A program made the position numbers and the translations under genes. A DNA stretch of 63,703 nucleotides, counting the filler, from Basidiobolus meristosporus CBS 931.73 (Eukaryota; Fungi; Basidiobolomycota), in the NCBI GenBank assembly GCA_002104905.1. It is 4 parts of 4 records of this genome, joined end to end, with 100 filler letters (N's around TTAATTAATTAA, not from the genome) between each part and the next. Parts side by side here need not be neighbours in the genome. Positions count along the whole stretch, not along the records: positions 34,003 to 51,114 come from MCFE01001103.1; 3 more parts are not named here. The stretch is one strand, 5' to 3'. The notes under the pieces are model-generated. The model was not told the DNA's origin, ran no database searches, and saw only the letters and a list, made by a program, of their open reading frames with translations. Position 1 is the first letter of the stretch. The number at the start of each line of letters is the position of its first letter. This document shows, one piece after another, positions 1 to 63,703 of the stretch.

Positions 1-62
1 AGGTGTTCGATCAGTAGTGTTCAAGTGATCGGTAGTGACTAGTTAGGATTTAAATCATAACA
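1..62 (-). mobile_element. Ty3/gypsy LTR, first 62 bp (cut by window edge)
   Basis: Exact reverse complement of 10194-10255; begins TGTTATGA on the minus strand; lies 11 bp from the 5' end of tRNA-Arg. Confidence 0.9.
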
Positions 63-73
63 ACTCGCCTGTG

Positions 74-146
74 GCCCTAATAGCCTAATGGATATGGCGT
101 CGCCCTCCTAAGGCGGAGGTTCTAGGTTCGAGTCCTAGTTAGGGTG
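74..146 (+). tRNA. tRNA-Arg-CCT: tRNA-Arg (anticodon CCT)
   Basis: Manual cloverleaf: acceptor GCCCTAA/TTAGGGT, anticodon arm TCGCC-CTCCTAA-GGCGG, T-loop TTCGAGT; TTTT terminator about 10 bp downstream. Confidence 0.95.
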
Positions 147-710
147 AACATTACTTTTGATCTGATGAACGAATTGACCTATACAATCGAAAGAAGGTAG
201 CGACATACAGGGTCTGTCGATCTATGCACTTGATACTACAGATTCAAGATCTTGTCTACTCTGCCTAATTGTGTGTATTCATAGCTGTTATACGGATAGC
301 AAAACACAAACTATGGCTGTTAATAATGCTTTACCAAAGAAGGCAAGAATGCTCATTATATCTCAGACTACTAGCAAGAAGGAGGCTTTGTAAAGCGGTT
401 TTGGGTAGGTTGGTAGTCATTGTACTCGCCCACCACTACTGAATATATGTCTATAATCAGCAACATACTGTAATAAGTGAAGCAACACAGAATTGCAACC
501 GAGGTAGCCAATCGAAGGAATCGATATCTTATTTAATGATGATGTGAATAGCTATTCTGAACAAGAGGGGAATTTCGAATTTCATTGGATATAGCGTGCA
601 CAAAAGTGAAAATGATTGATCACACAAGGGTACGATTCTACTTGACAAATTCCATTACTGTATGTACTGGTAGGGTAGGTGAGGAATCGTGTACGAATAT
701 TTACGAATAT

Positions 711-792
711 GGCAAGATGGCCGAGTGGTCCAAGGCGCTGCGTTTAGGCCGCAGTCTCTCCGGAGGCGTGGGTTCGAACCCCACTCTTGTCA
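711..792 (+). tRNA. tRNA-Leu-TAG: tRNA-Leu (TAG)
   Basis: GGCAAGA/TCTTGTC acceptor, CTGCG-TTTAGGC-CGCAG anticodon arm, long variable arm, TTCGAAC T-loop, T-run downstream. Confidence 0.95.
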
Positions 793-1119
793 ATAATTTT
801 TGGGAGATTCTATTTTCAAATTATTCGTTCTATTTACCAACTAATTTATATAATTTTGTGTTTGCTCCATGAAAGGAGAGGCTTTGCTATATCATAGTCC
901 CCCAAGAGGCTCTTAAAGCCAATGAGACATATACGTGCATGCCCTGAGCTGTCCAAATCGAAAAATATAGCAATGTTGAAGTGGTTTTCCAGATTTGCCC
1001 ACCCAAGCGTAGCACTCTCATCCAGAGCAATGGTATGCACAAAAACATAAATGAAAGAGTATTTGTGGCGTATTATTTGTGAGAAAATATTCTTTTTAGA
1101 ATATAGGGAACTTACATAC

Positions 1120-1201
1120 GACGGTCTGTCCGAGTGGTTAAGGAGACAGACTCGAAATCTGTTGGGCTCTGCCCGCACAGGTTCAAATCCTGTGGCCGTC
1201 G
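1120..1201 (+). tRNA. tRNA-Ser-CGA: tRNA-Ser (CGA)
   Basis: GACGGTC/GGCCGTC acceptor, ACAGA-CTCGAAA-TCTGT anticodon arm, long variable arm, TTCAAAT T-loop, T7 terminator. Confidence 0.95.
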
Positions 1202-1474
1202 GTTTTTTTGTGAACAATTTTATATTTTCTAAGAGAGTAAGGAAAGTGTCTGTAATGATCCGAATAAATACAGGTGAAGCCTTTCCCCATCCTTTAGATT
1301 GGTTCAGTCACCTTTGCATCGTTTAGGATGTATACGGACTGACCCCTCATAGAGTATCATCATAATTTATGAGGCAAATCCGAAAGTAATTCTAAAAATG
1401 TATATATTTTCGATAATATGAATATCATATTGCGAATGATGATTCAAACTGGAAAACCAAATCGTAAATGAAAA

Positions 1475-1570
1475 GCTCCAGTAGCAAAGTGGTTAATGCG
1501 TCGTGCTTATAGAGTAACTCTCTATACTTGAGACACGCGAAGGTCGCGGGTTCGATCCCCGCCTGGAGCA
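1475..1570 (+). tRNA. tRNA-Ile-TAT: tRNA-Ile (TAT) with 23-nt intron
   Basis: GCTCCAG/CTGGAGC acceptor; TCGTG-CT-TAT-A[GAGTAACTCTCTATACTTGAGAC]A-CGCGA; intron after position 37 contains CTATA, complementary to the anticodon loop. Confidence 0.93.
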
Positions 1571-1952
1571 TTGATTTTGCACCCTTCTCCGTTTATATTT
1601 TGTGTATCAAGGTAAGAGCAATCAATGAACCTCTGAGATGACGACAATTCTGCAAATATCAGATAGTGATTCCACTGGTGTTACCCACTTTCTCTCACCT
1701 CAAAGACCAGTCGATGCCGTTTGCCTTTTGACTTCGACAGCCATCGGCATCCTATGTAAGAAATGGTACTCATTATGTTTATTAGTCGCTCTTGCACTGT
1801 ACACAGCAATTCACCCTTGCCATGCGCCTGCAGCGTTAGCCCCTCTCTCTGCCATCATCTATGCCGAATAGCCAGGAAACAGGTAGTGATTCCACTAAGC
1901 TACTCATAGAAGTAACTATGATGATATTGTGCCGGATAAGGGATGTATATGA

Positions 1953-2034
1953 GGCAAGATGGCCGAGTGGTCCAAGGCGCTGCGTTTAGGCCGCAGTCTC
2001 TCCGGAGGCGTGGGTTCGAACCCCACTCTTGTCA
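1953..2034 (+). tRNA. tRNA-Leu-TAG: tRNA-Leu (TAG), second copy
   Basis: Identical to 711-792 with different flanks. Confidence 0.95.
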
Positions 2035-3223
2035 TCAATTTTTGATACACAATCCGCCCAATGCTATCGGGGTCATCTCCGCACTGGGTGGTCATACACC
2101 AATTGAAGCAAACGTGTGTTTTTTTGTGGCAATGGCTCGGATCTGATGGTCAATCTGCTTTGCTGGCTATCTTTGAACAGCTCCTTCGGCCGTCTTGCGT
2201 GCATCTCTCTGAATCCTATTTTCCTGTCCATTGGGGCGGGATGTGGGCCCTAGTTAGCTTAAAAGATCAAAGTTGACATTACGCACCGGGTGGGGTCCAG
2301 TGCACCGATGGTTGCACATGAGGTGTCAGTCATGCCATGGTGTTCAGCCATTTGGGGCGAGCTTACTAGTGCCTTCAAGCCAGTGCCATGTGTTAGAGCC
2401 GAGGTCACCAATAAGATCGGTTTGGATCATGCAGTCAATCCCGGCTGATAGTCATTTGAGGGTTTAACTCGATACAGGCTATTGTTCATTCAGGCTGCCT
2501 GAGTGAATACTCTGGTTGGATTAGTAATTGGCTGATGCGTCTGAACATGCAACCAGAGTTGGATCAAAGCAGATACGACCCTCCTTCCCGGGTGATATCC
2601 AAATCGCTATTCTAGTTCCCTAGCACTACCGGCGTTTCTACGTACTTTCCAATGCTTCTGCCCAAATGGCCGTATTCTCGGTATCCCTAACCCTTTATGA
2701 GATCAGTACTGTGATTGTGATTGGCATCGGAAACGTGAGTGCGATTAGGGTTCGGTGAAAAATAATCATTTTGCCTCAACTATGCCAAACATCTGGATCT
2801 TTGGTAGCATAAAATTTTAGCATAACCCGTGAGTCTTACTGTTACCCATTTACACTCCCCCAAGTAATTGTCGTGGAGGGTTTGAACTGTGGACCCAAGA
2901 TACTGCCCTCTTTCTCAACGGCCACACTCAAACCACTGCACTAACAGTAGTATATATGAATCTATCCCTTTCAATCCTAGTATTTAAGTATTGTTCCAAG
3001 ATTCATTTGGAGCTGACTTGGGTGGGTAGGAGAAGGGATCTTACTTTCCCTAGCCCATTCAAAGTCAATGGATTAAGCGCGGCTCTTTATAATTGCATAT
3101 TAGATGGATAACTGGATTGTGAATCACAAATCAGGGGGTAATAATGTGAAAGGGTTGGGATTAGCCAGCCTGCCATATACTAACTTAATGAAGGGATCCT
3201 TTAAATGAAGAATTCCCATGGTC

Positions 3224-3294
3224 GCATACTTGGTTTAGTGGTATAATTACCGCCTGCCACGCGGTAGACCGGGGTTCGATTCCCCGAGTATGCA
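3224..3294 (+). tRNA. tRNA-Gly-GCC: tRNA-Gly (GCC)
   Basis: GCATACT/AGTATGC acceptor, ACCGC-CTGCCAC-GCGGT anticodon arm, TTCGATT T-loop, TTTT immediately after. Confidence 0.95.
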
Positions 3295-3644
3295 TTTTAG
3301 TTCTGTTGGTATATGTAATACTCTGCCGTTCCATTTGCTCTGCACAACTCCAGGTGGCTGTGTGTGTGGTCAGTTTTGTGGTGCAGGCGCCTCTCGCTTG
3401 GTTCGTGCAGAAAGCTTTAGCAACGCTTTTGGAGTATGATATGGTTCCCTTTTGTTGGCTCTAAAGTGATGGGAGAGGTTGTCCTTTACGGTACGCCTAG
3501 TATCGATCCATCCTATCTACCGCCATTCTCATATATCTCGCTCCCCGGGATATCGGGACGTTGGATGATGTGACGCTCAGATACTGATGATCCGGTGAAT
3601 TTAGATGGGTATGATTTTAATTCCTAACCCTTTTTCACCAGCAA

Positions 3645-3740
3645 GCTCCAGTAGCAAAGTGGTTAATGCGTCGTGCTTATAGAGTAACTCTCTATACTTG
3701 AGACACGCGAAGGTCGCGGGTTCGATCCCCGCCTGGAGCA
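3645..3740 (+). tRNA. tRNA-Ile-TAT: tRNA-Ile (TAT) with intron, second copy
   Basis: Identical to 1475-1570 including the intron; flanks differ. Confidence 0.92.
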
Positions 3741-4079
3741 TCGATTTTGCTTCCATCTCGGCCCGGTATTTTTATCTCGCAGATTGGCGAACCCTTCGAG
3801 ATCATCAAGGATACCTCTCTTACCTGGAAAATATCGTCCTCCCCCAATCCCCCGTTCTGGTGGGTGCGCTCTTGCTTGAACATATCTCCATCTAGCCAAC
3901 TGCAGCCATGCTCCCCATTATTGATCTCCATCCCCGATCCTCCTCCTCCTACACCCACTATCATAGCCGTCCTGCAACGTGCCTCATACTATTCACCCCT
4001 CCGCCCGTCCACCCGCTCCGGGTAGAATGTGTTATATACCATTTAGATATTACCAAACTCTGCTCCGAAATCTCCCCTC

Positions 4080-4436
4080 ACTCGCTGTTGCCTAATAGGC
4101 TAATGGATATGGCGGATCGCCCTCCTAAGGCGGAGGTTATCTAGAGTTCGAGTCCTAGTTAGGTTGAACATTACTTTTGATCTGATGAACGAATTGACCT
4201 ATAGCAATCGAAAGAAGGTAGCGACATACAGGAGGTCTGTCGATCTATGCACTTGATACTACAGATTCAAGATCTTGTCTACTCGTGCCTAATTCAGGTG
4301 TTCGTATTCATAGCTGTTATACGGATAGCAAACACAAACTATGGCTGTTAATAATGCTTTACCAAGAAGGCAAGAATGCTCATTATATCTCAGATCTTCT
4401 AGCAAGAGGAGGCTTGTAAAGCGGTTTTGGTTAGGT
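4080..4436 (+). pseudogene. Indel-rich copy of 63-~415, including a broken tRNA-Arg(CCT) at ~4090-4166
   Basis: Colinear with 63-415 but with many 1-2 bp indels (e.g. TAGCAATCG vs TACAATCG), resembling an unpolished single long read. Confidence 0.75.
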
Positions 4437-7277
4437 TGGTGTCATTGGGTTTTTTAGCTGTGCTTCCTTTAGTCGGTCTCTATGCACTAGGTCCTCCTTT
4501 ACTTTACCTGACATGTCTGCGAGTTGAAATGTATTGAAGGGCATTTCTCTTGTGATAATAAAGGGTCCAACCCAATGTGGTTCTAGTTTTAGCCTACTTT
4601 CATTTCGGACTAATACAAGTTTTCCCAAAGTTAAGGGTTTTGTTACCACTGTTTTGTTGTACTGTTCTTTCATCTTCTCTGCTTGTCGTTTTAAATTCTT
4701 GATGGCATCATGTCTTGCATGTCCTAATTCTTCCAGTTCCCTTGTTCTGAATTCTGCCAAGTCTTTTTGGTTCTTTAAGTCCCAGATGTATGGTGGTAAG
4801 GTATCACCTGGGATTCTTGGATGTGTACCATACACTAGGTAGAAGGGGGACTTTTGTGTTGCTGAATGGACTCTAATACGACAGGCAAAGAGTGCTTGAT
4901 GTACAAATTCATCCCACTTATGTTTGGCTCCTTTGACATAAGTAGTCAGCATCTTCCCAAAGAGTCCATTGAACCTCTCTGTGACCCCATTTGTTCTAGG
5001 GTGGTATGCTGATGTCTTCAAATGTCTAACCCCCATTATCTGAAGGTATTCTTTCAAGGTTTGTTCCAAAAAGTTTGCTCCTCTGTCAGACAGAATTTCA
5101 CCTGGGCATCCAAACTGCATAAAGATTTCCAGGTAAAGGAATTTTGCAACATTTTTTGCAGTAGCTGCTGGCATGGCTTTTGCTATACACCACTTAGTGG
5201 TATGGTCAATTGCAGTTATGATCCACTTGTTCCCTCTTGAAGTTTCAGGCAATATTCCAATGAAGTCAATTCCCCATCTGTAGAATGCTGGAACTGGAGT
5301 CAGTGGTTCTAATGGGGCATGTTCCTTGTTGTATGGTCTAGCCAGCTGGCACTCAGGGCAGGTCTTGAGGGTCTCAGCTATAAATTGTTTGAGTTTAGGC
5401 CACCAGGCTCTCCTTTTAGTTATTTCATAAGTTCCTTGGATGCCCAGATGTCCAAAGGCTTTATGATTCTTGATTATCATGTCACCTCTGTATACAAATG
5501 GAATATATGGTACAGGCCCTATTTCTTCCATGTGTCTGTAAAGTACCTCGTCTTCACCATATGAGAAATTCTCTGCTTCTTTCTTAATCTTGACCCTTAC
5601 TTCCTGTGATAAATCTTCTGGCATTGTCTGACTTGCCAAGTACTCTGGCATGTATTCTGGCCAGTCCAACTCATGATCTACCATTGATATATGTTGCCTT
5701 GAGAGTGCATCAGCAACTGTATTCTTTGGCCCAGGGAGGTAGTGGATTTTAAAATCAAATTGTTGTAGTTCTTCAATCCATCTAGTTATTCTTCTGGATA
5801 ATAGCTTCTGGGTGTGAATGTATCTTAGGGATGCATGATCTGTATATACCACAAAGTGTTTGCCCTCCAAGTAGCATCTCCACACTCTCAGACAATGTAG
5901 TATGGCATAGAGTTCTTTTTCATGGACTGGGTAGTTTTGTTCAGTTACTGATAGCTTTTTGGACTCATAAGCAACCGGGTGTTCTTTTTGAGTCAGTACC
6001 CCTCCAACAGCTAGATCTGAAGCATCAGTGTATACACAGAAAGGTTCTGAGAAATCAGGCAACTGAAGCACAGGGGTTTGGCATAGCTTTTCTTTCAGAG
6101 TTAGGAAAGCTGTCTCACAGTTTGGGGTCCATATATAGTCTTTCTCTTTTTTGGTCAAGTCTGTAAGGGGGGCTGCAATAGTTGCAAAGTCCCTGATGAA
6201 TCTTCTGTAATATGATGCAAGTCCCAGGAAGGATCTCATTTCAGTGAGTGACTTTGGGGCTTCCCATTTCTGGATAGCATCTATCTTGGCTGGATCCATG
6301 TGTAGTCCTTTATCTGAGATTATGTGACCAAGGTATTCAACTGATCTGGTGAGGAATTCACACTTAGGAAGTTGTGCATATAGCTTGTGCTTTTTTAGTA
6401 TAGCCAGTACTGTCTTCAAGTGCTTCATGTGGTCATCCATGCTGGTACTATAGATCAGAATGTCATCTAAGTAGACCAGGACAAATTTCTCTAAATATGG
6501 TTCCAGGATGCTATTCATGAGTGTCTGAAATGTTGCTGGGGCATTAGTCAGGCCAAAGCTCATCACAACAAACTCATAATGACCATATCTTGTGTTGAAT
6601 GCTGTCTTAGAGGTGTCTTCAGGCTTAATTCTGATTTGGTGATATCCAGATGCCAGGTCTATTTTAGAGAATATCTTTGCCTTCCCCAGTTGGTCAAAGA
6701 GGGCATCAATTCTTGGTAATGGGTAGGAATTTCTGACAGTGATTGCATTTAGGGCCCTGTAGTCCACACAGAACCGTAGCTTCCCATCCTTCTTTGGAGC
6801 AAAGAGTACTGGAGCTCCCCATGGTGATTTACTGGGTTTTATCCAGCCTTTAGCCAGGTAGTCCTTCAATGTTTCCTTCAAAGTCTCCATTTCCTTTGGG
6901 GAGAACTTATATGGGGCTCTGTTTCTTGGTTTATCATCTGTTACTTCTATGGCATGGTCAATCTCTCTGCTTGGGGGTAGTGCAGGGATTTCCTTGGGAA
7001 AAACCTCTTGAAACTCTGCTAACAAGGTCTTGAGCCTGTCATTTGTCACTTCTGTGGTCTCTTGGATTTTGGCAAAGGCTATCATGTGCAACAGTTTGGG
7101 ATTCTGTCTGATAGAGTGGGCAAACTGTTTCTTTGATATGGTGTGTTCTGGTGCATTGCCTTTGTCCAGGGTTGGTTTGGGTGACAGATGATATTTTGCA
7201 TCATCCTTGTTGATTACAACTTCCTGAGTCTGCCAGTTTATGTCAGGATTGTGCTTTCTTAGCCAAGTTGTCCACAT
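4431..7277 (-). CDS. Ty3/gypsy Pol (RT-RNaseH-integrase), mirror copy truncated at both ends
   Basis: Same RT (YLDD), RNase H and integrase motifs as the + copy; lacks the last ~20 codons. Confidence 0.8.
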
Positions 7278-10120
7278 GTGGGATTCAAACTTGGCTAAGA
7301 AAGCACAATCCTGACATAAACTGGCAGACTCAGGAAGTTGTAATCAACAAGGATGATGCAAAATATCATCTGTCACCCAAACCAACCCTGGACAAAGGCA
7401 ATGCACCAGAACACACCATATCAAAGAAACAGTTTGCCCACTCTATCAGACAGAATCCCAAACTGTTGCACATGATAGCCTTTGCCAAAATCCAAGAGAC
7501 CACAGAAGTGACAAATGACAGGCTCAAGACCTTGTTAGCAGAGTTTCAAGAGGTTTTTCCCAAGGAAATCCCTGCACTACCCCCAAGCAGAGAGATTGAC
7601 CATGCCATAGAAGTAACAGATGATAAACCAAGAAACAGAGCCCCATATAAGTTCTCCCCAAAGGAAATGGAGACTTTGAAGGAAACATTGAAGGACTACC
7701 TGGCTAAAGGCTGGATAAAACCCAGTAAATCACCATGGGGAGCTCCAGTACTCTTTGCTCCAAAGAAGGATGGGAAGCTACGGTTCTGTGTGGACTACAG
7801 GGCCCTAAATGCAATCACTGTCAGAAATTCCTACCCATTACCAAGAATTGATGCCCTCTTTGACCAACTGGGGAAGGCAAAGATATTCTCTAAAATAGAC
7901 CTGGCATCTGGATATCACCAAATCAGAATTAAGCCTGAAGACACCTCTAAGACAGCATTCAACACAAGATATGGTCATTATGAGTTTGTTGTGATGAGCT
8001 TTGGCCTGACTAATGCCCCAGCAACATTTCAGACACTCATGAATAGCATCCTGGAACCATATTTAGAGAAATTTGTCCTGGTCTACTTAGATGACATTCT
8101 GATCTATAGTACCAGCATGGATGACCACATGAAGCACTTGAAGACAGTACTGGCTATACTAAAAAAGCACAAGCTATATGCACAACTTCCTAAGTGTGAA
8201 TTCCTCACCAGATCAGTTGAATACCTTGGTCACATAATCTCAGATAAAGGACTACACATGGATCCAGCCAAGATAGATGCTATCCAGAAATGGGAAGCCC
8301 CAAAGTCACTCACTGAAATGAGATCCTTCCTGGGACTTGCATCATATTACAGAAGATTCATCAGGGACTTTGCAACTATTGCAGCCCCCCTTACAGACTT
8401 GACCAAAAAAGAGAAAGACTATATATGGACCCCAAACTGTGAGACAGCTTTCCTAACTCTGAAAGAAAAGCTATGCCAAACCCCTGTGCTTCAGTTGCCT
8501 GATTTCTCAGAACCTTTCTGTGTATACACTGATGCTTCAGATCTAGCTGTTGGAGGGGTACTGACTCAAAAAGAACACCCGGTTGCTTATGAGTCCAAAA
8601 AGCTATCAGTAACTGAACAAAACTACCCAGTCCATGAAAAAGAACTCTATGCCATACTACATTGTCTGAGAGTGTGGAGATGCTACTTGGAGGGCAAACA
8701 CTTTGTGGTATATACAGATCATGCATCCCTAAGATACATTCACACCCAGAAGCTATTATCCAGAAGAATAACTAGATGGATTGAAGAACTACAACAATTT
8801 GATTTTAAAATCCACTACCTCCCTGGGCCAAAGAATACAGTTGCTGATGCACTCTCAAGGCAACATATATCAATGGTAGATCATGAGTTGGACTGGCCAG
8901 AATACATGCCAGAGTACTTGGCAAGTCAGACAATGCCAGAAGATTTATCACAGGAAGTAAGGGTCAAGATTAAGAAAGAAGCAGAGAATTTCTCATATGG
9001 TGAAGACGAGGTACTTTACAGACACATGGAAGAAATAGGGCCTGTACCATATATTCCATTTGTATACAGAGGTGACATGATAATCAAGAATCATAAAGCC
9101 TTTGGACATCTGGGCATCCAAGGAACTTATGAAATAACTAAAAGGAGAGCCTGGTGGCCTAAACTCAAACAATTTATAGCTGAGACCCTCAAGACCTGCC
9201 CTGAGTGCCAGCTGGCTAGACCATACAACAAGGAACATGCCCCATTAGAACCACTGACTCCAGTTCCAGCATTCTACAGATGGGGAATTGACTTCATTGG
9301 AATATTGCCTGAAACTTCAAGAGGGAACAAGTGGATCATAACTGCAATTGACCATACCACTAAGTGGTGTATAGCAAAAGCCATGCCAGCAGCTACTGCA
9401 AAAAATGTTGCAAAATTCCTTTACCTGGAAATCTTTATGCAGTTTGGATGCCCAGGTGAAATTCTGTCTGACAGAGGAGCAAACTTTTTGGAACAAACCT
9501 TGAAAGAATACCTTCAGATAATGGGGGTTAGACATTTGAAGACATCAGCATACCACCCTAGAACAAATGGGGTCACAGAGAGGTTCAATGGACTCTTTGG
9601 GAAGATGCTGACTACTTATGTCAAAGGAGCCAAACATAAGTGGGATGAATTTGTACATCAAGCACTCTTTGCCTGTCGTATTAGAGTCCATTCAGCAACA
9701 CAAAAGTCCCCCTTCTACCTAGTGTATGGTACACATCCAAGAATCCCAGGTGATACCTTACCACCATACATCTGGGACTTAAAGAACCAAAAAGACTTGG
9801 CAGAATTCAGAACAAGGGAACTGGAAGAATTAGGACATGCAAGACATGATGCCATCAAGAATTTAAAACGACAAGCAGAGAAGATGAAAGAACAGTACAA
9901 CAAAACAGTGGTAACAAAACCCTTAACTTTGGGAAAACTTGTATTAGTCCGAAATGAAAGTAGGCTAAAACTAGAACCACATTGGGTTGGACCCTTTATT
10001 ATCACAAGAGAAATGCCCTTCAATACATTTCAACTCGCAGACATGTCAGGTAAAGTAAAGGAGGACCTAGTGCATAGAGACCGACTAAAGGAAGCACAGC
10101 TAAAAAACCCAATGACACCA
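4437..10120. repeat. Foldback inverted duplication of Ty3 pol: arms 4437-7269 and 7288-10120 (2833 bp each), apex palindrome CCACATGTGG at 7272-7281
   Basis: ORFs 4431-7277(-) and 7268-10183(+) have identical translations apart from their ends; all shadow ORFs are mirrored; arms matched in every spot check. Confidence 0.95.
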
Positions 10121-10183
10121 CCAACCAAATACTGGTATTACAAGTCCGATAGACAGGACTCTTCAGGAGAAGAACCTCTTTAA
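7268..10183 (+). CDS. Ty3/gypsy Pol (RT-RNaseH-integrase), 5'-truncated (no gag or protease), no chromodomain
   Basis: [43 protein letters not shown] RNase H, H..H..CPEC zinc finger, WGIDF / SDRG / NG..ERFN D-D-E triad, GPF motif. Confidence 0.95.
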
Positions 10184-10193
10184 GTGTGGGAGT

Positions 10194-10504
10194 ATGTTAT
10201 GATTTAAATCCTAACTAGTCACTACCGATCACTTGAACACTACTGATCGAACACCTGGAATTCCACACAGACGATCAATCGCACTCAGTGATACACACGT
10301 TATTTAATACATCTTGAACCCTCCTTTTGGAAGCTTGCCCTACGTTATCGGAAGCTCTCCCTCCGAGGCTATCTCTATATAAACTCCTTTGAACACTATC
10401 AATAAAGCATCAACCTTTTACCGGTTCATCAACTATTCAGATAACCTCTCTGATTCGTATTGGACATCCTCCGGTCCTCCTCCGCTTGCCCTCGATTCAT
10501 AACA
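10194..10504 (+). mobile_element. 3' LTR of the Ty3 element (311 bp)
   Basis: Termini TGTTATGA...TCATAACA; purine-rich AAGTGTGGGAGTA just upstream (PPT); internal TATATAAA (~10376) and AATAAA (10401). Confidence 0.9.
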
Positions 10505-10699
10505 CGTTTTTGGTACCAAGATGGAATCTTACCCAAATCTACTTTCCCCATGAAAGCCTCCAAAATGAAACTTGCTGCTTCCTTGAACGATATTTCTAGT
10601 AGCCATTTATAGTTCTGAAATATCTACATTCATCTATGATCCTCCACCTCTTAATCTTGAATTGGCGGATGGAAAGAATTGCGAGATAATAAAAATTTA

Positions 10700-10770
10700 T
10701 GCCATTGCTCGGAATCGAACCGAGGTCGACGCGGCCACAACGCGATGTACTGCCACTATACTACAATGGC
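10700..10770 (-). tRNA. tRNA-His-GTG: tRNA-His (GTG)
   Basis: Minus strand: GCCATTG/CAATGGC acceptor, TCGCG-TTGTGGC-CGCGT, TTCGATT T-loop, T-run terminator. Confidence 0.95.
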
Positions 10771-11156
10771 TTTATGTACTACTTCGGTCAACTATTATTT
10801 TTAGTGTTTTACCGTCTGACATTGATCACCCAGTTAACGAAATACAAAGCATGTAACTACAACTGTCAAGAAAGCGATCCGTGTGTATTGTAGAAACTTG
10901 TGTTTGCTATCACGTTCACTTTTTATTGTTCTTTTACCGAGGAGAAATTGTGAGGGTGGATTGACATATACACCAGGCTTATTGAAATGCTAATTCATAG
11001 GTAGGGAAAGCTGGTATTGTACGACTAGGGAATGTAACAAGAGAGGTCAGAAATAATACTAGTTGCTCGATTTATATTGAGACAAGTCCTTCATTCATAC
11101 GTCTTTACTGAAAACAAAATGGTATACAAATTTAAATGTGGACTGGATAGTAATTA

Positions 11157-11229
11157 GCTTTCGTAGTGTAGTGGTTATCACGTGTCCTTCACACGGACAA
11201 GGTCCTCGGTTCGAACCCGAGCGAAAGCA
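11157..11229 (+). tRNA. tRNA-Val-CAC: tRNA-Val (CAC)
   Basis: GCTTTCG/CGAAAGC acceptor, TGTCC-TTCACAC-GGACA, TTCGAAC T-loop. Confidence 0.94.
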
Positions 11230-11578
11230 ATTTTACCTTTTTTCAAGATGAATAGATGATGGACAAGTATAGATTACGCACAAATTACAGAAGCATGGTG
11301 GGACCTTCATTATATCCTAAACTTACGATGCTTTGAAGGGTGAGAGTGTTTGATTATAGAATCAATTAAGATTCCACCCTAAGATGGCCAGTCGTTATGT
11401 CTTTCTGATAGTCTGCTATATTTCATCACTATATCACAGAAGTCATTGTTGGTTGAAATAGGATAGCTCAAACAGACTCGCCCAACATCTCAGAAAAGGT
11501 AAACCCTTTCTCTTGCCTAGGAAAGAAGCATAATAGTACTTTGATAAGCCAAGTAGCCGGGAATGTTGATGAAAGCTA

Positions 11579-11650
11579 GCCTGTATAGCACAGTGGTAGT
11601 GCGTCAGTCTTGTAAACTGAAGGTCGGTGGTTCAATCCCGCCTGCAGGCA
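11579..11650 (+). tRNA. tRNA-Thr-TGT: tRNA-Thr (TGT)
   Basis: GCCTGTA/TGCAGGC acceptor, TCAGT-CTTGTAA-ACTGA, TTCAATC T-loop, T5 terminator. Confidence 0.95.
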
Positions 11651-11851
11651 ACTTTTTGTTTTATCTCCTTATCGGAAGACCATAGATCTCATGATTGACT
11701 CGGTGGTAAATAGAGCTAACCGAGAAACGTATATTGCTGTGGAGGGGATGGGTGCTGGGATAAATGCACACACATACATAGATATATACGTATGTAAACC
11801 TGAGAAAGGATGAAATGTTAGGTTTAAACTTGACCGATCATCAGGCAGAAC

Positions 11852-11933
11852 GTCGGTCTGTCCGAGTGGTTAAGGAGATAGACTTGAAATCTATTGGGCT
11901 CTGCCCGCACAGGTTCAAATCCTGTGGCCGACG
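11852..11933 (+). tRNA. tRNA-Ser-TGA: tRNA-Ser (TGA)
   Basis: GTCGGTC/GGCCGAC acceptor, ATAGA-CTTGAAA-TCTAT, long variable arm; close paralogue of Ser(CGA) at 1120. Confidence 0.95.
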
Positions 11934-12302
11934 AATTTTTCAAAAATTTACCTTTGCTTTTAATGAGGTTAAAAAGATATTTTGGTTTTTGGAAGAGGGG
12001 AAATAGAATGGCGAAATTTGTAAGTGTACACATAACATCTGCCCCATTCAAGGTTAATGAATACACAATATCGTATTGAAGTCGAATCTACTTGCTATTT
12101 CTAATTAAATAGCACCAAAGTTTACAGATACCAATAACTGTCATTGCTGTACATTACGATATCATGTTGCACTGGTAAATTTCTAATGGCTAGTAATAGA
12201 AAGGATTTGCGCAAATGAAAGTATACCCACTCACAGGCGTTAGCAGAAAACCTAGTTCATCAAGTGGTCCACTAATATGCAAATAGAGAACCAGCTTAAG
12301 TC

Positions 12303-12375
12303 GGTTCCATTGTGTAGTGGTTATCACATCTGCTTTACACGCAGAAGGTCGTGGGTTCGATCCCCACTGGAACCA
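12303..12375 (+). tRNA. tRNA-Val-TAC: tRNA-Val (TAC)
   Basis: GGTTCCA/TGGAACC acceptor, TCTGC-TTTACAC-GCAGA, TTCGATC T-loop. Confidence 0.95.
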
Positions 12376-12653
12376 TTTTGATTTCTTATCTTTTTAGACA
12401 CAAATATACTCGTAACTATGGTAGGGCGGAGCCCGAGTGTCCAACTTCTAGTGTCACCTCCTCCTAATATAGCATAGGAAAGAAGAATAAAATTATCGAG
12501 TAAAGAGGCGTATATAAATTAAACACTATTTACTATATAGACCAGTAAATCTGTACATATACTTAATCTAGTGGTCCGCAACATACCTGAACGATTGGTA
12601 AGCTTTCATGGTATAAATGGTCTTGCTTTTTAAGCATAAATATACCATGACAT

Positions 12654-12726
12654 GGGGTTCTAGCTCAAATGGTAGAGCGCTCGCTTTGCATGCGAGAGGC
12701 ACAGGGATCGATACCCTGGATCTCCA
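12654..12726 (+). tRNA. tRNA-Ala-TGC: tRNA-Ala (TGC)
   Basis: GGGGTTC/GATCTCC acceptor, CTCGC-TTTGCAT-GCGAG, ATCGATA T-loop (A54 is typical of eukaryotic tRNA-Ala). Confidence 0.93.
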
Positions 12727-13143
12727 TCCAACGTTAACAAATCTTTTGCATTTTTCTATTTTCATTATATGCATTTGGAAGATCTCAGATGTTTTCCCAT
12801 TTTCGGAGAGTGCATTATTGCTTACTGCATACATCTACTCAGTATCACCTTCACCTAAAACCAGTACTAAGACTAAGTGTTATTTCCTGTTAGAGTTCTG
12901 AAATTATTTCGTTCTTATGGCTATGATCATGTACCATCCAGGCTGTAAATTCCCGTAAACTTTTGGGAAACTAACTGGAGTGAATTTTACTGATGAGGCA
13001 GTTGAGAGAGGAGATCCTAACCCTACTCTTAATCCCAACATTAATCACTCAAGGTTGGCCGATTTCTAAAGCTATAGGCGTGAGATAATAATCATTTATT
13101 TGGTATCCAAGTGTTTCTATACTATGGCTATGTGCTTTGTACA

Positions 13144-13719
13144 TTAATACTTATATATACGACCAGATACAGATCCATAACTATTGCTAAGGTCGTCTCT
13201 ATAGTTATCTCCTTTGCGATAGCCGTTATCTTGGTAGTTTACCACATGGTCGTTGCCTATTTTAGAATTATCATTGTCATACTTTCCGCTCTTATTATGA
13301 TACTTCTCATTCTTCCGGCTCTCTGTATTGTAAATATGGTCGCCATAGCTATCCTCGTGCAGATAATCACCACGTCTGTGGCCTTTCTCATCACCATAGC
13401 CACCCCTGTCGCGACGGTCTTTATGATATATCCCAGAATTAGCGTATTCGGGACCATATTTGTGAGTGTAGCCCCGACCAGCATAGGAATCGCTGCCACC
13501 CTGTTTGTAGTCCCCCTCTTCATAGTGATTCTTATTGCCTTCATATATGTTGATAGCGTCATCGGCTATATCACCATCATATTTCCTATCGTAGGGTTTC
13601 GACTTTTGATCTCCATATGGTTGAACATGACCGTTAGAGCTATTGTCAGCTGTATCTTTGGGTATATATACAGCAGAAGCGGACAGAGCAAAGAATGTAA
13701 TAAACAGAGAGTATTTCAT
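13144..13719 (-). CDS. Secreted Tyr/Gly/Asp/His/Lys-rich low-complexity protein, 191 aa (start reassigned to MKYSLFITFFALSASA)
   Basis: Clear N-terminal signal peptide; TATATAAA ~95 bp upstream (13811-13818); 25 Tyr and no Cys or Trp by manual count. Confidence 0.8.
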   Translation of the reverse strand: MKYSLFITFFALSASAVYIPKDTADNSSNGHVQPYGDQKSKPYDRKYDGDIADDAINIYEGNKNHYEEGDYKQGGSDSYAGRGYTHKYGPEYANSGIYHKDRRDRGGYGDEKGHRRGDYLHEDSYGDHIYNTESRKNEKYHNKSGKYDNDNSKIGNDHVVNYQDNGYRKGDNYRDDLSNSYGSVSGRIYKY

Positions 13720-13891
13720 GATGAAAGCACTTTTGTTGCTTATATGAGCGAAAGGGAGATAGTTTTCTGACAACAGATGCCTGTCCTCTATTTCTGGGTA
13801 CCTTCCTATTTTTATATAAACCCCATAGCCAGTACACGGAGAAATATCCGAACGCATGGCATAACGCAAGATCCCAGTAGGTGGCTATTTA

Positions 13892-13991
13892 NNNNNNNNN
13901 NNNNNNNNNNNNNNNNNNNNNNNNNNNNNNNNNNNTTAATTAATTAANNNNNNNNNNNNNNNNNNNNNNNNNNNNNNNNNNNNNNNNNNNN
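13892..13991. other. Artificial contig spacer (44 N + TTAATTAATTAA + 44 N)
   Basis: Six-frame stop linker flanked by N runs; identical design at all three gaps. Confidence 0.98.
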
Positions 13992-14340
13992 GAACAAATA
14001 TTTGTACATCCCGTTCTTCTTGGCTCATCCACCCACCTGCAAGAAAGCATGGATCTGCTTGGAACTCTGATGTTATGCCAGGCTTTGTTCCTTGATGGAA
14101 CCATTTCTAGTCATACAAAAGGAATTCTTTTACCAACTCCAAGCTAGGGGCTATCCAACACAGTTCCTAGCTCCTATCTTTTCACTTCACGGTTCCAAAT
14201 TCTTTTACAAAATGAAAACTATACCGGAAGTGACAGGAGTTATCAATAGTACATTGCCCTTGGAGCCCTACAATATCAGTAGCAACAAAAGAAGGGAGAC
14301 ACCATTAGTCTTCTCTACAACCTTTGGCCCTTGAATTTGT
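13992..14340 (+). pseudogene. Penelope-like element RT C-terminal remnant
   Basis: Translates as NKYLYIPFFLAHPPTCKKAWICLEL*CYARLCS...FYQLQARGYP, the YLYIP..S.HP / EL.RY.R.CS / L..RGYP pattern of PLE RTs; stop is TGA in a likely CGA position. Confidence 0.7.
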
Positions 14341-15119
14341 AATCTGAGAATTCCCAAATGGTAACAAGAATTCCAGAAAGAAAAAGATAACGTAGAAGCT
14401 CTACAGAACACCCGTGTAATCTTAGCCTTCCGCAATGGTAGAAACCTTCTTCAATTACTGCAATTAAAGGAACAAACTCCAAGGGCTAACTTGGATGACA
14501 CCCTCACCATTGCCCCTAACCCAGTCACTCATACACGGGAGATTTCACACCCTAAGCACCAAGTCCCTAACCCATTAATATCACATCCTAATGGAGAAGG
14601 ATCTTGTGCCAAAAAAGGTACATTCACCGCTAACTTTGCCAATTTTAGAAAACAACAATATTCCCCCAAAACAAGTGCTGAAACCTCCAAGAAACAAAGA
14701 TACAAGCCAATCTGAACACAAGCAATGTTATTTATTCATTGTTTCCCATGACTTAGTCGGATATTACGAAACAATGTCTCTGCTACAAGGAAAAGCTTGG
14801 TTTACCGCATAATCCCAGCAAAACTTGCTGACTGTTCTTACACAATAATGAACTGCAATGTGGCTTAAACAGACTTAAGAAAATAAGAGGTGAGGTAGTA
14901 TAAAAAGTTCGGACACTGATGAGACCAACTTTGTCAAAATAACCTTGGGAATAGCCTCTCCGGTTATCTGTCCTGAGTTGTTACCTTTTGCCAAAAGTCA
15001 ATTGCTTTAGTTCTATTATTTGTCTCTTGGGATAAATAAAAAACATTAGAAAAACAATTTGTCATCCTCAGTCACTTTGTGGTTTGAAATATTAGTCGCT
15101 CGTAGGTCCCAATTATCCT

Positions 15120-15146
15120 CCTTAACCTCAACCCTAACCCTAACCC
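15120..15146 (+). repeat. Interstitial telomere-like repeat CCTTAA CCTCAA CCCTAA CCCTAA CCC
   Basis: Read directly; it precedes a 5'-truncated LINE fragment. Confidence 0.85.
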
Positions 15147-15149
15147 AAA

Positions 15150-15946
15150 ACTCCACCTGAATAATAGGATCTGTCTTGCCCAACAGGCTCTCAAAAAGCT
15201 TCTGGTAGTAGTCACTCCAGAGACTCCAATTCAAAAGGTCCCTATACTTCTGAAGCAGTATGTACTGCCGGTACTTGAATTTGGTCTCCACATTATACCC
15301 CTAACCTCCAGAGAACTTCACTGCCTGGATAAACTTCTCCATCAGTGTATCAGATCCTTGGTACCTTATCTTCTAGTATCTCCCTATATCCATGCAACTA
15401 ATGGAGCCTTTGGGTTCTACCCATACCAAATCCAAATGGTCTATCTCCGTGCTTCCTTCCTAGTGAAACTTCAGAAATCACATAACCCCTCCATCAAACA
15501 ATGGCTTAAATCTAGCTCCTCCCTGAAATCTTCTTGCGGGCACACCCTGGTTGGCTCTGCTGTAATAACAGAGCTTGCTTCAAAACTTCAAAAAGCAGAG
15601 AAACCAAGACTACTGGCACAGGACCATCTTAGATCTATGTGGCAGAGCTACTTACTAGTCCACACACCTTTCCTACTACACCTAATCCCAGGCTGGGTTC
15701 CAGTCTAGGATTATATTGATCGGAAACATCTACAATTTGTACTTCCCCCAAAACCCTTGAATTTTATATTTACCCCTGATGAGCTTTACTTTATTGAAAC
15801 AAACATTAGAGATGAAACAAAACATAAATTAGACTACTTACTAGAGAGGTTCTAGACCTCTTAATTGGCTTCTTTATTTGTACTTAGATTAGTTCTTGAC
15901 TCAAATAAAGATTTCACCAACTTGGTGACTTTCCCTCCCCTTACCC
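15150..15946 (+). mobile_element. Diverged 5'-truncated LINE 3' fragment with conserved tail
   Basis: QALKKLL...LKQYVLPVLEFGL...LDK aligns by eye to the C-terminus of ORF 17080-19119; ends in TGGCTTCTTT..AATAAAGATT-TCACCAACTTGGTGA-CCCTCCCCTTACCC. Confidence 0.75.
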
Positions 15947-18900
15947 TTCAGGAAGTGCAAGTTGAATGCCAGCCAGCTCAGCAATACCAACAATCTATAT
16001 CAACACCTGTTATCTTGCTTGGAGATCTCAACATTCCCCATCCTGAGAACAAGACTACTCTGACTGCAAGAATGAAGCCAAGGTCTACATTCCTACTGAA
16101 CTTCCTGAGAGAAAGCCATCTGCTAGCACTAGGTGCTCAATCTGAGAAAAGATGTGTTGACTGGATCTGCCCTTCTGCTGCTGCCCTCTACTTTGTGAAT
16201 GAAGTCAAGCAATCCTCTGGAGCTGAGCTAGGATCCTTGAGGGCCTCTGACCACCCAACCTGGTCCCTTTCTATGCAACCAGTTGTGAAGAAGAAGCTGC
16301 CAAAACTTACTGTGCTCACCCACAAAGCTACCAAGAATCAGAAGAAAGACTTTGGGAACTACTTGAAGCTTGCCAGTGTTGTACCCAAGAGAAAGTGTGA
16401 TAAAACTCTTGAATGGTTTAACTGAACCAAGGAGACAATTAAGTGCAGAATCTTAGAATTTTCAGAGAGTGGCGGAAATATTAGCAGAAAGATTCTGATC
16501 TAATATTGGTCTTGGATATAGCTGGGTTGGCTATAAAGACAATGATATTTGTTTGCTAGGCAGGCTAGGCTTGGTGTTCTTTGGAATGCTAGATATACTA
16601 GGCTTGGATAGAAACTAGAACTGAATTGTTGGATTCTTATTTTTGCTGAGACAGAATCTTAATTTTGTTGAGACACACACTAAACCAAAAGGTTCAGTAA
16701 ACTTTATTTATACTTTTCTGATCAAGTTGAATTAGTAAGCGCCAAGGGACTGGATTGATTGAAATCAATTTGGGTGTTCATAGGTGCATAAGATAAATGA
16801 AAATTACATCATCAATCAACTGATGTCTTGGCCACTGCACAGTGGTTAGATAGATCTCAGATGACTAATCACCTGGGAAGGCTTGGCAGATAGGTTGATA
16901 GCGTAATGACCATTTGAAAACAGATCAGGTGTGATAGCTAAAAATAGATTCTGAGGTAGGATAAAATAAACTGTAATTGGGATTTGTTATGTTTGGGTTA
17001 GGGAAAATCAGTTAGGGCACTAGATTTTCAAACGGAGTAAAATTGGCTAAGTTTTAAATGTTGATGCACAACAGCCAGTGTGCTACTTTCTCTGCCAGAT
17101 GACCTCAACTATGCCTGGCTCTTTGTGAAGCATCTGATTCTGGCCTCTGCCTCCCTCTCACTGCCATGCAAGACTACTGCTGTTACCTCAAGAAAATGGG
17201 ACTCCATTGTTTCAGCCCTGCAACAAAGCTACCTGAGTTTCCCTAACCCAAAAACAGAGAAACTTCTCCTGACAGCCATACACCACTCCAAGGCAATTCA
17301 CCACACTCTGCATACTCAACTCTGGGACCATATTATGAGTTCTTTGCCTCTGCAATCTTCCAACTCTATAACAAGAACAGTGTCAAGACTCTACAGGGCA
17401 ATGAGGCCCTCTTCCAGGAAGTTACCTTCAACAGCACAGCTGGCTAACATCTTCTTTTCTACAAAGCAGTACTCAACTCCTGGCTTTCATCCTGACTTCA
17501 AGACTCTGCCAATTCCACATGCACTTGATCAAGAGAGAATCCAGAATGTGCTCAAGAAGCTTCCCTACTCTACTGCTCCAGGTGAGGACACAGTCTCCTA
17601 TGAGCTTCTGAAGACTAGTACCAAGGCCATGTCTGTTCTTCTGCTTCCACTATTTCAGCAATGCTCAGCCCAGCTTTCTACTCCTGAGGAATGGTCCTTT
17701 GCCAATGTTCTGCCACTGTACAAGGGTAAAGGAAAGCACCTGGATCCTAGCTCCTACAGGCCAATATCTCTGCTGCCCACCTGCAGAAAGTTGTTTGAGC
17801 TTCTGATTTCTCAGGAGCTCTACTCTGACTCCCTCAAGTTTCACCATTCACAGTTTGGCTTTGTTCCTGACCTCTCCTTGAAATATGCAGTCATACTTAG
17901 CCAAGATCACTCTCTCCAGTGCAAGTATCCCTCTGTTCTGTTTGATATTACTATGGCCTTTAATTCAGTTGACAGAAATCTGCTTTGGTCCAGGTTGCAA
18001 TGCTTCTCCAGTACCTCTCTCACCCTCCTTGTCAGGTCTCTGTTTCTGGATCCACAAGCAAGAATTCTGCACCCAAGTGAGCAATCACCAGTGTTTTCAG
18101 TTCCTAATGGAGTGGTTCAAGGCTCTGTGCTTGGTCCTATACTGTTTGCCATCTTCCTGAATGATTTCCCAAGACTCTCAGCTGACTGCCCGGCTACTCT
18201 CTTTGCTGATGACATTAGAATATCCTCCTCCAATGTGCAACAAGAATCCCAGTCCATCCACCAGTATCTGCAGAAGAATAATCTCCAGCTTTCCATTGCA
18301 AAGACAGTACCTTTGGGTTGTCCTATCAACTTAGACAACTCCACTCTACCTGCTCAGGTTTCTGCTACATATCTTGGCTTTCCTTTCCTTCCTACTGGAC
18401 TAGACTCTGGAGCACACTTGAAGAAGAGAATCATCCTGGCAAGACAAGCACTCCACAAGCTACTGGCTGTAACTTCTCCTACAATGTCAGCTCCCAGCTG
18501 CCTCCTTCTACTCAAGCAGTTTGTCTTCTCTGTCCTGGAATTTGGCTTACCACTTCTCTCTCTTACTTCTAGAGACTGCACTAAACTTGACAAGTTTGCA
18601 GTCTGGTGCATTACATACTTGGTGCCGTATCTGCCTGAATACCCCTACATATATGCTATTCTTGGTGCTTTTAGGCTTATGCCCTACAAGATCAGACTAC
18701 TCTACCTTAGAACCAGATTATATCTCAGACTTCACCACTGCAACAACCCACTGATCAAGACCGGGAAGGGAACACACCACACTACACCAGGCTCCTGCTG
18801 GAGAACTATACTTGGAGATCCTGAAGTCAAGAAGTTTGCTCATTATATTCTGCAGTCAGAAGAACCCAAGCTGCCCTACCTGAAGCACTTGACAGACCTT

Positions 18901-19181
18901 TGGCAGCAATATCTGCTGCAGCACACTCCCTTTATGGTGAATAACAATCCTTATCACATTCCCCTCATTAATGTTGTTCACAAGTCATTCTTACCTTTCT
19001 TGCTACCCCCCTTGCCACAGAACAGTGTCTTAAGCACTGAAGAACTATCATTACTTCTTATTAACTTACCTACAAACTCCCCTCAGCTACACACTCTTGT
19101 AGCAAAGCTACAACAGTAGCGCTGGCTTCTTTGTTTCAACTGAAATAAAGATTCCACCTGTTGGTGACTGTCTCCCCCTAA
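15946..19181 (+). mobile_element. Non-LTR retrotransposon (APE-RT LINE), 5'-truncated, interrupted by a solo LTR; removing the LTR and one TSD restores a ~820-codon ORF
   Basis: APE motifs VILLGDLN and SDH; RT motifs APGED, YRPISLL, QFGF, GVVQGSVLGP, LFADD; junction reads in frame as ...LKLAS|VLLSLP... Confidence 0.9.
16377..17073 (-). mobile_element. Solo LTR (697 bp) of the Ty3 family at 20160-23649, 5-bp TSD GCCAG
   Basis: TGTTG...CAACA termini; GCCAG at 16372-16376 and 17074-17078; about 20 substitutions vs 22953-23649. Confidence 0.95.
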
Positions 19182-19228
19182 GCCAGAAGAAAATTCCCTG
19201 TCAGCCCTGATACTCCTCCCACTGCCAA

Positions 19229-19752
19229 TTGGGCTGTTTGCTATTTCAGAAATGCTGGCTATCTCCCAATTTTAGAACAAGAAACTACCTCAAGGACCTA
19301 GGTACTCATATGCCTAAGATTATTAACATTCTGTATATTGCCAGGGATCTCTTGGAAGTTATTCTTGACAAAGATATTGTTGAAGATTTTACAGAAGAAG
19401 TCAAAAATATGCTGGATTGGGAGCTCTCAGAACATATATTCAGACGTCATTTAGACGTTCCACTCTTTGTTCCATTCTCTCTGGAAAAAGAACTCCTCAA
19501 AAGGTTTACCAGCTTGTTGAAAAACTCTCCTTCCCTTCAAGTCACAAACATCCTCAAGAAATATTACAGTGAACACGCAGTTTTGCTACATTCTCCTCTG
19601 GACTTTGATATTGAGGATATTTGGGATACAGCAAAGTCCAAGTTTATCTTGTAGGCTTACTGCATCTCAAATATTCATATTCAAATTTGGCTTCTTTATT
19701 TATGATTTAAATAAAGATTTCACCCTGTGGTGATTATCATCCCCCCTAACCC
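19229..19752 (+). mobile_element. Orphan ORF fragment (~140 codons) followed by the LINE-family 3' tail
   Basis: ORF 19229-19654 shows no similarity by eye to the LINE C-terminus, but is followed by the same AATAAA-TCACC/GGTGA-CCCCCCTAACCC tail. Confidence 0.5.
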
Positions 19753-19902
19753 TTGACTTTAGCTTAGATCTATTCATATTCCACTTAGTGTTTACTTTGG
19801 GAATCTTCTATTCCCAGCTGGCTTCTTTATTTGTAGTTATACTTGTCTGAAATCAAGTAAAGATTTCACCTACCTTGGTGAGTTTCCCTCCCCTAACCCT
19901 AA
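19753..19902 (+). mobile_element. Very short element consisting mainly of the LINE 3' tail
   Basis: CTGGCTTCTTTATTT...TCACC-TACCTT-GGTGA...CCCTCCCCTAACCCTAA. Confidence 0.6.
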
Positions 19903-20159
19903 GACTCCCACACTATCCACCAGTATCTGCAGAAGAATAATCTGCAGCTTTCCATTGCATAGATGGTACCTTTGGGTTGTCCTATCAACTTAGAGAACTG
20001 TACTCTGGCTGCTCAGGTTTCTGTTTTATACCTTGACTTTCCTTTCCTTCCTACTGGACTAGACTCTGGAGCACAACTGACAAAGAGAATTATCCTGGCA
20101 AGACAAGCACTCCACAAGCTACTGGATGTTACTCCTCCTACAGCTTCATCTCCCAGCTG
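19902..20159 (+). mobile_element. LINE internal fragment (paralogue of ~18240-18500)
   Basis: High similarity by eye to the RT thumb region; carries a TAG nonsense codon. Confidence 0.8.
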
Positions 20160-23100
20160 TAAAGTCTGGGTAGGATAAGGTGGGTGCTTGTGGAAGCAGT
20201 TGGCAGAGTGACTCAAAGGCTTTGTCATGAGTCTTGTTCCAGGCTGAGGTGAGATCAGGGCTATGGCGTAATGCATCTTAAGGGGCACTCAATGAGGACA
20301 TGAGTGGTATGTGTTCCCTGAAATAGTTGAATACTCCAAGATAATGTTGAAGTTGCTTGGCGCTAGTGGGTTTTGGCCATTCTGGGATATTGACCAGTTT
20401 GAAAGGATCTAATTGGTGGCCAGCTGGTGTGACTATAAATCCAAGTAGATTGATCTTGAGGCGGGCAAAACTGCACTTTTCAGCATTGAGAATCAGTCCA
20501 GCAGTTGTCAGTCTGTTGATTACATCAGTGACATGGGTTGCATGATCATCACGGTTAGTGGAAAATATGATGACGTCATCAACAAATACCAATGCGTATG
20601 GTGCATTCTTGAGTATTATAGTCATGACTCTCTGAAACTTGCTGGTAAGTGTCTTTAGGCCAAAGGGAGCTCCCTGAAACATCCATTGCATATTATTCCA
20701 AGTAAAGGCAGTCTTATGCTGATGATCAGGATGGATCTGGAATCGGTGATATGCATCCTTCAAGTCCAACTTGGAGAATACTTTTGCTCCTGATAGTGCG
20801 GAAAAGATATCTTGGATTCTTGGAATTGGAAACTTGTCATCTTGGAGAAGCTTGTTCAGAGGTCCGGGGTCCAAACAGGGTCTCTTCAGGGTTAGATTTC
20901 CATCAGCATCTTTCTTTGGTGCAAGCGTCAAAGGGCTGTTGAATGTTGTGTTGACGGGGGCTTGAGTGATAATTCCATTGTCAGCCCATTTTTGGACTAT
21001 CTCATCAACTAAGTGTTGACATGAATGCGGAATTGGGTATTGCCTCCTCCATGTTGACTCACCAGGTGGGGTTTCTAGTGTAACAATGGATTCTGGGATG
21101 GTGCAGAAGCTGTTCCTTGGAATGGCCTGATTTCTTTCTATGGCCGGCTGAATATCCAATTTGACTGATTGAGAATATACTTGAAAAGTTGGGGTTAACT
21201 CTTCTTCTTCTGGTTGGGATGAGATAATCTCTGGGATTTGATCCATCATGAGCAGCTGAGATTTAGTGATTCCTGGATAGGAAACTGGTAGTCCGCATAT
21301 GTGAAAGCCAAGTTTGGTGAAGGTGTCCAGACCAATGACTACCTGAGGTCCATCTGGTATGTCAATAACTTCCATCTGATGGATTATGGTTACTGAGCCA
21401 CAATGTATGTTGATTGGGTTGGTAATGCCAATTCTTGGGGCTGAGAGATCCTTAGCTGCAAGAATGATTTTTCCTGGTCGTTTTTCTACCTCCAAATTGA
21501 GATCTCTGACTACATTGGGTGATACAATAGAGTTGGATGATCCAGTATCCAGTAGTGCTACGTATGATTGGCCATTGAGGGTGAGTGGTACTTCTATGGC
21601 TTTGAGCTGTGTGATTGGTTGCTTCTTTTCTTGAACAGTTGCAATTTTAGCCGGAAACTCAAAGAGGTTGTGATAATCTTGAACTGTAAGTTCTTCATAT
21701 GCTTCTTCATACCCCATTGTATCATTGGCTGAATGATCATCAAGGATCTGGGTAATTTTGGCTGATGGTGTGGAGTTCTTCTCAGGACAGGCAGGTGATC
21801 TATGTCCCATATTTCCACATTTAAAGCACTTGTCATCAGCATATCGATTATCAGTTTTGGTGTTTTGCTGCTTTTCTGAGGTGTTTCCTGACTTGTTTGA
21901 CTGCTTGGTGATGCCTTTGCATTCACTGGTAGAATGATAGCATTTTCCATGAAGCTCACAGTATTTGGTAGCGGTTGGCTGCTTCTTGGTCACATGACTG
22001 GTCTCTTTTCCGGCTGTTGTGGGATCTTGGGTTGAGTTGCCTGAAGTCTGGCTAACAGCTGCAGTCAAGGTGATTGCCAGTGTACATATCTCTGAGATCT
22101 GGTCATAGGTACGTGCAGGGTTGCATGCTTTGACAATAGCAATATTGCTCTGTAGCTGGTGTGAAAAGTTTGAAAGAAAATGAGCAGTAAGCAATGGATT
22201 ATCATCACTAACTCCAGCTAATCTCATTTGTCTTTGGAATCTATCACAGAAGTGTTGCACAGATTCACCTTTTTGCATTTTAGTTTTCCATAAGTCGCAG
22301 TTCAGATGTGCTCTCTTGAGAGGATCCTCAAAATGGCTGCAAAAGAGGTTTTGGGCAATTTTCCACGTACTATTGGAAGGAATGTTCACTTCAACCCAGT
22401 CAGCATCTTGCATTGTGAGACAGAGAGGCAGAAGTCTAGCCCAGTTGGTGTCAGGGTCTAGCTGGTGTGCAGCTAAGATGTGACTAAACTTATAAAGAAA
22501 CTCAGTTGGATTCTTGATGGCATTGGTGCCTTCAGCATAAACAGGCAAGGATCTTGGGACAACAACCGGGGCAGGTCTAGAAGGAGATGTAGATCTGGAG
22601 GATTCAAAGGCATGACTTCTTGGTGGCTGATGCAGAGCAAGGTTTGGCGGATTTTCAATGCTGTCAATTACTATGGCAATATTCTCCAGTGCTTCCTTAA
22701 TTATTCCAATTTCATCTTGGTAACCAGATATAACTTCAAGGAGTTCATCTCTACGGTAATTATCAGATCTTGTTTTGGCAAGCTTTGAGTGCTCAAGCAT
22801 CATGGTGTTTCTTTCAAGCATGATTATTTTCAAGCTGTTCAGTAAGTTCTTCCTGATTTCTTCTGGCTTCTTCCAACATGGAAAGGTTTGGATTGCTTGC
22901 TGCTGAGGACATCTTCTAATCGGCTGAATGTAATGGAATTCAACAAAAAAAATGTTGTATCCAAGAGAAAGTGTAATAAAACTCTTGAATGGTTTAACTG
23001 AACCAAAGGGACAATTAAGTGCAGAATCTTAGAGTTGTCAGAGAGTGGCGGAAATATTAGCAGAAAGATTCTGATCTAATATTGGTCTTGGATATAGCTG

Positions 23101-23649
23101 GGTTGGCTATAAAGTCAATGATATTTGTTTGCTAGGCAGGCTAGGCTTGGTGTTCTTTGGAGTGCTAGATATACTAGGCTTGGGTAGAAACTAGAACGGA
23201 ATTGTTGGATTCTTATTTTTGCTGAGACAGAATCTTAATTTTGTTGAGACACACACTAAACCAAAAGGTTCAGTAAACTTTATTTATACTTTTCTGATCA
23301 AGTTGAATTAGTAAGCGCCAAGGGACTGGATTGATTGAAATCAATTTGGGTGTTCATAGGTGCAAAAGATAAATGAAAATTACATCATCAATCAACTGAT
23401 GTCTTGGCAACTGCACAGTGGTTGGATAGATCTCAGATGACTAATCACCTGGGAAGGCTTGGCAGATAGGTTGATAACGTAATGACCATTTGAAAATAGA
23501 TCAGGTGTGATAGCTAAAAATAGATTCTGAGGTGGGATAAAATCAACTGTAACTGGGATTTGTTATGTTTGGGTTAGGGAAAATCAGTTAGGGTACTAGA
23601 TTTTCAAACGGAGTAAGATTGGCTAAGTTTTAAATGTTGATGCACAACA
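20160..23649 (-). mobile_element. Ty3/gypsy element, 3'-truncated: 5' LTR 22953-23649, single-frame gag-PR-RT, cut at the RNase H start
   Basis: LTR TG..CA; ORF motifs listed under the CDS; frame continues past TAA 20278 as DALRH...LSYPDF, then joins the LINE at a CAGCTG microhomology. Confidence 0.92.
20278..22833 (-). CDS. Gag-protease-RT polyprotein (premature stop)
   Basis: Gag Q..GESV..F motif, CFKCGNMGHRSPAC zinc knuckle, LLDTGSS protease, LDLKDAYH and FVDD RT motifs. Confidence 0.85.
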   Translation of the reverse strand: MKIIMLERNTMMLEHSKLAKTRSDNYRRDELLEVISGYQDEIGIIKEALENIAIVIDSIENPPNLALHQPPRSHAFESSRSTSPSRPAPVVVPRSLPVYAEGTNAIKNPTEFLYKFSHILAAHQLDPDTNWARLLPLCLTMQDADWVEVNIPSNSTWKIAQNLFCSHFEDPLKRAHLNCDLWKTKMQKGESVQHFCDRFQRQMRLAGVSDDNPLLTAHFLSNFSHQLQSNIAIVKACNPARTYDQISEICTLAITLTAAVSQTSGNSTQDPTTAGKETSHVTKKQPTATKYCELHGKCYHSTSECKGITKQSNKSGNTSEKQQNTKTDNRYADDKCFKCGNMGHRSPACPEKNSTPSAKITQILDDHSANDTMGYEEAYEELTVQDYHNLFEFPAKIATVQEKKQPITQLKAIEVPLTLNGQSYVALLDTGSSNSIVSPNVVRDLNLEVEKRPGKIILAAKDLSAPRIGITNPINIHCGSVTIIHQMEVIDIPDGPQVVIGLDTFTKLGFHICGLPVSYPGITKSQLLMMDQIPEIISSQPEEEELTPTFQVYSQSVKLDIQPAIERNQAIPRNSFCTIPESIVTLETPPGESTWRRQYPIPHSCQHLVDEIVQKWADNGIITQAPVNTTFNSPLTLAPKKDADGNLTLKRPCLDPGPLNKLLQDDKFPIPRIQDIFSALSGAKVFSKLDLKDAYHRFQIHPDHQHKTAFTWNNMQWMFQGAPFGLKTLTSKFQRVMTIILKNAPYALVFVDDVIIFSTNRDDHATHVTDVINRLTTAGLILNAEKCSFARLKINLLGFIVTPAGHQLDPFKLVNIPEWPKPTSAKQLQHYLGVFNYFREHIPLMSSLSAP

Positions 23650-24389
23650 CAAGCACTCCACAAGCTACTGGATGTTACTCCTCCTACAGCTTCAACTCCC
23701 AGCTGCCTCCTTCTACTCAAGGAGTTTGTCTTCCCTGTCCTGGAATTTGGCTTACAACTTCTCTCTCTTACTTCTACAGACTGCACTAAGCCTGACAAGT
23801 ATGCAGTCTGATGCATTACCTCCTTGGTGCCTCATCTGCCTGAATGCCCCTACAGACATGCAATTCTTTGTGCTCTTGGGCTTACACCCTATATGATCAG
23901 AATTCTCTACCTTGGAACCAAACTATATCTCAGAAATAACCACTGCAACAACCCACTGATCAAGACCTGGAAGAGAACACACCACACTACACCTGGCTCC
24001 TGCTGGAGAACTATACTTGCAGATCCTGATGTCAAGAAGTTTGCTCATTGTATTCTGCAGTCAGAAAACCCAAGCTGGCCTACCTGAAGTACTTGACAGA
24101 CCTTTGGCAGCAATATCTGAAACAGTACACTCCCTGTGTGATGAATATCAATCCTCATCATATGCCCCTTATCAATGTTGTTCACAAATCATTTTTACTC
24201 CTGTTGCTAGCCCCCTTCCCACTGAACAGTGTCTTGAGCACTGAAGAACTATCATCTCTCCTTGTAAACTTACCACAAACTCCCCTCAGCTACACACTCT
24301 TGTATCAAAGCTACAACAGTAGCACTGGCTTCTTTGTTTCAACTGAAATAAAGATTTCACCTGTTGGTGACTGTCTCCCCCCCCCTAAC
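23650..24389 (+). mobile_element. LINE 3' fragment with conserved tail (frameshifted)
   Basis: Paralogue of 18445-19181; ends TCACC-TGTT-GGTGA...CCCCCCCCCTAAC. Confidence 0.88.
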
Positions 24390-24697
24390 TTAGTCATCTA
24401 GGTCATCACCTACACATTGTAGATAATTGTGACCAAGCTTCTTTTAGGGATTTACATGGAATTTTTTCACCAATGTATCAGGTACCCAGAGCATGAGATT
24501 TTGATAAGTTGTCCAACCAGACCCAAACTTTGCACACATACTCTTGGGACCTTCCTTAGCATGTTTTAGGTGTTTGTTTTGCTAAGGCCATGTCATAGTA
24601 TAAAAACCACCTTTGCATTGAATAAATGATTAAGTGAGAAATACATAATCTACTTGTACTCCCAATCACTTTCAATATCTCTAAAACTCTTACAACA
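24382..24697 (-). mobile_element. Diverged partial copia-family LTR, inverted relative to 58753-59101
   Basis: Reverse-complement similarity to the 58753-59101 LTR, ending ...CTCTTACAACA. Confidence 0.75.
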
Positions 24698-25273
24698 AAT
24701 ACCAGCTATTTAACAAGTTCTGCAATAGTTATGAACCAAATTGCAGCTTGATATTCAATGCAATTGCATAATATGAGTGACTTAAGAGCAGCTCAGGGCT
24801 CTTGGTCTTTCTAATGTGTAGTTGGAGCATTTGAATAAGTTTCATTGGTTGCATATAAACTTTCACTTTTTGACTCATTGAAAAATAGTTTATTATACTT
24901 GCTAATGGTGCTTCAAAAGTATGACTAACCGGATACAATATGGAATTATGCTGAAATATATGCGCGGTCAATCAAATTCATCCTGACATTTGATGAATTA
25001 ATGGAGTGGCCTCTTATTTGCTGGCTTGCACTACAACAAAATGCCAGCTCTGGTCGATCATCCAGTAAGTCGGTTTACATCTGACAAATGATCGAGATAC
25101 TTCATACCATTGTTGAAACCAGGATATACGGCATCAAGACGTTTTGGAACAATCCTGACGAAAAGCCATTTTTGGTAAGCGATAATACTTGAAGAAATAA
25201 ACCGATAGGTTGATGTTTATGTATACAATTGATTATAATATTAAAAAAAGCGAAGTGAAATGAGTCTATACGA

Positions 25274-26359
25274 TTATTGATGGAAAGGATAGTCGGTGTA
25301 ACCAACTGGACCACCAGTATAGAACGTGTTACGATCATAGTCGTTCAAGGGCCAGTCATTACGAAGGCGCTCCACGAGATCGGGGTTGGCAATGAAACGG
25401 CGACCAAAAGCTACCAAATTTCCAGTCTTCTCGCAAGTCTCAAAGGCAAGCTTGGCATCGTAAGTATATCCACCAGCACTAATAAAAGTACCCTTCCACT
25501 CCTTGCGGAAGGGGTCGAGAGAGTCAGAAGTCTCGAGCACCCCATCAAGGAAGAGGTTACTACGAGGCTCCACGAAGTGGAGATAAGCCAAGTCCGGATG
25601 ATTTGCTTGCAGGGTCTTGGCCAGGTATCCCCAGGTTTCATAAGGAGTGTCATCCTTCATGTCCTGGAAGCCAGACCAGGGGGAGAACCGAATGGCTGTG
25701 CGTTCAGCACCAATGGCATCGACAATAGCATCGACAACCTCAAGACTGAAGCGACAACGATTTTCAATCGACCCACCATAAATGTCAGTACGTATGTTGC
25801 TCGAGGTGTTGATGAACTGGTCCAAAAGGTAGCCATTTGCGGAATGGATTTCAACTCCGTCAAAGCCCGCTTCAATAGCGTTCAAGGCAGCTTGGCGATA
25901 GTCCTGGGTTAGGGCCTTAATTTCTGGGATGGTCAGAGCACGAGGCACCTCAGGGGTACCTTGAAGGGTCACTCCAGTGATGGGGATGTTGGAAGCAGAG
26001 ACTGGTTGATGACCTTCGTTCAATGCAGCAATAGCTGCACGACCGATGTGCCAAAGCTGAAGGTAAATGATGCCACCTTTGGCGTGAACGGCATCGGTGA
26101 TGCTTTTCCAGGCCTTGATTTGGTCCTGGGTGTAAATACCAGGAACGTTGGTATAGGAGCCGGCAATACGCGTAATAAAGGTGGCTTCCGTGATCAAAAG
26201 ACCGCCGTCGGTGGCGCGTTGTGAATAGTACTCTTTCATCAGCTCGGTGGGGACAGCATTGGCATCAGCTCTGCAACGTGTCAAGGGAGCAAGAACAACA
26301 CGATGCTTGAGCTGTTTGTTTCCGAGCTTAGTGGGGCTGAAAATAGCTGGTGTAGACAT
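25274..26359 (-). CDS. OYE: Old yellow enzyme / NADH:flavin oxidoreductase (361 aa from MSTPAIF; upstream ATG at 26395 possible)
   Basis: HRVVLAPLTR, EIHSANGYLLDQF, D.YGGSIENR, FGR.FIANPDL motifs; TATAAA ~52 bp upstream of 26359; intronless. Confidence 0.95.
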   Translation of the reverse strand: MSTPAIFSPTKLGNKQLKHRVVLAPLTRCRADANAVPTELMKEYYSQRATDGGLLITEATFITRIAGSYTNVPGIYTQDQIKAWKSITDAVHAKGGIIYLQLWHIGRAAIAALNEGHQPVSASNIPITGVTLQGTPEVPRALTIPEIKALTQDYRQAALNAIEAGFDGVEIHSANGYLLDQFINTSSNIRTDIYGGSIENRCRFSLEVVDAIVDAIGAERTAIRFSPWSGFQDMKDDTPYETWGYLAKTLQANHPDLAYLHFVEPRSNLFLDGVLETSDSLDPFRKEWKGTFISAGGYTYDAKLAFETCEKTGNLVAFGRRFIANPDLVERLRNDWPLNDYDRNTFYTGGPVGYTDYPFHQ

Positions 26360-27211
26360 GACAGGCCCGAAAAGGGATAATGAGTTCGATGACATGGCGA
26401 CAGGGTTCCTTTATATGGTTGCGGTCTTTTGGAATTTCTTAGATGTTCATTAATAAGCAAGCAAAAATGAGGGAGATAGCAACCCACAGGTGGTTTCTCA
26501 GAAGCTTCCGATATTCCGGTGATTGCCTTACGATCCCTTATCTGTTCCCATTTTCGGATATCGCAAATCGATTGTAGAACTACCTCACTTATGTAGGCGT
26601 AAGATATCAACCCGGGATGTTTTCTTGGCCTGTAGCATAAGAAAGCTCTACCACATCCATGGGATGTATGTAAGATATTTGGTGGCAATAACGTGGCTAA
26701 ACAGGGAAAAATACTACATAACAAACATATCCTCTCACCTCTTCGAGGATCTTGAGGTCTAAACCCAAATCCAATCAACATGGTATTGGGTGTTGCACGT
26801 AAGGACTATCACTGAGGTAGTTATGATCGGTTCATTGCTATGACATTCCGCATTAATAATCAGCGAACCACGTTGAATATAATCACGAATACAGGGAAAT
26901 GCTGCGATATTCAGGCCTACAATTGAATTATTTGGTAGGTGTGGCGACAGAGCAGTAGAAATACTGGTTGTTTGCATTCAACCAGGAGCCATTTTAACAT
27001 AATATTCAAAAGCTGGTTGTGGTGCTCCATTGATTGCTGCCATTCATCATGATCATTACCATTTCCTGAGCGTTAGGTGGAAGAAAAATCGTCATCAAAC
27101 TGGAAATTAGAACGTTGGGAAAATGATGTTTATTATGTACGAGGTAGTAGTTACAGAATGGCTATATAAACAGATAGGAGTGGAAGACCAATTAACGGGC
27201 TAGACTATTGC

Positions 27212-28693
27212 CTAGTTACTTTCCCCCGATATCTCCTCCAGGGACTTGCCCTTTGTCTCTGGAACCCAGAATGTTGAAAGGAATCCGAGGAACATAATAG
27301 CCGCGAAAATCCCCAGGGTTTGTGGGAGAAAGGCGTGCTCTCCATCCTTTCCTCCAATTTCCACTAGCTGATTGAAGCCGAAGGTGGCGACGATGGCACC
27401 GAGCTTCCCTGATGCAGCGGAGATACCGTGGGCGGTGGAGCGGAAGCGGGTTGGGAAAACCTCGGATGGAAGAACGAAGGTGGTGGTATTGGGGCCAAAG
27501 TTAAAGAAGAACTGAGCCAGAGTGAACAATGCCACGAACAGCGCTACTGCAGTGTCCCGAATCTTATAAAAGCCAGCCGAGAGAACGATGAATATGATGG
27601 TTAAAAAGGCAAAACCCATGAGCTGGATCTTGATACGGCCCATTCGCTCGATAAGGAACACTGTGAACCAGTATCCTGGGACGGTTCCCATCAAGGAGAT
27701 GATTAAATTTCCAACCGCTTCCGTCCACATGGCGTCGTATGGCGAAAGCCCTTTGGATGAGTAACCGATGGCTTGCAAGACGTACGATTGATTGAGAGAG
27801 AGCCCGTAGAAGGCAATGTCAAGGAAGAACCAGGACAGAGAAGTACCAAGCAAGACCTTTAGGTTCTTCCACTGCCCAAAATGTTGGGTAAATGTCAACT
27901 GCTGGCTATTTACGTTGGCAATTTCATGTTGGGCCTCGATGTGGTCCTTCTCCTCAATATTCATGATTCCCCGCAAGTCCTCGGCCGCTTTTTCGGCATC
28001 TCCATTGACTTCCAATGTGTAGCGAGGGGACTCGGGCATGGTTAGTCGGAAGTACACAGTGAAAATGGCTGGTACGCAACCAAAAGCAAGCATCAATCTC
28101 CAAACATAGTCGAAGTTATTTTGGTCGGCACGGATGGCTCCTTGGAAGATGGCCAGCATGATGACGGTGAACAAAGCGCCCACCAGGATGCCGGTTCCCT
28201 GAGAAGCGAAAACCGCGGCGATCATCATTCCTCTTCTCTTTGTCGAGGCAAATTCAGATGTGATTACCGCAGAGACTGGGTAGTCACCACCAATTCCAAT
28301 GCCCAGAATGAAGCGCCAGAAGCCGAGTATAGCGATCACGTTGACACCTTTCGCCCACGAACCAGCAATTGCACAACAAATGGTTGCGAAGATGATGATG
28401 ATCAACTCGGAGCCGTACATCTTCTTTCTTCCGAGCCGATCCCCCAGATAGCCGAAAAGCAATTGACCGATCAAAGTGCCGAACGCGGTGGCACCCTTCA
28501 ATGGGCCTTCATACTGCTTGGGGATTTTGTTGTTGTTTTCGGTGTAGTAGACATAGCCCATCATTGGGACTGCCAGGTTGATGATAAATATGTCGTAGGC
28601 ATCGGTGAAGAACCCGATGCCTGCCACAATAATGGCGCGAAGGTGCCAGCCAGTGAGTTTGGATTCGCTCAGACCCTGAAGTTCGTTAGACAT
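27212..28693 (-). CDS. PHO84: High-affinity phosphate:H+ symporter (MFS, PHO84/Pht1 family)
   Basis: GIGFFTDAYD, GIGIGGDYP, FF.NFGPNTTTFV.PSEVFPTRFRSTAHGISAASGK signature; TATATAAA ~50 bp upstream. Confidence 0.95.
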   Translation of the reverse strand: MSNELQGLSESKLTGWHLRAIIVAGIGFFTDAYDIFIINLAVPMMGYVYYTENNNKIPKQYEGPLKGATAFGTLIGQLLFGYLGDRLGRKKMYGSELIIIIFATICCAIAGSWAKGVNVIAILGFWRFILGIGIGGDYPVSAVITSEFASTKRRGMMIAAVFASQGTGILVGALFTVIMLAIFQGAIRADQNNFDYVWRLMLAFGCVPAIFTVYFRLTMPESPRYTLEVNGDAEKAAEDLRGIMNIEEKDHIEAQHEIANVNSQQLTFTQHFGQWKNLKVLLGTSLSWFFLDIAFYGLSLNQSYVLQAIGYSSKGLSPYDAMWTEAVGNLIISLMGTVPGYWFTVFLIERMGRIKIQLMGFAFLTIIFIVLSAGFYKIRDTAVALFVALFTLAQFFFNFGPNTTTFVLPSEVFPTRFRSTAHGISAASGKLGAIVATFGFNQLVEIGGKDGEHAFLPQTLGIFAAIMFLGFLSTFWVPETKGKSLEEISGESN

Positions 28694-29059
28694 GTTTGTT
28701 GCTCAGCGATACTGATTTTGAGAGGAGCCGAGAGAGAGGGATTTATATACCGCTAGCTGTGACAAGGGTTCTGTGGAACGAGGCAGAGGGAAACCGCCAA
28801 TCCCAAGGTGGTATATAGCACGCAGCTGCACAGAAGAAAATCTCATCACTCGACTCTTGGGTCACTGGGGTGCTACCAGGCGAAACAGGATTTAACAGCC
28901 AATCATTTCGGTAATTGGCAACATGCACTAACACCAACGCAAATATAGTAATTTTGGTGAGTGGTTGCAAGGTGTACGAAGATCACAATCATGTTGAATG
29001 AAAAGTGACAGAAAGCGATGAGAAGATTAGGAGTAAATGTATTTTGCCATGGTTTTGTA

Positions 29060-29065
29060 CACGTG
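29060..29065. promoter_or_regulatory. CACGTG E-box (Pho4/NUC-1-type site) in the PHO84-phosphoketolase divergent intergenic region
   Basis: Motif read directly ~370 bp upstream of the PHO84 ATG; function is inferred from the yeast PHO regulon. Confidence 0.45.
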
Positions 29066-29421
29066 ACTTTCGGACATTAATAGGAAATCCGCTATATCTT
29101 TGAGCCAAACAAAAATCCTTGATTGCAACGAAACGAATACTAAATATCAAGTTTGCTCACCAACATACTCACAAAATACGAAGTCTTATGAGCATACTTG
29201 CCAGCCAGTAGTAGATATCTGAGATGGCCCTACCCTCTCTGTTCTTGATGCAGTTCGAAATTGTTACACTAGTCATTGTAGAATCAGTGGCTATCGTAAA
29301 TTTTCAGGGCATCATTCCAACTCTATTCGAGAATATTTGTGCAAGCAGATATGGCTTACCTTACCCACGGGGATATAGATTAACCTGCATCAAACACCAC
29401 CAAGGTCATTTCGAGTCGACC

Positions 29422-29477
29422 GTTATTGCGTAACAATACCTACAATTGTTTTGTTATTGCGTAACAATATCTACAAT
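29422..29477. repeat. Two 25-bp direct repeats (GTTATTGCGTAACAATA-C/T-CTACAAT), period 31 bp
   Basis: 29422-29446 and 29453-29477, one mismatch; core TTGCGTAA flanked by TATTG/CAATA inverted arms. Confidence 0.8.
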
Positions 29478-29858
29478 CGCGAGGCATACAATCCCGCCAA
29501 CTATCCCACGTAGCGTCCACACAATCTTAGGATCTTTATACTGATAAACACTTGATGATATCCATAGGCACAAGCGAAAATCATGTCACCCTTCTCCATT
29601 TTCTCATTATAATGGAGACTCAATTCAGCCACTATTCGACCATCATTACATCCTCTGACCACTATGTCACACCCTGACTTGTTCAAAATCAACTCGCGTG
29701 TCAACATCGGAATGATATCATTTAAAATTTATATGGAATACGGTTTGATCAGTATTGGAAAATATGCAACGTCACATATCTATGCTGTTTAGTGGCTTGG
29801 CATATAAAATTACGATCACTGAATGTGGAGGTATCAGTTATCTTTCTGCCTTTTCACT

Positions 29859-32285
29859 ATGCCTTCTGCCCCTACTAAAGCCTACTTGGAGCCCGATGGC
29901 GAACTCTTACCTCCCGCCAAGAATCTCTTGGTTGAGCTAGATCTAAGTAAGTTCGAGGAAACTCGACTGGAAGCTGTCATACTGCAGCAGCGAGCCGCCA
30001 ATTATTTAGCTGCTGCAATGATATTTCTCAAAGAAAATCCGCTACTTAGAGAGCCTCTCAAGAAGGAGCATATAAAGGATCGCTTACTTGGCCATTGGGG
30101 CACATGTCCTGGTATCAATCTAGTCTATGCTCATTGCAATTTCCTTATCAAGCAACACGACGATGTTAACATGTTCCTGGTTACTGGACCTGGTCATGGT
30201 GCTCCAGCTAATCTGGCCAACCTTTACTTGGAGGGTGCATTGAAAAAGTTTTATTCCCAATACGACCACACCCTAGAGGGTGTAACCAAGCTGGTACATG
30301 GCTTTTCTTGGCCTGGCGGATTCCCGAGTCACGTCAACTCCGAAGTCCCAGGCCAAATCCATGAAGGTGGCGAATTAGGATATTCGCTAGCTGTGAGTTT
30401 TGGTGCAGTGATGGATAATCCTGATTTAATAGTGACTTGCATTGTCGGGGATGGCGAAGCTGAGACTGGACCTACTGCCACAGCCTGGCACTCATACAAA
30501 TATATCGATCCCAAAGAAAGCGGTGCTGTCTTGCCGATACTTCATGTCAATGGGTTCAAAATCTCGGAGAAGACTGTATTCGGATGCATGGATAACACAG
30601 AGCTGGCGGCTTTGTTTAGCGGATATGGCTATCAGGTTCGCATTGTTGATGGCATGGACAATATCAACGTAAACATGGCTGTATCGATGGAATGGGCTTA
30701 CCAAGAAATACGAAAGATTCAGAAAGCAGCACGGGAAGGAAACCCAATCACTAAGCCCCGTTGGCCAATCCTGATCATGAGGACTTTGAAAGGGTGGAGT
30801 GGACCAGTTGAACTTCACGGCCAGGCCATTGAGGGCTCGTGGAAATCCCATCAGGTTCCTTTACCCAATGCAGCCAAAGATGACGACGAATTCGACCTAT
30901 TGAGTAAATGGCTTCAAAGCTACAAACCAGAGGAGCTCTTTGATGAAAGCGGGATTATTCGCCCTGAAGTAACCTCTGCATTTCCAGAATCAGGTCGCCA
31001 GATGGGCTCTCATCCGTTAACTTACGCTGGATACAAGCCGTTAGATGTGCCAGACTGGAAACAGTTTGCCATCAAAGAAAACACCGTCAATTCCAGTTGT
31101 ACAAAGGCCGCTGGACAATTCTTGAAAGCAGTTATTCAGCAGAATGAACGGAAATTCCGTATATTCTCGCCCGATGAGCTCTCTAGCAACAAGTTAGATG
31201 CCGTTCTTGAAATAACCAACAGAGACTTCCAGTGGGCTGAAGAAAGTCGGAATCATGGCGGTAGAGTGTCTGAGGTCCTTTCCGAACACACATGCCAGGG
31301 GTGGATGCAAGGGTACACTTTAACCGGCAGAGTTTCTCTTTTCCCATCGTACGAGACATTCCTTGGGATTATTACCACCATGATGGTGCAATATGCCAAG
31401 TTTGTGAAGATGGCCAAGGAGACCCCTTGGAGAGAGCCTATTGGCTCATTGAACTATATTGAAACCTCTACCCTTTGGAGACAGGAGCACAATGGATTCT
31501 CCCATCAAAACCCTGGCTTTATCAACAGTCTGATTTCGTTGAAGCCCTCCATGATTCGTATCTATTTGCCTCCAGACGCCAATTGTCTCCTTTCCACTTT
31601 AGCGCATTGCTTACGTTCGAAGGAATATATCAATCTCATGATTAGTGGAAAGCATGAGACCCCATCATGGTTAACGCCTGAGGAGGCCGATAGACATTGC
31701 ATTGCCGGGGCTAGCGTTTGGAAATTCGCCAGTACTGACGATGGCGTTGATCCTGATGTTGTCCTGGTAGGATGCGGCACCGAGGTTACATTCGAGGTGA
31801 TTGCCGCCGCTAGCATGCTACGTAAGGATTTCCCAGACCTTCGAGTGCGTGTAATCAACGTGACTGATCTAATGGTACTTGCTGGTGATGGAACACACCC
31901 CCATGCGCTCTCTGACAAGATCTTTAACAGCCTATTTACTACCGACAAGCCGATTGTCTTCAACTTCCATGGCTATTCCTCTGTCATCAAGCAGTTGCTC
32001 TACGATCGTGCTGATACCCTTGGACGTGTGGTAATTCGCGGCTACAATGAAGAAGGAACAACCACCACCCCGTTCCGAATGCTGACTGCAAACGGGGTTT
32101 CAAGATACGATGTTGCAATCAATGCCTTACGGATGATAGCCAGAGAAGTAAATCCGGCCAAGAGATTCCTAGCTGATGTGCACCTTCACATCAGCCAATA
32201 TCAGCACGAGATTCGCCAACACGAGAAGTACATCATCGAACACGGCACGGATCCCGAAGGCTTAACTGCTCGACCGGAATTTTAG
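29859..32285 (+). CDS. xfp: Xylulose-5-P/fructose-6-P phosphoketolase (808 aa)
   Basis: LLGHWGTCPG, GPGHG, HEGGELGY, GDGEAETGP (TPP binding), SEH.CQGW motifs; TATAAAA at ~29803; intronless. Confidence 0.96.
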   Translation: MPSAPTKAYLEPDGELLPPAKNLLVELDLSKFEETRLEAVILQQRAANYLAAAMIFLKENPLLREPLKKEHIKDRLLGHWGTCPGINLVYAHCNFLIKQHDDVNMFLVTGPGHGAPANLANLYLEGALKKFYSQYDHTLEGVTKLVHGFSWPGGFPSHVNSEVPGQIHEGGELGYSLAVSFGAVMDNPDLIVTCIVGDGEAETGPTATAWHSYKYIDPKESGAVLPILHVNGFKISEKTVFGCMDNTELAALFSGYGYQVRIVDGMDNINVNMAVSMEWAYQEIRKIQKAAREGNPITKPRWPILIMRTLKGWSGPVELHGQAIEGSWKSHQVPLPNAAKDDDEFDLLSKWLQSYKPEELFDESGIIRPEVTSAFPESGRQMGSHPLTYAGYKPLDVPDWKQFAIKENTVNSSCTKAAGQFLKAVIQQNERKFRIFSPDELSSNKLDAVLEITNRDFQWAEESRNHGGRVSEVLSEHTCQGWMQGYTLTGRVSLFPSYETFLGIITTMMVQYAKFVKMAKETPWREPIGSLNYIETSTLWRQEHNGFSHQNPGFINSLISLKPSMIRIYLPPDANCLLSTLAHCLRSKEYINLMISGKHETPSWLTPEEADRHCIAGASVWKFASTDDGVDPDVVLVGCGTEVTFEVIAAASMLRKDFPDLRVRVINVTDLMVLAGDGTHPHALSDKIFNSLFTTDKPIVFNFHGYSSVIKQLLYDRADTLGRVVIRGYNEEGTTTTPFRMLTANGVSRYDVAINALRMIAREVNPAKRFLADVHLHISQYQHEIRQHEKYIIEHGTDPEGLTARPEF

Positions 32286-32539
32286 ACGGCAATTGATTAT
32301 AGCGATGTTCAAATGTAGATAAAGAAATGTTTACTTCACCAGTGACTATGACAGTTAAAAATAGCCTTGCCATGATTGCATTGTTGTGACGTCGATAAAC
32401 ACCATGACCTCATCATGAATTTCAGCCATCATATAAAATCAAATGGATTCGCATGGTCACACACACACACATGTGTATGTATATATATATTTTTCTATTC
32501 ATCTGTTCTTGCACCAGTACTAGATTCGATTCTCCAACC

Positions 32540-33296
32540 ATGTCAACTCTTCGTAATAGACTGCAGACTTCGGAGCAGCATAGCACACCTGCTAGCTCTA
32601 CTGTAGAATATCTGAATAACCACTTCAATTTGGTCCGTGAGTTTCACCTCGCCGATTTCTTGACATTGTTAAATGGCACCTGTGGAACTGGCTCCATATT
32701 TGCTTCCATGTCATATCTCATAGAGAACAACACCGTATACCTATGGGTTGCCTTTTGGCTAATCCCATTGGGAACCTTCTTTGACTTTATGGACGGTAGA
32801 GTAGCTAGGTGGCGTAAAAATTCTTCTCTGCTAGGCCAGGAGTTGGACTCTTTAGCTGACTTGGTGCGTGTATTAGTAATGTTGGCCCTGACACAGAGCG
32901 CTCTAACCAAGCCTATTGTTTAAACAGATATCTTTTGGGGTCGCTCCTGCAGTGTTCGGGTTTACTTTGGGGCTCCGTTCCGTTATTGATATCTGTGTTC
33001 TCCTTTACTTTGTGTCCTGTGGAATCGCTCGATTGGCCAGATATAATGCAACAGTTGCGTCCTTGCCAAAAGACGAAAGTGGTAAGGTAAAGCACTTTGA
33101 AGGAACCCCCATTCCTACCACCCTCCTAATCACCGGCTATCTGGGGTATCTTGTATATGTGGGAGACATCCAGACCGCATTACCAGGCGGAGTTGCAAGT
33201 CTCGCCAATACCCTGACTTTCCACCCGCTTGTATTAGGCTATGCGTTGAGTGGGACACTGATGATCTCACAATCTCTTAAGATTCCCAAGATATGA
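32540..33296 (+). CDS. CHO1: CDP-diacylglycerol-serine O-phosphatidyltransferase, exons 32540-32863 and 32928-33296 (230 aa)
   Basis: DGRVAR...G.ELDSLADL|ISFGVAPA CDP-alcohol motif is joined by removing intron GTGCGT..CTAAC..CAG. Confidence 0.92.
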
Positions 33297-33496
33297 CCTC
33301 TCCATTCCCATAATACCTGAAAGCCTCTTTTCGTACATGAGCATTTACTGAGCAATATGCATCTTATAATTTGACTCGATTTTAATATGTAGTGTGTTAT
33401 CATTATGTATCTCGATAAATCCGATTCGAATCAAAAAGATCATTTCTACGAAATTCACTGATGTAGTATCTTTGTCATCAACATCTAAACGCATTG

Positions 33497-33850
33497 ATGG
33501 AGAGTGAGAAAAGAACCACCAGTGTGGTGTTCATTGGCGACGTTAAGAAAGGTGTAATATGGGATTACAAGAATCTAAAAGAGAAAAAATCCAACCTCAA
33601 CGTAGAGTGAGTGGAGAGTTGAAGCTTTGATAGATCTGTATGAAATGCTAATATATAATATCAGACCTTTAGCTATGATCTCTAATTCGCGTACGCCAAG
33701 TGAAAGACTTCCGTCACCAAAAAGTGTTCGTTTCAGTGACATGAGCTTCTTTAAGAAGACTAGCACCCCTGCAGCACAAGTCTGGTCAGAAGCAGTGCTT
33801 TCTACTGTAGATCATTTGGGGAACCTGTACATCTTCGACTTTGAGCCATC
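33497..33850 (+). CDS. Partial gene of unknown function (exon 33497-33606, intron 33607-33664, exon from 33665), cut by the contig end
   Basis: GTGAGT donor, GCTAAT branch and CAG acceptor give an in-frame join MESEKRTT...NVE|PLAMIS... Confidence 0.55.
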
Positions 33851-33902
33851 AGTTAGGTTCACAATAGATATTTGTTTATGACGCGGTTGAGCTTACGAAC
33901 CC

Positions 33903-34002
33903 NNNNNNNNNNNNNNNNNNNNNNNNNNNNNNNNNNNNNNNNNNNNTTAATTAATTAANNNNNNNNNNNNNNNNNNNNNNNNNNNNNNNNNNNNNNNNNN
34001 NN
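33903..34002. other. Artificial contig spacer
   Basis: 44 N + TTAATTAATTAA + 44 N. Confidence 0.98.
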
Positions 34003-34080
34003 CATCAGTAAAGAGACTGCAAAGCTCACAAGAATCCAATCTAAGTTCTACAAGAAACTACCACTTTTCTGTCAGAAAAG

Positions 34081-34333
34081 TCCCCTCTAAGAAGCCCCTT
34101 TACTCTAAAGACACCCCTTTAGACACCCCTTTAGTCTAAAGACCCCTTTAGAGACCCCTTTAAGAAACCCCTTTACTCTAAAGAAGCCCCTTTAGGCACC
34201 CCTTTAGTGTAAAGTCCACTTTAGAGACCACTACAAGAAGCCCCTTTACTCTAAAGACACCCCTTTAGACACCCCTTTAGGTCTAAAGACCCCTTTAGAG
34301 ACTTCTACAACACACCCCTTTAGGTTAAAGGGG
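34081..34333. repeat. Minisatellite: 13 exact CCCCTTTA motifs in a ~73-bp higher-order unit x3, closed by hairpin CCCCTTTA-GGT-TAAAGGGG
   Basis: Counted directly; includes internal CTTTAG/CTAAAG inverted pairs. Confidence 0.9.
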
Positions 34334-34759
34334 AGTTCAGAATTTCCATATAAGGAAATATTCTCTCAGAAAGGAAAGTGACTTCCAACTAAGGAAAAGT
34401 TACTATAAAAGTAAATAAGCCCATTAGTCAACAGAAGGTCAGAACACTGCTGTAGAAGTGATGAACACTGCCTACAGTATATTTTGAGCCCAAGATTGAG
34501 GAAATTAGTGAAAGTTATATCTTCTATCGGTATATCAAACTCCCAATAAACTATTTCAGTATTAGCATACTGGAAGTTGTTGTATATTGTTGATTAGCCT
34601 CTACATTGTAGAACAAGCCCCAAACTAATCATAATACAACACAACAGAGCAGCTACACTATAGGCATAGAGCTGATTGTGTGGATATCTGCAGCTACTGT
34701 ATCTGTTCTCTACTCCATCTTGCTTGATGTGCAGAGAACATTGGGCCTTGCTTCACCTC

Positions 34760-35130
34760 CCGGAAGTGTTCTACTATTATAGAAGTATCAAGCAGCTGGC
34801 AGGATAATGTTTGTACATTAATGACTGATGAATGGTAAAGTATGACTTGTGTGGCAAAACATTGGCTGTGATCCTTGTAATAATTCCTATGCTGTCTTTG
34901 TGCCTCATAGCTGAGTGGCTTATTACAATATTCACATGGTCTTTCTCTCTTCTCTTATTGCACTGAGGCAACAAGCTTGCAACTCAACAATGTAGTGCTA
35001 TTCCACTACTTTTAGTCAATATTCATATGTATTTAAGAAGATCATGTGTTTGAGGTATTGTACCTACTCCAATTTAAAATATCAACAATGGACTGCCTTA
35101 GTAAGCATTGTAAATTAAGTTGAAGCACCA
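34760..35130 (-). repeat. Inverted paralogue of the CACTA inter-ORF region (~57700-58030)
   Basis: Reverse-complement similarity by eye (e.g. GATAATGTTTGTACA..TGACTGATGAATGG). Confidence 0.65.
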
Positions 35131-35249
35131 CATACATACATATGTGTTACAAGTCTTGATATAAAAGTAGTAGAGGAATAGGGAGTTTACTGGTATTGTA
35201 TTCACTAAAGCTTGAACTGATTTTTATTGAGGTTCCAGCTGCTCCATAT

Positions 35250-35712
35250 ATACATTTTGCCAGAACAATTGCTGACTAATTACTGTTGAAAAATTTCTGT
35301 GAATAATTTCCAAATTTCATTATCAAGAACATCAGGTCTTGTATTTTTTGTAACAGATAAAAATATATTGTCTTTGTTGGGTTTCAAATCATTAATAAAT
35401 TTAGATACCTTTTTGACGGCCTCACTGTGAACAACAGTACCTTCTGCCAATTCACACATTCCAATTGTATCAACAATTGTAAGATTACCATTGGTGATAC
35501 TTTTACATTCTGCAGTATATCTCCTAGTTTTGTCCAGAGTAATAAATGGCTGGGCTTGATTATTAAATTTTTGTTGTTCAAAAGAATGTTAGATAGTGTT
35601 GATTTGCCAGAACCCGTTTTCCTATTAGAGATATAGTATGGCAAGTTGCATCAACCCAATATCTGTCTTTGTTCAGGGGGTTTCAAGCCATTTCTGCTGT
35701 TTGTTGAGCATA
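35250..35712 (-). pseudogene. AIG1/GIMAP-type P-loop GTPase pseudogene 1
   Basis: Across frameshifts reads TISLIGK/TGSGKSTLSNIL ... TAECKSITNGNLTIVDTIGMCE (G1, G2 Thr, G3 DTxG); contains internal stops. Confidence 0.75.
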
Positions 35713-35940
35713 TTTTGTTACACGTCCAGCAAATTTATTTTTATTTTTTCCAAAATTATATTTAATTAATACATTTTAAAAAAAGGGGATATTATACGTT
35801 AATTAATTGTTATTAAAATAAAAATGCTGCAACTGCTGAAGCTACTAATGCAGGCGCCAATGTTAATTTTCTGCCCATGTCCAACAAAATTTCTTGACCC
35901 AATTGCCATCCAATGGATTTAATTATATCCTTGTTTACAT

Positions 35941-36678
35941 CTAGTAATGTAGCAGCCAATTCTCTTCTTGCTGCAAAGTGTGCTTATACCTAGTAGGCAG
36001 TTTGGATTGCTTTGTAGATATAAAATTTCTGATAGTGTTGGAAAGATGTTCAATGGATGTATATCTTCTCCTTGCTCTTAAAACTTGCTCTTCTTGATCA
36101 AGTCTGTCATCCATTTTTTCCAAAACTCCAGGAAGATCAACACCAATGAATTTTTTGCATGGATAAAATACTCTTTCTAAATCAGATACATTTTTGTCTA
36201 CCCATTTTTGATTGGTATGAGTTAAAATAACTAACAAACATGAATTGCATCCTTTGAACACACAATTAAAAGTTCTGCACGCAATTTCATCTGCAGGATC
36301 TATACGTCCCCCACCTTTAGAGACAAACATGACAGCTTGAAGTGGCAATTTTTTTTCTGACACCTGTTCCATAAACAAAAGTATATGATCAATAGATTTG
36401 GCTTTATCCACATTGTTGTCATAAACTTCTGAACAACCAACGGTATCAACTATTTGCCATCCATTCCCCAATCAAACATTTGTTTTCTTTGTGACTCCTC
36501 TGGCACTCATAACAGCTTTAAGCACATTGTTATTATAACCTTTTATCATACCCTGGGTTAACACATTTGCAACACTAGATTTTCCTCTTCCTGTAATCCC
36601 CACAACAACTCTATAAATAAGTCTGTATTCTTTTTCAACAACTTGACCATTGTGAGTTTTACTTGAACAACAACCCAT
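35941..36678 (-). pseudogene. AIG1/GIMAP-type GTPase with MGCCSS N-terminus; one in-frame TGA at 36472-36474
   Basis: ORFs 36472-36678 and 35941-36471 are in the same frame; VVGITGRGKSSVANVL (G1), GVT (G2), IVDTVG (G3), VILTH (G4-like). Confidence 0.85.
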
Positions 36679-36818
36679 GTTTAAAAAGTTTTGGAAGGCG
36701 TATTACAACACACTTGTCAATATATTTTTTTATACAACATAGTTTATTGTGATATTCATTTGCAAATATATACAAAGGTTTTTAAGACAGTATATTAGAT
36801 ATTTTGATAATATGCTTA

Positions 36819-37328
36819 CTACATTTGAATTGTTGGTACTATATTTTGTTCTGCCTTATAAATTAATCTTTTGGGTAAAGTTTGGTAGTTTGTATTTAAA
36901 AACATTATAGCTTTTTTCTGAGATTCCAAATTCATATTAGAAATAATGTTATCTCTTGGAACATACCATCTACATGTATATATGACAGATATGGAGAATG
37001 TTATACCTTCATATATAATAACTTTATCTAACCAATTGGGCATCTCTACTTCTTCTCTATATGGTATAGCTAAAAGGGTAACAGACATGTTTGATACATA
37101 AACTGTTTTATTTGGACTGCATGATGGTACAATGTGTGTGATATCTATATCATGTTTTACATTTGGGTTTTTCATACCTAAAATTTCTTCTATGGCAAGC
37201 CTCAAACCGGAAACATATATGTGTTTAAAACTAACATCAGAGTTCCTGGTGGTAATTATTATATTATTAATCCATTCATATCTTATGTTACATACATCCA
37301 CTGGATTTATTGTTTTACAATGTTTCAT
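36819..37328 (-). CDS. Hypothetical protein (169 aa), AT-rich, intronless
   Basis: Open ORF; its start overlaps the upstream stop codon as ATGA; no family recognised. Confidence 0.55.
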   Translation of the reverse strand: MKHCKTINPVDVCNIRYEWINNIIITTRNSDVSFKHIYVSGLRLAIEEILGMKNPNVKHDIDITHIVPSCSPNKTVYVSNMSVTLLAIPYREEVEMPNWLDKVIIYEGITFSISVIYTCRWYVPRDNIISNMNLESQKKAIMFLNTNYQTLPKRLIYKAEQNIVPTIQM

Positions 37329-37615
37329 CTTTTCTGTTGTTTTTTTTCAACTAAATTTTTTAATTGGGTAGACATTTGGTAATTTTTTTTGTTGTACTCT
37401 GTGTGTTGATGAATATCAGCAATATATTGCTGGGAAAGTATATTTAACTCTTTTATGTCAGAACACAATTTACCCAAAGTTTCTTCTTGAAGTAACATTG
37501 GGATATTATCCAATCCTTGAATTATGTTTGTCCATGAAACTTTGTTAATTAATATTTTGCTTGCTCCAGCTAATTCAACTTTGACCAATGGGTTTGCACT
37601 ATTTATATCATGCAT
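37325..37615 (-). CDS. Hypothetical protein (96 aa), AT-rich
   Basis: Open ORF tightly packed between neighbours; no family recognised. Confidence 0.5.
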   Translation of the reverse strand: MHDINSANPLVKVELAGASKILINKVSWTNIIQGLDNIPMLLQEETLGKLCSDIKELNILSQQYIADIHQHTEYNKKNYQMSTQLKNLVEKKQQKR

Positions 37616-37860
37616 TGGATCTATATCTAAATAACTTTTGCAAAATGTTCAAGAAATTTTGTTTTTTCTAGTATTGGTTCTAACATATCATTATTTTTTG
37701 GTATTTGTCTGCAAGAAATATTTTTTTGCTTTTGTACCAAATTAATTAAATTATATTCTACCCCAAGTGGAATATCATCCCTTTTATTATTTGTATAAGT
37801 TTTATGGTTGTGTTGATTGTGCCCATCTGATTTTATAATTCCTTTTTCAGCCATTTGATT

Positions 37861-39329
37861 AGACTTGTTCTGTTGAATAGTACCACATTGAGCAATGAGT
37901 GCCAAATGATGCCATAGTGTGCCAGAGAGGCCAAGTGAACCTATACTTTGCCACAGAGTGTGAAACATAGCTCTGCATCTTCATGCAAGGCCACCCCTGT
38001 GATTCACCCATTGTGTTGGAGAAAATACATTTTTTAACCTTTTTTTTTATGTCAATGTTGTGCAGGATGTGTAAGAGTACAAAAGGATTGAAGATATGCA
38101 TCTGGTACTCTATAGACTTGTTCCGTTGGATAGTGCCACATTGAGCCATGAGTGCCAAATGATGCCATAGTGTGCCAAAGAGGCCAAGTGAGCCTATACT
38201 TGGCCACAGAGTGTGAAACATAGATCGGCATCCTCATGCAAAGCAGCCCCAGTGTTTCACCTATGATGTAGGAGAAAATCCTTTTTTTGACGTTTTTTTG
38301 TGGATCAATGTTGTGCAGGATGTGTAACAGCACAAAAGAACTGAAGACATGCATCAGGTACTCAATACCCATGGCACTCTGAATCTAGCTCCTGTGGCTT
38401 GTAACATGTCACAAAAATGTATGGCACTATCTTGGTCCACTGGTACTATCTGGCACTATATTTAATTATTACCCCTAAAGTAAGATCAATACAAAGCACT
38501 ATAGTGCCAGATAGTACCAGTGGACCAAGATAGTGCCATGCATTTTTGTGACATGTTACAAGTCACAGGAGCTAGATTCAGAGTGCCATGGGTATTGAGT
38601 ACCAAATGCATATTTTCAATCCTTTTGTGCTCTTACACATCCGGCACTACATTGACCTAAAAAAAAAGGTCAAAAAATGGATTTTCTCCAACATAATTGG
38701 TGAAACACAGGGGCAGCTTTGCATGAAGATGCAAATCTATGTTTCACACTCTGTGGCCAAGTATAGGCTCACTTGACCTCTCTGGCACACTATGGCATCA
38801 TTTGGCACTCATGGCTCAATGTGGCACTATCCAACAGAACAAGTCTTATACCTATGGCACTCTGAATCTAGCTCCTGTAGCTTGTAACATGTCAGATAAA
38901 TGCATGGTACTATCTTGGTCTGCTGGTACTATCAGGCACTATATTTAATTATCAGCCCTAAATTAAGATCTATACAAATTACTTATAGTGCCAGATAGTA
39001 CCAGCAGACCAAGATAGTACCATGCATTTTTCTGACATGTTACAAGCTACAGGAGCTAGATTCAGAGTGCCATAGGTATTGAGTACCTGATGCATGTCTT
39101 CAATTCTTCTGTTCTCTTACACATCCTTCACAACATTGATCACAAAAAAACATCAAAAAATGAATTTTCTCCTGCATCATAGGTGAAACACAGGGGCTGC
39201 CTTGCATGATGATGCAGAGCTATGTTTCACACTCTGTGGCCATGTATAGGTTCACTTGGCCTCCCTGGCACACTATGGTGTCATTTGGCACTCATGGCTC
39301 AATGTGACACTATTGAATGGAACAAGTCT
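37861..39329. mobile_element. Foldback MITE, outer copy (733 bp net), TIR begins AGACTTGTTC, 3-bp TSD ATT
   Basis: AGACTTGTTC at 37861 and GAACAAGTCT ending 39329; ATT at 37858-37860 and 39330-39332. Confidence 0.9.
38114..38846. mobile_element. Foldback MITE, inner copy (733 bp = 347-bp arms + 39-bp spacer), 3-bp TSD TAT
   Basis: TAT at 38111-38113 and 38847-38849; arms 38114-38460 and 38500-38846 are imperfect reverse complements. Confidence 0.9.
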
Positions 39330-39345
39330 ATTATTCTCATGATGC

Positions 39346-40415
39346 TGTGGTGGTGTATAGGTCCAAGGGAGAGATACGTCCAACACTTCTCAAGTGTTTT
39401 GTGTGTGGGGTGTTCACTGGGTGCAATAACCTCTGGCAAAAGCTTGCTAGGAATACTTGGGTTCTGTGTCTAATCTAATGTGAAGGGGAGTAAAGCCACA
39501 AGCTTGTCAAGGGAAAACTATTGAGCTACAATCCCCAACTTAGTTGGCGTCTTAACAAAAGTATGTGCTGGGTTCAGTGTCCTTTGAGATGACAATGTAC
39601 TAAAGCTTCCAAAGTCAAAACAACTGTAAACTCCACCAGCAGGGACTTGATAAGAATGCAGCTGTGGTCAATAGTTACAAAGACAGAAAAGTATCTTTGC
39701 CTGTACAAGAACAAATTTGGGAAAGAATCAAATATAATAAAAGATACCTACTCTGAGTATTGCTCACAAGTAGTGCCTCCAAGGTTAGTTGGCTGTCAAC
39801 ACGGTTTCCTGGGAGTGTCCTGTGGTCTAGGGTTGGAAGTTCAGGTAGTAGCAGTTAGCAGTGATCACACTAATCAACAAGTTGGTATATTGATAAAATG
39901 GATGATGAGTTATTGTTGAGGGATAGCCTCCCTTATATACTTTTCTTACTGGCTAAGTGATTACTAATCATGGTGTTCCAGAAGGTTCTGGATATCAATA
40001 GAAATCTTAATACATCAAAATGACCTAAGAATGTTCTAAGTAGGTGCCGGAAGGTTCTAAGAGGCACAGCACATCCAACCAATCAGGAATCAGTATTCTG
40101 AAACCTGTGTAACATAGGGATACCATATATGGTATGGAAATGGTAGGGATGGTGACACGGGTTGATCATATGTCATGGGTACTGGCACAGGTACTTGCCT
40201 AGTATAGAAGCACTTATAGCTAGTAATCTTACATAAAGTGAGGGGTAACTTATGCAATAAGGTAAGCAGGCATGATAGTCAACCGGCTTATGGGATGGTA
40301 CTGATTGGGTAAGACAAATGGGATAAAACTAAAATAAGTGTAGTAGAGATATAGGGAAGTAGAAAATAAGGGAATGAGCACATCTCTCAGTGGGTGTCAC
40401 TGTCACCCCACTACA
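39346..40415. mobile_element. Solo LTR (1070 bp), 4-bp TSD ATGC
   Basis: TGTGGTGG...CCACTACA termini; ATGC at 39342-39345 and 40416-40419; inverted paralogue at 53800-54870. Confidence 0.9.
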
Positions 40416-40593
40416 ATGCCTTTGATTCTGAAAAGGTTGTTGACAACTTTTAAATTCTTGGTTTAAATCTAAATGCATTTTAACATGATGCATATTTTTC
40501 AGCTTTCTGATTTAATTTATTTTGTATACCACTCACAAGGTTGATAATAATATTTTTTCTTGACAATTTTTAGATCAATGAGGTCTTTGTCAA

Positions 40594-41465
40594 ATGTGCA
40601 CAATCATATTACAAATTGTGTATCAGTGTATGATTGGCATTGACAATATTGTAACTAGTTTAGTTACCAGTGGGGCAGTTTACCTTCCAAAAACTTTTGC
40701 AAAAAGGTTGGCCAAATCTGATTTTGTTACAGCTCTACAAGAGCATCTTACCAGTAGAACATCCAAAACTCATCCCGTATTTTTCTGTAATTTAAATAGA
40801 AAAACAAATACCAAAGATTATAAATATTTTGACATTAACAATAAAGTTGGCCTTGCAGGTGTTGAGAAAAGTATAGGAGATGCAGTTACAATGCCAGATC
40901 AGGCAACTTCCATTGTTGGGAAACTATTAAACAACAGCTAAACCAATGTCCTTTTGTTGTTGAAGATGTTTCTAAAAGTGGACAAAAATGCAAATTACTT
41001 GAAGAAAATAAAAGTTGGTACTTTGGCAATTGCAAATTGGAACATATAATTAACAGCAGGATTAAAGTTTGGTTGACCAATTTAGTTAATAATCATGAAT
41101 TTTATGACAAATTAGAAGCCAGTGGTGCTGTACAACCATTAATTAATATGTTTTTAGTTACTAGTTTTGCAATTAATAAAATTGGGGAACAATTATACTA
41201 AAGATATTTTACATCTCACAAAATTGCCTGCATTGGTTATATTAAATATCCAGATTCTGTTCATGCCCCTTCTTATAACATTTATAAATTGGATATAACC
41301 ACGGATTCTTGTCTCAAGAAGATTGTTTTTTGAGCTTCTCAAAGTATTGGTGTCCAAGGTGAATATACAGGGAAAAGATATATACATAGATATGAAATTA
41401 TCCAAGTTATGTCTCCAAAAGCAATTACACATGCAGTCAACTCTGCAATTGATATGTTTGAGTAA
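40594..41465 (+). pseudogene. AT-rich hypothetical gene, ~290 codons, with one frameshift (~40915) and two in-frame stops
   Basis: ORF 40594-40941 continues in a shifted frame as ETIKQQLNQCPF...LY*RYF...IVF*ASQ...DMFE*. Confidence 0.55.
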
Positions 41466-41574
41466 TGTTATATTAATTTGTTTTTTAAAAAAAAATACAG
41501 ACATATGTATCTAATAAAATAGTTAACATATTTGTAATACAACTTATACAAATATTTGACTCATATCTTTCAAA

Positions 41575-42241
41575 TGGCCACATTAAAATTTCCAATTTCC
41601 ACATCTCCATATCACAAAATTACAACATTGGCTCTTGATATGAAATGTGCAATTAACCAACATGTATCTAATGACGCATGGAATAACAAAAATATGTTTC
41701 AGTGCTTATTAAATGTTAATAATAATTTAGATGTACAAACTCCCATTCATGTTGTTGAAAAACTTGATCTGCAGAATAATATTACTAAACTGAAGAATTT
41801 TAATATGTCAACATACATTTCTGCAACACTTGAAACTCACGTAGCTTTGGCTCTCCAAAATATTAACAACAATGGTGATGTATGGGAGCATATTAAACCT
41901 AATTACATGAAAAATTTGGAAACTAATATAACGTGTATTTTTCAACAAATAAAAAAACTCTTAAAAATAAAATTTTATATGGTGAACACAATACTTGGGA
42001 ACGTTTACATCATACCAATATCATTGAACTTCCAAGAGCCAAAACACCATACTTTGAAATTTATACTATGCGGACTTGGATATCTTTTAAGGGTGATAAA
42101 TTTTTTTGGTCTAAAAATTCATCTTCTAAAATTATAACCAAAATATCAACCGTAAATGTTTATACAACCGGGAAACTATTTGATAAACTGCAGTCTGCAA
42201 TAAAATCTGATCTTATTAATAATACAAATAACTTTTTTTAA
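41575..42241 (+). pseudogene. AT-rich hypothetical gene with a frameshift in an A-run (~41950)
   Basis: ORFs 41556-42137 and 41933-42241 join as ...CIFQQI/KKTLKNKILYGEH...; no family recognised. Confidence 0.5.
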
Positions 42242-42419
42242 GAATTTTATGGAAATGTGATTTGTAAAACTCTTTGTTTAATATGTTTACAACATGTTAA
42301 AAATTAATTTTTTTCTATTTTTAATATGCTGACTAACAATATTAGGTATATCATGTTATTTTGTTATTACAAAATTTGTTATTAAAAAATATGCAATGTT
42401 GGATTATTTGGCTTTAACA

Positions 42420-44081
42420 TTATCATTCAGTGATGTTAGCATTGGATGGCATCATCTTAAGGCCAGCATACCATGGGACCATCAGGAACTCAAGGCTAAG
42501 CAGAATGTGCTTGACCTGTTTCATGTGCATTATCCTTGATTCAAGCAAGTAAACAGATTTTGGGCCAGTATTGGAATGCTAAGAAAGTATCTCAAGAATA
42601 GCAGAAACTGTCAAAGGCCAAAGAACAAGGGTGCCATGGCTAAAGACCAGTGGCTTCCTCAGGAGCTTGTCACAAACAGGGCTGAACACTCCAAACAAGT
42701 GGCAAAGAAATGTCTGATAGTCAGAAGAGTGCCAATAAGGGACAGGCAGGCAGAAACAGATGCATCTGTGCAGTATTTAGAAAGGAGGAAGCATTGCTTA
42801 ATACATGAAGCACTCAGTCATAATAGCAGCAAAGGACTTGACAGTGATAATAACCCATGGCTCTCTCAGGTGCCAATCACAAGTAGAGCTGATAGTTTCA
42901 AGCAAATGGCTAAGAAATGTCAGGTTTCCAGCAGAGTGCCAGCAAGGGACAAGCAGGCAAAAATGGATGCACCAGTGCAGCATTCTTCAAGGAGAAAACA
43001 GAGTATCATACATGAAGCACTCCATCAAAGTAGCAGTGAAAGACTTGGCAGTGATAAAGGTAAAGAGAAAAAGGAGTACCCAAGCCAAAGACAGGGAAAT
43101 GTCAGAAAAAAGCTGTGGTTCTCACTAATTAACACTGTCAGCCCAGATCAGGTGGAATCCCATAATAGCCAAGAAGAATTACCAACAAAAAAGCAGCTGT
43201 TTTCTTAAGAGTTGGAAGCGCAGCCACTTGTGCTACACTCCAGTGAGGTAGATGAGCTTGCAGAGAAAAGCAATTTGTCTTCTACTGCCTCCACAGCCTC
43301 CATTGTAGACAGAGTTGAGATCCCACTGACAGACAAAGCAGCAATGTTGAGGACTCACAAGACTATCACAATGCCTACAGTGGAATTTTGGAACATTGAT
43401 AGGCACACCTAGAGGTTACAGCACCACTTCAGGAGCAGTGCTCATGAAAGAGCACCTGAGTATTGCAAGGATTTATTCCAAAGACTGGCAGATGTGGTAC
43501 CAGACCTTAGAGTGCTGGCTGAAGACCAGGACATATGGAAACCAGTGAATGAAGAGTGGCATAAAGCTGTAGGGTTTCCACTATAGTCATTAAAAATGGG
43601 TGCTACAGCATAAATACTGATTAGATGGTGGATTTTAATGGAGTTATATATTGAGTGTGAGGTTAGGCTTAATACTAGTGCTAGGGATAGGGACTTGTAT
43701 AAGTCAAATACAATTGGCAATTGAGTTACAACTGAAGTTTCAATGGATATAAATCAACTTGTATGCATAAAAAGAAGAGAATTGATTGAGTCAGGAAGTA
43801 GGAAGTGTGAAAAAGAGGCAATAGCCAATCAATGAACACAAATGTAGGAGGTGATTGAGTGTCTGAGATCAGAAAGTGGCAGAATTGGCAGAGGACCAAT
43901 CAAAAGCCACTTATGCATTGTTGTGATAAAAATTTTGACCAAGTGATTTGTAAAATCTGGGGTGCAATTATTTTTTAATGGTCTTTGCGTGATGGCCTGA
44001 TGGGATCTATCTCTCTTAGTCACAGGACTTTAATTTTGTGATGGCCTTTTGACAGAATCATTGCAATCATTTCTCATAGGG
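42420..44081 (+). mobile_element. CACTA/CMC remnant: 3' part of ORF-X and terminus ...CATAGGG
   Basis: Paralogous to the reverse complement of 53770-56850; ends in the complement of CCCTATG. Confidence 0.7.
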
Positions 44082-44368
44082 TCCAGTGAGATAGATGAGC
44101 TTGCAGAGAAAGGCACTTTGTTTACCATTGCCTCCATATCCTCTGTTGTAGACAGAATTAATATCCCATTGACAGACAAAATATAATATCAAGAACTCAA
44201 GAGACTATCACAAAGCCTATAGTGGAATTTTGGTACATTAGTATGCATACCAAGAGGTTGCAGCACTTCTTCATGGGCAGTGCTTAAGAAAACACAATTT
44301 AATATTACAAGGATTTATTGCAAAGACTGGCATATGAGATGCTAGACCTTGCAGTGCTGGCTGGAGAC

Positions 44369-47300
44369 TGCTGTAAGAGTCTTGGAGATATTAGAAGTGA
44401 TTGGGAGAACAAGTAGATTATGTGGTTTTCAATTAGTGATTTATTGAATGTAAAAGTAGTATTTATACTTTTACATGATTTTGGCATTGCAAACACATAG
44501 AATAGACTAAGGAAGGTCCCATGAGCATGTGTGCAAGGTTTGGGGCTGTTTGGACACTTTGAGAATTTTCATATTCTGGGTACCTGGTATTTTGGTGAAA
44601 TATTCTAAGTAAATCCTGACAAGGAATTTGGTCAGTATTCTCTAGGAATTGAAGATAATGATCTAAGTGACTAAGTTGGATGAATATTTAGGTGGAACTA
44701 TGAGTTTTTACAACACTCCCACTCAGCTAAATGTTCATACTAACTGGTCCTAACTTTGACCTAAGATATTCAAACTTGTCACTAGCTAATGGTTTGGTAA
44801 ATATGTCTGCAAACATTTCAACTGTAGGACAGTATACTAAGCTAACTAAGCTACTCTCTATAGCTTCACGTATGAAATGATGTCTAATATCTATGTGCTT
44901 GGTTCTAGCATGAAAAGTTGGATTTCTACCTATTTGTGTACATCCTTGATTATCTTGAAATAAAGTAATAGGCGTTTTTTGACATAGGCCTAAATCTGTA
45001 AAGAGCTTTCTTAACCACATTGCTTCTTTTGTAGCTTCACAGGCTGCCATTTACTCTGCCTCTGTGGTAGAAAGTGCTATGGTTGGTTGCTTTCTTGAGT
45101 TCCATGAAATTTCTCCTTTACAGTAAAGTAAGGTGTATCCTGTGGTGGAACTTCTGTCATGCAAATTTTGTCCCCAATCAGCATCAGAGTATCCCACAAG
45201 ATCCTATTGTGAATCCTTATAAGTGTATTGTCAGCAGGTATCAGCAGTTTCTTTTAGGTATCTAAAAATCCACTTAACTGCTGCAATATGATCAGATCCA
45301 TAGCTCAGATTAAGTTGGCAGACAACTCCCACTGAATATGAGATGTCTAGACATGTTCCAAGCATAATATACATCAGACTGCCAGTCATAGATTGATAAG
45401 GAAAGTCAGGGCTTTCAGATGGCATCAAGCACTCTTGATTTGGTTGAGTTTTGACCAAGTTAAGGTTTGTCTCCATTGGGGTAGCTGCTGGTGTACAGTC
45501 TTCCATCTGGTACTTCTTTAGTATATCTTGAATATACTTGAATTGACTTAGGGTGATAGTCTGGGTACTTCTGTCTATGGAGAACCTAATCTCTAAGTAG
45601 TAACTGAGTTCTCCTAGATTGGACATCTTGAACTCCTTAGGTAGGTTGGGTTTAGTCTCTTCCAATGTTTCTAGGTTATTGGCAGCTATAATAAGATCAT
45701 CCACATATAGAGCAAATAGAACTGGATTTGCTCTATCTGGCTTATTGTATATACTATAGTCAGCATTACTCCTTTTGAAACTCAAAGATTCCAAATAAGA
45801 ATCTATCTTGCAATTCCAGGCTCTTGGTGATAGTTTGAGACCATATAGTGACTTTTTAAGCTTGCAGACCAAATGGGGGTTATCTTAGTCAACAAACCCA
45901 TCAGGCTGGTCCATATACATGTCCTCATCAAGTTCTCCATTCAAAAATGCAGCTTTTACATCCATATGATGAGTAAAAAACTTATATTGGGCTGCAATAG
46001 CCAATATTAATCTGAAGGAATTAAACTTGGCTACTGATGCAAAGGTCTCAGTATAGTCAAGTCCTTTTGTTTGAGTGTATCCTTTAGCCACAAGTCTTGC
46101 TCTGTATCTTTCAATTGTACCATCAGCCTTGTATTTTGTCTTGAAGACCCATCTGCATCTAATTGATTTTTGGTTGATTGGTAATTTGACTAAGTCCCAA
46201 GTTTGATTTTCCATCAGGGCCTGATATTCCTCAGTCATTGCAGATCTCCAAAACTTTGTCTGAGGGCTATTTAGGGCCTCTTTTACAGTCTGGGGCTCAT
46301 CAATATGGACTGAATAGGCATAGGCTAAGTTTGTACCCTCATTGATATAGTAATTTGGGCTATTTCTTGTCTGATTGGATCTCCGGGCATTTGATACTGG
46401 AATGATCACTTCTGGAATATTCCTGGGCACTTATTCTGGCTGAACCATTGTTGTAGAGTCCTCTGGAGTGAAAAAATTTTCATTGTGTTGCTCTGATTCA
46501 ATCCTGACAATTGGTGGACTTGAAATCAGATACTCATCAGCATATGATATCATTTTTTGGGAGAATTTTGAATTTTCATCCAACAACACATCCCTAAACT
46601 TGATTAGCTTCATTGCTTTGGCATTGTAGAGTCTGTATGCTTTATTCTCATTGCAGTAGCCCAAAAATATGCATTTTGCACTTTTTGGCTCAAATTTTGA
46701 CTGATTTCTGGACAGTTTCTTGGCATATGCTGTACACCCATGTATTCTTAGATGTTCTGCACTTGGTCTGTACCCATACCATGCTTCAAATGCAGTAGAA
46801 TCACAGCATATTCTGCTATAACTCCTATTCTTAAGGTATACAGGAGTGGCAACTGCTTCCACCCATATATCATAGGATAATTCTTGATCATGGATCTTAG
46901 ATCTTGCCATATCAGTTATTGATCTATTAGCACATTCTGCTACTCCATTTTGCTGTGGGGAGGATGGTACAGTAGTCTCTTGCTTTATCTCATGAATTTT
47001 GCAGAAGTGGATGAAGAGTTTTGAGGTATATTCTCCACCATTGTCAGAGTGTATTTTCTTGATCTTTTCACCAGTTTCTCTCTCCACCATGGCTTTAAAC
47101 TCCCTGAACTTAGACAGAGCTTTTCCTTTTTCTCCATGAAGTAAACCCATGTGTATTTTGTATAATCATCAATAAAAGTGATTAAATACATCATCCTGCC
47201 TAAGGATAAATTTTGCATAGGTCCACACAGATCTGAGTGAATTAGAGCTAATTTTTTCTTAGTTTTGATTAACCCAGAGCTCTTGAACAATTGTCTGGCT

Positions 47301-49249
47301 TGTTTTGCATGTATGCAGGCTTCACAGTGCTCCAAATTTGCTGGGGGATCAATTTTTACTGCAGAAATTAGCTGACCTTTGATTGTTTTGCGCAAATAAT
47401 CAAAATTGATGTGCCCAAATCACCTGTGCCAAAGCATTGCTGTTTCTTCATTTAAGTTACTTATATTGGCTTCCAAATATGATGGAATATAAGTCAACTT
47501 GTATAGGTTCTGATCTCTGATACCCAAAGCAATATGGGCACCATTTTGATCAGTGATCTTGCATCCAGAATTGTCAAAGCCAAAACTGAGTCCTTCTGCT
47601 GTAGCAAAACTGAGTCCTTCTGCTGTAGCCTTGCCTACAGATAGTAGATTTTTGGCTATGTCTGGTACATAAAGTACCTCTTTAAAGGTCAGTGTATGGC
47701 TTCCTTCACTGCTTCTTGGGTTTACTTGGATAGTTCCTTCTCCCACTGCATCAAGTGTTCTATAGTCACCCATGAAAACCTTCTCAATTGGAATTTCTTG
47801 ATATTGGGTAAAAAGTTCTTGTAGGTGTGTAAAGTGTCAAGATGCTCCAGAGTCAGTATACCATGTCTGAGAATCCTTGTTTGTGGTCATATTTAGTGCA
47901 GATATGAATAGTCTATCTTCAGTTGTTGCAGCATTTCCATGTTCAGGCTTTTTCTGCTGACTGTCTCTCTTTCTGAAGTACCGGTCTGATGTGTGTCCTT
48001 TCCTTTTGCAGTAGTTGCAAAACAGGTTACTGTTGCCTTTGTAGGGTCTTGGGTTCTTCCTTTGTTGGACACCATTGCTTATTAAGGCATTTTCTTCTTC
48101 CTTCTTATTGATGCTTGATTTTCTTAATTCTTCATCCAGGAGCCTTCCATATACATAGTTTAAGGTCAAATCTTCAGTTCTGGACTCTAGGGCTGATACA
48201 AGGCCCTGAAACCTGTCTTTCAGGCTATCCAGGATGGTAACCATGACATCCTCATCAGTAGTTGGTACACCCACAAATTCCATCTGATCTAACAGCACGG
48301 TAATTCTGTTGATTAGATTTTTCATTTCTTCTCCTGGCAGCATCTTTGTGGTACAGAATTTTTGTCTCTGATACATTTTCTTAGCAGCTGAACATGACTG
48401 GTAGGTGTCTTCTAATGCTTTCCAGGCATTCTTTGCTGTTTTGCTCTTGAGCATTGAATTAGCAATTTGTCCTTGACATTAAGGCATATGCAGTTAAAGG
48501 CATTTTGTTGTTTCTTCTGGTACTTAAAGGCTTCCTCTCCCACATTTTTAGGAGGGCATTCTTCTCCCATGACAATATCCCAAAGGCCTCTTTCTTGTAG
48601 CAGCATTTTCATCTTCACCTTCCACACTTGGTAATTAGATCCATCCAACTTATCAGCAGAGGGAAAAATTCCAGTAATAGCATTAGTAGACATTGCAGAG
48701 AGTGACAGCTTGGGGCTTGTAGCCTGTTGTAAGAGTCTTGGAGATATTGGATGTGATTGGGAGTAGAAGTAGATTATGTGGTTTTCACTTATTGATTTAT
48801 TGAATGTAAAAGTAGTATTTATACTTTTACATGGTCTTGGCATTACAAATACATAGAATAGGCTAAGAAAGGTCCCAAGAACATGTGTGCAACGTTTGGG
48901 GCTGTTTGGACAACTTATCTAATTTTCATGTTCTGGGTAAATATTCTAAGTAAATCCTGACAAGGAATTTGGTCAGTATTCTCTAGGATTTGATGGTAAT
49001 GATCTAAGTGACTAAGTTAGGTGAATATTAAGGTGGAAATACAAATTTTTACAACATAAGGAAGGTCCCAAGAACATATGTGCAAAGTTTGGGGCTGTTT
49101 GGACAACTTATCTAATTTTCATGTTCTGGATAAATATTCTAAGTAAATCCCAACAAGGAATTTGGTCAGTATTCACTAGGACTTGAAGGAAATGATCTAA
49201 GTGAATAAGTTAGGAGACTATTTAGCTGGAACTACAAGTTTTTACAACA
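44369..49249 (-). mobile_element. Decayed full-length Ty1/copia (LTRs 44369-44715 and 48725-49056, plus partial LTR 49057-49249), TSD GAGAC/AAGAC
   Basis: Fragmented ORFs 44727-48843 are paralogous to 59113-63216, with multiple stops and frameshifts. Confidence 0.9.
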
Positions 49250-49438
49250 AAGACCAGGGCATTTAGGAACCAGTGGATGAACAATGGCATAATGCCACAG
49301 GATTCCTTTCAAAGTCATGGAAACAGAGTGTTACAGCAGAAATACTTACTGAATGGTGGATTTCAATGGAGTTACTTGTTGGGCATGGGGTTGGGCTTAA
49401 TGCTAGTGGTGGGGATAGGGACTTGTATAGGTCAGTAC

Positions 49439-49913
49439 TGTTGTAAAAAATTTGTATTTCCACCTAAATATTCACCTAACTTAGTCACTTAGATCATTAC
49501 CATCAAATCCTAGAGAATACTGACCAAATTCCTTGTCAGGATTTACTTAGAAAATTTACCCAGAACATGAAAATTAGATAAGTTGTCCAAACAGCCCCAA
49601 ACTTTGCACACATGTTCTTGGGACCTTCCTTAACCTATTCTACGTGTTTGTAATGCCAAGACCAGGTAAAAGTATAAATACTACTTTTACATTCAATAAA
49701 TCATTAAGTGAAAACCACATAATCTACTTGTCCTCCCAATCACTTCCAATATCTCCAAGACTCTTACAACACCTTAAACCATTCTATGTGTTTGTAGTGC
49801 CAAGACCATGTAAAAGTATAAATACTACTTTTACATTCAATAAATCAATAAGTGAAAACCACATATCTACTTGTTCTCCAATCACATCCAATATCTCCAA
49901 GACTCTTACAACA
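49439..49913 (+). mobile_element. Copia solo LTR (49439-49771) plus partial LTR (49772-49913), TSD AGTAC/AGCAC
   Basis: TGTTGTA...TACAACA termini; reverse complement of the 58753 LTR. Confidence 0.85.
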
Positions 49914-51114
49914 AGCACAATTGGCAATTGAGTTACAACTCAAGTTTCAACAGAAATAAACCATTTGTATGCATGCAAAGTAAGAGCATTAGTTGAGTCA
50001 GGAAGTAAAGAGTGTGGAAAAGAGGCAATAGCCAATCAATGTACACAAACACAGGGGGTGATTGAGTGTCCAGGATCAGAAAGTGAGAGGATTAGCAGAG
50101 AACCAATTAAAAGCCACTTATGCATTGTTGCTATGAAAAGTTTTAACAAAGTTTTTTGCAAAGTCAGGGTGCAATTTTTTTACAGTCTTTGCATAGTGTC
50201 CTGATGGAATCAAGACTCTTTGTCACAGGATTTTAATTTTGTGATGGCCTTCTGATGGGATTATCACAATTATTTTTCATAGGGGACTAAGAGGGGTGAA
50301 TACTTAGGTAGAATTGCAAAGTTTTACAACATAAATACCACTTTTACATTGGATAATCATTAATTGAAACCATGTAATCTACTTGTTCTCCTATCACTTT
50401 CAATATCTTCAATACTCTGATAGCACCAAAAACATATGTCAAAGGTAGAGGCTGTTTGGTCAACTTATCAAATTTTCATGTTCTGGGCACCTGATGTCTT
50501 GGTGAAAATATTCTAAATAGATCCCAGCAAGGAATTTTGTTAGTATTCTCTAAGATTTTTAGGCAATGATCTAAGTGACTAAGTTGGGGTGACTATTTAG
50601 GGTGAATTACAAAACATAAAACACAATCAATGTGCAAGAGCATAGAGGTGGATTGAGTGCCTGGGATCAGGAAATGAGAAAGGAGGCAGACAACCAAGCA
50701 ACAGCAACTCAAGAGCTGTCAAAGTGAGAAAATTTGACCAAGGTTTTTTGGATATTCCGAGTGCAATTTCATTCAGATAGTTCTTGTATGGTGTTCTGAT
50801 GGCCTCAATACCTCTTAGTCATGGGATCTCAATTTTGCGGTGGTCTTCTGATTGGGTCATCACCGTGATTTTTCATAGGGGCCGGGAATTCAGAGCATGT
50901 AATGACTGAATGTGATCCAGATGCCCCAAATTTTGCTTATGTGCTGCTGGGACCCTTCTAAACATCGAAATTGACAACAGTTGAACCATAGGCGCAATGA
51001 TGCTAATCATTTGCAATGGTGGCTAAGCTCAGGTTACTTAACACGCCACAGATGACCAATGGGATCGGGAGCACCACCAGAATTCAAGGCGTATTTGATT
51101 ACCCAGAAAGCACT

Positions 51115-51214
51115 NNNNNNNNNNNNNNNNNNNNNNNNNNNNNNNNNNNNNNNNNNNNTTAATTAATTAANNNNNNNNNNNNNNNNNNNNNNNNNNNNNN
51201 NNNNNNNNNNNNNN
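51115..51214. other. Artificial contig spacer
   Basis: 44 N + TTAATTAATTAA + 44 N. Confidence 0.98.
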
Positions 51215-51700
51215 TTCATTGTTGCACTCATTGGCTTCATGGATCTTCAATTTCTTATGATTTTTAGGCTTTGGTATAAACACCACATTGTCTCCCTCCC
51301 ACGCTGTGTTGGGTTTTCTGTGGGCTTTATCTTTGCGCACTGTTGTTGTGCTTCAAAGCCTGTACGGTGTTCCTATGCGGTTACATTGGGAAATGGCTCA
51401 ATTCTTGGCTGTGACATTGAGCTACTTGAGTTCCTTCTTTGCAGCAAATATGCTGCTTTCTCTACCTGGGATATTGACTGCTCTACATATATTATCTGCT
51501 CATCCTGTTCCTGGACTATTTCCTGATTTCTCTGGGCCATTGCAACTATCCTATCAGCCACTGCACCTAATTGCCTCATTAATGCTTTGGAATGAGCTGA
51601 CAACATACTTGCTAATATGGGTGGTGGTGATGTTATCATGGCCACTTGCTGATTTGTGCTTGTCTACTGAAGAACATCAATTAGCAGGGCAAAGGTATGG
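51215..51700 (-). pseudogene. Remnant of CACTA ORF-X N-terminal region
   Basis: AMITSPPPILASMLSAH...SSSMSQPRIEPF is nearly identical to ORF 56918-57592. Confidence 0.8.
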
Positions 51701-53799
51701 TAAGTTGTGTTGAAATATTCAAGAGAAATATTGGATGTAAAAAGGAGAATTAGAACATTTACATGATATTCACTTGATGATTGATTGAGTTTCAACAAAG
51801 TATTTATACTCATTGACAAGCTACATAAATGTCCCTATATGGTCATTGTCAGGAGAGTCTCAGGGGTGCATGTGCCCAGTTTCAGCTCATTTGGACAAAT
51901 TTCAAATTTTCCCAAAATTCTGTACTTCACTAATTCCTAAAAATTAGCAATACCTTACAAACTTATTCTTAAGATGATATTCTGAAATACATTACTTAAC
52001 TAAGTGCTAGCTCATTATTTATCAATAATTAGGTGAACTCCTAATTATTTCAACAGATGACTCACATAATATATTTATGTACATATGAGCTTGCTGTGGT
52101 GTTGCAAATCTTTTGGTTGAAAATATACCTGCAAATAACCATCTAACCTATTGGACTAATATATTCTCCAACATATTTTAGGGCTTGCATTTTTTTGATA
52201 AAAATTAAGTACAAGCTGTTGCTACTGATCACATACCGCAGATCAAATTATTTTGAGTCTAAATTCTGATACCATCACAAAATATCTATAAATGAGTATC
52301 ATCCACTTGAATGGAGTAACACTTTTCCAATACTGATCATATTCTATTATACTTCCTACCATTAGGTATCTGTGCTTTCAGGCTTTCTGCTGCTGCTTAA
52401 TTGAGCATAATTGGTCTATAATTGACAAAGTTAGGATGAAATCTCCTTCTGATAGATCAGGATTATCCACAGTTCCAGTAGATAGTCTAGTTCACTTGGA
52501 CTATTCTCCATCTCTTCAATACTGGATCTGAACAATCACTTTCCTCATATGTTCCATATATCATCTGCTAGAGCCAATAGCTAGTAAGTATTATGGTAGC
52601 CTTAGTCTTCATTGGTTGACCTAATGTTTCCACTTCTGGACTGGTGCTTTCAGTGGTATTTAGACTAGGTTTTTTTCATTCCTGATCCAGGATTTTGTAC
52701 TCCCATTGAAGCTACATCTTCTGGTGCTTCTGGCCTTCTAAGATTGACTTTGTATAGCTCATATATGTCCTTCTGATCTAGGTATAACTCTTGTGGACTC
52801 ATATCTCTGCTACATTCTCAGACTTTCTGGTTGCATCTTGATAGGCTTGATATGGTATCACAGGGTACCACAGCCTGGTTGGTAGCTATTCATAAAGGCT
52901 TCATCCTACAAAGGATACTTTATTTGTCTGTCAAATTAGCATAATGCTGTTGTAATCTTAAGTAGCTTCTAATTGGTTCTCTTCTAATTCTCTGACCTTC
53001 TGATCCCGGACACTTAATCACCTCCTATGCTTGTGTACATTGGCTGGCTATTGACTCTTTTTCACACTCCTTGCTTCCTGTCTCAACCAATGCTCTTACT
53101 TTTCATGCATACAAGTTGGTTTATTTCTGCTGAACCTTCAGTTGTAGCTCAGTTCCTAATTTTACTGACCTATGCAAGTCCCTATACCCAACATTTACAC
53201 TAAGCTCAACCCCACACTCAACAAGTAGCTCCATTATAATCCACTATTCATGAAGTATTTCCACCACAGCACCCTTTTTCCATGACTTTGGCAGGAACTC
53301 TACAGCTCTATGCCATTCTCACTTACTGGTTACTACATGTACTGGTCTTCAGCTGGCACTGTAAGGTCTAACACCTCATTTGCCAGTCTTTGCAATAAAT
53401 CCTTGCAATATTAAAGTTTTATTTTCTTGAGCACTGCTCTTGATGAAGTGCTGCAACCTCTTGGTGTGCCAATTAATGTTCCAGAACTCCACTGTAGGCA
53501 TTATGAAAGTTTTCTGAGTCTTTGGCTTTGTTGCTTTGTCTATCAGTGGGATCTCCACTCTGTCTATGGCAGTTTGGGAAACCTATCAAATTTTCATGTT
53601 CTGGGGATCTGATGTTCTGGTGAAAGTGTTCCAAGTAAATCCCAACAAGGAATTTTGTTAGTATTCTCTAAGATTTGTAGGTAGTAATTGAAGTGATTAA
53701 GTTAGGTGGATATTTTGGTGCAACTATAAGTTTCTGCAACAATTACAACACTTGGCAGGCTGTTCTTTACCCTATGAAAAATTATTGAGATGATCCCGT

Positions 53800-54870
53800 T
53801 GTAGTGGGGTGACAGTGACACCCACTGACAGATGTGCTCATTCCCTTATTTTCTACTTCCCTATATCTCTACTACACTTATTTTAGTTTTATCCCATTTG
53901 TCTTACCCAATCAGTACTATCCCATAAGCCAGTTGACTATCTCACCTGCTTACCTTATTGCATAAGTTACCCCTCACTTTATGTAAGATTACTAGCTATA
54001 AGTGCTTCTACATTAGGCAAGTACCCACGCCAGTACCTGTGACACATGATCTACTTGGGTCACCATCCCTACCATTTCCATACCATATTTGGTATCCCTA
54101 TGTTACACAGGTTTCAGAACACTGATTCCTGATTGGTTGGATGTGCTGTGCCACTTAGAACCTTCCAGCACCTACTTAGAATATTCTTAGGTCATTCTGA
54201 TGTCATTAAGATTTCTATTGATATCTAGAACCTTCTGGAATACTATGCTTAGTAATCACTTAGCTAGTGAGAGAAGTATATAAGGGAGGCTATCCCTCAA
54301 CAATAAATCATTATCCCTTTTATCAATATACCAACTTGTTGATTAGTGTGATCACTGCTACCTGCTGCTACCTGAACTTCCAAACCTGGACCACAGGACA
54401 CTCCCTGGAAACCGCACTGACAGCCAACTGACCTTGGAGGTACTACTTGTGAGGAATACTCAGAGTAGGTATCTTTTATTATATTTGATTCTTTCCTAAG
54501 TTTGTTCTTGTACAGGCAAAGATACTTTTCTGTCTTTGTAACTATTGACCACAGCTGCATTCTTATCAAGTCCCTGCTGGTGGAGTTTACAGTTTTTTTG
54601 ACTTTGGAAGCTTTAGTACATTGTCATCTCAAAGGACGCTGAACCCAGCACATACTTTTGTTAAGATGCCAGCTAAGTTGGGGATTGTAGCCCAATAGCT
54701 TTCCCTTAACAAGCTTGTGGCTTTATACCCCATCACATTAGATTAGAGACAGAACCCAAGTATTCCTAGCAAGCTTTTGCCAGAGATTATCACACCCAGT
54801 GAACACCCCACACACAAAACACTTGAGAAATGTTGGATGTATCTCTCCCTTGGACCTATACACCACCACA
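53800..54870. mobile_element. Solo LTR (1071 bp), 4-bp TSD CCGT
   Basis: TGTAGTGG...CCACCACA termini; CCGT at 53796-53799 and 54871-54874. Confidence 0.9.
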
Positions 54871-54899
54871 CCGTAAAAAGGCTGTCACAAAGTTAATGT

Positions 54900-57592
54900 C
54901 CCGTGACTGAGAGGTACTGATCTTGTCAGGACTCCGTCCGGAGACTGTTGAAAAATAATTGCACCCCAGGTTTCACAAAAAACTTTGTCAAAATCTTTCA
55001 TCACAACAATGTATAAGTGGCTTTTGATTGGTTCCCTGCCATTTTGCTCACTTTCTGATCCCAGACACTCTATTGCCTCCTATGATTGTGTGAATTGATT
55101 GGCTATTGCCTCTTTTTCACACTCCTTACTTTCTGGCTCAACCGTTTCTCTTACTTTTCATGCGTACAAATTGGTTTATTTCCGTTGAAACTTTAGTTGT
55201 ACCTCAATTGCCAATTGTATTGGCCTATACAAATCTCTATACCCTACACCAACATTAAGCCCAACTCCACACTCAACAAGTAACTCCATTAAAATCCACC
55301 ACTCAATAAGTATTTCTGCTGTAACGCTCTGGTTCCACAACTTTGGCAGGAACCCAATGGCTTTATGCCACTGTTCATTCACTGGTTCCCACATGTCCTG
55401 GTCTTCAGCTGGCACTGCAAGGTCTAGCTCCTCATCTGCCAGTCTTTGCAATAAATCCTTGCAATATTCCAGTGCGTTTTCTTGAGCACTGCTTGTGAAG
55501 AAGTGCTGCAACCTCTTGGTGTGCCTATTAATGTTCCAAAATCCACTGAAGGCATTGTGATAGTCTCTTAAGCTCTTGATGTTGTAGCCTTGTCTGTCAG
55601 TGGGATCTCCACTCTGTCAACAATGGAGGCTGTGGAGGCTGTGGAGGCTGTGGTAGACAAATTGCCTTTTTAGCAAACTCATCTACCGTGCTGGAGTGTA
55701 GCTCAACTGGCTGCACTTCCAACTCTTGCAAAAACAGCGGTTTTCTTGCTGGTAACTCTTCTTGGCTATGATGGGATTCAGTCTGTTCCTGGCTTGCGGC
55801 GTTAATTGGCAAGAACCGCAGTGTTTTTTGCATGCCTCCCTGTCTCAGGCTAAGGTATGTTGTAAGAGTCTTGGAGATATTGGAAGTGATTGGGAGGACA
55901 AGTAGATTATGTGGTTTTCACTTAATGATTTATTGAATGTAAAAGTAGTATTTATACTTTTACCTGGTCTTGGCATAACAAACATGTAGAATAGGTTAGG
56001 GAAGGTCCCAAGAACATGTGTGCAAAGTTTGGGGCTGTTTGGACAACTTTGAGAATTTCCATGTTCTGGGTACCTGGTATTTTGGTGAAAATATTCTAAG
56101 TAAATCCCAACAAGGAATTTGGCAGTATTCTCTAGGATCTGAAGGTAATGATCTAAGTGACTAAGTTAGGTGAATATTTAGGTGGAAATACAAATTTCTA
56201 CAACAGGGTAGACATTTTTCCCTTTACCTTTTCCTTTTTCACTGCCAGGTCTTTCACTGCTACTTTGTCTGAGTGCTTCTTGTAAAGAAGTACGTTTTCT
56301 CCTAGATAAATTCTGCTCTGACGCATCTGTTTTGGCCTGCTTGTCCCTTGCTGGCACTCTTCTGGCAACTGGATGTTTCTTTTCAGCTTGTTTTGAGCTC
56401 TCAAACGTAGTTGTGATGGGCTCCTGTAAAAGCAACTGGTTTTTATCACTGCCAGGTCCTTCACTGCTACTATGACTGGGTGCTTCTTGAGTGGTACTAT
56501 GCTTTTTCCTTGATGAATGTTGTGCTGGTGCATCCATGTCTGCCTGCTTGTCCTTAATTGGCACTCTTCCCGCTGCCTGACATCTCTTTGACACTTGTCT
56601 AGAGCTTTTGGCCCTGCTTGTAATGGGCTCTTGAGGAAGCCACTGGTTTTTAGCTATGGCACCCTTGTTCTTCTGCCTTTGATAGTTTCTGCTATTCTTA
56701 AGATACTTTCCTAGCATACCAATGCTGTCCCAAAATCTGTTTGCCCATTTGAATCCAGGATAATGCTCATGGAACAAGTCAAGTGCATTCTGCTTGGCCT
56801 TGAGTTCCTGATGGTCCCATGGTATGCTGGTCTTAAGGTGATGGCATGCTAGACTTCTGACGGCCTCTTGTATATTAGCCCACTCTTCATTATTACACTC
56901 AATGGCTTCACAGATCTTCATTGTCTTTTGATTTTTAGGCTTTGGTATAAACACCACATTGTCTCCCTCCCATGCTGCAATAGATTTTTCTGTGGGCACT
57001 GTTGTTGTGCTTCCAAGACTGTATGGTGTTCCTCTGCTGTTACATTGAGAAATGGCTCAATTCTTGGCTGTGACATTGAGCTACTTGAGTTCCTTCTTTG
57101 CAGCAAAGATACTGCTTTCTCTACCTGGGATATTAATTGCTCTACACATATGATCCACTCATCCTGTTTCTGGACTACTTCCTGATTTCTCTGGGCCATT
57201 GCATCTATCCTATCAGCCACTGCACCTAATTGCTTCATTAATGCTGTGGTATGAGCTGACAACATGCTTGCTAATATGGGTGGTGGTGATGTTATCATGG
57301 CCACTTTCTGATCTTTAACAGAGGGTACTGCATTTGCTACATTCTCATCTGCCTGAGCATAATGGTCAGCTTGTGGCTCCACAGAGGTTCTCAATTGCCT
57401 ACTTGACTGAGAGCCTGAGGAGTCTGCATTATTAACTTCAATGGGCACACTGTCCACAGGGCCTTTTTTTGATATAGCCCCACTTGTTGCACTGAATGTC
57501 AAAGCAAGCTGTTGTCCAACTGTTCTTCTGTTGCCGTCAGTGGTGGGGTTTGGATGAGAACCAGACAACTTTGCTTTATTTTTTGGTGGCAT
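54900..57592 (-). pseudogene. CACTA accessory ORF-X (TnpA-like position), frameshifted and interrupted by a solo LTR
   Basis: ORFs 56918-57592, 56178-56999, 55597-55833 and 55176-55511; contains a W..IQ..VRSLA..HL....PW..Q...K...F...YP.F..W helical domain; several paralogous remnants. Confidence 0.6.
55858..56205 (-). mobile_element. Copia solo LTR (348 bp), TSD AGGTA/GGGTA
   Basis: Near-identical to 58753-59101; TG..CA termini. Confidence 0.92.
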
Positions 57593-58752
57593 ATATATGG
57601 AAGTGAGTCAAACCAAAGGGGAAATAGTGTTACATATACGTGTGTATGTGGTGCCACAACTTTATTTATAATGTTTACTATGGCGGGTCATCATTGAATC
57701 CTACATTCATGTAGGTGCAATGTCTCAAATACAAGACTGTCTTAAGTTCACATGAGTATTGACCAAAAAGTGATATAATAGAATTATGTTGTTGAAGGTC
57801 AAACTGTTTGCCCCATGGCAAAGACTACTTTGACTCAACGCTGTAAGAGAAGAGAAAAAAGACCATGTGGCTATTGTGGCAAGCCTCTCAGCCATGAAGC
57901 ACACAGCTAGCATAGGAAGTATTACAAGGATCACGGCCAGTGTCTTGCCACCCAAGTCATATTTGACCATTCATCAGTCACTATTGTACAAACATTATCT
58001 TGCCGGCCAGTTTATACTTCTAGATCAGCACCTGGCCATCTTTGTCACCTTGCGCAAACTGAGTCAGGTGAGTTTGTGACACCTTTAGGCTCACCTCAGC
58101 CTTCTTAATATGCCACGCAGAGTGATAACTCTGACAAAGAAGGTTCATCAATGGATTTTGAGCCTATCCCCCCTAACAACAGTACCACTTATGAGCCCGG
58201 TCAAATCCCTATATGCAATCAGACAACACCTGTTGAGACAAATGCCAAGGATACTTTATGGAGCCAAGTGAGCCCAGTAATCCATCTACTGGTGAATGAT
58301 GTGATGTTGTGGCTAGAGAAGTGGTGTGTTTCCACTAATATCAGTTATGGGGGCTTTGAGGATTTATTACTACTTCTTGCCAAAATCATACCAGGATGCA
58401 ACTTACCATGTACATGGTACAAGTGGACAACTGTCATGTGGCTGGCAACATATGATCCAGAGACTGTCCTGATTCCAGCATGTGTTAACAGTTGCATGGC
58501 ATTCACATCCAAAAATGCTACCATTGCAACGTGTCCAAACTGGCAGGAATCCACCACCATTGAGGGAAAACATTGTTCACACTCCAGATATATGCCGGTC
58601 ATACCCCATCTGAGGAAGCTGATGCAGTCCAACAAATATTGCAAAGCTATACAGTACCGCACTCAGTATCAATCAGCGCAAACATATCCAATATATTCAA
58701 TGATAAACATTACAAACAGCTAAGAAGGAAGGGCTACTTTGAAGATATGTAT

Positions 58753-61700
58753 TGTTGTAAGAGTCTTGGAGATATTGGAAGTGATTGGGAGAACAAGTAG
58801 ATTATGTGGTTTTCACTTAATGATTTATTGAATGTAAAAGTAGTATTTATACTTTTACCTGGTCTTGGCATTACAAACACGTAGAATAGGTTAAGGAAGG
58901 TCCCAAGAACATGTGTGCAAAGTTTGGGGCTGTTTGGACAACTTTGAGAATTTTCATGTTCTGGATACCTGGTATTTTGGCAAATATATTCTAAGTAAAT
59001 CCTGACAAGGAATTTGGTCAGTATTCTCTAGGATTTGAAGGTTATGATCTAAGTGACTAAGCTAGGTGAATATTTAGGTGGAAATACAAATTTTTACAAC
59101 ACTCCCACTCAGCTAAATGTTCATACTGACTAGTCCTAATTTTGACCTAAGATATTCAAACTTGTCTCTAGCTAATGGTTTGGTAAATATGTCTGCAATC
59201 ATTTCATCTGTAGGACAGTAAGCTAAGCTAACTAAGTTATTCTCTATAGCTTCATGTATGAAATGATGTCTAATATCTATGTGCTTGGCTCTAGCATGAA
59301 AAGTTGGATTTCTACCTAATTGTATACATCCTTGATTATCTTGAAATAAAGTAATAGGCGTTTTTTGACATAGGCCTAAATCTGTAAACAGCTTTCTTAA
59401 CCACATTGCTTCTTTTGTAGCTTCACAGACTGCCATATACTCTGCCTCTGTAGTAGAAAGTGCTACGGTTGGTTGCTTTCTTGAATTCCATGAAATGGCT
59501 CCTTTACAGTAAAGAAAGGTGTATCCTGAGGTGGATCTTCTGTCTTCCAAATTTCGTCCCCAATCAGCATCAGAGTATCCCACAAGATCCTGTTCTGAAT
59601 CCTTATAAGTGTATCTTAAGCAGATATCAGCAGTTCCTTTTAGGTATCTAAAAACCCGCTTAACTGCTGCTATATGATCAGATCCATAGCTCTGATTATG
59701 TTGGCTGACAACTCCCACTGAATATGAGATATCTGGACGTGTTCCAAGCATGATGTACATCAGACTGCCGACCATAGATTGATAAGGAAAGTCAGGGCTT
59801 TCAGATGGCACCAAGCTCTCTTCATTTGGTTGAGTTTTGACCAAGTTAAGGTTTGTCTCCATTGGGGTAGCTGCCGGTTTACAGTCTTCCATTTTGTACT
59901 TCTTTAGTATATCTTGAATATACTTGGATTGGCTTAGGGTAATAGTCTGGGTACCTCTGTCTATGGAGAACTTAATCCCTAAGTAGTAACTGAGTTCTCC
60001 TAGATTGGACATCTTGAACTCCTTAGATAGGCTGGATTTAGTCTCTTCCAATGTTTCTAGGTTATTGGCGGCTATAATAAGATCATCCACATATAGAGCT
60101 AATAGAACTGGATTTGCTCTATCTGGCTTATAGTATATACTATAGTCAGCATTACTCCTTTTGAAGCTCAAAGATTCCAAATAAGAATCTATCTTGCAAT
60201 TCCAGGCTCTTGGTGATTGTTTGAGACCATATAGTGACTTTTTAAGCTTGCAGACCAAATGGGGGTTATCTTGGTCAACAAACCCATCAGGCTGGTCCAT
60301 ATACATGTCCTCATCAAGTTCTTCATTCAAAAATGCAGTTTTTACATCCATTTGATGAATAAAAAACTTATATTTGGCTGCAATAGCCAATATTAATCTG
60401 ATGGAATTAAACTTGGCTACCGGTACAAAGGTCTCAGTATAGTCAAGTCCTTTTGTTTGAGAGTATCCTTTGGCTACAAGTCTTGCTTTGTATCTTTCAA
60501 TTGTACCATCAGCCTTGTATTTTGTCTTGAAGACCCATCTGCATCCAATTGATTTTTGGTTGATTGGTAATTTGACTAAGTCCCAAGTTTGATTTTCCAT
60601 CAGGGCCTGATATTCCTCAGTCATTGCAGATCTCCAAAACTTTGTCTGAGGGCTATTTAGGGCCTCTTTTACAGTCTGGGGCTCATCAATATGTACTGAA
60701 TAGGCATAGGCTAAGTTTGTACCCTCATTGATATAGTAATTTGGGCTATTTCTTGTCCAATTTGATCTCCGGGCATTTGATACTGGAATGATCACTTCTG
60801 GGATATTCCTGGGCACTGATTCTGGCTGAACCACGGTTGTAGAGTCCTCTGGAGTGAAAAAATTCTCATTGTTTTGCTCTGATTCAATCCTGACAATTGG
60901 TGGACTTGAGATCCAATTTTTTTCATCATCTGATGTCATTTTTTGTGAAAATTTTGAATTTTCATCAAACAACACATCCCTGGACTTGATAAGCTTCTTT
61001 GCTTTGGTATTGTAGAGTCTGTATGCCTTACTCTCATTGCAGTAGCCCAAAAATATGCATTTTACACTTTTTGGCTCAAATTTTGACTGATTTCCGGCCA
61101 GTTTTTTGGCATATGCTGTGCACCCAAATATTCTTAGATGTTCTGCACTTGGTCTGTATCCATACCATACTTCAAATGGAGTAGAATCACAAAGTATTCT
61201 GTTATAACTCCTATTTTTAAGGTATACAGCAGTGGCAACTGATTCCGCCCAAAAATCATAGGATAATTTTTGATCATGGATCATAGATCTTGCCATATCA
61301 ATTATTGATCTGTTAGCTCGTTCTGCTACTCCATTTTGCTGTGGGGAGTATGGTACAGTAGTCTCTTGCTTTATCCCATGAATTTTGCAGAAGTGGATGA
61401 AGAGTTTTGAGGTATATTCTCCACCATTGTCAGAGCGTATTTTCTTGATTTTTTCACCAGTTTCTCTCTCCACCATGGCTTTGAACTCCCTGAGCTTAGA
61501 CAGAGCTTCTTCCTTTCTCTCCATGAAGTAGACCCATGTGTATCTTGTATAATCATCAATAAAAGTGATTAAATACTTCATCCCACCTAAGGATAAATTT
61601 TGCATAGGTCCACACAGATCTGAGTGAATTAGATCTAATTTTTTCTTGGTTTTGATTAACCCAGAGCTCTTGAACGGCTGTCTGGCTTGTTTCCCATATA

Positions 61701-63437
61701 TGCAGGCTTCACAGTGCTCCAAATTAGCTGCGGGATCAATTTTCACTCCAGAAATTAGCTGATCTTTGATCATTTTGCGCAAATAATCAAAATTGATGTG
61801 CCCAAATCTCCTGTGCCAAAGCATTGGTGTTTCTTCATTTAAGTTACTTATATTGGCTTCCAGATATGATGGAATATAAGTCAACTTGTATAGATTCTGA
61901 TCTCTGATGCCCAAAGCAATATGAGTACCATTTTGATCAGTGATCCTGCATCCAGAATTGTCAAAACTGAAACTGAGTCCTTCTGCTGTGGCCTTGCTTA
62001 CAGAGAGTAGGTTCTTGGCTATTTCTGGTATATAGAGTACTTCTTTAAAGGTCAGTGTATGGCTTCCTTCACTGCTTCTAAGGTTTACTTGGACAGTTCC
62101 TTCTCCCACTGCATCAAGTGTTCTATTGTCACCCATGAAAACCTTCTTAATTGGAATTTCTTGATATTGGGTAAAAAGTTCTTTTTGGTGTGTAAAGTGT
62201 TGAGAAGCTCCAGAGTCAATATACCACGTCTGAGAATCCTTGTTTGTGGTCATATTTAGTGCAGATATGAATAGTCTATCTTCAGTTGTTGCAGCATTTC
62301 CATATTCAGGCTTCTTTTGCTGATAATGTCTCTTTTTGAAACACCGGTCTGATGTGTGTCCTTTCCTTTTGCAGTAGTTGCAAAATAGGTTGCTGTTGCC
62401 TTTGTAGGGTCTTGGGTACCTCCTTTGTTGGTTATCATTGCTTATTAAAGCATTTTCTTCTTCCTTCTTATTGGCGCTTGATTTTCTTAATTCTTCATCC
62501 AGGAGCCTTCCATATACGTAATTTAAGGTCAAATCTTCAGTTCTGGACTCTAGGGCTGATACAAGGCCCTGAAACTTGTCTGTCAGGCTATTCAGGATGG
62601 TAACTATCACATCCTCATCAGTAGTTGGTACACCCACAGATTGCATCTCATCTACCAGCAGGGTAATTCTGTTAATTAGATTTTTCATTTCTTCTCCTGG
62701 CAGCATCTTTGTAGTAAAGAATTTTCTTCTCAGATACATTTTCTTGGCAGCTGAACATGACTGGTAAGTGTCTTCTAATGCCTTCCAGGCATTCTTTGCC
62801 GTTTTTGCTCTTGAGCATTGAATTAGCAATTTGTCCTTGACATTAAGGCAAATGCAGTTAAAGGCACTTTGTTCTTTCTTCTGGTACTTTAAGGCTTCCT
62901 CTCCCACGTTTTTAGGAGGGCATTCTTCTCCCATGACAATATCCCAAAGGCCTCCTTCTTGCAGCAGCATCTTCATCTTCACCTTCCACACTTGGTGGTT
63001 AGATCCATCCAACTTTTCAGCAGAGGGAAAAATTCCAGTAATAGCAGTAGTAGACATTGCAGAGAGTGACAGCTCAAGGCTCATAACCTGTTGTAAGAGT
63101 CTTGGAGATATTGGAAGTGATTGGGAGAACAAGTAGATTATGTGGTTTTCACTTAATGATTTATTGAATGTAAAAGTAGTATTTATACTTTTACCTGGTC
63201 TTGGCATTACAAACACGTAGAATAGGTTAAGGAAGGTCCCAAGAGCATGTGTGCAAAGTTTGGGGCTGTTTGGACAACTTTGAGAATTTTCATGTTCTGG
63301 GTACCTGGTATTTTGGCAAAAATATTCTAAGTAAATCCTGACAAGGAATTTGGTCAGTATTCTCTAGGATTTGAAGGTGATGATCTAAGTGACTAAGTTA
63401 GGTGAATATTTAGGTGGAAATACAAATTTTTACAACA
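58753..63437 (-). mobile_element. Intact Ty1/copia retrotransposon (4685 bp): LTRs 58753-59101 and 63089-63437 (349 bp, 5 differences), TSD TGTAT, PBS GGTTATGAGCC, PPT GAGTGGGAG
   Basis: TGTAT at 58748-58752 and 63438-63442; PBS at 63078-63088; PPT at 59102-59110. Confidence 0.97.
59113..63084 (-). CDS. Copia Gag-Pol polyprotein (1323 aa from the first ATG after the LTR; alternative start 63057)
   Basis: CNYCKRKGH..DRC knuckle, WYIDSGAS protease, WHRRFGH..CEAC, HSDLCGP/IDD/SDNGGEY/NGVAER integrase, LYVDD RT, YSDADW RNase H in copia order. Confidence 0.96.
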   Translation of the reverse strand: MSLELSLSAMSTTAITGIFPSAEKLDGSNHQVWKVKMKMLLQEGGLWDIVMGEECPPKNVGEEALKYQKKEQSAFNCICLNVKDKLLIQCSRAKTAKNAWKALEDTYQSCSAAKKMYLRRKFFTTKMLPGEEMKNLINRITLLVDEMQSVGVPTTDEDVIVTILNSLTDKFQGLVSALESRTEDLTLNYVYGRLLDEELRKSSANKKEEENALISNDNQQRRYPRPYKGNSNLFCNYCKRKGHTSDRCFKKRHYQQKKPEYGNAATTEDRLFISALNMTTNKDSQTWYIDSGASQHFTHQKELFTQYQEIPIKKVFMGDNRTLDAVGEGTVQVNLRSSEGSHTLTFKEVLYIPEIAKNLLSVSKATAEGLSFSFDNSGCRITDQNGTHIALGIRDQNLYKLTYIPSYLEANISNLNEETPMLWHRRFGHINFDYLRKMIKDQLISGVKIDPAANLEHCEACIYGKQARQPFKSSGLIKTKKKLDLIHSDLCGPMQNLSLGGMKYLITFIDDYTRYTWVYFMERKEEALSKLREFKAMVERETGEKIKKIRSDNGGEYTSKLFIHFCKIHGIKQETTVPYSPQQNGVAERANRSIIDMARSMIHDQKLSYDFWAESVATAVYLKNRSYNRILCDSTPFEVWYGYRPSAEHLRIFGCTAYAKKLAGNQSKFEPKSVKCIFLGYCNESKAYRLYNTKAKKLIKSRDVLFDENSKFSQKMTSDDEKNWISSPPIVRIESEQNNENFFTPEDSTTVVQPESVPRNIPEVIIPVSNARRSNWTRNSPNYYINEGTNLAYAYSVHIDEPQTVKEALNSPQTKFWRSAMTEEYQALMENQTWDLVKLPINQKSIGCRWVFKTKYKADGTIERYKARLVAKGYSQTKGLDYTETFVPVAKFNSIRLILAIAAKYKFFIHQMDVKTAFLNEELDEDMYMDQPDGFVDQDNPHLVCKLKKSLYGLKQSPRAWNCKIDSYLESLSFKRSNADYSIYYKPDRANPVLLALYVDDLIIAANNLETLEETKSSLSKEFKMSNLGELSYYLGIKFSIDRGTQTITLSQSKYIQDILKKYKMEDCKPAATPMETNLNLVKTQPNEESLVPSESPDFPYQSMVGSLMYIMLGTRPDISYSVGVVSQHNQSYGSDHIAAVKRVFRYLKGTADICLRYTYKDSEQDLVGYSDADWGRNLEDRRSTSGYTFLYCKGAISWNSRKQPTVALSTTEAEYMAVCEATKEAMWLRKLFTDLGLCQKTPITLFQDNQGCIQLGRNPTFHARAKHIDIRHHFIHEAIENNLVSLAYCPTDEMIADIFTKPLARDKFEYLRSKLGLVSMNI

Positions 63438-63703
63438 TGTATGACCATGCCTTTGCTTTAACACTTGATGGATTCTCATCAAACAAGTACTCTACCAGCA
63501 AATCCTGATGACCACTGATTCTCATCAATCTGAATCTGCTGCCCATCTTACGGTATCAGAGCAATAATCTGATGGTAGTCTCACTGGTATCTGGGCCTAA
63601 ATCACCGTCCAACCTGGATATCTACCTGTATCCATTGCTGAATGAATTTTGTATGCTTTCCAGCTGGATAATAGTAAATGGCCATCATGTAAAAGCACAT
63701 ATT

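What the first reader, a model, noticed from the sequence alone, without database searches (positions are those of the whole stretch)
35180..42420. Decayed AT-rich, intronless, gene-dense block that looks foreign: endogenous large DNA virus or endobacterial insert
Seen: after removing two nested MITEs and a solo LTR, ~4.7 kb remains at roughly 25-35% GC (sampled lines). It holds seven packed ORFs or pseudogenes, five on minus and two on plus, diverging at ~40.5 kb, with no recognisable introns, short AT-rich spacers and an ATGA stop/start overlap. Excising the insertions restores a 106-aa ORF, showing prior contiguity. Five products match no family I recognise and two are AIG1-type GTPases. 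Known: Nucleocytoviricota-derived regions occur in early-diverging fungal genomes, and Mycoplasma-related endobacteria of Mucoromycota are AT-rich and encode AIG1 proteins. Inference: an integrated, methylation-silenced foreign element.
Basis: partly seen in the sequence, partly recalled or inferred. Interest (0 to 1): 0.8.

Follow-up and report, generated by a model that had tools for sequence, protein, structure and literature searches.

The report
Dead foreign gene block in fungus
A 4.6-kb stretch of tightly packed, very AT-rich, broken genes, two of them GIMAP-type GTPases, sits among transposons in a Basidiobolus fungus and is likely a fossil piece of a large DNA virus, a kind of relic already reported from this species.

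Summary
The observation largely holds. Without two nested MITEs and a solo LTR (all with target-site duplications), 4,617 nt of unique DNA remain at 29.5% GC, about 87% covered by broken genes with 84-140 nt spacers. It was AT-rich before decay: eroding host genes to this GC gives about 32 stops per 1,247 codons; 3 are seen. Two genes are deeply diverged GIMAP/AIG1-type GTPases; the rest have no homologue found. Corrections: the first 100 nt are a repeat; the ATGA overlap may be a frameshift (five genes, not seven); Ns on both sides separate the piece from host genes. New: the block replaces about 780 nt inside one CACTA transposon copy, with no second copy seen. An identical gene model is labelled Basidiobolus meristosporus, where giant-virus polymerase fossils are already published. 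No viral hallmark gene or viral relative was found, so a viral origin is likely (0.5), not shown. A Mollicutes origin is disfavoured. The scan had not noted this elsewhere.

The parts
35282..42445 (.). The foreign block, with 2.55 kb of later insertions; 4,617 nt unique, 29.5% GC, 19 CpG
35282..35711 (-). GTPase pseudogene G2 (GIMAP/AIG1-like): P-loop at 35620-35570, rest in the next frame 35576-35283, cut at its 3' end by a repeat; start codon inferred
   Evidence: family profile, E 3e-15 in a window-wide search
35813..36678 (-). GTPase pseudogene G1 (GIMAP/AIG1-like): starts MGCCSS, in-frame TGA at 36474-36472, hydrophobic tail in another frame at 35983-35816 (tail assignment inferred)
   Evidence: (MMR_HSR1 5.6e-8, AIG1 2e-5)
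36819..37328 (-). Open frame of 169 codons, no homologue found; possibly the 3' part of one longer frameshifted gene
37325..37615 (-). Open frame of 96 codons, no family match; its TGA overlaps the next ATG (ATGA) just after a run of 8 A
37627..40493 (-). 106-codon frame in three pieces (40493-40420, 39345-39333, 37860-37627) split by the LTR and the MITEs
37861..39329 (.). Outer MITE (37861-38113 plus 38850-39329), long inverted arms, duplication ATT
38114..38846 (.). Inner MITE of the same family, duplication TAT
39346..40415 (.). Solo LTR, TG...CA, duplication ATGC; high copy in the reads' contigs
40578..41465 (+). Pseudogene of about 295 codons in three frames with two in-frame stops (41199, 41331); no homologue found
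41574..42241 (+). Pseudogene in two frames (41574-42134 and 41927-42238); no homologue found; a weak Copia-gag look-alike was not backed
34780..35151 (.). Left flank: 74% like 58022-57628 of a CACTA-type element
35162..35281 (.). Short piece of another high-copy repeat that cuts G2 (left edge approximate)
   Evidence: depth, loose ends at 35281
42446..44053 (.). Right flank: 79-80% like 56847-56219 and 55857-54873 of the same CACTA-type element, same order and direction

Best explanation
The block is dead, AT-rich DNA of non-host make-up lodged in a fungal transposon nest, and it is likely a fragment of the accessory-gene region of a large DNA virus (Nucleocytoviricota) that once infected Basidiobolus. 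Likely sequence: (1, inferred) viral DNA was ligated into a copy of a CACTA transposon during break repair, replacing about 780 nt of it; (2, inferred from CpG loss) the host methylated it like its transposons; (3, shown by duplications) a MITE, a second MITE inside the first, and an LTR element landed in one gene, the last now a solo LTR; (4, shown) stops and frameshifts accumulated. It most likely does nothing today. In the donor the two GTPases would have been membrane-anchored scaffolds of the GIMAP kind, G1 through a predicted N-terminal myristoyl/palmitoyl motif and a hydrophobic tail (motif reading recalled, untested).
For: Make-up unlike host and unlike host transposons: GC3 0.23 and FYMINK/GARP 2.48, against 0.54/1.08 for three host genes and 0.37-0.41/1.3-1.65 for two equally CpG-poor retrotransposon frames. 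Decay cannot explain it: loss of every CpG leaves host genes at 43-46% GC, and C-to-T erosion to the block's 31% coding GC gives 32-34 stops per 1,247 codons (lowest 24 in 60 runs) against 3 seen. Spacers 84-140 nt at 17-23% GC against 165-1,120 nt at 35-41% between host genes. CpG o/e 0.16-0.23 against 0.75 in host genes. Short-read contigs hold both halves with 0 other letters, and the left one runs 53 nt into the MITE. An identical gene model is labelled B. meristosporus, a species with three published giant-virus PolB fossils, two of them flanked by Copia/Gypsy domains (PMC7017919). Standard code, no bacterial signals. Two adjacent paralogues only 18-26% alike, on the longest branches of the tree.
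Against: No capsid, A32, PolB, D5, RNA polymerase or other hallmark match. Eight of eight scans of viral contigs gave no true relative (the one locus, L001, is a phage primase-helicase P-loop). The 98 other GTPase hits are at most distant (top hit 34%, E 7e-19) and their sources are unknown; one carries a Crinkler domain, a cellular mark. No terminator-hairpin signal in 5 of 5 spacers. A published capsid search of 2,543 fungal genomes found one non-zoosporic hit, not Basidiobolus (PMC13533422). Long branches also follow from pseudogene decay.
Confidence: 0.5

Rival explanations
1. DNA from another AT-rich eukaryote, or from an undescribed large mobile element, picked up as cargo by the CACTA transposon in which it sits.
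For: Both flanks match one CACTA-type element in the same order and direction. The GTPase family has cellular-looking members: one Crinkler fusion, 7 of 99 ending in C-x-x-x.
Against: No second copy at 85% or more in the two runs that hold it, so it was not amplified as cargo; a different repeat lies at the left junction and no duplication or inverted ends were seen. Spacers of 84-140 nt, one of them divergent, are short for nuclear genes (inference). Three to five orphan frames in a row.
Confidence: 0.2
2. An integrated piece of a cytoplasmic linear plasmid (virus-like element of the zymocin-plasmid kind).
For: Such elements are reported in Zoopagomycota (Coemansia), with many ORFs of unknown function, and VLE-like clusters integrated in nuclear genomes are proposed for other fungi (PMC13348850, passages). 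TTGAC lies within 50 nt of 3 of 5 starts (p 0.003, one of five motifs tried), loosely like cytoplasmic early promoters (recalled).
Against: No polymerase, helper-plasmid, chitinase or toxin match. The paper's main text does not mention Basidiobolus or GTPases. ATNTGA at only 1 of 7 starts.
Confidence: 0.12
3. A chromosome piece of an AT-rich endosymbiotic bacterium (Mollicutes-related or similar).
For: GC matches Mollicutes-related endobacteria, 29-33% (PMC11423566). Basidiobolus has 2-5% genes of bacterial origin (PMC7466969). Endosymbionts such as Amoebophilus carry GIMAP-like effectors (PMC3417536).
Against: No housekeeping gene. No Shine-Dalgarno motif at 7 of 7 starts; 16 TGG against 2 in-frame TGA, so not the Mycoplasma code. 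Sigma-70 sites 42 against 36.7 +/- 5.7 by chance. Two pattern scans of 185,579 prokaryote genomes with GTPase subgroups found no relative (low sensitivity). The two papers read place these bacteria in Mucoromycota.
Confidence: 0.11
4. Native fungal genes degraded by methylation-driven mutation in heterochromatin.
For: CpG loss as in neighbouring transposons; 36% of native genes of this species lack introns (PMC7466969); AIG1 families are expanded in some early-diverging fungi (PMC8778642).
Against: Erosion test; GC3 far below that of decayed transposon frames; no fungal orthologue or paralogue found for any frame searched.
Confidence: 0.07

Closest known systems
Endogenous 'fundsalphavirus' elements (Pithovirus-related NCLDV fossils; Gong, Zhang and Han 2020, PMC7017919)
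   Same: Same host species label; broken genes among Copia/Gypsy elements.
   Different: Those loci were found by PolB and carry core genes (D5, SNF2 helicase, RPB1/2/5). This block has none, and its piece (17,112 nt) matches none of the three listed contigs (137,082, 92,759, 33,329 nt).
Mycodnaviridae and the Rhizophagus irregularis 1.5-Mb giant endogenous viral element (PMC13533422, PMC10640383)
   Same: Integrated, gene-dense, compositionally distinct, largely orphan genes, mostly silent (passages).
   Different: Those are 350 kb to 1.5 Mb with marker genes; this is 4.6 kb, fully decayed, with no marker.
GIMAP/AIG1 GTPases (Pfam PF04548; human GIMAP7, PDB 3zjc)
   Same: A profile of G1's family matches GIMAP7 best, E 5.5e-18; P-loop, DTxG motif and hydrophobic tail present.
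   Different: G1 itself scores under the AIG1 cut-off (24.5 of 27 bits); both copies are broken and on long branches.
Zymocin-like linear plasmids (VLEs) of Mucoromycota and Zoopagomycota (PMC13348850)
   Same: Fungal cytoplasmic DNA with many unknown ORFs.
   Different: Reported as free, high-coverage molecules with B-family polymerase; none of that here.

Membership tests
Endogenous Nucleocytoviricota element | At least one hallmark gene (capsid, A32, PolB, D5, VLTF3, RNA polymerase) | tested here: not met
   No Pfam, PHROG or NCBIfam match of that kind in the block; no giant-virus profile library was available
Endogenous Nucleocytoviricota element | Closest relatives of the genes are viral | tested here: inconclusive
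   No true hit in 8 of 8 short-pattern scans of viral contigs; sources of the GTPase relatives unknown
Endogenous Nucleocytoviricota element | Dense, short-spaced genes with composition unlike the host | tested here: met
Endogenous Nucleocytoviricota element | Physically joined to host DNA | tested here: met
   Host repeats inserted with duplications; a short-read contig runs 53 nt into the MITE. The link to host genes crosses N gaps and was not shown.
Endogenous Nucleocytoviricota element | Related blocks with core genes elsewhere in the genome | not testable with these tools
   No whole genome held; published PolB fossils exist in the species but were not linked to this block
Mollicutes-related endobacterial insert | Bacterial housekeeping genes or bacterial best hits | tested here: not met
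Mollicutes-related endobacterial insert | TGA read as Trp (code used for these genomes in one step of PMC10507103) | tested here: not met
   16 TGG, 2 in-frame TGA in 1,247 codons
Mollicutes-related endobacterial insert | GC about 23-33% | tested here: met
   29.5%; ranges
Linear cytoplasmic plasmid (VLE) | Protein-primed polymerase or YKP helper genes; terminal inverted repeats | tested here: not met
CACTA cargo | Lies between parts of one element | tested here: met
CACTA cargo | Copied with the element | tested here: not met
   One contig per half, no second copy at 85% or more in runs X1 and X2
GIMAP/AIG1 GTPase | AIG1-type G domain | tested here: met
   Family profile best matches GIMAP7, 4, 5, 1, 2; G1 alone just under Pfam's cut-off
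GIMAP/AIG1 GTPase | GTP binding, dimerisation, membrane anchoring | not testable with these tools
   Both genes are broken; motif reading only

The most novel reading that the evidence does not exclude
The block preserves accessory genes of the never-isolated Pithovirus-related virus lineage of terrestrial fungi, showing that it carried a tandem pair of lipid-anchored GIMAP-type GTPases, a family otherwise tied to eukaryotic immunity, and that such viruses may have spread this GTPase subfamily among early-diverging fungi and other hosts.
Probability: 0.25. Interest if true: 0.6.

Novelty: new member of a known kind. Interest (0 to 1): 0.33.

Why it matters
Fungal giant-virus fossils have been found through core genes, so their accessory genes are nearly unknown. 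A markerless block like this one, detectable by composition and spacing alone, would extend that gene list and suggest that marker searches undercount viral DNA in fungal genomes. GIMAP-type GTPases are reported from a few animal viruses and endosymbionts (PMC3417536, passage); one search for GIMAP with 'giant virus' listed 4 papers, and the passages read in two of them report none in giant viruses. The locus itself is inert and its origin is unproven, which limits its value.

Tried and rejected
Homologue searches for orphan frames: 40866-41462 in the 5.8-billion set (0 of 19 candidates), viral contigs, metagenomes, phages (one 6e-2 match), PDB; 36822-37328 and 41574-42134 in viral contigs, PDB and the Atlas. 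The 96-codon frame, the 106-codon frame and 40633-40938 were scanned only against family libraries. Copia-gag look-alike for 41574-42134 (score 0.93, 134 of 256 features): rejected, no Pfam gag match at E 10, pairwise E 1.4 to the window's own gag. Both single-sequence folds failed (pLDDT 30 and 36); the one fold search had no match at E 0.001 and is meaningless. GTPase subgroup scans of metagenomes and prokaryote genomes were blank; G1 had no match in plasmids. Source names of the GTPase relatives could not be obtained; a profile search returned only 4 proteins, one named. Trees: no supported home for G1 or G2; the careful tree did not finish; G1+G2 as sisters is not rejected, p-AU 0.70 (28 of 98 relatives, quick tree). 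The two introns of the database model P0001 remove the stop and the DTxG motif and are taken as prediction artefacts. No RNA holder listed. Run X4 (another sample with the same species label) covers some host genes at 90-95% but hardly the block, and X3 covers neither: no evidence of absence. Hairpins in spacers, sigma-70 sites and terminators are at chance level. Earlier scan notes: none on this feature.
Full report
Setting. The window is four pieces separated by 100-nt gaps of N44-TTAATTAATTAA-N44. The finding lies on the piece 34003-51114 (17,112 nt), which otherwise holds only repeats. The host genes at 25-33 kb lie across a gap, so adjacency to them is not shown. The only close match of the larger GTPase among 277 candidates is a 193-residue gene model, identical apart from two gaps, on a contig of 17,112 nt, labelled Basidiobolus meristosporus by its source. 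No whole genome was held.

The observation. Two MITEs of one family, 733 nt each and 88% alike, are nested, with 3-nt duplications ATT (outer) and TAT (inner). A 1,070-nt LTR with duplication ATGC follows 16 nt later and is 94% like a second solo copy at 53800-54870. Removing each with one duplication copy leaves an open minus-strand frame, 104 codons from 40487 and 106 from the ATG at 40493. One frame in three would be open by chance at each joint, so the duplications are the stronger proof of earlier contiguity. The unique remainder is 35282-42445 less insertions: 4,617 nt, 29.5% GC, about 87% in reading frames. Nine frames of 100 codons or more occur, against 0.49 expected and 0 of 1,000 resamples (one of the nine is antisense to a gene). 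The three minus-strand frames between 37860 and 36822 overlap by 19 nt each, stop to stop, like the frameshifted halves of the other genes (40, 73 and 208 nt). The ATGA overlap follows a run of 8 A. I infer they may be one broken gene of about 375 codons, which would make five genes.

It is foreign. Block codons have GC3 0.23 and FYMINK/GARP 2.48; three host genes 0.54 and 1.08; the Copia and Gypsy frames, just as CpG-poor, 0.37-0.41 and 1.3-1.65. Turning every CpG of the host genes to TpG leaves 43-46% GC. Random C-to-T erosion to the block's coding GC gives 32-34 stops per 1,247 codons, never under 24 in 60 runs, against 3 seen (the block pieces were chosen as open stretches, which lowers their count somewhat). 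Spacers are 84-140 nt at 17-23% GC, against 165-1,120 nt at 35-41%. Lack of introns is weak evidence: G1's domain is collinear with relatives in one frame, but three host genes here are single frames too, and 36% of native genes lack introns (PMC7466969, passages).

It is integrated and dead. CpG o/e is 0.16-0.23, against 0.75 in host genes and mostly 0-0.2 in transposons, with raised CpA/TpG; methylation is inferred. Two runs of one sample, possibly the source of this DNA, hold the halves as single contigs with 0 other letters; one runs 53 nt into the MITE. No second copy at 85% or more was laid. Depth is 39 and 24, against about 200 on host genes and about 50 on an adjoining repeat contig. 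The library type is not on record and depth is no copy number, so this stays unexplained. New here: 34780-35151 and 42446-44053 match 58022-57628 and 56847-54873 in order and direction (74-80%), and that element's transposase continues past a Copia insertion into a Transposase_21 match (E 1.6e-10). The block thus stands in place of about 780 nt of one CACTA copy, with a short piece of another repeat at the left joint.

The genes. G1 matches MMR_HSR1 (5.6e-8) and AIG1 (2e-5, under cut-off). A full search gave 99 proteins at E 0.001, one of them its own model; the best other is 34% identical. A profile of the family best matches GIMAP7, 4, 5, 1 and 2 among solved structures. G2 matches a subgroup profile at 3e-15 with its P-loop in the next frame. 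G1 and G2 share no DNA similarity and 18-26% protein identity; both have the longest branches and no supported neighbours, and being sisters is not rejected. The relatives' sources could not be learned. One has a Crinkler domain and 7 end in C-x-x-x, so at least part of the family looks eukaryotic. The other frames have no homologue in any search run; a gag-like Atlas lead failed its checks.

Which donor. For a large DNA virus: Gong et al. list three PolB fossils of a Pithovirus-related lineage in this species, two among Copia/Gypsy domains, on contigs of other lengths (PMC7017919; main text parts 1-2 of 3, supplement passages and part 2 of 7). The architecture fits, the code is standard, and the MGCCSS start reads as a eukaryotic lipidation signal (recalled). 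Against: no hallmark gene, and no true relative in 8 of 8 scans of viral contigs, though these scans need near-exact short words. A capsid survey of 2,543 fungal genomes found none in this genus (PMC13533422, passages). For a bacterium: GC fits (PMC11423566, PMC10507103, passages) and bacterial transfer is common in this genus. Against: 16 TGG to 2 in-frame TGA, no Shine-Dalgarno at 7 of 7 starts, chance-level sigma-70 sites, no housekeeping gene, blank scans of prokaryote genomes. TTGAC near 3 of 5 starts (p 0.003 before allowing for five motifs tried) is a weak hint of shared promoters and does not separate virus from plasmid. Other papers seen as passages: PMC10640383, PMC3417536, PMC12373286, PMC8778642. 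Supplements of the later virus papers were not read and may list this locus.

Verdict. A real, foreign, decayed insert. It resembles a giant-virus fossil in build and setting but fails the hallmark-gene test, so it cannot be filed as one. Odds: virus 0.5, other eukaryote or mobile cargo 0.2, linear plasmid 0.12, bacterium 0.11, native 0.07. It is a further example of a known kind; interest 0.33.

Noticed in passing
window 13892-13991, 33903-34002, 51115-51214: Three identical 100-nt gaps (N44, TTAATTAATTAA, N44). They may be artificial joins, so order across them should not be trusted.
   Followed up: partly
window 4413-10144: A perfect-looking 5.7-kb inverted repeat (99.65%) of a Gypsy pol frame, centred near 7280: a fold-back assembly artefact or a very recent inverted duplication.
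   Followed up: no
window 35252-37912 and 40389-42474: Read-contig depth 39 and 24 against about 200 on host genes: AT bias, library type, one haplotype or a subset of nuclei are all open.
   Followed up: partly
window 44369-49057 and 58753-63438: Two Copia copies 92.6% alike; the second has an unbroken 1,416-codon frame and splits the CACTA transposase.
   Followed up: partly
window 25274-33296: Host genes with normal CpG, named from recall of their motifs: old yellow enzyme, phosphate transporter, an intronless 820-codon phosphoketolase, and a spliced phosphatidylserine synthase.
   Followed up: no
window 34079-34330: Three to four tandem 73-nt units in a very high-copy repeat at the start of the piece.
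   Followed up: no
window 15106-19119 and 23645-24401: Several copies of a non-LTR retrotransposon (endonuclease and RVT_1 matches), broken by a Gypsy-like element.
   Followed up: no
window 13144-13884 (-): A 246-codon frame rich in Asp, Tyr, Gly and His behind a signal-peptide-like stretch; no Pfam match.
   Followed up: no
window 846-2044: Short repeats of 91-108 nt shared with 1953-2044, 3643-3750 and 11850-11940, tRNA-like by their translation; not scanned.
   Followed up: no
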